DNA of 64,000 nucleotides, taken from contig OZ316775.1 of assembly GCA_973851085.1 (NCBI GenBank), forward strand, positions 4,960,001 to 5,024,000, given 5' to 3'. Both the position numbers and the translations under genes were made by a program. Below the pieces are notes generated by a model. It did no database searches. It saw only the letters and a list, made by a program, of their open reading frames with translations, and was not told the origin of the DNA. Below, piece by piece: positions 1-64,000 of the stretch. Every line of letters starts with the position of its first letter. Position 1 is the first letter of the stretch. The DNA comes from Ptychomitrium polyphyllum. Its lineage: Eukaryota.

Positions 1-437
1 AAGATCCCACTAGAGATGATGATGCATCCAAAAGGACCGCCAGGCAGGGTCATGGCAATGGCTATCGACATCGCATCACAAGCTCACATGAAGAATGTAC
101 AGTGTAATAGCGATAATTCATCTTTATTCAAGTCATACCACAATTCACAATTGTTTCATCACAACCAATGACGACCTGATTACGGACCTTAACCTTCCAC
201 TAACGATCCACACCAATTCTATAGGCACAACACACCTCGGGGCATAGGTTCAAAGAGAGCAACAAACATGTACAGGCTCGGTTACTTATAAGTTACATGA
301 TGATTCTTCACATGAAAATAATCCGACCATTGCACCCACCCACCGATCCACTCGATCAATCCAAAGATAACGATCGAGGACGGTGGCGAAACTGAACGTA
401 GTAGAAGCTCGAGTGCAGACATGGCTTTGACGTAGAA

Positions 438-1226
438 TCACAATCCAAAGAGTTGGTGGTGCTTCTTCTCAGGGGCTGGCGCTGTGGTGGTTGTGTTTGT
501 GGATTCTGGAAGACCAAGATCAGCGCCAGAGTAGTCCGTGCCGCCAGTAGGGTGTCCGCCTTCGACTGACGCACCCGAATAATCCGTCCCACCCGTGGAG
601 TACTGCCCGCCTTCCAGCGCCGTTGCAGCTGAGTAATCCGTTCCGCCCGTGGGGTTGCCGCCTTCGATCGAATCCAAAGAGTAATTTGTACCTCCAGCAG
701 CTGCACTTGGGGCTGTGTGCTCCTCAGCCGCTTGCGAGGCTAGAGTTGGCCGTTTACGCGCGGCTTTCTCCTCACGACGGCGTCGCTGCCGCTCCTTCCC
801 CTCCTCTGACTCCGATTCAGAGCTACTGGAAGTATCGGACTTCCCCTGCAACAGATCACCAAATGCCAGATCATTCATCGAGTCAATGTAAGGATTAAGC
901 GGAGGTGGGAGTTCAGTGAAGATGGGATAATTCACCGTTAACCGACTTGCACATCTAGTTTCTAATTCATTGTTTTAGGGTCGGTAATGATCCATTAGCT
1001 GTAAGAAACCATGATATACAATTCAAACGACTGGACTGGACTTTGAAGGATTTGGGCGTAAACTGGTAATGGATATGGTGGAAGCACTTACCCCAAATCC
1101 AAACAATCCCCGCGACTCCGTCTTGGTGTCCGTCTCTGCGGGTGTGGTTTCCTGTTCGGTATGCGTTTGTGATTTCGCAACGCCATACTTGTTCTCTTCT
1201 CCAACGTACTCAACTTCTGGATCCAT
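438..1226 (-). CDS. Small hydrophilic dehydrin/LEA-like protein (F-like and S-like segments, GGTDYS repeats), 2 exons, ~180 aa
   Basis: Exon 1 is 1226-1092 (MDPEVEYVGEENKYG...TESRGLFGFG, donor GTAAGT). Exon 2 is 845-438 (acceptor TTGCAG; GKSDTSSSSESESEEGKERQRRRR...4x GGT[DN]YS...EKKHHQLFGL*). The intron is phase 0. The protein is G/S/T/E-rich and has no Cys or Trp. RGLFGFG resembles the dehydrin F-segment and SSSSESESEE the S-segment. Confidence 0.7.
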
Positions 1227-2634
1227 GGCGACCGAACTAAGGTCGATATAACTGGTGAACTTGGAATTGGGAGCTGCTAAGGTGGAAGTAGACTGCAATC
1301 GACCTTGTGGTACAGACTGGGAATCTGCTGGAAAGGTAGCAAGCACTATTAACTGAGGTTGCTAGGCTGGTCATGATGCTAGCTGGAATTGAGTTGGTAG
1401 AATATATACAGTTTAGACCTTGGAGCCAGGTCTTGGTACAAGTGGCCGATACGCTATGGCGAAAGCTTTGTCTTGCGCCACGTCGGTGATGGACGAGGCG
1501 AGCCAAGCAAGGAATATTAGATTCTAGATCAAGTTAATTATCAGCCGGGCAGTGATCCGTCACCAGGGCAAGCCTAGGTGCCTCTTGTGCGATAGTTCTA
1601 TTTCCTAGACTAGGGCGAATGGGTGTGCTGTAAGATGAGAATGCTCTAATAATTTGCTTAAATAGAAACTGTTCTGCACCTGCATAGGAATCTTCTACCT
1701 GTGCACTAATTTCTGTCACCGTCCTCACCTTTTACAATCCTGCACAAACTCACTGATTTATAGAATACTGTATAACCGTAGTCGGCTTTGGCAAAGTTTG
1801 GCTCAGACTCTTGACCGGGCTTGTTTTAAAGATATATTTCGTTGATTCGCATGCTTGATCAAGTATGGGCACTAAGTGTTATAGATTTGACAACGTGAAA
1901 AGCCAACATTCTTGCGCAATGGAGAACCTAACGTTTAGGAAAAGGCCAGTTTTTAAGATGCTTGAGTATTAAACTCGACACCTTGCACAGTGGCCAAGAT
2001 TCAATGTTCAGGTTTTTCATGTAGCACCACCAATGGCGAGTCTGGTGAAGAGTAGGCTTGAGAGGCAAGGACACTGTTGGGCCGCTTTGCAAGCGTGAAA
2101 GCACATGGTTTTGCATTCTCAGTAAGCCATCTAGTTAGCGCCAAATCACTGCTGTGGCCGTCAGCATACATATCCTGAGGGCATGGGGGCCACCGACAGC
2201 CCAACATCCTACCATATTATAATCGAAGTGATTGTTTTATCTAATGATGACACTTGGCAGTCAAAGGAAAAGATTAACGATGACTAATCAATGATTATCC
2301 ATGATTAGCAATGAGCAACACTTGAATCTCCGTTGTGCATCTTCATACTGGAGCCTCTGAAACGCGTCGCCAGCGGGAGCACCATCTGTATTATTGAGCC
2401 ACCTGGAACAAGCCCGCGCCGAAATAGGGAATCACTACCTTCGGAGGCTTGTATAAATTGATTGCTACTTTCACAACCGGATCACATTCCGGTAATCACA
2501 GTTCGCACTGAGTGAACTCTACTCCAGTGTCTTGCATAATTCCTCTGTTTTGACTTGGAACTAGGTCGACTTTAGTGATCTCTTGTGATCGAATATTTTT
2601 TGGTTCCCTTGCTTACGATAGTGCTTTACCGGCC

Positions 2635-3118
2635 ATGGACAAGATACTTGGGGACAGGAATGATGAGAAAGTGGGCGTCGCTGGCGACCAAACCGAGTAC
2701 CAACAGCAGCAGTCTTCCACTCTGGCTGACGAGGATGCACCAACCGCAGAGCACAAGAAGAGCGTCTTTGGATTTCGGGTAGGCATCGCGTTATAATTGA
2801 ACACTGGTGTAAAATTTTCTCTTGCATATGTTACGTGATAAAGTGAGGAATGTATTTTCAATAGGCGAATATGTCTCCTGATAGTGTGGGCTTGGTCAGG
2901 ACGGCGAGGGCGGAAGCAGTAGCAGCCCCGAATCGGAGACAGAGGAGGGGAAGGAGCGCCAGAGATGCCGTCATGAGGCCGGAGTTGAACATAGGCAACA
3001 AGGAGGTGAAACTGACACATCCAGATCCATTCCACCCTTCACGGAAGGATATGGCACTACCGGATCTCACGAGGGTGTCGAAGGGGAGAAACACCACGGA
3101 TTTGCCAACGCTGTTTAG
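2635..3118 (+). CDS. Paralogue of the 438-1226 dehydrin-like gene, 2 exons, ~120 aa (exon 2 frame is absent from the ORF track)
   Basis: Exon 1 is 2635-2778 (MDKILGDRNDEK...HKKSVFGFR, donor GTAGGC). Exon 2 is 2900-3118 (acceptor GTCAG; DGEGGSSSSPESETEEGKERQRCRHE...EGEKHHGFANAV*). It shares the FGF motif, the intron position, SSSS-ESE-EEGKERQR and the C-terminal KHH with the minus-strand gene. Confidence 0.7.
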
Positions 3119-4781
3119 AACGAGAAGTTTGACGGATAACGTCCTTCCTGCAGCGCACCATTTAGAATGGTTCTAGCATACAGATTGTCTAGCAGCGCAC
3201 ATCATCCTCTGTCATCTAAATGTAAAAAATGATTCTACAAATCTATGTGAAAGGTGTCTATTCAAGAAATTAAAGTATAATGCATATTGACATCTGAACT
3301 TAGGTAACATCATTTTATGCATTTCTGTAAATTAGTGGCCCGTAGGTGAAAATCAAAAAGCCTTCTCGACACACCGTGGAAAGCGCTTTCACTACATTCT
3401 CATTTATAATGGTGTACTATCAATGCCGGAAATTGTGGCGAGTTACAGGTGATCAAATTCACAGTTCACCACCCAGGCTCCAAATGCAGAACACCTGGCG
3501 ATACTCAATGTGTTCACAAAGATGGTTTAGTGAAACTCAACGTAGGACAGCCATTATCAATTAGAATCAACTCAAAACATTGCCGAACATACATGTAATC
3601 TATCTTTTGAAACGATTGGATCGGCAGTCCCCTATCTCAAAAGTACTGATCGGTAATATCCAAAAATAGAGTCTAATGTGGAGTCAACAGCCTTACTGAA
3701 AGCCCACTCTGCACGACGGAAGGGCCACCGACAATGTATCACAACCTTTTACTGTGCCCAAGTACTGTATACAAACAATGATACTAAGATTTCCCATTCT
3801 TGACTATAATGCTCACCTACCGCACTCCATCGAGCTACCTGAAAAATTACTCTAATTTCACTACGCGACTGTTCGATTCAGTTCTTTGTACGGTACAGAA
3901 AACCATCGGTCACCAGCACCCTGAGGATCAAAGGAATGACATGAAATCCATACTGAAGCATATACTTTTAAATAATAATTAGCGAGGGAGTCGATCTCTC
4001 CGCAATCTGTGCTGATTATTTGGAATCCACTGTCACTAGAAGCCAGTCCAGAAGATGCTCACAAACTATGTCTGTCCTACTCACGCTTAACTTCAACGTA
4101 CTCGCCTCCTACCACCTGCACCACACCCTGCCACTTGTGCCCTTCTCCTTGCTTGGAGGCCAGGTGGACGCTCAAATGAAGGTCCAGCTGGATAGAACCC
4201 AGGCTCCACATTAGAGTTGCCTCCTTTAACACGACTCGGTGTTAGACGCATTTTCTTTCTTAAATCGAAGGGGATCGGGCTCAGATCGGATGAATTATTT
4301 CTTGGAAGTCATAACCATTTCTCCAAGTCTGTGAGGGAGAGGTGCATTTACTAAAGGATGTGTGCCCAGAACCATCAAATCTACCAGAAGCTAACAATCG
4401 AGGCTTCAAAGTCTAGAAATACTCTAGATAATGTCGGTGGAGAATGACCCTTGCATGTCTGCTTCCTTTGCAACTGCAATGCCAAGATATTTGATTTATT
4501 GTGGTGACGGTAATACTGCTGGCTTGAGGCTTTTGGGTGACGGTGACTTGGTCAGTGGCAGTCTACCACCTATCACCGCATCAGCGTTGTCCATGCTAAG
4601 CTCGGCTCGCACATAAATTGGCACACGTTCCTCTTTGTCATTAACACAGGACTCTCGTCATCAACTCGATCATACGAACGACCTGTTGCTATAGTTTTCG
4701 AACTGTTGTCGCTTATAGATCAGTACCATAGGAGTTCATCAGAACTCAGAGAATTGCTTTGATTCATACTTGATTAGAAGG

Positions 4782-5896
4782 ATGGCGTACAATCAGGGGT
4801 TAGGAGGAGGCTACCCCCACAGCCAGCCTACTACCACCACTCCAGGTTTACAATCCATCTACATGCAATTGGATCCAATCTACTGTAAATGCTCTGCTGA
4901 AATGGGTGTTTGATGAGACTAGGTCTTATCGCAACAATGTGAGCTGTGTTTGATCTGCCGCAAAGGTTATGACAAGATTGCTGGTCTGAGGGTTAACTAG
5001 TTTGTTGATGAAATCGGCTGTATTGGCTTTATTATTTGGTTCAGGGATGCACGGAACAGGCATGCACCCAACGGGCACGGGCGGCGGCTATGTCCAACCG
5101 CCGCAGAACATCCACCAGACCACTGGGTTGACTCCCGGAGCAGGAGCCATGGGAGGTGCAGGAGCTATGGGTGCGACGACCCAGCACGTTCCTGTGGTGG
5201 GGCAGCAATACGTTGCGCAAACGGTGAAGAGCTATGCCGTGTCGAAGAAGAAGATGTCCATGAGCAAGGGCGACTGGACGATCACCGACCAGATGGGCCA
5301 TAGCTCTTTCAAGGTATCGGGCCGCATTGCAAGCATGCGCGACCGACGGTTCCTGCAAGACGCGGCGGGCAACAAGATTTTGACCATGAAGAAGAAGTTG
5401 GTCACTTTGCACGATACCTGGGAGATTTTAGCTGGCGATGGCAACACCGTGCTGGCGACGTGCAAGAAGTCGTCGCTGGTGCAGTTCAAGACGGCCATGG
5501 ATGTCATGCTCGCTTCCAGCACTACAGGCAAGCACACGCCGGATTATCAAGTGAAGGGCGACTTCTTCGACCGCAATATCACCATCTTCCACGGCGCTGA
5601 ACAAGCTGCCTTGGTTAGCGTTCTCCCTTCATGTTTTTTTCTCTCTTTTCAAGATAACTATCCTGTATCTAAGTTTGTTTTGTTTTTTTGGAGTTTCTGG
5701 GTATTAGCAAGTAATTCTTTTTGATATTTTTTTCATGTTACAGGTGACACGGCAGATCACATTCACAACTGCGATCTTGGACAAGGACACATTTGGTGTG
5801 ACGATATTTCCTGGTGTGGATGAGGCTCTTGTTTTTGCACTGATTGTGATTATGGACGAAGTATTCCTCCACGACAATGGCTCTGACTCTGACTAA
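4782..5896 (+). CDS. LURP-one-related (LOR / tubby C-terminal-like) protein with a Gly/Thr/Gln-rich N-terminus, 3 exons
   Basis: Exons 4782-4845, 5045-5613 and 5744-5896 have GT-AG borders and consistent phases. Motifs typical of the LOR family: KKKMSMSKGDWTITDQMG..FKVSG, RRFLQDAAGNKILTMKKK..TLHDTW, YQVKGDFFDRNITI, DTFGVTIFPGVDEALVFALIVIMD. Confidence 0.88.
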
Positions 5897-8681
5897 ATAG
5901 TGTACATTTTGTGATACATCATCTTTGCAATTTTGTACATGGTACCTAATATATTGTAGACAGTAGCTCGATGCGGCAGGGTGAGGATGTAGATCATACT
6001 TGCTCGAGCTGACAACCATTTTCGTAGTTTTCTAACATCTTTGAAACTGCTACTGGAATTATACGAACAATTTCTATGAATACTTTTTTGTAATTTGCTG
6101 TTGGATTGGTGGAGTGTGCATTTTGATTAGATAGACTTTGGGTTTGTTCAGATGATTTGTATGACAACTATAAGATCTAATTACACGCCCAAACAATTCG
6201 TTGTATACCTCTTGTGAATTTCTCTTCAATTCCAACAGTAAATGCCTCATTCGAAAATACCTTCTATGTTCCACCTGTGATATACATTTATTAGACGAGA
6301 GAAAAAGACTGTTTCCTGCATTCAAATGTAGGACAAAAAGAACATAATAGATGGTAGTAGAGAGCCCTTTCTAGTCCGCAGGGGCATGTTCTCATTCCGC
6401 ATCAATCCGGAGCACTACTATAAATAAATCATATTATCCATTCAAAGTCTGTATCTTTACATTACAACCTCTAGGATTTTGCTCTAATGAGCTTATTTTT
6501 GGTCGCTGCCATAATTTTCGTTGATTTCCTTTCAGGTAAAAAGGCGCAACATATTGTCAGCATTAGGTAAATAAGATAAGCACATGCAATTGATGCAGCT
6601 TTTCTAAAGGTGGAGAAATATTCGTCTGTTTAATACCCCTTATAATATCACAATTTCCTTATCTAAATGCAGAGCAAAGCTGATCATAAGAAAGAATCGA
6701 AGTATCCTTGCGCTCCATCTGTCTGAACGAACGGAGTGTCTCAAACGCAATGAGGCTCTACTCTAAACACACAAGGCAACCACATTTCGGTCAAGAAATC
6801 TGGGATGAGATTAACGACAGCGCAGCTTCGACGTACCAGGAGAAAACCTAGGTATGGTAACTGAGGATCGTTTGCAAATAAGTTCACTCTCCTAATCCTT
6901 TCGTAAGGACGTTTGATTCAATATACATACCTAATATCAGGTATGTTATTACTCGAGCTAATTTATAAGCTACAACACTTTACAAGTCACAATAATGCAG
7001 TGGCTTTCAACCTTCAAGCCCAAGTTCGATTGGACGTACATTCATAAAACTTTGTCAGAAATATGGAAACACATAAGGCAAGAGCACATCAAGACAAGAG
7101 AGAGACGGGATGAAAGGCAGCACACCTATGACGTTCAACGGTTCAAATACCGTGGGAAGACCGCGCCGTTCCAAAGTAAGCTCTTGTGATCCTTTCGTGA
7201 GAACAATTGATTCATATGCTGCACATATCCTCACTGTGACTCAGGCTCCACCTTCGACACAGATACATTGAAAATTCTGCCAGATCAAATATTGTGAAGG
7301 TAATGAGGAGAAAACAGTGATTCATGCAACTCATTTGTTTCAAGGACGAAGTGGCTCAGAAATCCTTCAAGTATGTCAAATCCTCGTACTAAACATCTGC
7401 TCTACCGTCATACCGATGCGCAGATTACCCGCCTATCATCCACAGTCGCGTGCTTGAGCTGTGAAGGAGAAAACGACTAGCAAGAAACAAGGGAAGGTTA
7501 CCATATCTCAAAATCAACTGCAAAAACTTGTAGATATTGCAAACTCCTCTAAGTCTTGTGTATCCATCGGGAACAGATGAGATGCAAGCATGAAAATCCG
7601 GGTAAGCAGGCAGGTCCATGTGCACCACGTGCACCGCGAGCGAGACTGCACTCGCAATTTGTCAACCCCACTTTCCCACAGCCGGGAAGAAATACTCTAG
7701 TCGCAAACCCAGTGATGGCTCTTTTGCAGCGAATTCTGCAACAGTTGAACACACGATCGATCCGCCCAACCTCCGCCATGATCGCATCGTGCACGCCAGG
7801 AGCTCCCACTTCCACGGCATGACCCAGCATGCGAGTGCCGCGAGCCTGGTACCTCGAAGCCTCGGCCTGCTCCGCAATAATTCTTTCCCATCCTGTTGAT
7901 GTACAATTATCGGTGCTAAGCTAATGCAGTGAATTGTTGGACTTAGTTCAGCTTTGTGAGGAGGATCCGGAAAGTGTCGTATCGATTTTTATGAGTTTAT
8001 AAAAAGCGGGTGCCGTACTTTCCACCTTTTAGATCCTACCCACGTTCCTCATGAATAATCGTAGAGTTTCGTCCAATGATGCTGCGGCGAGAGCCAGGTT
8101 CGGGTGAGGTGTAGGGGACCCGACGGGCTATAATCGAGGTGAGGTTATGCCGACATCGAGCTCGTCTTGCAGGATATTGGTACTGATTATGGGTGTCATG
8201 GTTGGAGGGTGTGAGCAGACGAGATGTGACTTGATTGTTTTTATGGGAGCGCTGGAGCTTCTTCCATTGTGTCGACCTGGATGTTGATGGTATCAGGAAG
8301 TAGTCAATAGTGTTGTATGCAGGAATTCGTTAGGGCAGAGTGATTACTGGTGGTACAAGATTCTCCATGGTGTTGTAGCATGAGCGACTCTGGAGAGAAT
8401 GGCCGTGGGTGAGTCTCATGTTGGCGAGAAACTCACGGAGTCGTAGACTTCGAGTTGTTAGTTTTGTGCGGAATGCGAGGGTTGCAGGAAGTTCAAAGGC
8501 AAGAGGTTCAGTTGCTGCAAGTGTAGTTTCAGGAAGTTCATAGTGAAGGGCAAGTTTGGAGCTACCTTTTTCTCTCGAGGGTGACGAATCTTGAGTTTGT
8601 GGTGCCGGGGGTTCGGATTTCTGTGTTCTGTAGGCTGGGGTTGAGGTTTCAGGGAATCTGACACGGAATGGGTTTTTCATA

Positions 8682-10401
8682 ATGGCTGCAGGAGAGATGG
8701 GCTCACTGGACGAAGTCCTCTATGCTATGCTTTCAAATGACCATGGCCCGTACTCGTCTTTGGCCAGTGTGATGACATCGTCCAATTCGCCTTGCACAGA
8801 ACCGGGCGACCTGAATGCGTCGCAATACTCTTCGTCGCAGGGGAGCTTTGAGGGGTCAGGTCATAGCTTACGCAGGTCAGGGCTGGATAGGTCAAGTGTA
8901 TTCTCGTACTCAAATGCCGCAATGCCGCAGTGGTCGTTTTTCAGGGACGAGAAGTGGGTTCTGGATGCCAAGAAGAAGGCGTTGGAAGTGTCCAGTGTTT
9001 TGGCAAGTAGCCATGGCACGAATTTCAGGTCGAATGTTGACGCCTCTCCGCGCAACCTTAACCCGCCTCCTCCCAGTGGGCTGCAAAGGTACCATTCTGC
9101 TCCGAGCAGTTTCCTGCAATGTTTGGCCGATTTCAGCGAGGATGCGTTCTCGCAAGTCTCCGAGAGTCCAGTAGGAGACAGCGACGGCGGCCTGCTCAAC
9201 TCCTTTGTAGAGAACCTGTCGCCCATTAATGAACGCGGTTCACAGCAAACGGACACGGAGAAGGTCGACGTGAGTTTCAGCTTGAATGATTACGAGCAAT
9301 TTCTTGCTACGCAGAATGACATCGGAAGAAGCTCTCCCTCAACGCAGCCTAGGACAACTGAGCCGCGGCCTCTGACGCGCCAAGATCATGGCCATAGCGG
9401 ATACTGCACACCAGGTCAGTCGCTTACTTTTTATATACATTCACCTTGTGAATCTCCTGAAAACTCTTGTCTTTATCGTCAAGTCTGAAAAATCGATGTT
9501 TGCAACTCTCTGAATTGGACATACATGACTTGTATGTTATAGATTCGTTGGGTGTTCGGTCACGACCCACGAGGAGTAAAATCCTACGACAGAGCAGCAC
9601 ACCTGCGAACTTTCTGGCAGCCGTGCAGGACAACCTGGAGGAGAGTAGTCCAATATGCAAGATGCGGAGCTTCTTGTCTCCAGATGAAAGTATGACCGGC
9701 GCAAACTCTGAGGAGAATGCTAGTGGTAATGCTCTATGTCCATTCCCATGTTGTCGCGTCAATCGTCATATATCTCGTCAATGAACATGTAGTGTCTGGA
9801 AGCCTCTGGAGCTCTCCAACACAGTTCTCGTGGTCATAAACATTTGCACTTCACTTGCCTACTCTTTACTTGTATTGCTTTCCTGATGAGTTACTATCTT
9901 GGTTGTGTGGACTCATTCACAACAATATGTTCTACATCAGCAGGGGAGTTAGGCCATGGCAACAGCCTTCTTGGTGCGGGGGAGATGGCAAATGATCCTT
10001 CAGGGTGGCTTGGAAACAGCTCACTCAGAGTGCGAGTCGGTGAGCCAGGATCAAACCTGGGCTTGGTTCGACATTCTAGTCTGCCTGCAGCAAGTCGCCC
10101 CTTCAGCCCCACCATGGAACTGGACGACTTGGCCGAGCTCTCGGGCACAGTGCCGTGCAAGACGAGAGCCGGCCGCGGATTCGCCACCCATCCTCGCAGC
10201 ATCGCCGAGCGAGTGCGGCGCACGAAAATCAGTGAGCGAATGAAGAAGCTACAGGTCCTTGTTCCCAACATGGACCGGCAGACCAACACGGCTGACATGC
10301 TCGATGAAGCTGTGGAGTATGTGAAGCAGCTGCAGCTGCAAGTGCAAGAGCTGTCCCACACCGTGGCCCAGTTGAAGCAAAGCTTGGTACGTTGTAACTG
10401 A
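8682..10401 (+). CDS. bHLH transcription factor, FBH/AKS (subfamily IX)-like
   Basis: Exons are 8682-9414, 9543-9725 and 9941(or 9944)-10401. The domain reads [54 protein letters not shown]. Upstream motifs [20 protein letters not shown] and LVRHSSLPA are typical of FBH/AKS proteins. A short final intron (10387-10443, stop at 10449) is an alternative ending. Confidence 0.9.
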
Positions 10402-10708
10402 ATTCACAATCTTCCACACTGATGCTCCTTGAGGTTTGTGCAGAGATAATAGGATGAGCACTGGATCATTTCACCTTAACTTGGCCGTTGCTCTACGTGT
10501 ACCATACCAGTAATATCTGTTGCGCAACAAATGCAGGCAGTGGGTTTGATATCTGTCCCTCTGATACTGCTGGTACTTCCTGGTCTTGCTTCTTGATTTC
10601 TTTCTCCCAATCACATGAAGCTTGTTGATAGAGAAAGGAGACTCTTGACTCTCTTGTCCAAGTGAGCCGGATTTTCGCATTATGTCTCCTTGGTGGCCTT
10701 AGCTCATT

Positions 10709-10752
10709 TGTTGTGTTGTGTTGTGTTGTGTTGCGTTGTGTTGTGTTGTGTT
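10709..10752 (+). repeat. (TGTGT)n pentanucleotide microsatellite
   Basis: tgttgtgttgtgttgtgttgtgttgcgttgtgttgtgttgtgtt, downstream of the bHLH stop. Confidence 0.9.
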
Positions 10753-11945
10753 TGATCCTTGTACTTGTATCTTGCAATGTTGCATGCCATTGACCTTTTG
10801 GTGAAGTTCATTGTAGAATTAAGTTCTTCGTCAAATGATTTCATCATTGTGAATCACATTTAATTTTCATTTTTAATAGATGAATGAATGTATTTACTAC
10901 AAATCAAACAAAAATTATTGATTTTGGTGAAATTTGGAGTTTCTCCTCTCTTAGAAATGATTGAAAGGAAAATTTATATAAATTATAAAATTTATTATGG
11001 ATTTTTGAATCTTCTACCATAAATGTAAATCACAATAAAGAATATTATGAAAATGAAGATTATTCATTTTCTAAAATTGTCAAATTGCATCAATTTATGA
11101 TGATAAATATCCACCTTGTAACTATAATAAAAAATTTAATTGGTATGATTCCTTTGTCTCAATTTGTGCAATGTTTATTAGATTCAAAGTGAACCTTAAT
11201 ATCTCCTTTTTTATAAATCCCAAATATCTCTTTCTATTACTCTAGTATTTAGAACATTGCATTTTCAAGACAATTTGGAAAACTTCCACCAATATAGTGA
11301 TCATTTATAAAATAGAAAATAGGAATAAGTAAGAATTCAACTTTGATAATGTATTAGTATTATTACTCAATTATAAAGCAATTGAATATGGTTACATGAG
11401 CATTCAAAAGGAAAGCCAATCAATTCTTGTTAATAAGAGATGGTACAACAAAACCACTTGAAGTCAATGGAATTATAAAAAATCACTAGATAATATCCAA
11501 TCATGACTTGAACATTGCAATTTCAACACACCTCACAACAAAATCCTTCAAAACCACTACATTTACAAACAAAGTTCTAATAGCTATCAAATTAAGTTTC
11601 CATGGATGATAAATGAAATGAACAAATGTATCACATATACTATTAAGAAAGTGTGGCAATAATCAAGTCCATTCAAATGCAAGCAAATTAACAAGATTCT
11701 CTTAGCTCTATAATTCCAAATAATAGACAACACAACTCCCTTATTAAAAAGACCAAATTTTTACAAAATTGGTTGTAATCTATGCATCTTGAAATTAGTA
11801 CCACCTATTCCAACTACCAATGTTGCAATTGTTTACTTCTACTCTAACTATTCATGATTTATGCAAGCAAAGCTGATCACGCTTCCAGGGGAAGTTTCCA
11901 GCTGTAATTTCTCGACAAAATCAAGCGCAACGGCAATACATGAGA

Positions 11946-12089
11946 AGGCCCAATTTTAGAAACCAAGGGCCAATTGGCGGTCCAATTGCTTGGGAATGGG
12001 GCCGGGCCCTAGTGGGAAGAGGCCATAAGGAGAGGAAAGAGGTGATCCTGAGCCAGTGAAGCTGCTTTTGTTGCACTGCTCTAGGGTTT
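11946..12089 (+). promoter_or_regulatory. Site II-like (TGGGCY) element plus telo-box in the putative Twinkle promoter
   Basis: AGGCCCA at 11946-11952 (reverse complement TGGGCCT), further GGGCC-rich motifs to ~12010, and CTAGGGTTT (telo-box) at 12081-12089. The site II + telo-box combination is common in plant proliferation and organelle-biogenesis promoters. Confidence 0.4.
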
Positions 12090-12615
12090 ATGGTGCTTCG
12101 CCACATGCACCCCACCGCTCGCTCAAGCCCATCTCATCCTCCATCGCCATCGCCATCACCGCAATCCCTTCCCTTCACTACCTTCGTGGACTCGCTACCA
12201 CTACCATCATCTCCTCACTTTCTCCCGCTCTCCGGCCTCCAATTCACGAATCTCCTCTCACCGTCCTTATTCTTAGTTTCGCAGACAGAGATCGTTGTGG
12301 CAAACTGACAGACGCTGGAGAAGGTTGCATGGAAAGTAAGCAGCTGATGTATTCGTAAGGCGATTATTCTCTTGGTTTTGGTCTTGCTGTTGCTTCTTGT
12401 GATGGAGATTAGTTTGCATGAAGGTTTAGTAGGATTTAGTAGGGTTTAGTAGGGTTAGCAGGGCGTGGCAGGGGCTGTGGTAGGGCGGGCAGTGTGTAGT
12501 ATGATAGTATGAGCACAATTGGAGGTGTGAGATGGATGCATCAAGAGTGGGAGAGCAAAATGGGAGTTGAGAGTGGAGAGGATTTTGAGCGTGAAGGCGT
12601 TGGAAGAGGTTGGAT

Positions 12616-14736
12616 ATGGCGTTTGGGGGGCAAGTGGCGGGGCCAGCCGGGTGTTATCAGGTGCGCGGGGTGCTCAGGTTGTCGATACCGCTCGCGCGGT
12701 GCGCTTATCAGCCAAAGCGAAGTTTTGTGTCGCCGATGAAGCCGCCGGGATGCAGATCGTTTTTGCTCTTGAGGCTGCTGCCGCAGTTTGACAGTCTGGT
12801 GCTGCAGAGAGGGAGAGATTCGGTTTTGCGTTACGACTCCCGTGGGGACCGAACGTTTTGTAAGACTTCTTTCCGCAATGTGATGACTGTAGCGGCTGCA
12901 GCGGAAGTGCCTGCGGTCGTGAAGCCGGTGGAGGAGCAGCTCGTCAAGAAGGGTATATTATTGCACTCGTATAGCCCTGGTACGGTGCGAGGGATTTGCC
13001 CGGAGTGTAAGGGCGGTTCCTCAGGAGAACATTCCTTGGCGGTGACTATTCCAGATGAAGAAGGACAACCGGCAATTTGGATGTGTCATAGAGCTACTTG
13101 TGGATGGAAAGGCCGTACATGGAAGGGTTCTTTGGCTTCGTCATTGGTGCAAACGGGGAATAGAGCTTACAAAGTTGGAAAGATCGTTAGACGTCCAGTA
13201 GTCAAGAAAGAGCACACATCAGAGAGTCTTAGGCTTGAGGCAGTGCAGCCTCAAGTTTTGAGTTATTTCAAGAACAGGGGTTTGTCTGAAGCGACGATTC
13301 TCGAAAACAACGTGGCACAACATCGTATAAACGCCACAGACCTCGCAATCGCGTTTCCTTATGTGCAGGATGGGAAGATTCTGAATTGCAAGTACCGGGA
13401 TGCCAAAAAGCGGTTTTGGCAGGTGAAGGATTCAGCGAAGGTGCTGTATGGATTGGATCACATCAAGGGCAATCGGGAGATCGTGATCGTGGAGGGGGAG
13501 TTTGATAAGCTGGCTATGTATGAGGCAGGCATTGTTAATTGTGTCAGTGTCCCTGATGGCGCTCCGGCTCAAGTCTCTGGAGCCGAACTCCCCCCTCCGA
13601 GAGAGGACAAGAAGTATGAGTACCTTTGGAACTGCAAAGAATATTTCAAGGATGCAACACGAATCATCTTGGCCACCGATTCTGACGAGCCCGGGCAAGC
13701 ATTGGCTGAGGAGCTTGCTCGCAGACTTGGACGAGAGCGTTGCTGGAGGATCACGTGGCCTGAAGATGAGAATGGGAAACAGTGCAAAGATGCTAATGAG
13801 GTACTTATGTCTTTCGGATCAGAAGGTGTGAAGGACCTTATAAGGAATGCAGAACTGTACCCAATTCGAGGACTATTTGACTTCCGGCAGTTTTTTAGAG
13901 AAATTGATGATTACTACTATCTTCGTCTTGGTGATGAGCGAGGTGTCTCTACTGGCTGGCGTGGTCTTGATGAAATTTACAGGGTTGTGCCTGGTGAGCT
14001 CACTGTCGTTACAGGAGTTCCAAACTCTGGTAAGAGTGAGTGGATCGACGCACTTATTTGTAACCTGAACAGGAGCAAGAAGTGGACGTTTGGTCTCTGC
14101 TCAATGGAAAATAAGGTACGTGAGCATGCTAGGAAGCTGATAGAGAAGCACATCCACCAACCATTTTTTGATGCGCCGTATTCAAGATCCACACCACGTA
14201 TGAGCAAAGAAGAGCTGGAAAGGGGCAAGAAATGGTTGCAAGATACTTTTTTTCTCATCAGACACGACGACGAGGAGCTTCCTTCGGTGGATTGGGTGCT
14301 GAATCTTGCGAAGGCGGCTGTGATGAGGCATGGAATTCGTGGGCTTGTTATTGATCCTTATAACGAGCTTGATCATCAGCGACCTGGGAATCAAACTGAA
14401 ACGGAGTATGTTAGTCAAATGCTTACAAAGATCAAGCGGTTTGCCCAGCACCATGATTGTCATGTCTGGTTTGTTGCACACCCGAGACAATTGCAAGTAT
14501 GGAGAGGTGAAGCACCTGGTCTGTACGATATTAGTGGCAGTGCTCATTTCATCAACAAGTGTGACAATGGCATTGTCATTCACCGCAACCGAGATGAAAA
14601 CATGGGGCCTCTTGACCAAGTGAAAGTGCTTGTGAGAAAAGTTCGTAACAAGGCGGCTGGAACCATAGGTGAAGCCACCTTACGATACAACAGAGTAACT
14701 GGAGATTATGAGGATGTCAGGGAGCCTTTGGTTTAG
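12616..14736 (+). CDS. TWINKLE: Organellar Twinkle DNA primase-helicase (T7 gp4-like), single coding exon
   Basis: Uninterrupted ORF with first ATG at 12616. It has an Arg/Ser/Leu-rich transit-peptide-like N-terminus, a Zn finger (CPECKGG...WMCHRATCGW), TOPRIM motifs (IVIVEGEFDKLAM, ILATDSDEPG, KDANEVL), and SF4 helicase Walker A GVPNSGKS, Walker B LVIDPYN, FVAHP and ISGSAHF. Confidence 0.95.
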   Translation: MAFGGQVAGPAGCYQVRGVLRLSIPLARCAYQPKRSFVSPMKPPGCRSFLLLRLLPQFDSLVLQRGRDSVLRYDSRGDRTFCKTSFRNVMTVAAAAEVPAVVKPVEEQLVKKGILLHSYSPGTVRGICPECKGGSSGEHSLAVTIPDEEGQPAIWMCHRATCGWKGRTWKGSLASSLVQTGNRAYKVGKIVRRPVVKKEHTSESLRLEAVQPQVLSYFKNRGLSEATILENNVAQHRINATDLAIAFPYVQDGKILNCKYRDAKKRFWQVKDSAKVLYGLDHIKGNREIVIVEGEFDKLAMYEAGIVNCVSVPDGAPAQVSGAELPPPREDKKYEYLWNCKEYFKDATRIILATDSDEPGQALAEELARRLGRERCWRITWPEDENGKQCKDANEVLMSFGSEGVKDLIRNAELYPIRGLFDFRQFFREIDDYYYLRLGDERGVSTGWRGLDEIYRVVPGELTVVTGVPNSGKSEWIDALICNLNRSKKWTFGLCSMENKVREHARKLIEKHIHQPFFDAPYSRSTPRMSKEELERGKKWLQDTFFLIRHDDEELPSVDWVLNLAKAAVMRHGIRGLVIDPYNELDHQRPGNQTETEYVSQMLTKIKRFAQHHDCHVWFVAHPRQLQVWRGEAPGLYDISGSAHFINKCDNGIVIHRNRDENMGPLDQVKVLVRKVRNKAAGTIGEATLRYNRVTGDYEDVREPLV

Positions 14737-16334
14737 CAACTCCAGTTCTAGCCGCGAAGCATCTTATGCTCAAAATTTAGTGAGGATACTTTGCTTAATC
14801 TCGTTCTTCACCTCCAGTTTACTAGCAGGAAGCTCCTGGGGTGAACCATCTGTATCATGTGTTTCTTCAATATTTTTATAGGAGCTGTGTAAGTGAAGCT
14901 TTTGACACAAACCCGTGGGTTTTACTTGTTCCAATTACGTCCAGTAAACTCGATATGTCTTAAGCTGATTTGTCTCACACTTCCGACTCCATATGAAACT
15001 GAAAGTCGATATATGTTATCATTTACTGAAGTGTTAACAACAACGTTTGTATCTACGTTTATCTAAACTTGCATAGCAGAAACGAGCAAACAGTTGTAAA
15101 TGCTCATCTGACACTACTTTGTGAATGATACATCTGAACGTAGAACGAACTCTTCAAATGCTGATACTGCGCTCCATCAATCGCGTGATCGTTTCGCGTT
15201 AGAGGCACTCCACCTCCACCAACCTGTGAGCGTAAGGGGTTCCTTCTGATCGCCGACCACATCCGTTAACTCTCGCCGTCCATCTGAGAGAACAACGTGA
15301 CGCTTTCTTTATTTTTCGTTCTATTTCGTGGCACTGGGTTTGGCGTCAATTGAGTGCTTATCTGTCACGGTAAAAGTTGGTCTTCGTCGAGCTTTTCGTT
15401 AAGCCAGGGCGGAGAGTACAGCGCCTTTTACCAGATATTTTCGCAATTTCTAGCATCTCTACTCTATTTAGAACTTCAGGGTGGCGGAATCTGGCACATA
15501 ATGTGGTACAGTCTTACTTTCTACACGCATGTCTCGGTGCAGTTTCCTGTGACGGAGTAACTTACTAGGTTTCAGATGAATCTGCGTGGCTGCGGTGATA
15601 TGTTTGTGGGTAGGTTTGTAGATGCGGATCTGTAAGTGGAGAAGCACATTGATGGGTACACACGACTTGGCCTTCTAATGCGCATACACCAACAAATTTT
15701 CAGCAATAAGGTTTCCAACATCCTCGCAACTGCCTGAACTTCTTCATTTCACTTGCTAGCTTCAGGGGATTGTTGTCTTTTATTCTTTATTGCAAGTTGA
15801 TGTTGGGGACATTGAATTTCTGTTTAGCGAAATCGTCTTAGGTCTTACTTGCTTAGTAGTGCATTACCTTTCGAAGAAATAGTTGCTATGGCGAGTTTGA
15901 TCTCTCATGTCTTGTTCTGAATCTCGTTGAGAGCCTCGAGTTACACTGGCGTGTAATAGTCGCTTCCCTCATAAATCTGAGCATTGGAGGTTGTTTCCAG
16001 GTTTTGGACTTTTACTGGTGACCTAAGTTTTGCGCCTGTCACCATGATTACTGAAATGTGGAGCTCATTGAGTGAGAGATTGAATTGTTTGTGAACTAGT
16101 TTGGAGTTCTCTACAGTAGATGGAGTTCTCTTTAGCTGTCATTCATTGTGCCCTAGAATATGAAGAGCATTCATCTCTGCTTATATGCAGTTATTTCTTG
16201 CAAGTTCGTCGGTGGCACTCTTCTCAGGACGGTAACTCTACCAATTTTTAAATCAGGCTTCGTGCTTTTCTTGTTTTGGCAGAGGTCATTGATAGAGCTT
16301 CGGTGTTTCTCGGCCCAATTAATTTTGGACACAA

Positions 16335-17557
16335 ATGGAGGTTCTATCTGTGGGCAGAACTTGTGTAAGTCCAACTTCTTTGAGTAACATCGATAGGAAA
16401 CTCAAACATTTTCCGACATGCCCTGTTATAGCTCGAAACTCTTCTTCCTTCCTCGGCTTCACTTTCTTGCCAAAAGGTCTCTCCTTTCCTAATACTTCAA
16501 ATCGCCAAGAAGGCCGCTTAGAGATAAGGGCACCATCAGCGTTGCTGAACGCACATGAGTACAGGAAACAACAGCTCGAGAAGGTGTTCTTGAAGGAAAT
16601 GGGGTCTGATACGTTCGAAAATGATAACGACGAGGATCTGTGCCCTATTGAATGTGTTCGCGAGATCAACAAACTGAGTGAGCTGGAGCATATAATTGAA
16701 GACTCAAAGAGCGTTGGTGCTTTAGTCGTTGTGGATTTCTTCCGTACTTCGTGCGGGAGTTGCCGATACATTGAAAAAGGATTCCAGAAGCTCTGCAAAG
16801 GAGCTGGGAATGGTGAAGCTTCTGTTATATTTTTGAAACATAATGTACGTATGACCTAACCTCTGCCTTTCAGGCTATGTTGTTGATGTCCTCAGTTAGT
16901 GGTTCTTCCAAGTAGCAATTCAAGTTCTACACGACTATTGAAAACTACACCTCTAACAGAAGGTGTATTCTGCATCAATTACCGATGCCCCTTACCCTTC
17001 TTAACACTCTTATACTTTGTTTTGTTTGGACCTTTGTTCTCTTTTGCTTGACAACTTATTTTACGAACCAGGCTTCTTTGGAACTGGAAGCAAAAAGTTT
17101 GCGGTTTTGAACGCACTCTGCGTTTGGAACTAACTTTGCAGTTGTTGATAAGTTTGACTACCATCGTGCGTGTGCAGGTTGTGGATGAGTATGACGAACA
17201 GTCCGACATAGCAGAGAAGTTTAGAATAAAGGTACAAAACGTCTCTCAAACAACTTGTTGGTGAATTTCTCTAGTTTGCATTTCTGCATCAATCTAGTGC
17301 TGTGAGGAGATCCTGGGCTCTAAGCTACATAAACAGGCTCTGTATCACTCTTATCTATGAGAGCCAGGCTGGTGATGTGACATGTAGTGTGTTAATAATG
17401 CGTGCAGGTTGTGCCACTGTTCCATTTTTACAAGGATGGAGAGCTTGTGGAATCCTTCCCAACTCGCGATAAAGCTAGAATTTTGGGGGCCATCTACAAA
17501 CATTTGGATGTTGATCAGACAGTCGAAGAGTGGAGTGACCTTCACGGACTCCACTGA
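16335..17557 (+). CDS. Chloroplast thioredoxin-like protein with atypical CGSC site (thioredoxin-like 4 / lilium-type 3 family)
   Basis: Exons 16335-16844, 17178-17231 and 17408-17557, all phase 0. After a transit-peptide-like N-terminus it reads LCPIECVRE...LVVVDFFRTSCGSCRYIEKGFQKLC...IFLKHNVVDEYDEQSDIAEKFRIKVVPLFHFYKDGELVESFPTRDK. Confidence 0.9.
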
Positions 17558-19836
17558 GAGGCAAACTTTGTTCAAAAGAAGGTGGTTTTTGCATTCATGC
17601 TAGAGTTTTGTGGGGAGTTTTTTTACTATTCAGTGATTGGGGTTTGCCAGTACTAAAATAAATACTTGAATAAATACTTGAATAGAATTGTAGGAATAGA
17701 AGTATGTGCCAATGTGACGAAGTTGATTTTTTATTCTAAAATGGCCTTGGGGAAACGAATGTTTAGAGATTTACACAATAATACTTTTTTGAAATTTTTA
17801 CATTAAAAGTGTCATATTATAAAAGTCACTTCATTAGATTTTGTCCAAAAATTGTTGTTGTATTGCTTGATATATGATTTTTTTTAATTTGAATTTAAAC
17901 TTCAAAATCTATTCTATTATTAAGTAAGGTTTTTTGTAACTGTTTTCATCAAATTATTCTATGTAGAATGTTTATTTTATGTGTAATGTTATGTTGCATG
18001 GACTTACGTGTGCAGGAAATGTGTTTTTTAAAAGATTATAAATGTGACATTGGTTTGGCATCCTTATGATATAAGCTATTTATGGTTTAAATTGTAGGGA
18101 TTTGTGTATTTATTTTGTGATTTGAGTATACAATTAGATTGATGTTGGTGTGGTTTTATTTTGGTTTTTGTTGTGGTTGTGTTGTTGGAGAAAACTTGAG
18201 TGAATTGGTTACCTAAAAATTAGTGAACAATTTGGTTTATGATGTTCACTTTCCAAGCAACCAAATGGTGATAACTTCTCACTAAACTATATGTTGATGA
18301 CTTTTTGAGTGGCCAAATAGAGGACGTTTTTTATTGGTCCGCATAATGGGAGCTTTTCATTAGTTGGGAGATCAAATGAAATTGAGGATTTAAAGAAAAA
18401 GAAGTGGAGTATTGAAGCATTTGAGTTGGTATTGAAGTAAAAGGTCATATTGTGGAATTTGTATTTAGAAGGTGTTGAAATGCAATGCATAATTTTGTAG
18501 CATTTATCTTAAATGTTAAGTTGGCTAAATTTGAATTATACAGTTTAATTCATTGCGTGTAATTGAGGAATGTTTTGATTAATTTCTAGCAATATTGGTT
18601 GGGACCTTTATCATTTTTGTGTTATATTGAACTTAATGCTTTTTTAGAGCCTTAGATTATTTATTTCCTATGATATATCACAATTCTTTTTGTATGCATT
18701 TACTTAAGTTTTGTAATTAATGGGTAGCTTAAATACTAAGATTTGTAATGCATACAAGTGAAAAATTAGAATCTTTTGGTGAGTTGAAAATCATAGAAGA
18801 TAATCATTTTCTTAACACTTTGACTTGAATTAATGTGTACAATTGTAATCTTTCAAGGTAGGAGAAAAAGGCCACTTTTAAAAGTATCAAATGAATGTCC
18901 ATGATCTAATTTAGTATCTAATATTTAATTGCTATTAATAATGTATTGTTTTTGTAAGCCTTTCATAATACAAATCAATTGGAGTAAATAATATTACATA
19001 TTAGTGTAATTCAAAGTTTACAATGGTAGTATATAGTATTGTGCCATATTTAGCAAAAAATCTACAAAAAAGAATTACATATTTTATGATCTTTATTTTT
19101 TTAGATGTAAAATCTTATACCTAAAATCATATGTTTTGAAAAGAATTTAGTAGTGCTTTTTGCCAAACATCTCAGATGTTATCAGCATATAAAATAAGTC
19201 GATATATTATTTTTATGAATGAAAGATGTATACAAATGCTTAATACAAATCAAATTAGTTTATTACAAATTATAATTGTAAATGTAAATATAATTTCGTA
19301 AAAAGTTATATAAATATGATTTAAATTTAAAGTTATTCAATTTTATTCTTTAAAGATGTGAAGAATAATAGTAAGATGTCAAAAGAAATTTTCTCATGAA
19401 TGCACTACTTTTTAATACATTTTTTAACTTATCATAATTTGTGAAATAGGTTAGATCTTACATCAACAATGATAATTGTTATAATTTAAATAAAATAATT
19501 TTTTCATCAACAAAATATAATTGCTACATTAAATGCAGTACTTAGGTAGTCCAAAAACTTATTCTACCTTCTTTATAAATATTTTGAAGTATCTACCAAC
19601 TACATATATTTTGGAAATATGAAATTCAAAATATTAATATAATGTAAAATCTTAAGAAGACAGGAAGAAACAACCCATATAACCTAGTTCTAAGAGTATG
19701 AAGTAACCTTGATCATCCTTTAAATAAAATAACATATACATAATATAATCATGCGCCACTAATACAACACAGCATCTCACCATGTACTCTACTATACAGA
19801 AAGGTCACACCAAAACCGTTGTGTAAAGCGAAGTGA

Positions 19837-19925
19837 CACCTGGCAGGGGCCACCTGGCAGGGGCCACCCGCGCAAAGAGTAGCAAGCGGTAGCATCCATC
19901 CTCGTCCCCTCCTCGTCCCCTCCTC
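19837..19925 (+). repeat. Two short tandem duplications in the UVSSA promoter/5' region
   Basis: CACCTGGCAGGGGC x2 (19837-19864) and CCTCGTCCCCT x2 (19900-19921). Confidence 0.7.
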
Positions 19926-20076
19926 ATCCGTCTTTTTATCCTTGCCTCACCAGGGCGTCAACCGGATCTCATCCGGATTTCACATGGATATAAGCCAGTC
20001 CGAACCTGGGTCTCAACCGACCCGCGGCTGCAAGGTGATCTTCAACCAAGGCGATGGCGATGGCGATGGCGGATTC

Positions 20077-23000
20077 ATGAAGTGGGGATCTTCACAACAG
20101 ACAGAGGAGGCGACGGCAGCGATGGAGGCCGGCGAGGATGTGCGAGAGCGGAGCAGGCTGATGGACCTCATCGACGAGGCGACCGTCTCGCCCGCGAAGA
20201 GCCTGGACGTGGGGTTGCTGCACGCCGTGAAGGCTCTGGTGCGCTCCTCCGACGCCAACGTGCACACTGCCTTTGACACCTTGTTCGACAAGCTCAAGAA
20301 GAATCACTCGCAGGTCAGCACTGCTTCACCAAATCTAAGCTCAAGTCTCTTTCCTCCTGAAGGTTAAGTTACTCCTCTATTGCGTTGGACGACGGGAAGA
20401 TGAACTGCCGTGGTGTCTGGGCGTATTGGTGTAGTGTGAATTGATTCAGGGTTGGAAGTGGATGGCGGTGAAGTTCATTTCTACCAGTGGTTCTTTTGTA
20501 ACATAAACGTGTGTGGAGACTGAACGTTTTTGTGTAAGGAGTTGATGTGATTTAGGAAGGGTTTGTAAAGTTGTTGAATCTAATGGACTGTCAAAGGATT
20601 GGTCTATTGCTATTAGGGTTTCTTTTTGTGGAGATTGACGAGGCCTCGTTGGCGATGTTGCCTTGCTTGACAAGAGGAGGTCGTCTCGATTTTGAGAAGT
20701 TTGAAGTCAAGAGAGGTTATTCAATTGTGGGAGGTTTTATGTAGCTGGGAAGGGTTGATACATTCTTCTGTTCACATTTTAAGTTGGTAAAATTAGGGTC
20801 GAGGTGATTTGTACTTATTTATTTCAACGGTAGTTAACATGCAAAGGACTGGATAATGCACTGCACTCTCCCAGAATTGCAGTTTTGGAAAGCCCGGTAT
20901 GAAACCACTCTTCTTTTTCCTGCAGCGAATGAATATTTTTTCTTTTGACAGGTGCGTTTCCTCGCAGTTCTTCTTATTGATGAGCTATTCATGCGGTCGA
21001 AGCTGTTCCGGTCGCTGCTTGTTCCGAAATTCGAGATGTTCATACTTCTCACTATTGGATACAGAGGTGATTACCCACTTCCAAAGCCGCCTGATCGAGC
21101 TACCTTGCTGAGAACCACAAGCATGGAGCTTGTGGAGAAGTGGAACGATTCCTTTGGTGTGCACTACAAGCAAGTTCGTTTGGGGTATGAGTATTTGAAA
21201 AAGACCCTTAGGTTGCAGTTTCCCAATCTTAGGGCAGCAGCTGCACTGGCGGAACAGCAGCGACAGGAAAAAGAAGCGAGAACACAGGTATGATTCAGCC
21301 CTTGGGTGTATTTTCTAATTTATTAGAGTGTCAGCTATTTCTCTGTGTCTTTGAGAGGAAATTTGGAGAATATGATCATGCTGGAGTGACACCGTTCCCA
21401 GACATATTATCGTTCATTTTAGTTCAGGAATAAGGGTTTGAGTGATTATGCAGACGTGTGGTACTGACGGAATGCGATAAAGTTATGTCCACTTTTCTAA
21501 ACTTGAGTATCTGCGAATTCATGTTATACAGGCACTGATCCAGAAGAAGTACGAGAGCTTATGCCAAGACTTTTCTGAGTTGAGAGGTGAAATTCAAGCG
21601 ACCCTGAATGAAATAGTTGAATGCTGCAAGATACTTGAGCCAGAGATTGTATCTGCACCAGAAGGGAACGAACCTGTATCTGGGGCAGGTCTGGAGAGTC
21701 CTGTATTTGGAGACGATGACGATTATGAAGAATACGGTGATTCCAGTCTCAGGCGGCAACTTCATGAAGAGGTTTCGGAAGAGGTCTCTGTTTCTGAGAA
21801 GCCGGTATGTGTTGACATTTTTTTATAGACTTTTAGCATTGGCTTTGATGTGGATTTGGTGTGATGGGAGGACGTCCTGTCATGTATCATTTGTAGTGTA
21901 GTCGCTAGACGCAGAAGTTGGCTGATCTTGAGCTTGGCTTTGCTTTGAGATCGACATTAGCATCTTTTGGTGCGAAATGCGTCTCAGATTTAACTATAGT
22001 GTACCTGATTGATGCAGAAAGAGACTACTGATAATTCAGCAGTGTTTGAAACTCTCCGGGACCTTTACAAGTTGGTGTCTTTGAATCACCTTAGAACCAC
22101 CCAGGAGTGGCTATCGATTTTGATGAGGGTGGATGCTTCGGATACACGGCGTCGTGATGCATGTCTGAAAGAGGTGATTGACTTGCGCACACAGCTGTTG
22201 GGTTCCCTCGGCAAGTGCGAAAACTTAGGCATTGACCGCACAGAAAGAGCTTCAACAAGTAGAACTTCAGTTGATAAAGTTGATGATGAGGATATCATCT
22301 GGGAGGCAGGAGATGTAGAGACGGATAAAGACCCGGTTGACACTGCAAGTACATCACATCGTGTCAATACTGAAAAAGGTGAGGCCTTTTACTTACTGAA
22401 GCTCTTGGGTAAGTGGCATAGCTGATGTGACTCGGTAAGAGCGGTTCTGTTGTTTTGACTTACAGCTTTTCATTTGGTTATACTCGGAGGCTTTCTCTGT
22501 TTGCTTGACTCTATATGTATATTCTTCACATATATGTTATCGAGTCGTCCAAGAATGGTGTGTGTAGGTGAATCTGGAAGTAGTCGAACAGGGAACAATG
22601 TTCACCAAGTACTTTGGACCATTATATTCAGCCGTTTTAAAATTCTGAAGTGTGTTCTGGCCTGTGCAGATTCAAAAACGTCTGCTTCAAGAAATGAGGA
22701 CCCAGCCAGTTCATCTGTAGTTACTCGCTCCGAAGTAAACACGAAAACAGTGGACACGGGTCCAAGAGCGGAGTTGTTAGGAGAGGCCCCAGTTCTCCCT
22801 TACGGTTCATTCTTGGACAATTGGGGTTCAAAGAGTGACGTTCCTGCCAATCAGCGAGGCTTAGAGATGGAGAATCACTGGGGTAGGTTTGATAGTGAGG
22901 CAATGATTCCAGTTGAGAGAATTGCGGAAATGAATGTTCGTTCTTCTTTTTATAAGCCTCCTGAAAGAGAAATTATTCCATGTCGAGCACCATTAAAAAA

Positions 23001-23619
23001 AGGAGGACTTTGCCTGCGACGGGACCTACATCGGTGCCCGCTTCACGGACCCATCATCCTACGCGATGAAAACGGCCACCCCGTGCAAACACCAGAAATT
23101 GATATAGCTGAATCCAAACTAGAAGAGAAGGAGCCTGTGGAGTTCCCGGAGGTCAGTGCGGGAGGCTTTCATCCTGCTTCAAGTTCATCAATGGGTGCAC
23201 CTTCACCCCTGATTTCTGAGGCCGAGTTGGCTATGCAAGCGATTGTTAACGTGCGAGAGAGGGATGAATTTGAGGCAAGGAAGAGAAGAGACGAAAAGGT
23301 CACGGCCAAGCGAAAACAATCCAAGAGAGACAGAGAGCACAATGATACAGTTCTGAGAGCAGCCGCATTGTCACAAAGTCATCAAGGATTTCAGAATTTA
23401 TTCGATGAACAGTTTGACGATGATGTAAAAACGAGGGGAGGAAAGAAAAAGACACGAGGTGGATTGACTGCATTGCTGAAGAAGACTCCCACTGCTAAGG
23501 AACGAATTGCTCAAAGACTGCTCAACAGCCGAGTGCGTGAAAATACAGTAAATGAGCTTGCTAGGATAGAAGAGTCCAGACACCGGGATGCTTCTGCCAA
23601 TCAGTGGAGTTTGAAGTGA
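20077..23619 (+). CDS. UVSSA: UV-stimulated scaffold protein A homologue (transcription-coupled repair)
   Basis: Exons 20077-20313, 20952-21287, 21532-21804, 22018-22378 and 22670-23619. N-terminal VHS-like domain (KLKKNHSQVRFLAVLLIDELFMRSKLFR, PLPKP, LVEKWNDSFG..YKQVRLGYEYLK), DUF2043-type region (ENHWG) and Zn finger CRAPLKKGGLCLRRDLHRCPLHGPIILRD. Confidence 0.9.
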
Positions 23620-23780
23620 TTAGCAAGATCCTTAAAGAATGGAGTTGAAGCTGGGATTCATTTTTTAGATCATGCTGCTGTTTGGTTCTAATGAATTACC
23701 CTCGTTGGACATCCCTCTAGTTGCGCTCAATTCGAGGGCATTGTATTCCAATATCTGGTTGTGCCGCCTTAGAGGTATGC

Positions 23781-24410
23781 TACGTCTTGCTGGGTCAACC
23801 TTGGTATCGAGCTACGTTTGGCTGAAGTAGCTTACGTCACTACAGGACTAGGCAATATTCAATCACCCACTGAATATGTTGACATCCAGAAAGCACCCTA
23901 TTCTAGCATATTGTCGTTTTACGGGTTGAACAATTTCATATCTCGTCTCTAACTCTTTGCTTTTGTTTCATTCTTTCATTTCTTTCTCACAAAACATTCT
24001 GGTTATTGTTATCGTACAGTCCACACGTGCTTGTCTTGTACTACATGAACACGGCCTTGATTTGATGAAGCTATTGATAATGTACTGTACGTATCCATTG
24101 CCACGTCCTGAGTCCACGGCCTTATTAGACTTTCCCAATCACAATTCTGCATCAGGTTGGGGTAGAGTGACGTAAAATACTTAAAAGTAACTCCTAACAG
24201 TCAAAAGTTGGAGGTCAAGATGTCAAAGATGACGTCAAGCCCGTATACCTCTCTGCAGGTCATGGGGTGGCCTTCCAACGCCTCACAGAAAGCGGTGCCA
24301 GTATGATTGCTATGAAAACATTCGAAAAATTCCAGAAATGCTTTTGAAGTCGAAAACGTCACGCCAGAACCACGTCATGACAGAATGCAGAAAATTGGTG
24401 ACAACGTGCT
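23781..24410 (+). promoter_or_regulatory. Dense cluster of ACGT-core (G-box/ABRE/C-box-like) elements upstream of the alpha/beta-hydrolase
   Basis: About 11 ACGT cores in ~630 bp, including CACGTG (24024), GCCACGTC (24100), TGACGTAA (24168), TGACGTCA (24230) and CCACGTCA (24370). Confidence 0.4.
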
Positions 24411-25198
24411 GGGGATAGCAGCCGAAGTTTAAGAACTTCTCTCTTTCTGAAACCCTCAGCCTGAGCATCACCTAATCTGGATTGCAGGTCCAATTTAGCT
24501 GCAGCATGTGTCAGAGTCGCGGATGTCGCACAGCTCCGACGCATCTGTCTGACCCATTGCTAGAGTCCGCTGATTCGAATTGCATGATCGACACTCCGGT
24601 TTGAATGCTGTAGCTCCGCAGCGCCACTTTCACTTCGAAGATTTGTTACAGCTCTGTGGACATAGCGTGGGGAGAGAAAACGACAGCCCAGTGGCTCGGC
24701 TGCGCTGCATGTAAGGGCCTGGTGCATTTTGCTATTCATTTCTTCACACTTATCTCAAGGCAAGAATTGGGTTTTGCTTTCTTGAGTAGGCAGGCCATCT
24801 CAAACTCTTCTTGACGACAAATGACTGAGGAGTCGAAATTGGAGTATCACAAGGACGTTACACTTCACAGTCTAAGTTTTACAACAGCGTCCTTTCAAAT
24901 TATGGAAGGTAGGACATTATTTAGAGGATTTTCCTAGCAGGTTAATCTTTAGCGTTCGACTCGGTGGTATTTTCGTTCTTGTAAAGCAACCTTCTTCTTT
25001 CGAGCATGATTATTTTGACGAGGGGACGCTTGCCTATTGCAGCAACAGATTACTCCGAGATGAGTGTGCGAATCTCTATTTGATTTGACATTGTATGACG
25101 AAGTGGTGTCCTAGAAGTAGATTTTAATTGGTTTGAGACGATCTCTTTAATAACGGTGGCTCTGTCTTGTTGAATCTTCAGTGGTGAGATAGAATCTA

Positions 25199-27021
25199 AT
25201 GGACGAGGTCAAGTTACTTGAGGTGCCAGATGGGCGGCAGATTTCATTCCGCGAACTAGGCCTCAATAAGCAAAATGCCACGCGAAGCTTACTCGTCTTA
25301 CATGGCCTTGGCTCATCACGCATAGCCAGCATGCCAGGTGCAATCACAGACTCATTGCAGGTCTTGGATATTGCTTCAGAAGAGTGAAGTAGGCTTTTTA
25401 AGATTCTCCGGTTTATCTGTAGTTCCTTTTCGATCACCTCTAAGAAGCAATATCATCGTACCTTGTGACATGTACACATTCAGAATGATTTTGCTCGTGC
25501 TGGACATTTCTCGGTGCAGGAGTCTCCGAGGACCTGCTCAAGGAGATGGGCGTTAGGTTGATTGCCATTGATAGGCCTGGCTATGGCTTAAGCACCCCGA
25601 ATCCGCAACAATCATTCAAAACAGTCGCTTCCGACATAGCCAGCATTGCTGACATTTTGGAACTTGGGGAGAAGATATGGCTTCTGGGCTATTCCTGTGG
25701 AGGCGCGTATACCTGGGGAGCTGCACGTTATATTCCCGAGCGGATTGCTGGCATTGCCATGTGGGCACCTGTGGGGAGTTATTGGTGGAAGGTATTTATT
25801 ACTGTGTTATTCACATCGTTACACTATCAATCAATTACTATGCAGCCACATTAGTTATGGTGCGTTTTAGTTACGCAATGCCGTTCATTTTGAGCTTCGA
25901 GGACATTTCCAGAGGGAGAGTTGGTTTTTGAGTGTCTTGATTACACAGGATTTCACTAATCTCGAACGGAAGACGGCGCTGGCGGAGCTATCAGGAAGAA
26001 CGAGACTGATGTTTCTAGTGATGAGGAACGCGCCAGAGTGGATGATACATGCTTATGTACACTTTATGGTCGTCAAACAAGCGGGAGCAGCGTGGATTGA
26101 AGATTGTAAGAAACAAATGTCTCCTCCTGATCTACGCAACCCTGTTCTTGTAAATGGTCTAATGTACAGGTAATTTCCAGCATTTCTACCAAGTTGACGA
26201 GATGTCCGCTTTTCAGTTTTTTGAATTGCTTGTCACGTATTTGAAATTGCATCAGTTCTGGGATTGTTTTATACATGTTGTGTGCTTGAATTGTAGGGAT
26301 AGTATCGAGGCAATGAAGCAGAATGGCTTTGGCATAGCTCAAGACTTGCAACTAATAACTGGCAACTGGGGATTTGAGTTCTCGGAGATCCCGTCGGTGT
26401 ACCATGGACCCTGGCACATTTGGCAAGGAAGTGAAGATTGGATGGTTTCTCCCTCTTTGCAGCGGCTTGTAAAGAAAAAAGTAAGTCTTGACCTAATCTT
26501 CCTGAAGCACTTTATACAAGTATTTTTATTCTGTGGGAGAAGCTCAAGTTGCAGACTGTGTATTTCCAGGTCAGTACGATAATTGATCAAGGGAGTCGCT
26601 TAATGTCTTCTATGAACTTTTCTTTTGCATTTTCATCTGTGAATTCAGAGTTGACGTACATATATGTTTGGTGGTATGTCGATGGAAGGTTCCTGAGTTG
26701 GTGCACCTGCATGAGCTTCCTGGAGAGGGTCATCTGTCTCCCTTCTGCCACAATGACAAGGGACATAGGGACACGCTGTCAGCTTTGTTCGGCACTATGC
26801 ATGATATAAAGCACGAGGTCTGTCAAGAGGATGCTGACAAGGCTCTGAAACCCTCGTCGGATACACAAGCATTTGAAGTTGAAGAAGATGAGATTGCGAA
26901 GGTTGAGCCTCTTATTAGAAGAGTTGTGGAGACTGCACTGGACGGTGACACAACTGTACCTTCAAAGCAGCAACAATCAGCGGAGCTCTTAAACGATGTT
27001 GCAAAAGGGGCGAAACTGTAG
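25199..27021 (+). CDS. Alpha/beta-hydrolase family protein (abhydrolase_1), 5 coding exons
   Basis: Exons 25199-25337, 25520-25791, 25949-26169, 26297-26480 and 26689-27021. Motifs: PDGRQISFRE, LVLHGLGSSR, LIAIDRPGYGLS, nucleophile elbow GYSCGG, HIWQGSEDWMV (acid) and ELPGEGHLS (His). Confidence 0.9.
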
Positions 27022-27075
27022 TTTCTTGATGCGACAAAAGAGATGCAGGAATTGCTGACGCTCTCTCCATTGCAT

Positions 27076-27380
27076 CTACAGTGCATCAAAAACCACACGA
27101 CCAAGAACAAAACCAAGGTTAGGATTCTCTGGAGTCTTAATTTCCAGGGGCCATTGGCATCCGAGGTCTGCCAGCGAGAAAACTTCCATTTTGTACACTT
27201 TTGCAACATAATCAAACTTATCATCTCCAAAAGTCGAGGTTTCGTAGATGTCGGCTTGGCCTCCTTCAGCAATCAGTTGCCCCAACTTCAACCCAAGTCA
27301 ACACAATTCAACACAAGTCGACGACTAAACATTTCTGAAATAATGAAAAAGTTATTTGCAGAACTCGTACTGAACCCATA
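27076..27380 (-). pseudogene. Truncated protein-kinase fragment (subdomains I-II)
   Basis: LKLGQLIAEGGQADIYE...DYVAKVYK supplies a Gly-loop variant and the VAK lysine. A stop follows at 27076, the upstream frame is broken, and no HRD or DFG motif is visible. Confidence 0.6.
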
Positions 27381-28840
27381 AGACGAAAAAAAAATCTTAT
27401 CTAATTTCAGGTAATCAACTAGAATTACATAATTGACCTTCAAGTGCTAGAGATCTAGCCTGCAATTCAAGGCAGCCCAGAATACAGCAACTATACGTGT
27501 CGGTAATGAGAAGTAACTGACGCTTCACAATTGATTGAGGTCTACCATTTGGCTGACCAGTTCACAAGCTTCGGGACAAGCTCATCATGCAGCACTCAGC
27601 GTCTCAGAAATGATTGTAAGCTCAAATTGGCATCCCCTTGAACCCGAATAATTTCTCCAGCCCCATGCAAGAGAAGTGGCAGCACCCAGACGTGGAAGCC
27701 TTGAGAAAGTTCGAGCACGTTGGACCAGAGAGGATTTGCTGTGGAGAAAAGGGATTTGTCTGCACAGCAAACCTCTGGGCAGTTGACTACCCATCATTTC
27801 CGATGAGTGTGCATTCTGAGATTCTGGGCTAAAATCAGGTGGTGCTCCATCATCCTATTATTATATAAAGCATCCTTTATTTACAGGGTTATCGAGGACC
27901 GGTATACTAATTTGGGTCCCATCCATGTGTGTCAATCTGCAAAGGTACTGTTGGGAGGATGGGGTAAACATACTGAATTCCGAATTAAAAATTTGATAAT
28001 TGGTGAGCCAGGTGTGTTTCACTTTCTTTCGCTTGAAACGTGCCTAGTAAACGACGCACCAGCACTTCTCGCGTCGATGTTAACGCTATATAAGGGATTG
28101 AATTATTTTTCCTCAAATAGTCTAGATATATCCGGATCAGAAAGAATATGCCAGCCACATACTTGAATTCCATTCTCCTATCGTACTTGACGAAAGGCAA
28201 AGTTTTGCAAGGTGAATTTTCCAAGATGCAATATGTTTATTTAGAAGCTAGCATCCGCATTCAATAACAATCGCCTGAAGATATGGTTCAGGTAGATAAA
28301 TGGCCTCGTTTGAAAATCAAAGCTCCTTGAGAAAGAAAGGGAGAGAACAAGCCATGTGATCGGTGTAAGCACGGACACATGCAATTCTTTGTCACTACAT
28401 CTGGTCAGGTTGGTGCAATCGAACTTCCATGCATCAAAGGAGTAGAAAAAAGATGTAGCCCGGGCTGAAACGACCAAGAGGCCACTGCAGAATTGTCACT
28501 TCAAACCGTCAGTGGTAACGATCCATATTCAAATGATGCAACACAGTCGATTTACATTTACCTTAATCCATAATCCAGTCACTCAAACCAGTAATTTCAC
28601 CTATTCTCTACCCTATAAATTTTTAAAGATAATTTTATCAACCGTTTACCCTAACAGTATTTATGATGTTGACGCCATCGACTTTGCACACACTACTTAT
28701 ACAAGGGCATGGTTACCTGCAAAGTCAAGGGTCTTGAGGCATCCCAAAACTGGCTATCTGAAATGGGCTGTAAGAACAAATATCTGTCGCAGCATGTACA
28801 TATTCTCTCCGCAGAGCCCAGATGATTAAAATACACTAGA

Positions 28841-31800
28841 TCAATGACTCCAAAGACAACGTCGCAACGATGTTGACAGTAGAGCAACCTGTTCCGGGTG
28901 TTGTAAGATAACACAAAGTCCTGCACATGCTGCAGTTGCACTCACAACAGCAAACGAAAGCCTGTAGGGGCTCCAAACCCACGGAGAACGACCCGTTTTT
29001 AAGCCTCGTTGTGGCAGTAGAGATGTTGTTATTAAATCCTCACTGCTACTGTTGCAAACTATGATGTGTGCATGCTTCTCCTCATCTGTCTGGCCACAAA
29101 ACGCACCACATGGGACGTGAATTAAGTAACCAAAATTACATTTAACGCATGTAAAACGACTTTGCGATTGTTCCCACAACTACAAAGCTCTTACATCTGT
29201 GGCTTCTTTCTTCATACCAACGGGGAAAGAAATAACTTCTGAAGGCATCATTGCAAATAAACTTGACTAGAAGCTGTTGCTCGTCAGCAAGAAATTCAAG
29301 ATCAAGTTGTAGCCCTTTCCTCAACTCCAAAAATGAACTGAGACAGAATGACAAACGACAAACCTCGCCTTGAGCTAACGATGGTATGAGATGACTTCGG
29401 CTCAATTCTGGTGCCGCAAATGATAGTGGTTTGTAGGCTTGGTATTCATATCCAGTGCTTCCAATCTTGATGTTTTTCCAGTCAAGAGGGAAAATGTCAG
29501 CAGCTCCAACTAGTTTGTGCAACACACCTCTTCTCTTAGCTGCTTCCAATATGCGTTCAGCGACTCGTTCCCATCCTTTCACATTTGCATAACAAAGCAG
29601 CGATTGCAGACGACGAACTAAAACATATGAATCAAAAGTGGTCTCCTTTAACATCCAACCAAGATCATAGAGCAGGTCTTGCGCTTCACAGCTACAGGTA
29701 AATAACTCCAGGCTTTCCACCTCGTTGCAAAATTCTGCATCCCCAACTAGCACAACCATTGTGTTGCTGGGTCTTCCCTCGTTCTCAACCTGGAATAGAC
29801 AAGTCCCGGTTCATGAGGTTCATCTGGCATGTTGATAGGTATTTTGCAGCACATTAATAAGATCAACGATCTAGAGCTTTTTTCTCAGAGACAAAGCAAT
29901 CCTCAACAAAACTAAGTCAAAACAAGCAAGCAAACCAAAAGTAAGCTATATGATCGATCGAACCCACGCGCTCTGCATTAAAAAAACCCATAAGTATTTC
30001 TTAACGACAACATGAACATAGACATACAATGATAATTTGGCTAAGCCAAATGATACCTCAATGAAAACGGGCCCAGCCTGACACTTTTCTAGAGGCGGAA
30101 CAACGATCTGCCACTTATCTTCCTGCTTATTCTCAGAACTTGCTTTCCATACCCAAGCATCGATATACTTTCCCCCGTGAGACATCAACAACCTGCATAT
30201 ACATTGATTGCATGAGATACAACGACAATGATAAGGCACTTGGGGATAATATAAATTACATTGCAGAGGACCCTCTCCAATAGTTGTAATGCAAATGAGT
30301 ACACACAAATCATGAACTGCTAAGATTGCTAGAAAAGCCAACAATGAACACTTGATCGATACAATACGGTATGCAACAACCAAAAGAAAGACAAGCACGT
30401 AAAAAATTACTTCGTATTATTTTGTAGCAAGTTGCGGCCAGTAATGCCTAGCACACAACCTGTACCAGCCCGGAAACAAACAGGCTCAACAGACTGCAAG
30501 ACAGGCATGCACGGCATGCAATCCTCTTTTCCGCCACTCTTGATCACCACCTTCCCTGTTCCCAAAAGCAACCATTTCAACACTACTTGTACACCAATTT
30601 GCATATAAATATATGAAGACAACTAAACTACCACCAACTTCTACAAAACACCAGACGAGCAATGCAATGATATGCCATGTGCCCTTTATAGATCCGTAAT
30701 AAAAATGTGCTTATAGAAGCTCAAATTTCCATTAAAATTTCTCAAGGTAACATGAAGACTTGCCATTTTCAACGTGTACTGTCTGCCGACCAAGTTTAGC
30801 CTTGAAGTATCCCTTTTCCCAGAAGCCGGATTTGTTGAGAGGACTACGGACAAGCCTTGCGACGGCCCCTTCCCAATCTGCATTAAGCTGCAAACATAGA
30901 CAATCACTACATTAATTCCTCTAATAATCTCATGAATCGAACCCACAAAAATATTTAAAGTTCAAAGGGAAATACGATGCCAGAAACAGTCGAAATAAAA
31001 TTGCTCAGAAGCACCATGTATGGTTAAATGAACAAAAGCTTCCAAACAAGATCAATGTCGATTACCTCTTCCCACATAGACTGAGGCATGGAAATAAAAA
31101 GAGTAAGGATGGTGCAGCCAGAGCGTATATAACCTTCAAGATCCACAGGCATATTTGATAACCACTCCAAAATCTGCAGTAAAATTATCCACAGTGTCAA
31201 CTCATCACAAAGATGCCAGCATCAGGTCTATATTTCTAATCTTGCAAAACCTTACCAAGTGCGCCGATCACAAGTGCCATGAGTTCAAATAAAGTTGAGC
31301 ATAAACAAAAACTATTGAATGCTCTAATCAGTCATACGATAAATCTATGGAACTATTTAAATGTATTTATATATATGGAAACAGTATGGAAATCATACCT
31401 GTTGCCTTATATTTCGAGGAAAATCTCCTGGATTCCAATCATACAACTTGAAGGATATCCGGCCGGTTGGACACTGGAAAAGAAGAGACCACCTAGTGTC
31501 ATACAAACTGGTATTTAAATCCAACTGATAACAATTACCATGTACAAGCATTCGTGACGGATCTTGTGAAGGATCAAGATACATGCAGTACAAAGATGTC
31601 AAGACAATTGTATAAATTCGTGGAAGTGTGAAAAGACATAAATTTTCAAAAAGCAAAAAATGGTACCAACCGTAGATGCGTATGCACTTGGCTTGTTGGC
31701 TTCAAGGAACCTTGACGGGACAGGCGATGCCGACTCAAAACCATGCGAAGATAAGCTCTCATCAAGATTTGAAGAGTCTTCCATTAACAATGCCAGCAAA

Positions 31801-33975
31801 GAATCTTCATCAATTCCACTCCTGTGCCCATTAAAAGCAGGAACAGGAACAGGCTCCGCAGGAACAGGAACGTCAATGCCAGGCGTATCATGTTGCCTGG
31901 TCGTTGGTGCAGAAAGAGATTCTTGTGCTCCTGCAATAATTACAAAATAGATCAAGAGCTGTAATCTATGTAGGAGGAAAAAAACATGTCTCTACAAACA
32001 ACTCACAGAGTACAAAACTATCCCAACATCCAGGATCTAAACAAATTACCAACAGAACCCAATCATCAATGATCGATCGAAAATGGGTCAATATTTAAAA
32101 AATCGCTATAAACTGCACACCTAAATGCTAACAGTCGTCTGAGGATCCTATATGATACCTAGCTACCTTCTGACAAGTTCAAATAGTGAATCTAGACCAA
32201 CATGAAAAAGAAAGAATAAATGGAAATTTATTATGACGTCGGAACAGTGGATACAAGACCCACTTTGTAGGTCTCGGTAAAATTAGCGTTACCATCGGAC
32301 TTAGATTCAGAACCATCAACCACCCCAGCAGAAAGAATCTGTGTGGTGTCCGTTGTATCAGATTGTTCAACAGGAGAAGAAACCTCCTTCGAAACCTGCA
32401 AGATAACACTTTGCTCCACTTCTGCCTGAACTTTATTTTCAACTGCGGAGGTCTCTTCGCCGTTCACCCTCCCCTCACCTAGAAACAGAGAAGATTAAAC
32501 AACAAAACCATCAATGTACAGTAAAGCAGATCCTGCTTTAAAGCTGAGCCTCTCAAAGAAGAACAATACTCAGTAATACAAACTAGAAACTTCTCTTTAA
32601 ACATTCTGCAATATTCTTTTATTACTAGGAAAACTTAGCCTGAAGGCTTAGATACACAAATCACCGACATGTGCACAAGAAAGAAATTGGATCAACCCAA
32701 GTGCAAGATGATGAACGAAAACACAAGACTAATGCAAGGTCATAGGGGTACACAAAAACTTTATGCATACCAATGATAAGGCTGGCTTTGTCATTTTCAC
32801 CAGCTGGAGTGGTAGCATCTTCTCCAGATTCTTGCACCTTCCTACGGCGCCTATTATTATGGCGTTGTAGCTTAAATCGACAGCTCCGTTTGTCCTCATC
32901 GAAATCACCCAACGCGTGGAACCTGTTTGATCGATTATTGTGTGAGAGATGTTTATAATAACAACACAAGAGGTGATTATTACCCCCATCAAGACATAGA
33001 ACTGTACATTGCAAAGCACTTTAACTTAAAGACAGATCATAAAGCATTGTAATACTCAGAATATATACTACAGCTCCAACTTTAAAAATAAAAAGCTACT
33101 GACAAGGCTTGCATTCCACATCAGTCCCAGCTGCCTCAAATCAAAGAATTAAAAAACTTCATTATTAAATCACAACCAATGAATCGCAATGATAATCATG
33201 GTCTCTGTGATTGACCGGGAACGATTTCACATGATTCCGTTCGTCAAAGAAGAGAAGACTCAAAATATACTGCACAAGTCCTTTGCTTAGTTGGATTCCG
33301 CAATGACAGATGCCTCCTAGCAAGCTCAATTCAAGAGCAGTTATGTTGAACATCAGATGTAATGGTTCTATACTAAACTTTGACCTGTAAATTTCCTCAC
33401 TCAAGATACCACCAGCAAAGCTTGGATTCAAACGAACATCATACTTACTTGCCACACTGTTGACAATATCGATGGGCGATGTCACGCAAAATCACTGTAG
33501 TCGAATTTGCACATTGTAAACAAACCCGGTGCCGCTGATGATAACCCTTAAGTCGAGCCAAATCAGCTCCACAAGCAGGAACTTGACAACGGGCGGACAT
33601 CTTAGCCCTCTTGCTCCGGCTTCCTCCCTCGTCATCATCCTCATCGGTACACGCACAAGGAACTCTCCCAGCAAGAAAATTCGGGCAATCAAGCCGCGGG
33701 TCTCGAAATAGTTCATAATCTGAGTTCGTTGTCTTCTCAATTGACGAGCTCGATTGCGGCCCAGCAGCTGCTTTCCCATCCGAAAGGCTCGGAGAGTTTG
33801 TCTGGAGACTTTCCAACCCGGTCCATGACTGCCCTACGTCAAAATTTGTCCCATGCTCAAGACTGGAGTGCTCCTGAAGCGAGGATTGCAAAGGAGTCGT
33901 GTCAAACGCAGGGTTCGCCAGAAGGAGCACACTATCCCATTCCCAACCTGCCACGGAATCACCCAAATGTCCCAT
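28841..33975 (-). CDS. SPL7: SBP-box transcription factor, SPL7/CRR1-type (copper homeostasis clade) with a C-terminal transmembrane anchor, ~11 exons
   Basis: Exons ~33975-33449, 32922-32771, 32478-32264, 31930-31671, 31473-31399, 31173-31066, 30887-30764, 30555-30411, 30192-30057, 29789-29364 and 29089-28841. It has the RDPRLDCPNFLAGRVPCAC motif and an SBP domain whose first Zn site is C4 (CQVPAC...HRVCLQC), followed by YCQQCGKFH..DFDEDKRSCRFKLQRHNNRRRR. Further on come TGRISFKLYDWNPGDFPR, LEGYIRSGCTILT and a TM segment (FAVVSATAACAGLCVILQHP). Confidence 0.9.
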
Positions 33976-34573
33976 GTCTTCGCAGCCGCATAGAGACCTT
34001 CCACCCGACTGTCCTAAAACCAAACCCTCTCTCGAACCTCGCGTGCACCTAAACTACCAAACTACCGCTAACCACTCGAACATCAAATTCCCACCATCAC
34101 TAAAACCAGGGGACAAACAGTATCCACACAGCATCTACTCCAGCACACGACCACCGCCCCTTCAAAACGGAGACGAAACACCGGCCGACACCAAATACAG
34201 ATACGCCACATCACCGCAACAGATTCCAACACAATCCCAGAACCAAATTCGACCAAAACCCAAGCCTATGCCAGATTCCCCAGAATTCTCGCAGACAACA
34301 ATCTACTAACAGAGCTGACGCTTCAGTCAAAAACACCAAACTACGCCACGAAATCCCCGAAACGCCCGAAGTGCGCGAAGCGCCCGAATTCCATCACGAA
34401 CTCCACCGCGAACACAACTCCAGAGCAAACCCTAGGCAAGATTCCGAAGAAATGCAGGGAATCTCCACGGAAACATATGACAAATGACGCATTGGAAGCG
34501 GCAGACGGCGGACGGTGAGAGCGACGCGAGACAGCGAAGGGCCGGGGGAGCTAGTAAGGCCCGGAAGCGTCCG

Positions 34574-34628
34574 TCATCGCCAGCGCCAGCGCCATCGCCA
34601 TCGCCATAGCCAGCGCCTTCATCGCCAT
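34574..34628 (-). repeat. (GGCGAT/GGCGCT)n hexamer repeat in the putative SPL7 5' leader
   Basis: catcgccagcgccagcgccatcgccatcgccatagccagcgcc on the + strand. Similar GGCGAT runs occur near the 5' ends of UVSSA (20050-20072) and Twinkle (~12142-12160). Confidence 0.7.
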
Positions 34629-35239
34629 AAGCCTGCGACACCAAATTCCCTTGCGTGCCCTCTTCGCCCCCCTTCGCTGCGCATCCCGGCCTCGCCCCCT
34701 CTGTCCATCTTCTGGATGCCTTTCATCCCTCTGTGCTGTCGGACTCCGGACATCCCTGCTCTCCAGGCTCCCACTTTTCGTCCACCTCGGGGATGCGTTT
34801 CGTTCGTTTTTGTGGTTTGGCTTGATTCGATTCGTGACCAGGTTTAGGCGATGTATGTTCCTGCCCGTTACTGCACACATATCCGGCAGATTTCTCGGTG
34901 TCAAATGTTCGCCTCCTTTAGATAGTGCTAGTTGCGGGTACGTGTTCCCTGTGAGTGGTGACCTTGACGGTGTGAGGTGCCTGGATTGTGGTTGGTTGTG
35001 GGGTTGTTCCCTGTGACTCTTCGAGGGGCTGCCTAGTGGCTTCATGCCTAGTAGCCCTTCAGCCATTAAAAAAAATCATGGAGGAAGAGAAAGTATTAGA
35101 GTTCTTCATTAATCCCCTTACAGTGAAAGTTTTGTAAAACACACTTTTAAACTCATTTTGTCACAAGTAGTAGTAAAGTCGAGTTTCAAAGAATGTGTTT
35201 GATTAGTCAATGATGAGCATTTGCAATGTTGGAGTGTGG

Positions 35240-35774
35240 TGTCACGCACATAAATCATGCAACATAGTCTTTAGAACTTTCTAGTATATTATAGTAGTTT
35301 CTTAAAATACTTTCAATGTTTTCATAACCGTTTCCATGTCTTTGGAAAATTTCCTAAGAAAATTCCACCATCTTAGGAAATTTCTTCGGAAGGTTCTATT
35401 TCTTTAGAAAACTTCCTAAAAAGATTCCACCACCTTAGGAAGTTATCAAAGAAGGTTCCAATCCCTTGGAAGTTTCTTAGGAAGGTTCCAACATTTTGGA
35501 AAATTTCTTGGGAAGGTTCCATAGACTTCTAAAACATTTTTAAGCCTTGTAGAAAGCTTCTTTAGAAGTATCCTATAAGATACAAACGTCATAGTATAAA
35601 TAAGAGGCAAAAAAAGTATTCCTTAGTCTTGCCAATACAAGTTGTGGATCATGTTGTATCCTGCCTTGTTCTAGTCTTTGTATCAAGTTCTTGTTAATCA
35701 TTAGTTCTTTGGAAGCTAGTTTTTGAGAAACACTTCGATTCTACTTCTTGTTTCTTGTGTCCCTAATATGTGAT
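35240..35774 (+). mobile_element. Probable degenerate solo LTR of an LTR retrotransposon
   Basis: Starts TGTCAC (35240) and ends in a degenerate GTGAT (35770-35774). Flanks TGTGG / TGTAG match 4 of 5 as a target-site duplication. It contains a tandem array and a TATAAATA at ~35596 in a U3-like position. No gag-pol sequence is seen. Confidence 0.45.
35342..35526 (+). repeat. ~31-bp tandem repeat, 6 copies
   Basis: Units: ttggaaaatttcctaagaaaattccaccatc / ttaggaaatttcttcggaaggttctatttct / ttagaaaacttcctaaaaagattccaccacc / ttaggaagttatcaaagaaggttccaatccc / ttggaagtttcttaggaaggttccaacatt / ttggaaaatttcttgggaaggttccatagac. Confidence 0.85.
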
Positions 35775-35779
35775 TGTAG

Positions 35780-38700
35780 AAATTTTAAACATCTTCAAAG
35801 TTAGTTAAATTCTTTCATGTCAATTCTTTATTTGGTATAAATATTTGAATTTCTTCTAAACTCTTTCTTAAATTTAAAATGCTTTAATGCTTGTATAATA
35901 GCCTATTTAAGTTTATTATTTATAAAGAACATGTTTATTGTGCTATAAATAGTTACAAGGCTTAAAACTTAATTAATATGTATTATTTTGTGGATTTTGA
36001 TTTATTGTGTTTTAGAAAAGAATACTAGGATGAAAAGAGAAGTTAGGTGAAAATGATTGTCATGAAACCATGGTTTTGAGTGTCTTGGTGGTAGAACTGC
36101 ATCATGTCTTAGCTCAAGGTGAAGGTGTCGGTTGACTATGTTATTTTCCTGCCTGCCGTTTCCACTAGTAGTATCAAGTCAAGTACCGCCATCCGAATCA
36201 ACGAACTCAGCAAGAATCGAATTCGGACCGATTCTGCAGCTGAATTTTATCCAGTCAACCAAGTTCATGGCTTGGTGTTTGATTCTGCCTCAGTAGTGAC
36301 TTTATATTCATTGAACTTCAATTTTTTCCTATTTTCTTCCTTTTATTTTAGTTTTAGTTTTCTACTTTAGATTTGTGAGGATTGGTTTTGTCTTCCTTTG
36401 TAGTTTGGAACCTAAAAGTTTTAACCAAAGAAAAGAAAAGAAAAATGATTTAGATTGTTTTTTATTTGAAGATATGGTTAGATAAGGGCTTAATAAAGGA
36501 AATTAGGGGCTGATGTGGAGTGATAAGAGGCGGATGTAGCGGTTTGACCACCGCCCTCTTCTTCTCTCTCGACCTCTCCTACTTGTTACTTAAGGCAGCC
36601 CTTCCTTCAACCATATCGTATTGTACACTTCTTAGTTTGAGTTGATTTTTATTAGATTTTTTTTTTTTTTTGGTTAGCTTTCAAGAATACCATCACACGC
36701 TCTATTTGGAGTTGTTATGTGACCATGGCAGTAGTTTGAATAAAGTTGGTCCAGCTCCCTTGAGTTTTTGAGAGCAGCTGCTTTGAGTGCTTATAACTTC
36801 TTGTAAAAACGGTCTTTGAAGATGGAATTTTAAGGGTATTATTTTGACTACTTCAAGATGATAGTGTAAAAATCTTGAGGGAAAAGGATTTCTGTAGTAT
36901 GAGTTGTAAGAGAATATGTAACCAGGTTTTAGAAGGCAGTATACAACAATGTAGGGGTTATATATTTTGGCTATAAAAGAGGATAGGAGAGGTTTTTAAG
37001 GTTGATGTTTTAGAAAAAAAATTATTATAAGATAAATTGTGTGTGTACAAATTTTCAAAGTCTAAATTCATAATAGAAAAGAAATTATAACGTGGTAAGG
37101 TGAAGGGGGTGCGGTGTGAAGGATGAGAGCTTTGATTGCATGAATGTCAATATATATAGCAGCTATAGTTATGAAACTTTTAGTATAATTTTCTACATGC
37201 TTTTTATACATAGTATTAAAATATCATGATCATTAGAATTTGGAATTATGAAATATGGACAAATTTGTAAGCAAAATTTTAAGGGTGGTATATAGTTATG
37301 GTTTGGGTTTGGAATAAGAACTTTATAAAGTATGTATAGAATGATAAAAAAACTTTGCACTTAATTGACTTCAATTATAATACCATCTAATCAAATTATT
37401 GAGAAATTAGTAGCAGCTAAAGGCTTGGTGCTTTCTCAAAGCAAGGCTCTTCTACCATGAGAACGTGATGAAGAAATTCTATTTAATGAATATTATTTTA
37501 CAAATTTGGAATAGACATAGAAAAATGGAGAAAATCAATGCTTATATATTAAAAATAAAATTATATAATTAAAAATAAAACAATATCAATAATTCAAGAA
37601 TGGATTGAAATTTGTAATTGTGTTAAAAAATAAAAAATAAAGAACCAAATGAAAGCAATTTCAAAAATCAATCTTCAAGAAGCTAGTAGAAATCAGAATT
37701 GGTGCAAGAATTAAACATAATGTCAACACAATGAATGTCTTCTACAATTTATATTGACAAGAATGAAATACACTTCATCTTGCATCTAATTTATACTACA
37801 AAGCCTATGCTTTATAAGATTTTTTTAAAGATTTTTTTTTATAAAATTATAAATATTCTAAAGATTTATGGAAACTTTTTGAAGAAATTCTTCAAGAAGA
37901 TGAAGATACTAGAAGTTACTCAAAGGTTCTTCAAAACTGTGTTGCATAATGGATGTTTGTCACAAAATATTTTTTGAAACTTTAAATACTAGATTGTTAT
38001 TAAAGTAGTCATTATGTGTGTTCAAACCTTATTAATGGCCCTTTTAAAGACCTTCTTTGTTAAATAATAACACCATTTCTTTAAAATATAATTCCTATAT
38101 CAGAAGGCTCTTATTTAAAGTTGAAGGAATTTGCACACAAAATCACCAAATCAAATTGATGTTTTTATGGATTTAATACTATATACATTTACAACCATTT
38201 ATTAATAATTTTTTACTTCCTAAAGGTTTCATTAAATAAATAGTTGAAAGCTAAATAAAAATTCAAAGGTCTACTTATGGTTCCTTCTTTTTAAAGAAAT
38301 TTTATAGATTTAGAATAAGAATATGAACTATATTAATTTTTTCAAATTAAATAATCCGAAATTTAAATCATGTTTGTATTCAAATACTTTTTTTTATCAC
38401 GTACAAACATCTTTTCAATTTCTTCAACTTTTACTTAGTATTTATAATTAAAAAAATATGAATCTTAAAAATAAATTACAATAAGTTTTATAAAAGTTTA
38501 TATTACAGATTTATGTGAATTTGATTTTATTATTGAAAATTGGAAGCATAAAAGACAAAATATTATATAATATAACATATATTTATGATAATTATAAATT
38601 ATAAATCACTTTTTAAATATGAAATTCAAATTTTCTACTCTTATACAAAAGGTGATAAAATTAAGTAAAGAAAAAGTATCATCTCAAATGAGGATGTAGA

Positions 38701-39200
38701 AGGTAAAATGGGAATGTTACAATACTTTGACCATGCTAGATTCTTCAACCGATGAAAGTCTTTAGTTGTAAGAAATGAAGATTCCAATTAATTTTCCCAA
38801 TCTGCAACTAACAAAAGTTGTATTTTCCAAAAGTATGAATTGTACTTAATTTACCATTACAAAAAACGTGAGTGGAGATGCCGACACATAAAATAACCAA
38901 AAGTTTAAAATTTATCTTTATTGTAGATATGAAACATGTATTTCTGGAAATAAGTATATCTTGACTTCAAATTCAAATTTTTAATGACAACAACTAAATA
39001 GGTGCATATTATGAATCTATTAAAAAATCAAAACGAGAATATATGACGAATATGCACAAAATACGTTAATATTACATATGTATATAAAAAATTCACCTTA
39101 AGGCATAAAAATTTAAAATTATACAAAGTACTTTTTATGCAACAAATTAGGGCACTTTAATTATAGCGTGCTTAAAACTATAAGACTTGCATTTGAAGCT
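35780..39200. other. AT-rich intergenic block, probably decayed transposon/repeat remnants
   Basis: Very low GC, CpG-poor and without credible ORFs. Similar blocks lie at ~10800-11870, ~17750-19750 and ~57400-58100. Confidence 0.4.
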
Positions 39201-41477
39201 TTTTAATAACTGACAAGTTGGTTCTAAGAATGCTACTATGTATTCTGTCCACAACTTGTGTGCAAAAGAACCACTTGTCTAAGCAACAACATCAAGACCA
39301 CTTTTAGATAGATATTATTCATATGTGCTTATATTGTTGAGGCTGTTGGTTTTGTATATAGTAATGATTTTGGATCCTTAGTTCTATTGTATCTTCGACT
39401 ACAAAGTATACTTTGTTGTTGTCAATTCTACATCATCTGCTCCATTTCTTACTTATCTTTAGCTTTTCATAATGTTTAGTCTTCCAATACATAAGCAAAG
39501 ACTAATTGGCGTGTTGAAAGATTGAATTGTAAGTTTTGGTACCATTTGTAGAACATAACTCAAATATCTATGGTGGTATTAAATATAGATGTAGGTAGAG
39601 AGAAATATCTATTAGTGGAGCTTAAGTCTTGAAGGCACTTGGCTTTATACTACCATGATAAGATGGTGTCTTTGATGAGGAAGTGGATGCATAAATACTA
39701 TGAATGTTACCATAATCACTTAGACAATATTGCTGGCAAACTTTAATTTGCTGATTGGATGTTAAGTTCCAACTTTGAAAGGAACTTGTAGAAGATATAG
39801 ATACCCCTATGTGTCCGTTTTTTTTTTGTGGCAATTGATGGAATACTTCAATTGTTGGTGATCAAGTTTTATTAACTAACAAACTTTACTTGTCTCTATG
39901 TGTAGCAATCAGATGGAAATCTGAGCTGTGAGCTGTGTTTTATTATCATATTATCGGTAAAAGCAGTGGAGGCTGGTGTAGACAAAATATTTGAAGTTGG
40001 TGGAAAGGACATCTATGGTAGAATGGCAAATTGGCAAATTTTGTATATTGGTGGTGGGATTGATGTACAAACCACATCAAACATCAAACTGTTCAATTTT
40101 GATAATTTAATGGAGGTGTATTGGCTCAATTGCCATGGGCGGTATTATACCTACCATTTCTCTAGCTTCTTTATACATGATTATTAACTTAGAGTAATTA
40201 GTACAAACAAGTTTACTCTGCTAAGAAGGATGCTACATCTTTATTTGACAAATAAAGAATCCACAAATTGTTTTAGTGGTAAGGGGATGTGTGTTTTTAA
40301 TTTCATCTGTGATTGGATGGATTGAACTCAGGTGTGTGTTTTTAGAAGAGTGTGCTACATCTGCTTTTTGATTATCCAACTCAGGATTTTCTAAGAAAGT
40401 TCTAGCAAATTGCTGCTATTCTGCGGGGTTTCTGGTTGGTCTAAGTTAGCCATGGATTATAACGAGATCAAGTAGGTCAATACACTCTGCAACTGCTAAA
40501 GGAAATTTCTCATGCTCTAGACACAGCCAGCTAGAATCATAGATCATTTAATGTGAACATCTCCGAGTAGAGCTTGTGGGAGTGCACCTCATCCTCCTCG
40601 ACATGTCCGACATGGCTGTAAGCCGCCTCCCAAGATTAAAACTTTCCATGCTTGACTGCGTTGAACGCAAGACAACTAACTGTGAAAAGCAACGCAAACA
40701 CACCCTCCTTCCCCTCAAGATCGCCTCCTCTACCTGGGTACCTTGTCCTCCCAGCTCTACAACAAGTTCCATTCTCTCAGGAAATCGACAAGCTTCTGCA
40801 TCGCCCTAACCCCCTCGTCTGTGTGTTGTGCTGGCTACATCCGCAGAATGCCACACAGCACGTACACAACCACATTCTAAAACTAGCGGTAGGAATCAGT
40901 TCCAACTGCGTGTCCTTCCCGTCCGCAAAAAAAACCAACGACTCCAAACTCCTTACAAACGCTGACTCCCACGCAGCATCACGATGCGAGAATTCCGGTT
41001 CAGATTGCCCGCACCATACAAAGCCGACACAAACGAGTCATTGTCAGCCAGAGTGAGCATGGCATCACTGCACCCCTCGGGAACAAGTCGCTCCAGCCTT
41101 CCAGAAGTAGCGAATCTGAGTAGCCCCAGGGTTAGCTTCTGAACAGTCCCTAAGTGCTCCGCACTTACTGGAAGGCAAGCGATTACCGCTCGTGCCTGCC
41201 ATCCCCCACGCGGCCCCAGCAACGCGACCTGGCCGTCCCCCACTTCCATCACTCAGGCACCACACCTCCGCCCCTCGACGCAGGCCGCATGCCGCATACG
41301 TTTCCCCTACGCCCCCGTACACACTGAGGCTCGGACCGTCGAAGAGCCACTCTCATATCTACCGCTATCGTACATGGAGTCCCGCAGAATCTACGACGGA
41401 CCGTATGGGGGACGTATGGGGACGTATGGGGGCCGGTGGGGGTGAGGGACGCAGACTGAGGAGTGCAGGGACCAGGC

Positions 41478-41542
41478 GAGAGGCAGTGGCAGAGGCGGAG
41501 GCAGAGGTGGAGGCGCAGGCGGAGGCGGAGGCCGAGGGCAGA
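41478..41542 (+). repeat. (GAGGCR)n hexamer repeat upstream of the clathrin ATG
   Basis: gaggcagtggcagaggcggaggcagaggtggaggcgcaggcggaggcggaggccgagggcag. Confidence 0.7.
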
Positions 41543-41660
41543 GGGAGCACTTGTGCAGAGAGGGGAGGCGAGGGGCCTTTTTTCGTTTGCAGGTCTTTTG
41601 CTCCAGAGATTTTCACCGGGAGGAGGGCAGCGGCCCGTGCAGCACCGCAATCGTTTCGCC

Positions 41661-44600
41661 ATGGCGGCCAACGCCCCCATCGCCATGAAGGAGGCGTTAA
41701 CGGTACGTCCGGGTGCTTTCGGGGTCGTGTGGGGGTTGGGAGATTCGCTCCTTGTGCCTGTGTGATGGGATGGTTTTCTTGGTGCAGAGTGTGTTTTGGG
41801 ATGTCTGGGGTCTTTTGTTCGGAGGTTTTGGAGTTTGTGTGGTGGAGGGTGGGATCTGGGGATCGGTTGGTGGGTCGAGAATTTGGGGTTTGGAGTTTGG
41901 AGGTGAGGTGGTGTGGGAGGAGGTGTTGAGATGGAGTGCTATGTGGAATCTGTGAGCCGGGTGGGGGGGGTGGGGTTCATGGTTGAGTCGTGGGCAATTT
42001 GGGGTGGTGGCGGTGGAGTGGGGTCTCGCTGAGCTCGTTCTGGTGTGACAATGTAGCTGACGAGCTTGGGCATAAACCAACAATTCGTGACGTTCACCCA
42101 TGTGACGATGGAATCCGACAAGTTCATTTGCGTGCGCGAGACTTCACCTCAGAACAGCGTTGTCATCATCGACATGTCAATGCCCAACCAGCCTCTACGG
42201 CGGCCTATTACAGCTGACTCCGCGCTCATGAATCCCACCAGCAGGGTTCTTGCCCTAAAAGGTGCGTTAACCTCATGCATGAGCTCTGGATCCAAGAGTT
42301 TGCTGCTTTGCGCCGAGCGGGGGACTCACCGTGCCGCTTTGTAATTGGGGCACACGTTGCGCTCCACTGAATCGGAGGCTGATCGCTTTACTGTGTACTC
42401 TCTTAAGAAGTGGTTGAGGGTTCTCAAGATTTCGTTTCAGTGATTATTCTCCTAGTAATTCATCTTCTTGGCTCTTGATAAATCAAATAGTACCGCTAGT
42501 GAAAAGTCAATTGGGGTTCCGAAGCTCTCATCACGTTCACTCAAGAGGACAGATTATCTTTTGCGTAAGGGAAATAGCATCTAACCTGAACGGCGTTAGT
42601 CAATCTACAAGGTGATTGAATAGTTGGAAGAGTTGGATGCTGCCATTTCTTGAGAAACGGCCTGTATTTGCTCGTGGTCGTGCTCCCTGTCTTTTTGTCA
42701 GAGAATTGCAGGGGTCATGTCATGCGATCAGGAACCTTTGCGTGAAAGTCACATTAGAGAAACGATTTAAAGCTGAATTAATAAGCTCGGAGTTTAAGGT
42801 TGTGATCTTATTTTCCGCCGTTTCGAAGACCAGGCCGCACTAACTGTACTCGATTTTTGCTTGAACCTGTGGCTTGTCTTCGCTGGTTATAAATATCGTT
42901 CTCGCCGTCGTATTGGTTGCATTTTGCTTTTATTAATTGTACAGTGTGCCGAGGGCTGATGTTTTATGTTGGTGTTCTTTTCATTGTTTAGCTCAAATGC
43001 CTGGGACTACACAAGATCATTTGCAAATTTTTAACATTGAGTTAAAGGCGAAAATAAAGTCTTATCAGATGCCAGAACAGGTATGAAAGATATGGGCACC
43101 CGTCAATTTGTTTAACAGTTTGTGCATGATAACAGTCTTGTAATACAGTTATTTTTCGGGGTCAGATTTTGCACTCCTTTTGTGGTACTTTTTAAATCCT
43201 ACTTCCTGACTACTTCGTACAGGTGGTATTTTGGAAGTGGATCACTCCAAAGTTACTCGGGCTCGTCACACAATCATCAGTATATCACTGGTCCATAGAA
43301 GGTATAAACATTATCATTCATAAGCTCCGACTCTCCTTTTATTGAGGTTGTTAGTGTTGTGTTTTTTGATCTAGAGATTTTACAACCTATGGTGTTCTAG
43401 TACAAGCTTTAAATCGGTTCTCTAAAACTTCGTTGTTATTGGTATAGGTGAAAGTGAACCATTGAAGATGTTTGAGAGAACTGCAAATTTGACTGGCAAC
43501 CAGATCATTAATTACCGGTGTGATCCTTCTGAAAAGTGGCTCGTATTGATTGGGATTGCGCCTGGGGCTCCTGAGGTACGTTAGACCTAAGAACATGATT
43601 TTGATCAACGATTCGTTTTCTGTAGCTCCCTTACCATACAATATCCATCTGGCAGTTAGCACAACTTTGTGTTTCATGTTTAAGAGACTTGTATTTGGTA
43701 ACGTGCACCTAGTCACTAAAAACTTTCATGACTGGGGCATAGTAAGTCAAATACCGTAATAGTTGAAACGGACATATGATATTGAAGCGACACACAGGTG
43801 CTTCAGATCAGACACCAAGGACTCGACAGTCTATACAATCTGTGACCTCATGCTACTTGAATATTCATCCGAAACAATAACTTTGAATGTGGAAAGGTTT
43901 TTGCCCTTGCATTTGTGCCGTCCGCCCCGCTTATATCATTGACATTGCATGGAATACAGTTTGAAAAGCAATCAACAGTTCTTTCTCACTATGTGATGTG
44001 ATTTGCAGCGCCCACAGCTTGTGAAAGGAAACATGCAGCTGTTTTCCGTGGATCAGCAGAGAAGTCAAGCGTTAGAAGCGCACGCAGCATCATTTGCATC
44101 TTTCAAGGTAAAATGGTCATTTCTTGGACGTAGATCTCTTACGTTGATGTGGTTTGAAGAAGCGCGTGAAATGGCAATTATATCTTTTACATGCTGCTGG
44201 ATCTGCAGTTGTGACTTTTTGAGGTGCTTCTTGAGTGATCCAGGTTTCAGGCCATGAAAAATCCTCTCTTCTTATTGCATTCGCAACAAAGTCTTTGGTT
44301 GGCGGTCAGCTGGTTTCAAAAATGCATGTTATTGAGCTGGGGGCTCAGCCAGGTCTGTGTCTACTTTTCTTGACTCAAATGAGAGTGACTTAACCATTTG
44401 ATGAAATCAGGTGCCAGGAAACGATTCATCAAGTCTCTTGATTGCATTCTCAACAAAAACCATTAGTGCTGGACAGCTTACATCCAAGCTGCATATCATT
44501 GAGCTTGGTGCCCAACCAGGTTGGTCAGACCTGGAATGATCCTACTTATCCACAATTCAATGTTTAGTTTCCTGTACATCCTCGCTTCCATGTTTTCGGA

Positions 44601-47600
44601 GCTTCAGAGAAGATTCGCATGAGATCCACTGAAGCAAAGTGGAGTTCGACTACTACGACCTGTCTTCCTGCTGTCTCTTGACGCAAAGAGGCTGGTGCTA
44701 TTTTCATAGCAATTTGATGTTTCTACGATACGAGGTTTACTATTCCTGACACATTGTTTACACTTGGTTTTCAGGGAGACCTGGGTTTGCAAAGAAGGCG
44801 GCAGATTTGTTCTTTCCTCCGGACTTTGCAGATGATTTTCCAGTTGCAATGCAGGTGGGTCCTCTCATGTAGCGCCAATTGAATGGATATTACTTTAGGG
44901 AATGTATTGTGCTAGATATGTACACGTGTACTTTGCCGCTTCTCCTTTGTTTTATCTTTCTCTGCATCACAATCCTTGAAGCATTTAGAAGTTCCAATTT
45001 ATCTGAACTTGAATATGTTTTAGCTTGGTACTCAGAATGGTTCAGCTTAGCATGTTTGCCTCCATTCCCGGACTGATCCGTTGAATTCCTTGGGTTTTGC
45101 AGATTTCATCCAAATATAATCTTATTTACGTCATTACAAAGCTGGGTCTTCTTTTTGTCTACGATCTGGAAACTGCTACAGCTGTGTATAGGAATCGTAT
45201 CAGCCCAGATCCAATTTTTTTGACAGCTGATGCACCAACAGTTGGTGGGTTTTATGCGGTCAATCGTCGCGGACAAGTTTTACTGGCGGCTGTTAATGAG
45301 GCAACAATTGTCCCATTCGTTAGTAACCAGGTGAACTCTTTGTTCACAGATTATTGATTGATGGCACTTATGTTAAAGTACACCCAGTGGATTGACCTTC
45401 TATTTCAGGTTTGGTGGTGGTCATTTTTTTCCTCTAGAACGTGGCATCCTCTGACCTGATCATATCCTACTGTAATCGGCAGCTAAATAATTTGGAGCTT
45501 GCAGTGAATCTTGCAAGGCGAGGAAATTTGCCTGGAGCAGAAGGCTTGGTATGTTATTTCTTGCAACCTGTTGGAGTTGATGTTGGAGTTGGCATACATA
45601 TGGAGCAGCTTGTTTAGGCCTGTTTGTGTCCGGTGGACTTCTATATGTTGCTAGATCTACTTTCCCTGATATTACGTGTGACATCGGTTCGTCGTCTGTG
45701 CGGGCTAGTAACATCTATTTCTGATCTCTTTAGCAGTCAATTCATGTGATATCTTATATTGACGAAAACGAGGGTTTATTGTTGAATACAGGTTGTGCAA
45801 CGTTTCCAAGAGTTGTTCTCGCAGATGAAATACAAGGAAGCAGCTGACCTTGCAGCTGAATCACCTCAAGGGATTCTTCGAACTCCAGATACCGTGGCTA
45901 AATTTCAGGTTTGTCACCCATTTTCATTGTATTTTTGTTTAATTTCCACAAATTCTATGATTTTATTGCTGTGGTTTCTTGTATTTCTTTCAAGTGACTA
46001 GTACAGCAAATGGATTTCAACCTAGTGTTAATACCTCGGTCTTGTTCCTGATTTAACTTCTGGAAAATAAAATTTTCTATTTTCCTACTGCAGAGCGTTC
46101 CAGTGCAGCCGGGACAGACTTCACCGCTTCTACAGTACTTTGGGACATTGCTGACTAAGGGAAAACTAAATATGTTTGAGTCTTTAGAGCTATCTCGTTT
46201 GGTTGTAAATCAAAACAAGAAGAATTTGCTCGAAAACTGGTTGGCGGAGGACAAGCTCGAGTGTAGTGAAGATCTAGGAGATCTTGTAAAGGTGTCTTAT
46301 TATGACTGTTGACTGGTCTATGATCTACTATCAGTTAAAAATAGTTAACTATGAAAGGGTATTATGTTCTGAGTCAAGTTTATTGCCTCTTATATCGACC
46401 TGCACGACTATTGTTTTGGAAAGACTGCAGGATTAAGATGTAACTGGTTTGGTTGCAAGTTAGTTTCAGCCAGTATGAACATGGAATAATAAGGCTATCT
46501 TCTGTTTTATTCTGTTGGTTGTCATCGTCTGGGCCATCTGGCTTGGCTAATATACTGTAAGCATGCTTTATGTCTCTGCAGACTGTGGACAATGATATGG
46601 CTTTGAAAATCTACATTAAGGCCAGAGCTACTCCCAAAGTGGTTGCCGCTTTTGCTGAGCGGCGTGAGTTTGACAAGATACTCATATACTCCAAGCAGGT
46701 TATTTCAACACAAGATTTTTGAACTCTTAACATCCTTAACCGACTGTTTCCTGGAATGCTTGAGTTCAACAGTTCTTCTCTACTTTTTTGTATCGGGGCC
46801 AACTTGTCGGTGTACTATATACACATGCAGACATAGATGCCTGGAAGATTATTTACACAGTGTCGCCTACACTGCAGGTCGGTTATACTCCAGATTATCT
46901 GTTCCTGCTGCAGACAATCTTGCGATCAGATCCTCAGGTATATTTGAGTTTCCTGCATTATCTTTATAAACAGTATATGAAGGGTTACATTCCTTGTATG
47001 ATGTAATCTATATGTCTCTCTTAGTTCTAATGTTGTCTATTTTATTTGTGGATGCAGGGTGCTGTGAACTTTGCTCTTATGATGTCTCAGCTGGAAGGAG
47101 GGTGCCCAGTAGACTACAATGTCATTACTGACTTGTTCCTTCAGGTATGAATTAACGCTGGTCCATGTTCGGTATTGAATACACCTTTTTTGGAGTACTA
47201 AAATCTTCATTGCCTTCTGGTTATTCTATCTTCTGATATCTTTGTGGTTGTTATGCAGCGCAACATGATCAGGGAGGCAACTGCGTTTCTTTTGGATGTT
47301 CTTAAGCCTAATCTGCCAGAGCATGCTTTGCTTCAAACCAAGGTCTGGTTTAGCCTTCTGCATGCCTTGCTTTCGGATAAATATGTACTCATGGCATTGA
47401 ATCTCAACATCCTCTTTGGCTCCCTTGGTTTGTTTTGACAAGTCCCACTTATTTGTTTGTTTATTTATTCCATCTGTCTTCAACGCTCTTACTTCTGGTT
47501 TACTGGAGTTTGTGCCCTTTCTCATATAGTTTTCCTTTAGAGCTTTTACCGTTGTTGGGTTTGTCAATTTTCACTCAGGATAGGTATTTCTATAGATTTG

Positions 47601-50600
47601 TATTTATTTAATTCGCTTCTTGACATGTTCTGGTTTCCTTTTCAGGTGCTGGAGATCAACCTGGTCACCTTTCCTAACGTGGCTGACGCGATTCTGGCAA
47701 ACGGCATGTTCAGCCATTATGATCGTCCTCGCATTGCTCAGCTTTGTGAGAAAGCTGGTCTTTACATGCGTGCTCTTCAGCACTACACAGAGTTGAATGA
47801 TATCAAGCGTGTTGTGATCAACACTCATGCTATTGAGCCCCAGGTATTTCACTTAGCTTATTTCTACGGCTTCCTTTTGTAGCTCTTTGTTGCGTTCCTT
47901 TCTGTGGTTTGTTGCAAGTCTGAGTTGAAGTTCTTTATGCAGCCTCAAAGTGCTGAACTAAGACGCGGCTTGTGCTCGTCTTTATGTTTCTGCAGGCCCT
48001 AGTAGAATTTTTTGGAACCTTGTCAAAGGAGTGGGCTTTAGATTGCATGAAGGAGTTGCTCCAAGTCAACATGCGAGGCAATCTACAAATCATTGTGCAG
48101 GTGCGTGTCGTGAATTAGCAGTTCGTTTGTAGTCTTAAAATTCATTGATTTTTATTGTTGTGGAGGTCCTTTCTAGCTTTCTTTAATAGTCAAGTAATAT
48201 TATACTCATTTAAGAATGCTGGGGTCAGTCTACTTCAATATTGCAAACTTTACAGTTAGCCCACAATTGCACCTGTATACAGGTTGCAAAGGAGTACGGG
48301 GAACAGCTGGGCATCGATGCATGTGTTAAGTTATTTGAGACCTTCAAGTCATATGAAGGACTTTACTTCTTCCTTGGTGCATACCTAAGTACAAAGTGAG
48401 TTCCTTCTGTTGGTTTTGATCTTGAGAATTGTGGAAGGCAAGACAATGATTGAGATGGGTGATCTTGGGATGCCTCAATGTATTGGATGCCTGAAATTTC
48501 GGGATACCAGTTACTTATGTATGCCTTCGTTTCGTACAAGTAAAATCCTTCTGAATTGTCGATTGTTGTATTCAGTGAGGATCCTGAGATCCACTATAAG
48601 TACATTGAAGCCGCAGCCAAGACTGGTCAAATCAAAGAAGTGGAGCGTGTCACAAGAGAGTCAAACTTCTATCCTCCTGAGAGGACCAAAAATTTCTTGA
48701 TGGAAGCAAAGTTGCCAGATGCAAGGCCTCTGATTAATGTTTGTGATCGACATGGCTATGTGCCTGATCTTACTCATTATCTCTATGCCAACAACATGCT
48801 TCGGTATATTGAGGGATATGTGCAAAAGGTAATTTGTAATTCATTGATCAGAGGTTCTCTACGATTGCTACAGTATCCATGAAGTGCATACTGCCCACTG
48901 GATTCAAATTTACTCAATCTTGGGCTCCTTGATATCTTTCTGACATCTGCGTATCATGCAGGTCAATCCTCAAAACGCACCTTTGGTGGTTGGGCAGCTG
49001 CTGGATGATGATTGCCCTGAGGATTTTATCAAGGGCCTAATCTTGTCTGTCCGGTCATTGCTTCCAGTGGAGCCTCTGGTTGACGAGTGTGAGAAGAGGT
49101 AATTTGAATGTTTATCGTTGAGTTCTAATCAGCCATATAGCTGGTTCTACATTGCTTTTTCATTTACAAACTGCATTGTATTCTGTTCACCAGTGCTCCA
49201 CGGACACTATTATCATATTAGAAGAGTTTTGAATGTGGATTTTACAGAAGTTCAATATTGAGAATGCTGACATGTTGAGTTCATTACTAACGAGTTGTGA
49301 CTTTTGACAGAAATCGTCTCCGGCTGTTGACACAATTCTTAGAGCATCTCGTGAGTGAAGGAAGTCAAGATGTGCATGTGCACAACGCTCTTGGAAAGAT
49401 CATTATTGATACAAATAACAACCCTGAGCATTTCCTTACAACAAATCCTTACTATGACTCTAAAGTTGTTGGTAAGTATTGTGAGAAGCGTGACCCCACG
49501 CTTGCAGTTGTTGCCTATAGACGAGGCCAATGTGACGATGAGCTCGTCAACGTGACCAACAAGAACTCTCTGTTTAAGCTCCAGGCCAGGTGAGGCTCTT
49601 CCCTATTTCTATATCACTTCAAGAAATTCAGCGAATATTGTCAGACATGATTCGTCTTGAAGCTTGGGTTCCGCAGTCAAATTTTCTTTTTCTTATAAAA
49701 GATTCTTGCCTGGTCAGTCCTATTATTTCTACACTTGTCTCCACTTCCTTTTCTTTTATAGTTGGCTGGACTCTAAGTTCCTTTGGTACTTGGTATGACC
49801 AGGTATGTGGTCGAGCGAATGGAACCAGACCTGTGGTTGAAGGTTCTCGACCCAGAAAATCCTTGCAGAAGACAGCTGATTGATCAGGTCGTGTCTACTG
49901 CTCTGCCAGAGAGTAAAAACCCAGAGCAGGTGTCAGCCACTGTTAAGGCATTCATGACCGCAGATTTGCCTCATGAGTTGATTGAGCTTCTAGAGAAAAT
50001 TGTTCTGCAGAACTCTGCCTTCAGTGGCAATCCGAATCTTCAGAATCTGCTCATTCTTACCGCAATCAAGGCTGACACAACAAGGGTTATGGATTATATC
50101 CACCGATTGGATAATTTTGATGGTCCGGCAGTGGGAGAAATTGCTGTCGGTGCTGAACTTTATGAGGAAGCATTTGCAATCTTCAAGAAGTTCAATCTGA
50201 ATGTCCAAGCCGTTAATGTTCTCCTAGACAACATGCGCAGCATTGATCGTGCTGTGGAGTTTGCAGCTCGAGTGGAAGAAGATGAGGTCTGGAGCCAAGT
50301 GGGTAAGGCACAGTTGAGGGAAGGCCTGGTCAGCGATGCTATTGAGTCTTTCATCAAGGCAAATGATGCCTCTCAATACAACGAGGTTATTGACGTAGCA
50401 TCTGGTGTAAGGGCATACGAGGATCTAGTGAGATACTTGAACATGGTACGCAAGAAGGTGAAGGAGGCGAAGGTGGATTCTGAGTTGATCTTTGCGTATG
50501 CCAAGCTGAACCGCTTAGATGACATTGAGGAGTTTATTGTCACTCCCAACCTTGCAAACTTGCAAACTGTTGGAGATCGTCTATTTGATGAGGCTTTGTA

Positions 50601-53036
50601 TGAAGCTGCTAAAATAATTTTCACTCACATTTCCAACTGGGCCAGACTTGCCAGTACTCTTGTTAAGCTTCACCAGTTTCAAGCAGCTGTGGATGCAGCT
50701 AGGAAGGCCAACAGCGCACGGACATGGAAGGAAGTCTGTTTTGCTTGCGTGGATGCTGAGGAGTTCCGCCTGGCACAAATTTGTGGTCTCAATGTCATTG
50801 TCCAGGTATGCAATTAACTCCTTGAAGTTTAATTCGATACTGAATTGTTTTTAATGAGTAGGCTCTTTATGTTTAACAACTATAGTAATGTGCAAATCTC
50901 AATAGTACGAATTTGGCGTTTTAAACTTGAAATTTGTGCAAAGATGTGCAGTGGCTGGTCTTAGCTGGGAAAGCAACTCTAAATCCCTGAACATGATTGT
51001 GTATAATCTTTGTAGGTTGATGATTTGGAAGAGGTCAGTGAATACTACCAGAACAGGGGTCGCTTTGACGAGCTCATCTCACTCATGGAAAGTGGACTCG
51101 GTTTGGAGCGTGCTCACATGGGTATCTTTACAGAACTTGGTACTTTGTATGCCAAGTACCGTCCAGAGAAGCTTATGGAGCATCTCAAGCTTTTTGCCAC
51201 CCGTATCAACATTCCAAGACTTATCCGTGTGTGCGACGAGCAACAGCACTGGAAGGAACTTACGTACTTGTATATTCAGTATGATGAGTTCGACAATGCT
51301 GCTGCTACTATGATGAGCCATTCTCCAGAAGCTTGGGATCATATGCAGTTCAAGGATGTGGCCGTCAAGGTCGCCAATGTGGAACTGTACTACAAGGCTG
51401 CTCATTTCTATCTGCAAGAGCATCCAGAACTCATCAATGATTTCCTTAATGTTCTTTCTGCTCGTGTAGATCACACGAGAGTGGTGGATATCATGCGGAA
51501 GGTAAGTTAGTCGTATAGAGAGAATTGCCACTTAAGTGTTGCTCATTCTCCGTAAATGCTCTCTCATTGAATATTATTTTTATGGTTGTTGATTTAGCTG
51601 AATTCCTTATGACTCTTAATATACTTAATTGGAGATTGATATATAATTGTCATTTCTTATATGTGCTTCTACGTCACATCTGCAGGCTGGACAATTACCA
51701 CTGGTGAAGCCATATATGGTGGCTGTTCAGAGTGCTAACAATGCTGCAGTGAATGAGGCTCTAAACGGGCTTTACATTGAGGATGAGGATTATGATCGGC
51801 TCAGGGAGTCCATTGATATGTATGATAACTTTGACCAGATTTCAATGGCACAACGGGTAACAACTTCATCCTTTCTCCAAGCGTGCGTGATCATGTTACC
51901 ATGCATATTACAATGCTCACTAAATTGGAATCGTGGCGATAACTTTTCTGTCGTTGATTTTATCAGCTGTGCTCTTGATGTTTGATGGTTCCAAAATATA
52001 TGCTGAATATATGTATTTTATTCATTCTCGTCAGATTGAGAAGCACGAGCTTCTGGAAATGCGAAGGGTTGCAGCGTACATCTACAAGAGGGCTGGGAGA
52101 TGGAAACAGTCTGTGGCTCTTTCGAAGAAGGATAACTTGTACAAGGATGCCATGGAGACTTGCTCACAGTCAGGGGATCGTGATCTTGCTGAGGAGTTGC
52201 TCACTTTTTTTGTGGACAAGGTAACTCATCAACTTTACTTTGTATGTTTATTTGTCCATGGCTTTAGTTTGTTAATGTATACATTCGGCCTCGTCCTGAT
52301 CGTTGGCATTCGGTGTTTTTTCTAATACTGGTTTGTATATTTGGATCGTTGCTTTTGACGCAGGGCAAAAAAGAATGCTTTGCTGCATGCTTATATACCT
52401 GCTATGATCTCATTCGTGCCGACATCGCCGTTGAGCTGGCCTGGATGCATGGCATGATGGATTTTGTCGTACCCTACTTATTACAGGTCTGTACTTTTTG
52501 ACCTTCTTAAATGCCACTTGCTTATTTTGTCTACTTAAATTTCATTTGCTCATCAATAAATGCTACTCTGAAAATATTTATGAAATCCTTAAATTGCGGT
52601 TACTCATTAATATTATCTCTTGTAGTTCATGCGCGAGTACACAACAAAGGTTGATGAGCTTATCAAGGATAAACTGGAAGCAACTGAAGAAAAGAAGTCC
52701 AAGGAATCTGAGGAGAAGGATGTTGTCGCTCAACAGGTATAATTTCTATCTATCAGAATATCAATTCTGATGTTTGTTTATTTTGGTCAGCCATGAGATG
52801 CCTTTGCCATCAAACTGTCACCAAAAAATGGTTGGAGTAACACAGCCTGTATAATTTTTGTGAAAGCTTTAGCTGATGTTTTCATATCTCTGCAGAATAT
52901 GTATGCCCAGCTTTTGCCTTTGGCTCTACCTGCCCCACCTGTTGCCGGCATGGCTGCTATGCCTGGCATGGGTGCAGGTATGCCTTACGGGGGAATGCCA
53001 GGAGGATACGGCATGCCCTCCATGAGTTCGTTCTAA
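41661..53036 (+). CDS. CHC: Clathrin heavy chain (about 30 exons), with a duplicated exon 7
   Basis: [14 protein letters not shown] (41661-41702) | [29 protein letters not shown] (42057-42261) | 42992-43080 | 43223-43301 | 43448-43575 | 44009-44107 | exon 7a/7b | 44775-... The CHCR-repeat exons include [18 protein letters not shown] and the ~1-kb exon from 49803 ([11 protein letters not shown]...). The last exon reads [15 protein letters not shown]...[10 protein letters not shown], with TAA at 53034-53036. Confidence 0.97.
44244..44352 (+). other. CHC: Clathrin heavy chain alternative exon 7a (109 nt)
   Basis: CCAG|GTTTCA...[49 protein letters not shown](G); phase 0 in, phase 1 out. Confidence 0.8.
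44411..44519 (+). other. CHC: Clathrin heavy chain alternative exon 7b (109 nt)
   Basis: ATCAG|GTGCCA...[49 protein letters not shown](G); phase 0 in, phase 1 out. Confidence 0.9.
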
Positions 53037-54768
53037 ATCCGCTCTGAAGAAGGCTTGTTCTTTTCGTATTTACATTAAACTGGGACCCTCAGCTGACAAG
53101 GTTGGTGTGAACAAGTGTACAAATAACGGCGGTTCAAGACCTTTTTTCAATTATTTGAGAACGGCTCTTTGTTCCCTGGTTGCATCCAACTGGAAATTGG
53201 ATTCTAGTGAGGGGTTTAGTGGCAGCGCTGCTTTATGTAGGTAGAAGGGTTAACTATGTTGGCACTACGATTTCACACGATGTATATGAGGGTGGTGCTG
53301 AGGGCTTGTGTTATCAGGACACCCGGGAGGTTTCTACTGCAGATTTTTAGGTTAAAGAGAAGTGCAGCAGTTAACACCTCATGTAGAGAAAGCCACTCGA
53401 TTTGTAGCAGTTTCTGCGTTTCGATCTCAATTTCTTGTCCTGGTTTCTCTGCTGATGGTTTTGTCTGAATGTTAGGAAGATCTCTTTTGTTTAAGTACAA
53501 TTTGCTTGTAAATCTCTTCAGACAGCCAATACCGAACTTTAGAGTGAAGTTTCGGTGCAACACTCTTTTGTATGAATAGTTTGTGGACAGCAACTTCGGT
53601 AAGCTTCTGTAATTTTCTGAGGCGTGAACAGGCCGCGGTTAGGATACATCATAAATCTGACATGACGATGTTGCAAACCTCCCAAACCTCATGTGGTAAA
53701 ATGCCATCTTCCGCAGGTACAGAGATTTGGATCTATGTGTCAATAAACTAGACTTATTTCTTCGTGCATTCATTACCACATGTTCGTCACCATATGTTCT
53801 TACGTGTTCTTAGTATCATATATTATTGATTTCCAATATTCTAAGGTAAGTTGTTTGACTTGCAAAGAATAGTTAGAGGATGTTGGATTTCAACCACATC
53901 TTCTGACACTAGACGCATCTCACGGTAAATATGTCACCTGCCTCCTCAAGAGTTGGAAGAGCGTCACTAGATGCATCCAACATTGACTTCCAATATTGAG
54001 GCCTATAGGGTTTGAAACCCGATAGTGTTGTGCACTTCCTGCTATTTCTGTCAGATTGAGTTGGTAAAAACTTTTAGGATTGAATTAATAAAATATGCAG
54101 TTACCTTCTCTAATCTTTCACGTCTGCCTTATCGTATACCGCTATAAGTATTGATGCAGCTGCCCAATAGGGTTTTGCGGTGCAAATACAGCTTCATGGA
54201 ATATTCAGGTTCAAGACTCTTTTAATCACGTTCCTGACAAAAATTGTATAATTAAAAAGATGCATTAAAGCTATGGATGACAAACAATTTCTTAAATGCT
54301 TTCATAATAAGCAGAATATCCAAATTGATGATCTTTACCATCTTTAGCTACCGCCACTGTAGGTACTGAAGAATCCTAACATAATACAAGATATTACAAG
54401 TCACTGTTGTCATTGTCGATCAGAAGGATTGCATCCCCCAACTCACTCCACTAATAACCTCCACTGAAAAAACTTGCGCAAAATGGTCATCTGGGAGGAT
54501 GTACGCTCCGGCTCAAAGAGAGGGATCATGAAAGGCACTTCCACCACAACCGCTACCACCATCCATCCACAAAATGCTTTCTGAAGCTAAGCGGAACAAT
54601 TATTACTCTAATAACCAGGATTCTCGCAACGTAATGGCCACTTTGAGAGCAATATAATTGTTTATAATGCTCCCACCCAATAAGGGTTCAGCATATGTGC
54701 TACTACTGCACTCAATCAAATCCAAGCGTGTATATCACGTTGATCACAAATGGGCAGAATTTTGGGTC

Positions 54769-56738
54769 TTACGTGGGGACTGAAAATGACAACAGCTCCG
54801 GTAAATGGGCATTTGTATACTTGGTCCTCTTAGATTCTCGTCTCTTCTTTTTTTGTGGCTTTGGGATCTGGGATCGTGGAACCCCTGCCATTGCCTCTCT
54901 CCGTGCTGAGTTTGTGGCCGGCTTCATGCCTGCTTTCTGCAATTCTCTCTCTACATCCATGAACTCTCGTGGTGTATCTATTCCCCTTATCAATTGTTTC
55001 AAATCATCATCCACCTGTTCATAGCAAGAAAAGAAAAGCCAATGCGTTCTATTAAAAATTGCACAAAGACAGAAATTTTTTAGTGTGATATTAATGACTA
55101 CAACCGATATCTAACACCGACCTTCATTTACATCAAACGCTGATACGCACGTAGCTGACATCAAACACTAAATCCCGACACATTTTGACAGACGAGACGT
55201 TTAACAGCAGAAAGGTGCAAGAGAGACAGTACCGTAATAACGATTTTCGGATCATTTGGGTAGACAATTTCCTCTTGAGAATCACTATTCATCAATACCC
55301 AAACTTTCCCCGTTGCTTTGAGATCCTGCACAAATTAGTACAAAGGACTGGCAAGTCAGACGAAATTTCTAATGCTCTGCACATAACCTGAAACAGCCTC
55401 ATACTCGACATATTAAACAAGCAAACACGGTACAAAAAAACATGTACATGCAAGGAAATTTGCGTGCATCTAAATTGTCTGCTACAATTATACACTTAAG
55501 CAAAAATTTACAAGATAGACTCACCTTCGATTGGCTAAATTGAGTTCCTCTCCTGATACTAAATGCCATAAGCACTTGCAAGAATTGCAAATAAGACATT
55601 GTACAACAGTATAAGCGCTGCCTAAGAATCAACCATATACCTGCACATCAGCCTGAATTCCTGGATATGAGTCTTTCAAGTCACCCATGGGAACCCCTTC
55701 GGGAAGTTTTCTCACGAGAACAAGAAGCTCCTCCTTGTTTTTCAGGTCGTGCTTTGACTGCCACAGCACAAGTGTACTCCATCAACAAGCTAAACCAAGT
55801 TCTTTTGAGCAGAAGCATACATAGAGCAATCAAAAGTAATTAGTTAATGCATCTGTATTATCAGACAATGGAACGCAACAGCAGTCCTCGCTCATTAATT
55901 TGAATATTTCATGAGCAGTGGCATAACAAAACAAATTGTAAGGCAATAGTTCAAATTACAATCTTCGTGAGTCCAACACCTGCGTTCTTGCAACTAGAAC
56001 AACTTTCTGAACAATTTACACAACATCCTGTGGAGGTTAAGTCGAGTGAAAACCTTGTAAGCAAATCGCTGGCCATCGAATGAAACCTTCACATTGCTTT
56101 TCAAGCTCTCGAACACATCCTTGTTATGCTTTACGTCAACAAAGCAGAGGTCATTAATCTCCTCGGGCAGAAGCGACTGCCGTGTCTGCACACGCAAACC
56201 AACAAGACCAGGTCAAAAATCTTCCCAGTACTTGGGTTTGCATCACAATTTCAAAGTAGGGACAGTAGGAGGATTCCACAAACTCGAGCACCATCTCATG
56301 CACGCGTATAACTCCTACTCACCGCAAAACCCTAAGTTCTCATTCCGGTACGCAACTATGCGAAATTCACATCATTCAAGTGCCCACACCTTCTCAAACT
56401 TAAGGCCTCAAACCAAAACATGATAGACGAGAAAAAAACCCCAACACAACACACGGGCATTGGACCCCTACGTCAAGCAAGAGGTCGAGAACACGCTTGA
56501 TCTGCGCACCAACAGGCGACTTCTGAATCGTCGCAATCTGCTGCAGCTTCTCCGTATCATTCGTAAACGAAAATCGTTGCGCGAGCGGCACAAGCGGCTG
56601 CGATCGAGGAGGCGGAACGGGCGCCTTCCGCGACGCGGAAGCCGAAGCAACCTTCGGCCGCGTTGGCAGTGTCACAAGCGACGCTTGCAGCTTCTCCTGC
56701 TGCTTTGTAAACTGCGCGAGCTTCTGCGCCAACGCCAT
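54769..56738 (-). CDS. TFIIE2: General transcription factor TFIIE beta subunit, 5 exons
   Basis: Exons 56738-56472, 56185-56054, 55757-55641, 55325-55233 and 55014-54769, all phase 0 GT-AG. Reads MALAQKLAQFTKQQEK, FTNDTEKLQQI..IQKSPVGAQIKRVLDLL, VFESLKSNVKVSFDGQRFAYKSKHDLK, DLKDSYP, VWVLMNSDSQEEIVYPNDP, VDDDLKQL, TNAHLPEL. Confidence 0.92.
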
Positions 56739-59700
56739 CGAATCCCTTCTCCCTCCTCCCTCCACCAACAATCCACCAAATCCCCTCCCGCCCCCCGCAC
56801 CCCCCCACCCCCCCCCAAAAAAAAACTCGCCCTGCACTCCACTCCACAAGCTGAAACCCTAAAAACGCATCCCTTGGGTCTAATTCCGTGTCGCGACTTC
56901 CACAAGATGACTTGAAAGATTCCGTTTCCAATGGACAACCCCTGGTACCGGTAAAGGCAGAGACGCGGCCGTGGTCTAGCTTGGGGTCCCTCGGCGGTGG
57001 CGATGGCGTCCGGACAGGCTCTCCCCCACCACGCCTCTGCAACGCCTCTGCCCCTCAGCTCGCCCTTCTCCCCTCCTTCGCCCATCGCCCTTCCTTTTAC
57101 TTTTACTTTTACTTTTCCTTTTTCAGGCGCCACGCGGAAAAAGTATATATTCCGTCATTTCCATTGGAACGCGTTTTCCACCCGTTCTCAGTTCTGTTGC
57201 ACTGCCGTGAGGCGTTCCACGGTGGCTGTGGAACGTGGACATCAGATCAATCAACTGGGCAATATACTGTAGCCACATGGCAGCCCTGTGGGCACCTCAC
57301 AAGTGCAATTTTAATTTTTTTCGAAAACAAGGTTCACTCCTCAAGGATTTAATTACTTCGTTGTTTACATTTGGTGCGGAAAATGATAAAAGCTAAAAGT
57401 GGGCACAAGGTTGGCGTGAACAGTTCAAAAGAGTGTTAAAAATAGTTATTTTGAAATTCTTGGTTCATTTTTTTGGAGGTGTTTTTTGGAATTGTTTTGA
57501 GAAGCCCTCCTATCTGGTAGTGGTGATGAAGGGAATCTTGCTTGTGAGTAGAGGATTTCATAATTGGGGATTATTCCAATGACTAATCCTCCAACTAAGC
57601 TGCGTGAGTGCTCTACAAGGGATCGTCCAAGTACTAATATTGGTCATAATTGATTATTTTAGTTAAGTGAATGGATTTCGGATATGAACCAAAATTAAGA
57701 TGAGTCATGATATGTAATTTCTATATTTTTGATGGAATTTGAATACAGAAAAGAAGTTCAGAAATTAAAACAAAAAATTTGTATAGAAATAATTTACATG
57801 GTTACACTTCTACAAAACGATTTAGATATTCATATTGTGAATTTGAAGAACATTTAGCTTTAAATATTTACCAAAATTATAATTCTTATTCTTGTACTTG
57901 AAGTATTATGTAATGGCTAAATTTATATATCACCTCATAGACAATAAATAAACTAAAAATAGCAATAATAATAATTGTAGTAACTATTTCAAAATAGCAA
58001 AGTTTATAAACTTCACTTTAAGCACTTGAATAGAGTTACATGTGTTGAATTTGCTTAAAACTACTCCTAAATCTCCACTTTTGAAAGAAATTCATATATT
58101 TTGGACTCTTCGTGGAGTTCTTATGATTTGCTGACGTTGGAGAACAATGTGGCCCTAATACCAACATCTACAGACGGTGAAGATTCAACAGTCTAGAGCG
58201 TACTATTTCTTGAAGATCTGACAGATTTTGGATCTGGATGTATCCTGATTGTAATGGGTACGACCTTAGGCCCAACTCAGTGATGTCAGTGTGAGATGTA
58301 TGTCAGAGTTCTGTGCAGAAACTCCATTCATTCAAAGCGATGAAGCAAGATGCTCATGTGCAGGATAGGCCAACATTTTCTTTTTCTGCTCAGGACGTAG
58401 ATTAGTGTACTGTATACGCAGTACGTGAATGAATACAGAGCTGATGACTACTCAAGTCATTGTCCTGGACTTAAGGACGGTCCTAACTCATGTGTATCAA
58501 TTTTAGGCCGCTGCAGTGCTGAACCTCTTGCCACCATGCCCCCTCTACTGTGGTTACTAGAGCTCCCCATTGGCCGGCTAACATCATTTAATCACCCCTT
58601 AAACTCACCCTTAAACTCACCTTTAAAGTACTTAGCTCCCCTGTGACTACAACCTCACCTCTGAAGCTTATCATCCTAGTACGCTGGTAAATCAACAAGC
58701 AATTCACTCATGCACCCTTATGGTATTGCACAGTGGAGCAGGGGCTGGTCACACTGCGCATCATGAACTAAATGCGTCTGACACCAAGGAGCTGTCATCA
58801 TCTCATGTGGGTATCTACTGCCCTACGTGCCTTCCTTGAGTGCTCAGTGCTTACCTGCTGTACATCCTTGACTCATTCAGCCCCCACCACAACAGTGGGC
58901 TGCACTGTCTTACAACTTTGTTCAGGTTCACCATCAATCCGAACCACACTTTTGTTACAGTACTAATTTCTACACAAATCTTGTGTTTAGGGACATGTTT
59001 CCGCAGATTATTGTACTATTTAACCAGCTGGGTTGGGTGCTCATCAGTACTCAGATTGCACGCCAAATTCATCATAACATTCTTCACTAAACATGACCCC
59101 TCTAAACAAGACCATCCCAAAGAGAGAATTTCACAATATGAATAGAGGGCGTTGTAGAGGTGGCAGTCACCATTGGCAAAACGAGAGCACAATTATCCCA
59201 TAATTTGGAGCTCCTTTGAAGTTGTATTGTTTGTACTTTGAAACTCTTGATTGATTGAAACCATTGAGGTTGTGTCCTATAATACAAAAGTACAATATGG
59301 ATCAAGATACAGCCATTCACATTATGTACCATAACCAACTTGATGCTCCTGAATTTTGCTAGTCTCGCTCATTGTAAAAATCTCCACAAATAGTTGTAGA
59401 AGTATGTGCACCAAATCAAAAAACTACACCTACAACTTCATGCATTCATGAATTCATTGCTACATGTCCTTAAGCACTATGATTTATTTATTGTTGATTT
59501 CCCACTTTCCAAAGTGAGAGAGTTGCTTCATGTACTGAACAGTGGTATGATCATAACACCCAGGAGATGAAACCTCGACCGTAACAGCAAGTGACCAGTT
59601 AAAAAACACCAAAGGTGCTACAGTGCTACCTAGTTGCGGCTGGAGATGGCATGCACGACACTGTAATCGCTGTACGTGCACAGGTCATGAGCCTTACAAC

Positions 59701-60746
59701 TACGATACTCAACTTCCAGCCTCTCAACAAATGCTTGTCCAACGTCTGGCGCATCGTCCCACTGCTTTTTCACACTGCAATGCTTGCAGTGTATGGATTC
59801 TCCCTTTGACTTTCTTCAGTCGATGAACTCCCAACAACTTGTCCAGGATCACCGGTAGTGGTCAGTGGCCGTGGTCAAGACACTACCGTAGGTAGTCCAA
59901 TTAATATTTTTGCCCCGGTATTGTACGTCCTGCGGTACAGGGACCTGGCGAAAAATACGATATATTTAAGCCTACTGAGGAACCATCCAGTCTGGTATGA
60001 CTCACAAGACTACCTCATGTGTGATTTGCATATTACCAGGTGAAACAACAGACTTGATATTGGATGACACAGGCCTTTTTTTATCCAAGTATTCGTATCG
60101 TCCGGTGACTCCCATACCAGTACCTTTCTAGTCTATTTTCTTTTTGGAAACATCCCGTTCACATACCAGCATGATATTCAACATGGTACTATCAGTGACA
60201 CCAGTATAACACTGTCTTGCACCCACACTGCTTGAAAAGCACCTGGAGTCTGAGCTCTGAAGTAGGGTCCAGGAGTGGAAAGTTTCCCAAAGCGATGGGC
60301 GGAACCCATTCCATCCTACAATATCCTGAGCTTAATGTAAGATCGTAAAGGTAAAACCCAGGCAGCTGACTGGTGGAGCTCCAAGGACATGGGAGCACAG
60401 CAAAGTAGAGCAACTAGGTCACGTTTCTTAGATGCGCAGGCAGGCAGGCTTGACACTAGATGCACCTTGCTCGCCTCTCACTCGGTTGCATGCGCCGCTG
60501 CAGCGCATTGCATCACTAAAGCTCATTCATTTCTGGTCGTTCTCATATACCAGGAGCCACCACTAAGTTATCATGGGGTCTGCGTCCTAGCTAGTCTAGA
60601 ATGTATACCATGGGGTGCTGGTCTTGGTGGTGTGGATGTTCTATGCAGGTCGAGAACAACACAGGGATTCACGTGGTTGATGTTACTGAAAGATAGATAG
60701 GTTGATTTGGGAGGTGAACTTAGGAGGTTATAGATCTGCTGCTGTG

Positions 60747-63386
60747 ATGGACAAGCAGCAGCATGCGGAGATAGGAGCTGTGAACGTGCGAGATGGAGAT
60801 GGAGATGGAGTGGTCAAGCTGTTGCCTCCGAAGTGCCCGAACTTGCGCGGCATTCTCAAGGTGGCGGATAATCGGCGCGTGCTCATCAGCGTCATCCCTA
60901 CCCTCACTCTTGCTATCATGGGCGGGTGAGATCTAGATCACTCTCTCTTTAGGTCTCGGTCTCTTTGATTCCTTCGCTCCGTCAATCCTGCTGCATGTCG
61001 CTAACGCTCAATTTTGAGCTAAGTTGGATCAGAGATGGTTGCGCTGAGTTTGAGTTCCAGTTTGAGTTTGAGTATGAGTTTGGTTCGCATTCGGTTGCCG
61101 AGTGTGGGAGGATGTTGTGGTACTTGGAGGTGGCGGAGGGTGATGGAATTCTCGGGATGTGAAGTACTGCAGGGCTGTGTTGCCAGTCTCCTGGGCGTTT
61201 AGTGTGACGGGGATCACGGCAGGATTTCTGATCATGATGGTGGTGGCGTCGGCCAATGCTTTCACCTGCGACTTGTTGCTACGGCAGGCGTTCGTGACCG
61301 AGAGTAAGGATTACGAGACTCTGGGATGGGCGGTCGGCGGCCCTGCCTGGCGGGTGAGTGATTCTTGTATTGTCCTTTGCTTAAGATTCTTCGCAAGCAG
61401 AGCATGCATGGAGTTTTTGAGTTTTCCTGTCATGCTGACATAGCCGTGAACTACTTGGAATTAATCTTTGTGCAGATTACAACGGAGGTTAGCATTGTGG
61501 TGCTCTTGCTGGGGTATGTGCGATTAAGCTAGACTGACTCTGTTGGTGTTCAATCATTTCTGAGGAGCTTTGTGAATTCATGCATCGGTTGGGAAGTGGG
61601 CCATTTCTAATCCAGAAAGTGTAATATATAGTTCGATTACAGGAGGCATAGCACAAGTAGGCGAATCTGGTGCGATTGGATTGACAAGCATTTGGCCTAA
61701 TACCCCAAACGCACTCATCAGTGGAAGCGGGCGGCTGCTCATGGTGCTGGTGACTGCGGTCGTAACTTGGCCCCTCTGTATGGTCAGCCGCCTTCGTCAG
61801 GTGAATGCCTTCAATCCAGTGTCTCGATGATTCTCAAAGTCTGGTGAACTGCTCTGTTGTGGATTCTTGGTCCATTAACACTCCGCCCGGGAACTCGATT
61901 CATGTTCGCAGTTGGAGTACGCGGGCATGGTTGGCACCGTGATAGTGTTATGGTTGATGTGCGTCACGGTCGTTGAGGCTTCTCTTAACCGGCTGCCTGC
62001 CGTGAGAGACGGGGAGTTGGCTGCCATCGGCTTCAGCTCAATCGGTAAGCGAGTTGGTTGCTCATAAGGCTTTAATCTCGTCAATTTCATTTCACTACTA
62101 GTTGGCTGCAATGGAGGGTTAGGATTCAGGGTTTTGATTGACAGCGACAAAAACCATTTTGTGTAGGTTTATTGTCGCAGGCGGTGTCGGTTTTTGGGTT
62201 CGCATTTTACATTCAGCCGGTGATCATGCCCTTGTTGGAGGAGATGCCGCCGGGGAAACTTGGTGTCAAGCTCACTTCCTACTCGACTCGCATTGTGGTG
62301 CTAGGTGCGACCTCGATGCTCCATTCTTGCCTCTCGATTGCATCCCTTTCTTGAACTTTAAATCCCACTAGAGAGTGCGCGCTGTTTTGCCGACTGAGCT
62401 TCAAACACACCTTTCACCCATGCGAAACTGACTAACAACATTGTCTGTGTTATGTGCAGTGAATTCCTTTGTCATTTATGGTCTTACGGGATTTTTTGGC
62501 GCTGCGATGTACGGAGCGAGCACTGAGTCAAATATTCTTGTGAACCAGTGGCTCGGGGGTGGTGTAGCTCAAGGCATACTGAATCTCTCCATGACGCGTA
62601 TGGTTCTTCTCCATCCCCATCTTCACTTCCTTTCAGTTGTTGCCAACTAAATCTTCCTGTAGCCATGTTTCATTCCCCACTTTGCATATCCTCTGATGTA
62701 TTCTTTGCATGTCGTTCTGGGCAGTTTATTTGGCCTTGTCTGTGCCTATGCTGGAGTTTCCAACGAGGCACACGATTAACGGTTGGATTCCCGAGAAATG
62801 GGCAATGAACAAGCGGCTCCGACATCTTGTTGTGATGACCGCCATCCTCATGTTCTGTTTGGCTATTGCCGTGCTATGGCCTGCTTCATCAGGAAACATG
62901 CTGGTCGTCACTGGTGCTACTGGCGTATGCATGGTGTCGTACATCATTCCAGTGGTCAATCATCTGCTTCTTTATTATTCAAGGTACAAATCTTTTCTCC
63001 ATATGAGTTGATGTTTTTGATTATCTATCAGGGTGATGCACTTCGCTAAGGTTGCTCGTTAACTATTACCATATACATGACTGTAACCCTCTTAACAGTT
63101 CTTTGGGATGCAGTGAGGGCTTTGATGAGATGCTAGTTTTTGAGGTGGGCTCTAACTTGACACTGTGCGTTGGTTCAGGAGCAAAATACAAAGGACTCGA
63201 AAAATGGAAAATGAGAGAGATCCAGAGAGCAAGCAAATTCAGTTGATTGTGTATAGAAACGAAAGGAAGCCAGGAACTAAGTGGTACGTGGTTGAAGTTC
63301 TGCGAGAGATTCTCTTGCCACTGCTTGTCTTAGCGGTAGGTGTATTTTGTAGTGTTGCTTCCCTGACCACGCTGAAGAAATCCTAG
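60747..63386 (+). CDS. Amino acid transporter (Aa_trans / AAAP, AVT6/SLC38-like), multi-exon
   Basis: TLTLAIMG-AVLPVSWAFSVTGITAG...ANAFTCDLLLR..DYETLG..VGG, PLCMVSRLRQLEYAG, VSVFGFAFYIQPVIMP, GFFGAAMYG..TESNIL, VTGATG..MVSYIIP. It has many hydrophobic segments and GT-AG introns, with TAG at 63384-63386. Confidence 0.85.
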
Positions 63387-63662
63387 TGTTGCATTCCTGC
63401 CAAGGGAGTTGGGATTTACTCTTTATTTGTAAACTGTACAAATGTGGCCTGTTGCCACACCTGTAACGTGTTACGTCCTGATAAAATATAGAAACACCTT
63501 TGTACTTTTTCCTTGTTTCATTTGTCAGTGCAACTCATAGCATCTGGTCTCCTCGAATTTACTGTTAGCAAATCAGTAACACCAGTAAGTAAACAAAACT
63601 TGGACAGTCTCGTGTGGACCCTGGGTTTCGAGCATCTACAAATTTCTCCTCCTTGAGGTGAT

Positions 63663-63911
63663 TTATTTCCTCAACTCCTCAGCTCTCAACGCACGCTCAA
63701 CGATCCAACCATGAATCTTCCAATCTTCCTGCAACTGAGGGAACATACTCACGTATTCAAATCTACAACGTTTTATTTCTCCCCACTCTGAAAGTTTATT
63801 CTGTGATTGAATGAGGCAGATATTGCATACCATAAGGTAGAACAGCCAATTCTCCCCCAGAGACTCATGGCCACTAGCATGTAAAAGACTAGAAACTAGT
63901 ATGTGCATTTC
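63663..63911 (-). CDS. Possible 3' terminal exons of a gene entering from beyond the window (unidentified)
   Basis: Candidate exon ...HASGHESLGENWLFYLM|GTATGC and last exon CCTCAG|LQEDWKIHGWIVERALRAEELRK*. No family recognised. Confidence 0.25.
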   Translation of the reverse strand, partial: EMHILVSSLLHASGHESLGENWLFYLMVCNICLIQSQNKLSEWGEIKRCRFEYVSMFPQLQEDWKIHGWIVERALRAEELRK

Positions 63912-64000
63912 TATTAACCACCAACTTTTAGTTATTGGTGTTTAGGTTTGGTGAGTGGTGGTAATGGGATCATGGAATGGTGGTTATGGAAAGGAGGGTA

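What the first reader, a model, noticed from the sequence alone, without database searches (positions are those of the whole stretch)
44244..44519. Tandem duplicated, apparently mutually exclusive exons in the clathrin heavy chain terminal domain
Seen in sequence: between constitutive exons 44009-44107 (...AASFASFK) and 44775- (GRPGFAKK...) lie two homologous exons of exactly 109 nt. Each has AG/GT borders and the same phases (0 in, 1 out). Exon 7a encodes [36 protein letters not shown] and 7b encodes [36 protein letters not shown] (about residues 215-250). 24 of 36 residues are identical, yet 15 of those 24 use different codons, with no indels or stops, which suggests an old duplication with both copies under purifying selection. 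Including both exons shifts the frame to a TAG at 44464-44466, skipping both also frameshifts, and retaining the spacer hits a TAA. Only one-or-the-other inclusion gives full-length clathrin. Established knowledge: this segment is part of the N-terminal beta-propeller that binds adaptors (the KLHIIE strand contributes to the blade 4/5 arrestin-box groove in mammalian CHC), and mutually exclusive exons are rare in plants. Inference: one gene makes two clathrin isoforms with different adaptor-binding surfaces. I am not aware of this being described.
Basis: partly seen in the sequence, partly recalled or inferred. Interest (0 to 1): 0.92.

Follow-up and report, generated by a model that had tools for sequence, protein, structure and literature searches.

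The report
Either-or exons in moss clathrin
A moss gene for clathrin, the protein that coats transport vesicles, carries two old copies of one exon that related mosses splice in one at a time, so one gene yields two clathrin versions that likely differ at the edge of a partner-binding groove.

Summary
RNA contigs of related mosses show both spliced forms: exon 6>7a>8 and 6>7b>8. No 7a>7b join appears in 8 runs. Physcomitrium patens RefSeq already lists both proteins as automatic isoforms X1 and X3, differing only in this segment. The pair is old: orthologous 7a copies share fixed residues, and a paralogous locus also has it. It is absent from 59 complete genomic loci of other plants and algae. 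The spacer is 39-58 nt wherever readable, against 114 nt or more for this gene's other introns. So steric exclusion, backed by nonsense-mediated decay, is the likely mechanism. A conserved element after 7b may bias the choice by base pairing (predicted only). The differences lie in a loop and at the tip of a plant-extended hairpin. 7a is the minor, faster-drifting copy and is degenerate in one paralog lineage. No paper describing this was found. New member of a known kind, rare in plants.

The parts
41661..53036 (+). Clathrin heavy chain gene, 29 coding exons per isoform, 1697 aa
   Evidence: open frame; 97.6% identical to Ceratodon purpureus CHC, 93% to P. patens, 90.6% to Sphagnum
44009..44107 (+). 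Constitutive exon 6 (99 nt, ends in phase 0)
44192..44243 (+). Conserved intronic block before the 7a acceptor (branch-point region; a 7-bp hairpin 44197-44203 with 44237-44243 could cover the AG, weakly predicted)
   Evidence: Relatives align here but not further upstream: X1 44187-44241 with 3 differences, X14 44192-44261 with 4; hairpin probability 0-0.22
44244..44352 (+). Exon 7a, alternative and likely minor, residues 215-250
   Evidence: X11; X14, X16; P. patens X1
44353..44410 (+). 58-nt spacer, likely too short to splice; first about 21 nt conserved; branch-point-like A at +21, +41 and +49
   Evidence: read-through peptides of unnamed loci keep the first 7-8 codons
44411..44519 (+). 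Exon 7b, alternative and likely major, residues 215-250
   Evidence: P. patens X3, Ceratodon model
44520..44542 (+). Conserved intronic element after the 7b donor; 44526-44534 is the exact complement of the 7a donor 44349-44357 and also pairs with the 7a acceptor and the 7b donor (predicted selector)
   Evidence: Alignments of X1, X11, X14, X16 and the X18 paralog all run to 44540-44542; duplex energies
44775..44854 (+). Constitutive exon 8 (starts in phase 1)

Best explanation
Exon 7 of this moss clathrin heavy chain gene exists as two tandem copies, and related mosses splice in either 7a or 7b, likely never both because the 39-58-nt spacer is too short to be spliced out, giving two full-length clathrins predicted to differ at the rim, not the core, of the blade 4/5 adaptor groove. 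Shown: the anatomy, both open frames, both spliced forms in relatives, conservation. Inferred: any branch point in the spacer lies under 50 nt from the 7a donor, so the two sites cannot be engaged together; double inclusion, double skipping and retention all give early stops that decay would clear. Predicted only: the conserved element after 7b masks a 7a splice site and helps make 7b the default. Inferred: 7a puts Val at 234 and 239 on the groove-side face of a plant-extended hairpin and Lys at 221 in a loop, which would tune adaptor affinity rather than create a new site.
For: Spliced 7a: X11 holds one 163-nt contig with the exon-6 end, 7a and a 44349>44772 GT..AG joint (depth 33.9), beside a 7b contig (72.3). 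X14 (17.2 vs 75.8) and X16 (354 vs 1789) show 44105>44242 joints. 7a spliced in 3 of 7 RNA-like runs, 7b in 7 of 7, 7a>7b in 0 of 8 runs. P. patens XP_024386288.1 (X1) and XP_024386291.1 (X3), both 1710 aa, differ at 15 positions, all in 217-252; an older model (P0139) holds both copies in the order a, b. 7a copies group apart from 7b copies (1 change on the tree in 100% of 200 bootstrap trees, weak branch 79/88), with K221/S221 and V239/T239 fixed in 8 vs 4 copies. Spacers 58, 57, 55, 53 and 39 nt, about 51 nt in the X18 paralog (offsets); shortest of 28 other introns 114 nt. The 50-nt threshold is from PMC7969005 and PMC5740500 (passages). Hairpin strands 223-234 and 237-247 in an AlphaFold2 model of a lycophyte CHC with the same numbering.
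Against: No RNA of the window's own species was found; all RNA evidence is from relatives at mostly 90-99% identity, as contigs, which cannot show absence or true levels. In X1, X2 and X7 no spliced 7a was listed; 7a appears only inside an unspliced piece running into 7b (depth 44, 42, 53), and X17 shows no clear 7a. The five listed 7a differences to organism A are all amino-acid changes (they match P0173). P0194/P0246 carry a 7a with H243Y, E246G and Q250L, and the listed changes in the X18 paralog's 7a include one that gives H243Y. The 50-nt limit comes from animal studies; plant branch points were not mapped. Nearly every 7a- and 7b-type residue also occurs in single-copy exons of other plants, so the two forms may be close to equivalent. 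No protein-level evidence.
Confidence: 0.78

Rival explanations
1. The cassette mainly sets clathrin dosage: 7a and its conserved flanks slow or block splicing of the exon 6-7b intron, making a retained pool that is held or decayed; the 7a protein is a tolerated by-product.
For: Unspliced intron+7a+spacer contigs at depth 42-53 in X1, X2, X7, against 4-8 for other intron-containing contigs in X1 and X7; also in X14 and X16. Intronic blocks more conserved than nearby synonymous sites. P. patens X2 (1466 aa) lacks everything before exon 8. 7a drifts faster.
Against: 7a keeps an open 36-codon frame and all fold-invariant residues in 8 of 8 copies, with fixed 7a-specific residues from P. patens to the window; cleanly spliced 7a in 3 runs.
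Confidence: 0.2
2. Both exons are used but are functionally equivalent; the duplicate persists because steric exclusion makes it harmless and its inclusion keeps it under ordinary purifying selection.
For: Pocket residues identical; substitutions lie largely within the range of single-copy plant exons; 7a degenerate in one paralog lineage; vascular plants and algae manage with one copy.
Against: Retention across Physcomitrium, the window's lineage and paralogs with a-specific and b-specific residues kept distinct; conserved intronic elements on both sides.
Confidence: 0.3
3. 7a is a dead pseudo-exon or an assembly artefact.
For: No spliced 7a in 4 of 7 RNA-like runs; no RNA from the window's own species; three private changes in the window's 7a against the other copies (H219, S222, S232).
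Against: Spliced in X11, X14, X16; RefSeq X1; intact in 8 copies; one-piece DNA contig.
Confidence: 0.04

Closest known systems
Homologous mutually exclusive exon pairs enforced by steric hindrance (alpha-tropomyosin exons 2/3, OGDH 4a/4b; PMC7969005 passages, PMC5740500 passages)
   Same: Two duplicated exons, same length and phase, branch-point candidates under 50 nt from the upstream donor, length not divisible by three so decay backs up exclusion.
   Different: Here the whole spacer is 39-58 nt, rather than a longer intron with a distant branch point; plant gene; branch point not mapped.
Competing RNA structure (docking site/selector) MXEs such as Dscam, 14-3-3zeta, Ate1, and the duplicated-hairpin-arm model (PMC6071210, part 1 of 5 read)
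   Same: One conserved element downstream of the cluster is complementary to duplicated sequences at each exon, as expected if one arm of a hairpin was duplicated with the exon.
   Different: The partners are the splice sites themselves, so pairing would mask rather than activate; helices are only 7-9 bp; no covariation shown.
Physcomitrium patens RefSeq clathrin heavy chain 2 isoforms X1 and X3 (XP_024386288.1, XP_024386291.1)
   Same: The same event in another moss: a-type and b-type segment, rest identical.
   Different: Automatic annotation only; no paper found. 7a differs from the window's at 9 of 36 residues, 7b at 4 of 36.
Plant CHC paralogs (Arabidopsis CHC1/CHC2; PMC13176895 passages)
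   Same: More than one heavy chain in a cell, with unclear division of labour.
   Different: Variation comes from separate genes; 59 of 59 complete genomic loci from other plants and algae have one exon 7.

Membership tests
Homologous mutually exclusive exons | Neighbouring exons of similar length, same phases, homologous sequence | tested here: met
   109/109 nt, phase 0/1, 71 of 109 nt identical
Homologous mutually exclusive exons | Each exon is found spliced between the flanking constitutive exons | tested here: met
   In relatives: X11 contig with 6>7a>8 and contigs with 6>7b>8; X14, X16 6>7a joints; RefSeq X1/X3. Not tested in the window's species.
Homologous mutually exclusive exons | The two are not joined to each other in mature RNA | tested here: inconclusive
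   0 of 8 runs list a 7a>7b joint, but contigs drop rare forms and decay would deplete them
Steric-hindrance MXE | Donor to branch point under about 50 nt | tested here: met
   All three candidates at +21, +41, +49; spacers 39-58 nt in five loci. By sequence only; lariats not mapped.
NMD-backed MXE | Double inclusion and double skipping create early stops | tested here: met
   Stops at codons 269 and 281 of about 1700
U2/U12 incompatibility MXE | One flanking intron is minor-spliceosome type | tested here: not met
   Donors after exon 6, 7a and 7b do not resemble the U12 donor consensus (recalled)
Competing RNA structure MXE | Conserved element complementary to sites at both exons | tested here: met
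   Conserved block to 44540-44542 in 5 runs; 9-bp helix with the 7a donor is the best of 812 donor/downstream pairs, local 7b hairpin the strongest of 29 donors
Competing RNA structure MXE | Compensatory base changes or mutational proof | not testable with these tools
   No relative's genomic letters could be fetched. The P0194 peptide after 7b keeps the core codons but changes the one before, with no matching change at its 7a donor, which speaks against the full 9-bp helix there.
Isoform pair with distinct adaptor site | Residues lining a known adaptor pocket differ | tested here: not met
   I226, F228, H243, I245, L247 identical in all 12 copies

The most novel reading that the evidence does not exclude
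Mosses switch the adaptor preference of clathrin by splicing: a base-pairing element after 7b competes among the splice sites of the two exons, and the 7a form presents a more hydrophobic rim (Val234, Val239) on the arrestin-groove face, so regulated 7a use builds coats with different adaptor selectivity. This would be a plant example of RNA-structure-guided mutually exclusive splicing and a spliced specificity switch in a clathrin terminal domain.
Probability: 0.2. Interest if true: 0.82.

Novelty: new member of a known kind. Interest (0 to 1): 0.62.

Why it matters
Homologous internal mutually exclusive exons are scarcely documented in plants: Kassiopeia predicted 99 internal candidates in Arabidopsis, none already annotated (PMC3923563, passages). 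This one is conserved across mosses and sits in a core trafficking protein. A 2026 review of plant endocytosis calls the consequence of multiple clathrin isoforms in one cell unclear, and names P. patens as the system for gene targeting (PMC13176895, passages). Single-exon knock-ins would test isoform function at one locus with expression held constant. The 39-58-nt spacer and its conserved flanks also give a compact test of splice-site spacing limits and RNA structure in plant splicing.

Tried and rejected
No whole genome is held for the window, so paralogs could be seen only as read alignments. The metagenome scan gave 86 loci: 3 not clathrin, 14 spliced transcripts, 69 genomic, of which 10 lack exon 6 or 8 and were dropped; none looked like a moss and none had two copies, so no DNA alignment or covariation test of the intronic elements was possible. 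Global folding of 44180-44560 is not unusual (z +0.94, 82 of 100 shuffles fold as well). Partition-function results depend on the window: the element pairs with the 7a acceptor (0.58-1.0) or the 7a donor (1.0 in a short window); the partner is unresolved, and it also pairs fairly well with unrelated donors (-15.7 vs -17.5 kcal/mol). The hairpin over the 7a acceptor is weak in context (0-0.22). U12 incompatibility rejected. The +41 branch candidate is disrupted in organism A; the +21 candidate fits most read-through peptides but not P0176. Coupling of K221 with M242 across plants was checked by eye and rejected (many K221 with L242). X17 record 18 and the X16 44097>44325 joint could be paralog 7b ends and were not counted as 7a. 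My first gene model had off-by-one boundaries and was replaced; one search used a wrong exon-9 start, so only one search counts for downstream frames. The 36-column tree has no starred branch and cannot say which copy is ancestral. No complex prediction was run. Searches of earlier findings returned nothing.

Full report
1. Observation. Every detail tested holds. Exons 7a (44244-44352) and 7b (44411-44519) are 109 nt each, AG/GT-bordered, 58 nt apart, 71 of 109 nt and 24 of 36 residues identical, 15 of the 24 by different codons; NG86 pS 0.69, pN 0.24. In a 29-exon model either exon alone gives a 1697-aa open frame; both exons, neither, the retained spacer and the whole retained intron stop at codons 269, 281, 264 and 264. 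The next best match to 7b in the window is 49 of 109 (mean 27.7, sd 4.6), and no other of the 29 exons has a second copy. The protein is 97.6% identical to Ceratodon purpureus CHC, 93% to P. patens and 90.6% to Sphagnum, so the window is from a moss (inferred).

2. Both exons are used. No RNA run of this species turned up; 17 of 19 listed runs held small shares. I laid 8 of the 19, seven RNA-like and one DNA-like, all as contigs. X11 has a 163-nt contig with the end of exon 6, all of 7a and a GT..AG joint to exon 8 (depth 33.9) beside the 7b form (72.3). X14 has a 6>7a joint (17.2 vs 75.8 for 7b; its 7a>8 side is inferred from the same 163-nt length) and the mixed sample X16 too (354 vs 1789). 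Contig depth is a poor measure, so 'minor form' is rough. X1, X2 and X7 show spliced 7b and an unspliced piece from 44192 through 7a and the spacer into 7b (depth 44, 42, 53), but no spliced 7a; X17 shows 6>7b>8 and no clear 7a. No run lists a 7a>7b joint. Independently, P. patens RefSeq isoforms X1 and X3 are both 1710 aa and differ at 15 positions, all within 217-252: X1 is a-type, X3 b-type; an older model strings both together, a before b.

3. Age and range. Short ORFs from unnamed contigs read through 7a into the spacer and sometimes on into 7b. With the window and P. patens they give 8 a-type and 4 b-type copies (P0174, P0242, P0243, P0245, P0246 and the partial 7a of P0194 were left out as near-copies, late additions or fragments). 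In P. patens numbering (window +1), K221/S221 and V239/T239 are fixed, and 229, 234 and 242 have no overlap between the groups; mean differences are 5.5 within a, 3.5 within b, 11.1 between; the a copies form one side of a weakly supported branch. The DNA-like run X18 holds, at equal depth, a second locus at 83-90% exon identity with both exons and a spacer near 51 nt, probably a paralog. Of 86 metagenome loci, 59 are genomic with exon 6 to exon 8 complete; all 59 have one exon 7 with the same borders; they are redundant and none looked like a moss. Six Sphagnum-named proteins and the liverwort, lycophyte and algal proteins show one type each, but their DNA was not examined, so the upper age limit is open. 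The split between Physcomitrium and Ceratodon-like mosses is roughly 200 million years or more (recalled).

4. How exclusion likely works. The spacer is 58 nt here and 57, 55, 53 and 39 nt in four other loci; the shortest of the 28 introns of the 7b model is 114 nt. Branch-point-like adenines lie at +21, +41 and +49 (pattern recalled). All are under the roughly 50-nt donor-to-branch limit cited for animal MXEs (PMC7969005 and PMC5740500, passages). The +21 site fits the read-through peptides of most loci but not P0176. Early stops back this up. This step is inferred; no lariat was mapped.

5. What may bias the choice. Three intronic blocks are conserved while neighbouring intron is not alignable: 44192-44243, the first 14-21 nt after 7a, and 44520-44542. 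Bases 44526-44534 are the exact complement of the 7a donor, and they also pair with the 7a acceptor and the 7b donor. The 7a-donor helix is the best of 812 donor/downstream pairs and the local 7b hairpin the strongest of 29 donors (-10.6 vs -7.7). That layout fits the duplicated-hairpin-arm model (PMC6071210, first fifth read). Against: the region does not fold better than shuffles, the preferred partner changes with the window, the element also pairs with unrelated donors, and the one paralog peptide available shows no compensatory change. I give the structural switch about one chance in three.

6. What the two proteins change. The exon matches mammalian residues 206-236 plus a four-residue plant insertion. 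An AlphaFold2 model of a lycophyte CHC fragment with the same numbering (42-row alignment, mean pLDDT 87.7; not the moss protein itself) shows a loop 215-222 and a hairpin of strands 223-234 and 237-247. The arrestin-box residues F216, F218, H229, I231 and V233 (PMC5182127, passages) map to 226, 228, 243, 245, 247 and are invariant in all 12 copies and nearly all 87 other plant segments. By strand alternation (my inference, no coordinates), 234 and 239 continue that same face toward the hairpin tip, where 7a has Val/Val and 7b Ser or Thr/Thr; 229 and 242 face the other way as a cross-strand pair; 221 is in the loop. So the pocket is shared and the rim differs. In yeast, small differences between boxes give adaptor preference (PMC11543927, passages), and MXE-specific residues tend to lie near functional sites (PMC7954323, abstract), which makes tuning plausible but unshown. 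Against it: 7a drifts faster, is degenerate in one paralog lineage, and its residues mostly occur in other plants' single exons.

7. Novelty. Eight searches of the held library (listings and abstract starts only, unless named) found no paper on this event. The 2026 plant endocytosis review has no passage on moss CHC splicing under the terms searched, and Kassiopeia does not cover mosses. Subscription papers and all supplements were unseen; moss splicing tables could list it. The event is already present as automatic RefSeq isoforms. PMC11464654 (passages) added nothing.

8. Verdict. A real, conserved mutually exclusive exon pair (about 0.95 that it is real in mosses; 0.78 for the full account with steric exclusion). 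New member of a known kind, unusual for plants and for clathrin, and directly testable in P. patens. Interest 0.62.

Noticed in passing
window 44624-44674: A second conserved island inside the 7b-exon 8 intron (aligns in X1 and X14); 44662-44670 is predicted to pair with the exon 8 acceptor 44772-44780 (9 bp, -12.9 kcal/mol).
   Followed up: partly
window 44777-44784: The start of exon 8 shares an 8-mer with the element after 7b, so it can pair with the same three splice sites (strongest helix, 12 bp with the 7a acceptor); probably codon-driven (Arg-Pro-Gly).
   Followed up: partly
window 44108-44410: Unspliced intron+7a+spacer is abundant in three RNA runs (depth 42-53 against 4-8 for other intron-containing contigs): a possible detained intron.
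   Followed up: partly
P0134 (P. patens isoform X2): RefSeq also lists a 1466-aa form that starts just before exon 8 with a short foreign N-terminus; its splice origin could not be resolved without DNA.
   Followed up: no
P0194/P0246 and X18 record 23: A paralog lineage with a degenerate 7a; in P0194 the 53-nt spacer is open and in frame, so 7a, spacer and 7b read as one ORF.
   Followed up: partly
window 12595-14736 +: A 713-codon uninterrupted ORF with Toprim and DnaB_C domains (Twinkle-like primase-helicase). Land-plant Twinkle genes are intron-rich as I recall, so this may be a retrocopy.
   Followed up: no
window 4990-34053: Ordinary neighbours by Pfam: LURP-one-related 4990-5724, bHLH 9793-10401, DUF2043 22459-23619, SBP-box 33445-34053 (-).
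   Followed up: no

What the first reader, a model, noticed from the sequence alone, without database searches (positions are those of the whole stretch)
44353..44410. 58-nt spacer between the clathrin alternative exons suggests steric exclusion
Seen in sequence: the intron between 7a and 7b is only 58 nt, the shortest I noticed in this gene. Its best branch-point-like motif (CTTAAC, 44389-44394) lies ~40 nt from the 7a donor at 44353, and there is almost no pyrimidine tract before the AG. Established knowledge: a donor-to-branchpoint distance below ~50 nt sterically prevents two exons being joined, as in vertebrate alpha-tropomyosin exons 2/3. Inference: exclusivity here is hard-wired by geometry, with NMD of double-inclusion products as a backup.
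Basis: partly seen in the sequence, partly recalled or inferred. Interest (0 to 1): 0.7.

Follow-up and report, generated by a model that had tools for sequence, protein, structure and literature searches.

The report
Too-short spacer between moss clathrin exons
A moss clathrin gene carries two alternative copies of one exon only 58 bases apart; a related species makes messages with either copy, related genes keep the gap at 39-58 bases, and the gap is likely too short to be cut out, a locking trick known in animals and rarely reported in plants.

Summary
Exons 7a (44244-44352) and 7b (44411-44519) are 109-nt duplicates in a moss clathrin heavy chain gene. The 58-nt spacer is half the next-shortest intron (114 nt). 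The pair is real and old: Physcomitrium RefSeq isoforms X1 and X3 differ only here. In 4 of 4 runs of one relative, contigs hold both 6-7a-8 and 6-7b-8; no 7a-7b joint appears in 6 of 6 presumed RNA runs. Steric exclusion is the best reading (0.7), but three corrections apply. CTTAAC is chance-level and not strictly kept; the argument does not need it, since any branch A at least 11 nt from the acceptor lies within 47 nt of the donor. The layout is the too-short-intron type (C. elegans egl-15, let-2), not tropomyosin's distant branch point. NMD would not catch a join to an AG 7 nt into 7b, which stays in frame. NMD-mutant data could not be read, so NMD as the main filter is not excluded. The scan has found similar short spacers in animal genes, none in clathrin or moss. 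New member of a known kind.

The parts
41661..53036 (+). Clathrin heavy chain gene, 29 coding exons per isoform, 1697 aa with either 7a or 7b
   Evidence: Exon model from tblastn of P0187 refined on GT-AG; 97.5% identical to Ceratodon purpureus P0185, 92.9% to Physcomitrium P0187
44009..44107 (+). Exon 6, the shared upstream exon
   Evidence: its end is the loose end on both the 7a and the 7b contigs of a relative
44108..44243 (+). Intron 6-7a, 136 nt
   Evidence: same length in a second copy of the gene in run X7 (table 5)
44244..44352 (+). Alternative exon 7a, 109 nt (3n+1)
   Evidence: matches Physcomitrium isoform X1 at 27 of 36 residues; spliced to exon 8 in 4 of 4 runs of organism B
44353..44410 (+). 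58-nt spacer intron, likely too short to be excised
   Evidence: 39-58 nt in 8 of 8 measured cases; no contig joins across it or covers it in 6 presumed RNA runs
44389..44394 (+). Candidate branch site for 7b (A44393, position 41); other candidates at A44373 (position 21) and A44401 (position 49); unmapped
   Evidence: pattern match only
44411..44519 (+). Alternative exon 7b, 109 nt (3n+1), the more conserved copy
   Evidence: 32 of 36 residues match Physcomitrium X3, 34 of 36 match Ceratodon P0185; spliced in 6 of 6 presumed RNA runs
44416..44417 (+). Internal AG 7 nt into 7b; a 7a join to 44418 (65-nt intron) would stay in frame, 1731 aa
   Evidence: weak site (3 of 27 acceptors score lower); used by one old Physcomitrium model P0189; not seen in contigs
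44464..44466 (+). Premature stop if 7a is joined to the normal 7b acceptor; 22 junctions downstream
44516..44534 (+). Predicted 7-bp hairpin over the 7b donor (lead only)
   Evidence: opening energy ranks 2-4 of 29 donors; fold z 0.88, not better than shuffles
44520..44774 (+). Intron 7b-8, 255 nt; the only intron seen retained in a relative
   Evidence: Contig at depth 5.4, 8.4 and 6.5 in 3 of 4 runs of organism B; Physcomitrium X2 protein starts with residues that replace exon 7 just before exon 8
44775..44854 (+). Exon 8, the shared downstream exon

Best explanation
Exons 7a and 7b are tandem duplicates that a related species splices one at a time, and the 58-nt spacer likely blocks the 7a-7b join because it leaves too little room between the 7a donor and any usable branch point. 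Shown: the two exons, their lengths, the spacer, both single-exon forms in a relative, short spacers in every case measured. Inferred: the exon 6 donor picks either the 7a or the 7b acceptor; the 7b branch site works from the distant exon 6 donor (303-nt intron) but not from the 7a donor 41 nt away, so 7a can only go on to exon 8. NMD would remove any out-of-frame leak and the 6-8 skip. Selection likely keeps the spacer short, not its exact sequence.
For: Spacer 58 nt against 114-730 nt for the gene's 28 other modelled introns, and 80 nt or more for the introns flanking exon 7 in 54 of 54 intron-bearing single-exon loci. Spacers of 57, 53, 39, 55, 55 and 56 nt in six distinct read-through ORFs and about 51 nt in a second gene copy. 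With a branch A at least 11 nt from the end (an assumed limit), the donor-branch distance is 28-47 nt. In human extract 46 nt abolished splicing and about 50 nt is the quoted minimum (PMC6692369); about 60 nt is the minimum intron used for Arabidopsis (PMC3371709). The 7a donor is strong (23 of 27 score lower), so a weak donor does not explain the missing join. In organism B the 7a contig runs unbroken from exon 6 to exon 8 in 4 of 4 runs, while a branch at the 7b donor survived assembly at depth 5-8 in 3 of 4. The in-frame 44352-44418 join, which NMD would miss, is also absent.
Against: All RNA evidence is assembled contigs from relatives, guessed to be RNA, presumably NMD-competent; contigs drop rare forms. 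In C. elegans 14 of 19 non-3n clusters leaned on NMD, and all five too-short clusters had 3n exons (PMC4165533); these exons are 3n+1. The 50-nt limit comes from mammalian extracts; no moss value was found. The branch site is unmapped, and the -18 motif is not kept in P0121 or P0296. Read-through ORFs favour short spacers, come from unnamed contigs, and 7a looks degraded in P0122. Whether the internal AG exists in organism B is unknown.
Confidence: 0.7

Rival explanations
1. The spacer is spliced at some rate, and NMD is the main filter: 7a+7b shifts the frame and the message is destroyed.
For: Double inclusion stops at 44464 with 22 junctions downstream; the 6-8 skip also stops early. Moss has SMG1-dependent NMD (PMC6009662). 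14 of 19 non-3n clusters in C. elegans rely on NMD. 58 nt is only just under the 60-nt plant figure.
Against: NMD alone gives no reason for 8 of 8 spacers to stay under 60 nt while neighbouring introns vary (6-7a is 136 nt here and 201 nt in P0232; 7b-8 is 255 to about 321 nt). A 39-nt spacer (P0196, one 936-nt contig) is far below the plant figure. The in-frame +7 join escapes NMD and is not seen.
Confidence: 0.17
2. RNA pairing or bound repressors enforce the choice (docker-selector type, or a hairpin that slows the 7b donor), and the short spacer is incidental.
For: Bases next to both donors are conserved: the second gene copy matches 14 nt into the spacer and 21 nt into intron 7b-8; organism B is identical over 44491-44542. 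A 7-bp hairpin is predicted over the 7b donor, and only that intron is seen retained.
Against: None of 10 region pairs pairs better than shuffles (7-19 of 20 shuffles as good); the whole region folds at z 0.04. The donors of exons 8 and 9 are predicted to be about as closed as the 7b donor. The hairpin's 3' arm codons are kept in 3 of 4 distinct read-throughs, not in P0299. A hairpin could tune the 7a/7b ratio without being the lock.
Confidence: 0.09
3. 7a is a dead or dying duplicate, so there is no exclusivity to enforce in this species.
For: No RNA of this species was available. Organism A showed only 6-7b-8. 7a is degraded in P0122.
Against: Here 7a is open, in phase, with strong sites. 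Physcomitrium X1 carries it. In organism B its contigs have about half the depth of the 7b contigs (22-34 against 46-69).
Confidence: 0.04

Closest known systems
C. elegans mutually exclusive clusters with too-short intervening introns: egl-15 5B/5A (14 nt), let-2 9/10 (30 nt), bet-2, gly-5, gly-6 (PMC4165533, passages)
   Same: Tandem alternative exons separated by an intron below the organism's minimum length, never seen excised.
   Different: Those exons are all 3n and their spacers are under 40 nt in an animal with a 40-nt minimum. Here the exons are 3n+1, spacers are 39-58 nt, close to the plant figure of about 60 nt, and the host is a moss.
Rat alpha-tropomyosin exons 2/3 (PMC1431707 and PMC6692369, passages; the 1989 paper was not seen)
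   Same: Same proposed physics: donor-to-branch distance under about 50 nt.
   Different: Tropomyosin uses a mapped distant branch point 175 nt before exon 3. Here the branch point must lie within 58 nt of the acceptor, there is no long pyrimidine tract, and it is unmapped.
Human steric-interference MXE class, 57 of 629 clusters (PMC5740500, passages)
   Same: Meets the same computational criterion (predicted branch under 50 nt from the donor); like 60% of human clusters it also has non-3n exons.
   Different: Plant gene; no raw junction counts available here.
Physcomitrium patens RefSeq clathrin heavy chain 2 isoforms X1 (XP_024386288.1) and X3 (XP_024386291.1)
   Same: The orthologous exon pair: both 1710 aa, differing at 15 positions, all within residues 217-252.
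   Different: An automatic annotation only; no paper describing the pair or its mechanism came up in searches or 71.

Membership tests
Tandem-duplicated mutually exclusive exons | Homologous neighbouring exons of similar length, same phase, same splice-site type | tested here: met
   109 and 109 nt, 24 of 36 residues identical, both give 1697 aa
Tandem-duplicated mutually exclusive exons | Each exon is spliced on its own to the shared flanks | tested here: met
   Both forms in 4 of 4 runs of organism B and as Physcomitrium X1/X3; not shown for this species
Tandem-duplicated mutually exclusive exons | Double inclusion and double skipping absent from mature RNA | tested here: inconclusive
   No such joint in 6 of 6 runs, but contigs drop rare forms
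Steric (too-short intron) exclusion | Intervening intron or donor-branch distance below the splicing minimum | tested here: met
   39-58 nt in 8 of 8; at most 47 nt to a branch A 11 nt from the end. Thresholds are from mammals and Arabidopsis
Steric (too-short intron) exclusion | Mapped branch point | not testable with these tools
   Three candidates, chance-level motif; needs lariat sequencing
Steric (too-short intron) exclusion | No double inclusion when NMD is off; joining appears when the spacer is lengthened | not testable with these tools
   smg1 supplement unreadable; no raw reads offered
Tropomyosin-type distant branch point | Branch point 100-400 nt before the acceptor, followed by a long AG-free pyrimidine-rich stretch | tested here: not met
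   The intron is 58 nt, longest pyrimidine run at -20..-4 is 3; definition
U2/U12 incompatibility | One flanking donor of U12 type | tested here: not met
   The exon 6, 7a and 7b donors are ordinary GT donors scoring like the others; the U12 donor consensus is recalled
Docker-selector RNA pairing | Competing, conserved long-range pairings | tested here: inconclusive
   No pairing above shuffles in this sequence; no DNA alignment of moss orthologues to test conservation
NMD-enforced exclusion | Double inclusion shifts the frame and makes an early stop with downstream junctions | tested here: met
   Stop at 44464, 22 junctions downstream; exception: the +7 acceptor is in frame

The most novel reading that the evidence does not exclude
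A plant case of mutually exclusive exons locked by a sub-minimal intron, older than the Physcomitrium split and kept in two clathrin gene copies, in which a hairpin-slowed, detained intron after 7b sets the 7a/7b ratio and swaps the propeller blade that walls the arrestin-box adaptor groove, giving mosses two regulated clathrin coats from one gene.
Probability: 0.25. Interest if true: 0.7.

Novelty: new member of a known kind. Interest (0 to 1): 0.48.

Why it matters
Reports of mutually exclusive splicing in plants were called rare in 2014 (PMC3923563), and a 2026 review of plant clathrin endocytosis has no passage on such isoforms in moss (find on four terms). This pair sits in an essential gene of a model moss with gene targeting and NMD knockouts. 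It offers a direct in-vivo test of the minimum donor-branch distance in plants and of geometry against NMD. The exon encodes the stretch that in mammalian clathrin holds F216, F218, H229, I231 and V233 of the arrestin-box groove. Those five positions are identical in 7a and 7b, so any change in adaptor binding would come from the flanking loops and is untested.

Tried and rejected
No whole genome is held, so the moss's genome-wide minimum intron could not be counted. No RNA holder was listed for this species. The metagenome scan gave 80 of 111 loci, none with a second exon-7 copy, so no DNA alignment of orthologous spacers could be made; spacer lengths come from read-through ORFs and one laid contig. 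In one search the exon 5 and exon 9 queries were in the wrong frame and were not used for counts. The identity figures were offset by one residue and were redone. Longer angiosperm 'X1' proteins were checked as possible double-exon forms: none of 120 proteins has two copies, and 8 of the 9 checked have intron-like inserts elsewhere. No other duplicated exon in this gene's introns. Long-range pairing and whole-region folding: no signal. P0189 was rejected as evidence of a double-inclusion transcript: it shares two other inserts with the old model P0006 that RefSeq X1 lacks, which suggests prediction. The supplement of PMC6009662 could not be read and may hold the decisive events; PMC1370234 is not held. 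Searches gave nothing on moss intron minima.

Full report
The locus. The finding lies in a clathrin heavy chain gene at 41661-53036 on the + strand. A model built by tblastn of a Physcomitrium protein and refined on GT-AG ends has 29 coding exons and gives 1697 aa. It is 97.5% identical to Ceratodon purpureus P0185, 92.9% to Physcomitrium P0187, 90.6% to Sphagnum and 89% to Marchantia, so the host is a moss. No whole genome is held.

The observation. Exon 7a is 44244-44352, the spacer 44353-44410 (58 nt, GT..AG), exon 7b 44411-44519. The exons are both 109 nt and share 71 bases and 24 of 36 residues. The 28 introns of the 7b model are 114-730 nt. It is one of three YTRAY-type hits (positions 21, 41, 49), and 54% of shuffled spacers have one. 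The acceptor has 8 pyrimidines in 17 positions, tied for lowest of 28, yet its overall score is mid-range. The 7a donor and 7a acceptor are strong, the 7b donor is below median (matrices built from 27 sites, so rough).

Is the pair really mutually exclusive? Physcomitrium RefSeq lists X1 and X3, both 1710 aa, differing only within residues 217-252. Window 7a matches X1 at 27 of 36 residues and X3 at 22; window 7b matches X3 at 32 and X1 at 22. So the duplication predates the split of these lineages. Six presumed RNA runs of three relatives, from two studies, were laid as contigs at 80% likeness. Organism B has both forms in 4 of 4 runs: 7a-8 at depth 30.8, 33.9, 31.7 and 21.8, and 7b-8 at 45.6, 68.8, 64.6 and 49.4, both preceded by the same exon 6 end. 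Organism A shows 6-7b-8 only. Organism C shows 6-7b-8 plus cover on 7a with a loose end like exon 8, possibly from another gene copy. No 7a-7b joint, no 6-8 joint and no cover of the spacer is listed in 6 of 6 runs. The 163-nt 7a contig is unbroken in all four B runs, whereas the 7b contig is split at its donor in three runs by a retained-intron contig of depth 5.4-8.4. I infer that a 7a-7b form at that level would also have shown. Contigs cannot show absence, and these samples presumably have NMD.

Is the spacer kept short? Run X7, possibly the source of this DNA, holds a second gene copy at the same depth with both exons; 65 letters stand where the window has 72, giving about 51 nt if exon 7b has no indel. 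Gene callers on unnamed genomic contigs produced ORFs that read through the 7a donor. Of 182 such read-through ORFs examined, 7 reach a second copy (scores 44-158; next best 24), six of them distinct: 56, 53, 57, 55, 39 and 55 nt. With the window, 8 of 8 are 39-58 nt. Read-through favours short spacers. Against that bias, nine further 7a-type ORFs stop within 2-16 codons and none runs past the expected end, while 94 of the other 175 run more than 21 codons without a second copy; two ambiguous ORFs (P0227, P0307) were left out of the nine. Related species share stops, so these are not independent. Spacer length mod 3 takes all three values, so it is not read as coding. At about -18 a branch-like motif is compatible with P0196, partly with P0197, and not with P0121 or P0296 (my back-translation). 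Outside this group the exon is single: 0 of 80 metagenome loci have a second copy; 47 show both flanking introns, 7 one side, 26 none, and the shortest flanking intron is 80 nt. Their organisms are unnamed; most resemble the flowering-plant and Sphagnum proteins.

Mechanism. In human extract a 46-nt donor-branch distance abolished splicing, about 50 nt is the quoted minimum, and about 52 nt follows from the B-complex structure (PMC6692369, passages). For Arabidopsis a 60-nt minimum intron is described as close to the experimental value (PMC3371709, passages). With a branch A at least 11 nt from the end, an assumed limit, the eight spacers leave 28-47 nt. The argument therefore rests on length, whichever A is used. 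Joining 7a to 7b gives a stop at 44464 with 22 junctions downstream, and skipping both also stops early, so NMD can act as backup. There is one gap: an AG at 44416-44417 allows an in-frame 1731-aa double-inclusion form through a 65-nt intron. One old Physcomitrium model uses exactly this join, probably as a prediction. The site is weak and unseen in contigs. NMD as the main filter remains possible: 14 of 19 non-3n clusters in C. elegans depend on it (PMC4165533, passages), and the moss smg1 supplement could not be read (main-text passages have no mention of clathrin). No docker-selector pairing was found.

A lead beyond the finding. If 7b-8 were spliced first, 7a would be stranded before an unusable spacer; a slow 7b donor would avoid that (inference). 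The 7b-8 intron is the only one seen retained in organism B, Physcomitrium X2 looks like a product of the same retention, about 21 intron bases after the 7b donor are conserved, and a 7-bp hairpin is predicted over that donor. But the fold is no better than shuffles, two constitutive donors look about as closed, and 1 of 4 read-throughs lacks the arm. It is a lead only.

Protein. Exon 7 aligns to mammalian residues of about 206-237 (through Sphagnum-like P0128), which include F216, F218, H229, I231 and V233 of the arrestin-box groove between blades 4 and 5 (PMC5182127, passages). The matching five residues are the same in 7a and 7b; the differences are mostly in the loops. Function of the swap is untested.

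Comparison with what is known. It works like steric exclusion, and by layout belongs with the too-short-intron clusters of C. elegans rather than with tropomyosin's distant branch point at -175 (PMC1431707, passages). 57 of 629 human clusters meet the under-50-nt criterion (PMC5740500, passages). Searches (listings only) found no paper on this pair; most subscription papers are not searched, and supplements of moss splicing studies may list it.

Verdict. Real, conserved, already present in an automatic annotation, apparently undescribed. Steric exclusion 0.7, NMD as main filter 0.17. New member of a known kind; interest 0.48.

Noticed in passing
window 44520-44774; runs X2, X3, X4: The intron after 7b is retained at low depth in a relative and is still alignable (38 differences and 4 gaps over 218 nt; identical over 44491-44542). 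Physcomitrium X2 fits the same retention. Possibly a regulated detained intron.
   Followed up: partly
run X7, records 15 and 16: The likely source sample holds a second clathrin gene copy with both 7a and 7b and a third copy whose listed match covers exon 8 only; the exon duplication predates at least one gene duplication.
   Followed up: partly
L011 2284-2897, L012, L015, L016, L018, L051-L053, L064, L065: Sphagnum-like genomic contigs (6-101 kb) have no introns around exons 6-8 and a single exon 7: intron loss in that lineage, which would have erased such a pair if it was ancestral.
   Followed up: no
L001 1782-2517 against L002 242-977: L001 and L002 share near-identical exon 7 and flanking introns but differ in exon 6, and L001 has no exon 8 in the following 865 nt: a partial duplicate, recombinant or misassembly.
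   Followed up: no
P0122 / P0194: In this unnamed relative 7a has changes at otherwise invariant residues, so that copy may be decaying while the 53-nt spacer persists.
   Followed up: no
window 44244 and 44411, acceptors: Both acceptors share a purine-rich stretch just before the AG, likely a remnant of the duplication; read-throughs suggest it is conserved.
   Followed up: no
P0032, P0042, P0046, P0060, P0071, P0088, P0097, P0099, P0102: Several flowering-plant clathrin 'isoform X1' proteins carry 24-35 residue intron-like inserts at residues 517-698; probably retained-intron models.
   Followed up: partly
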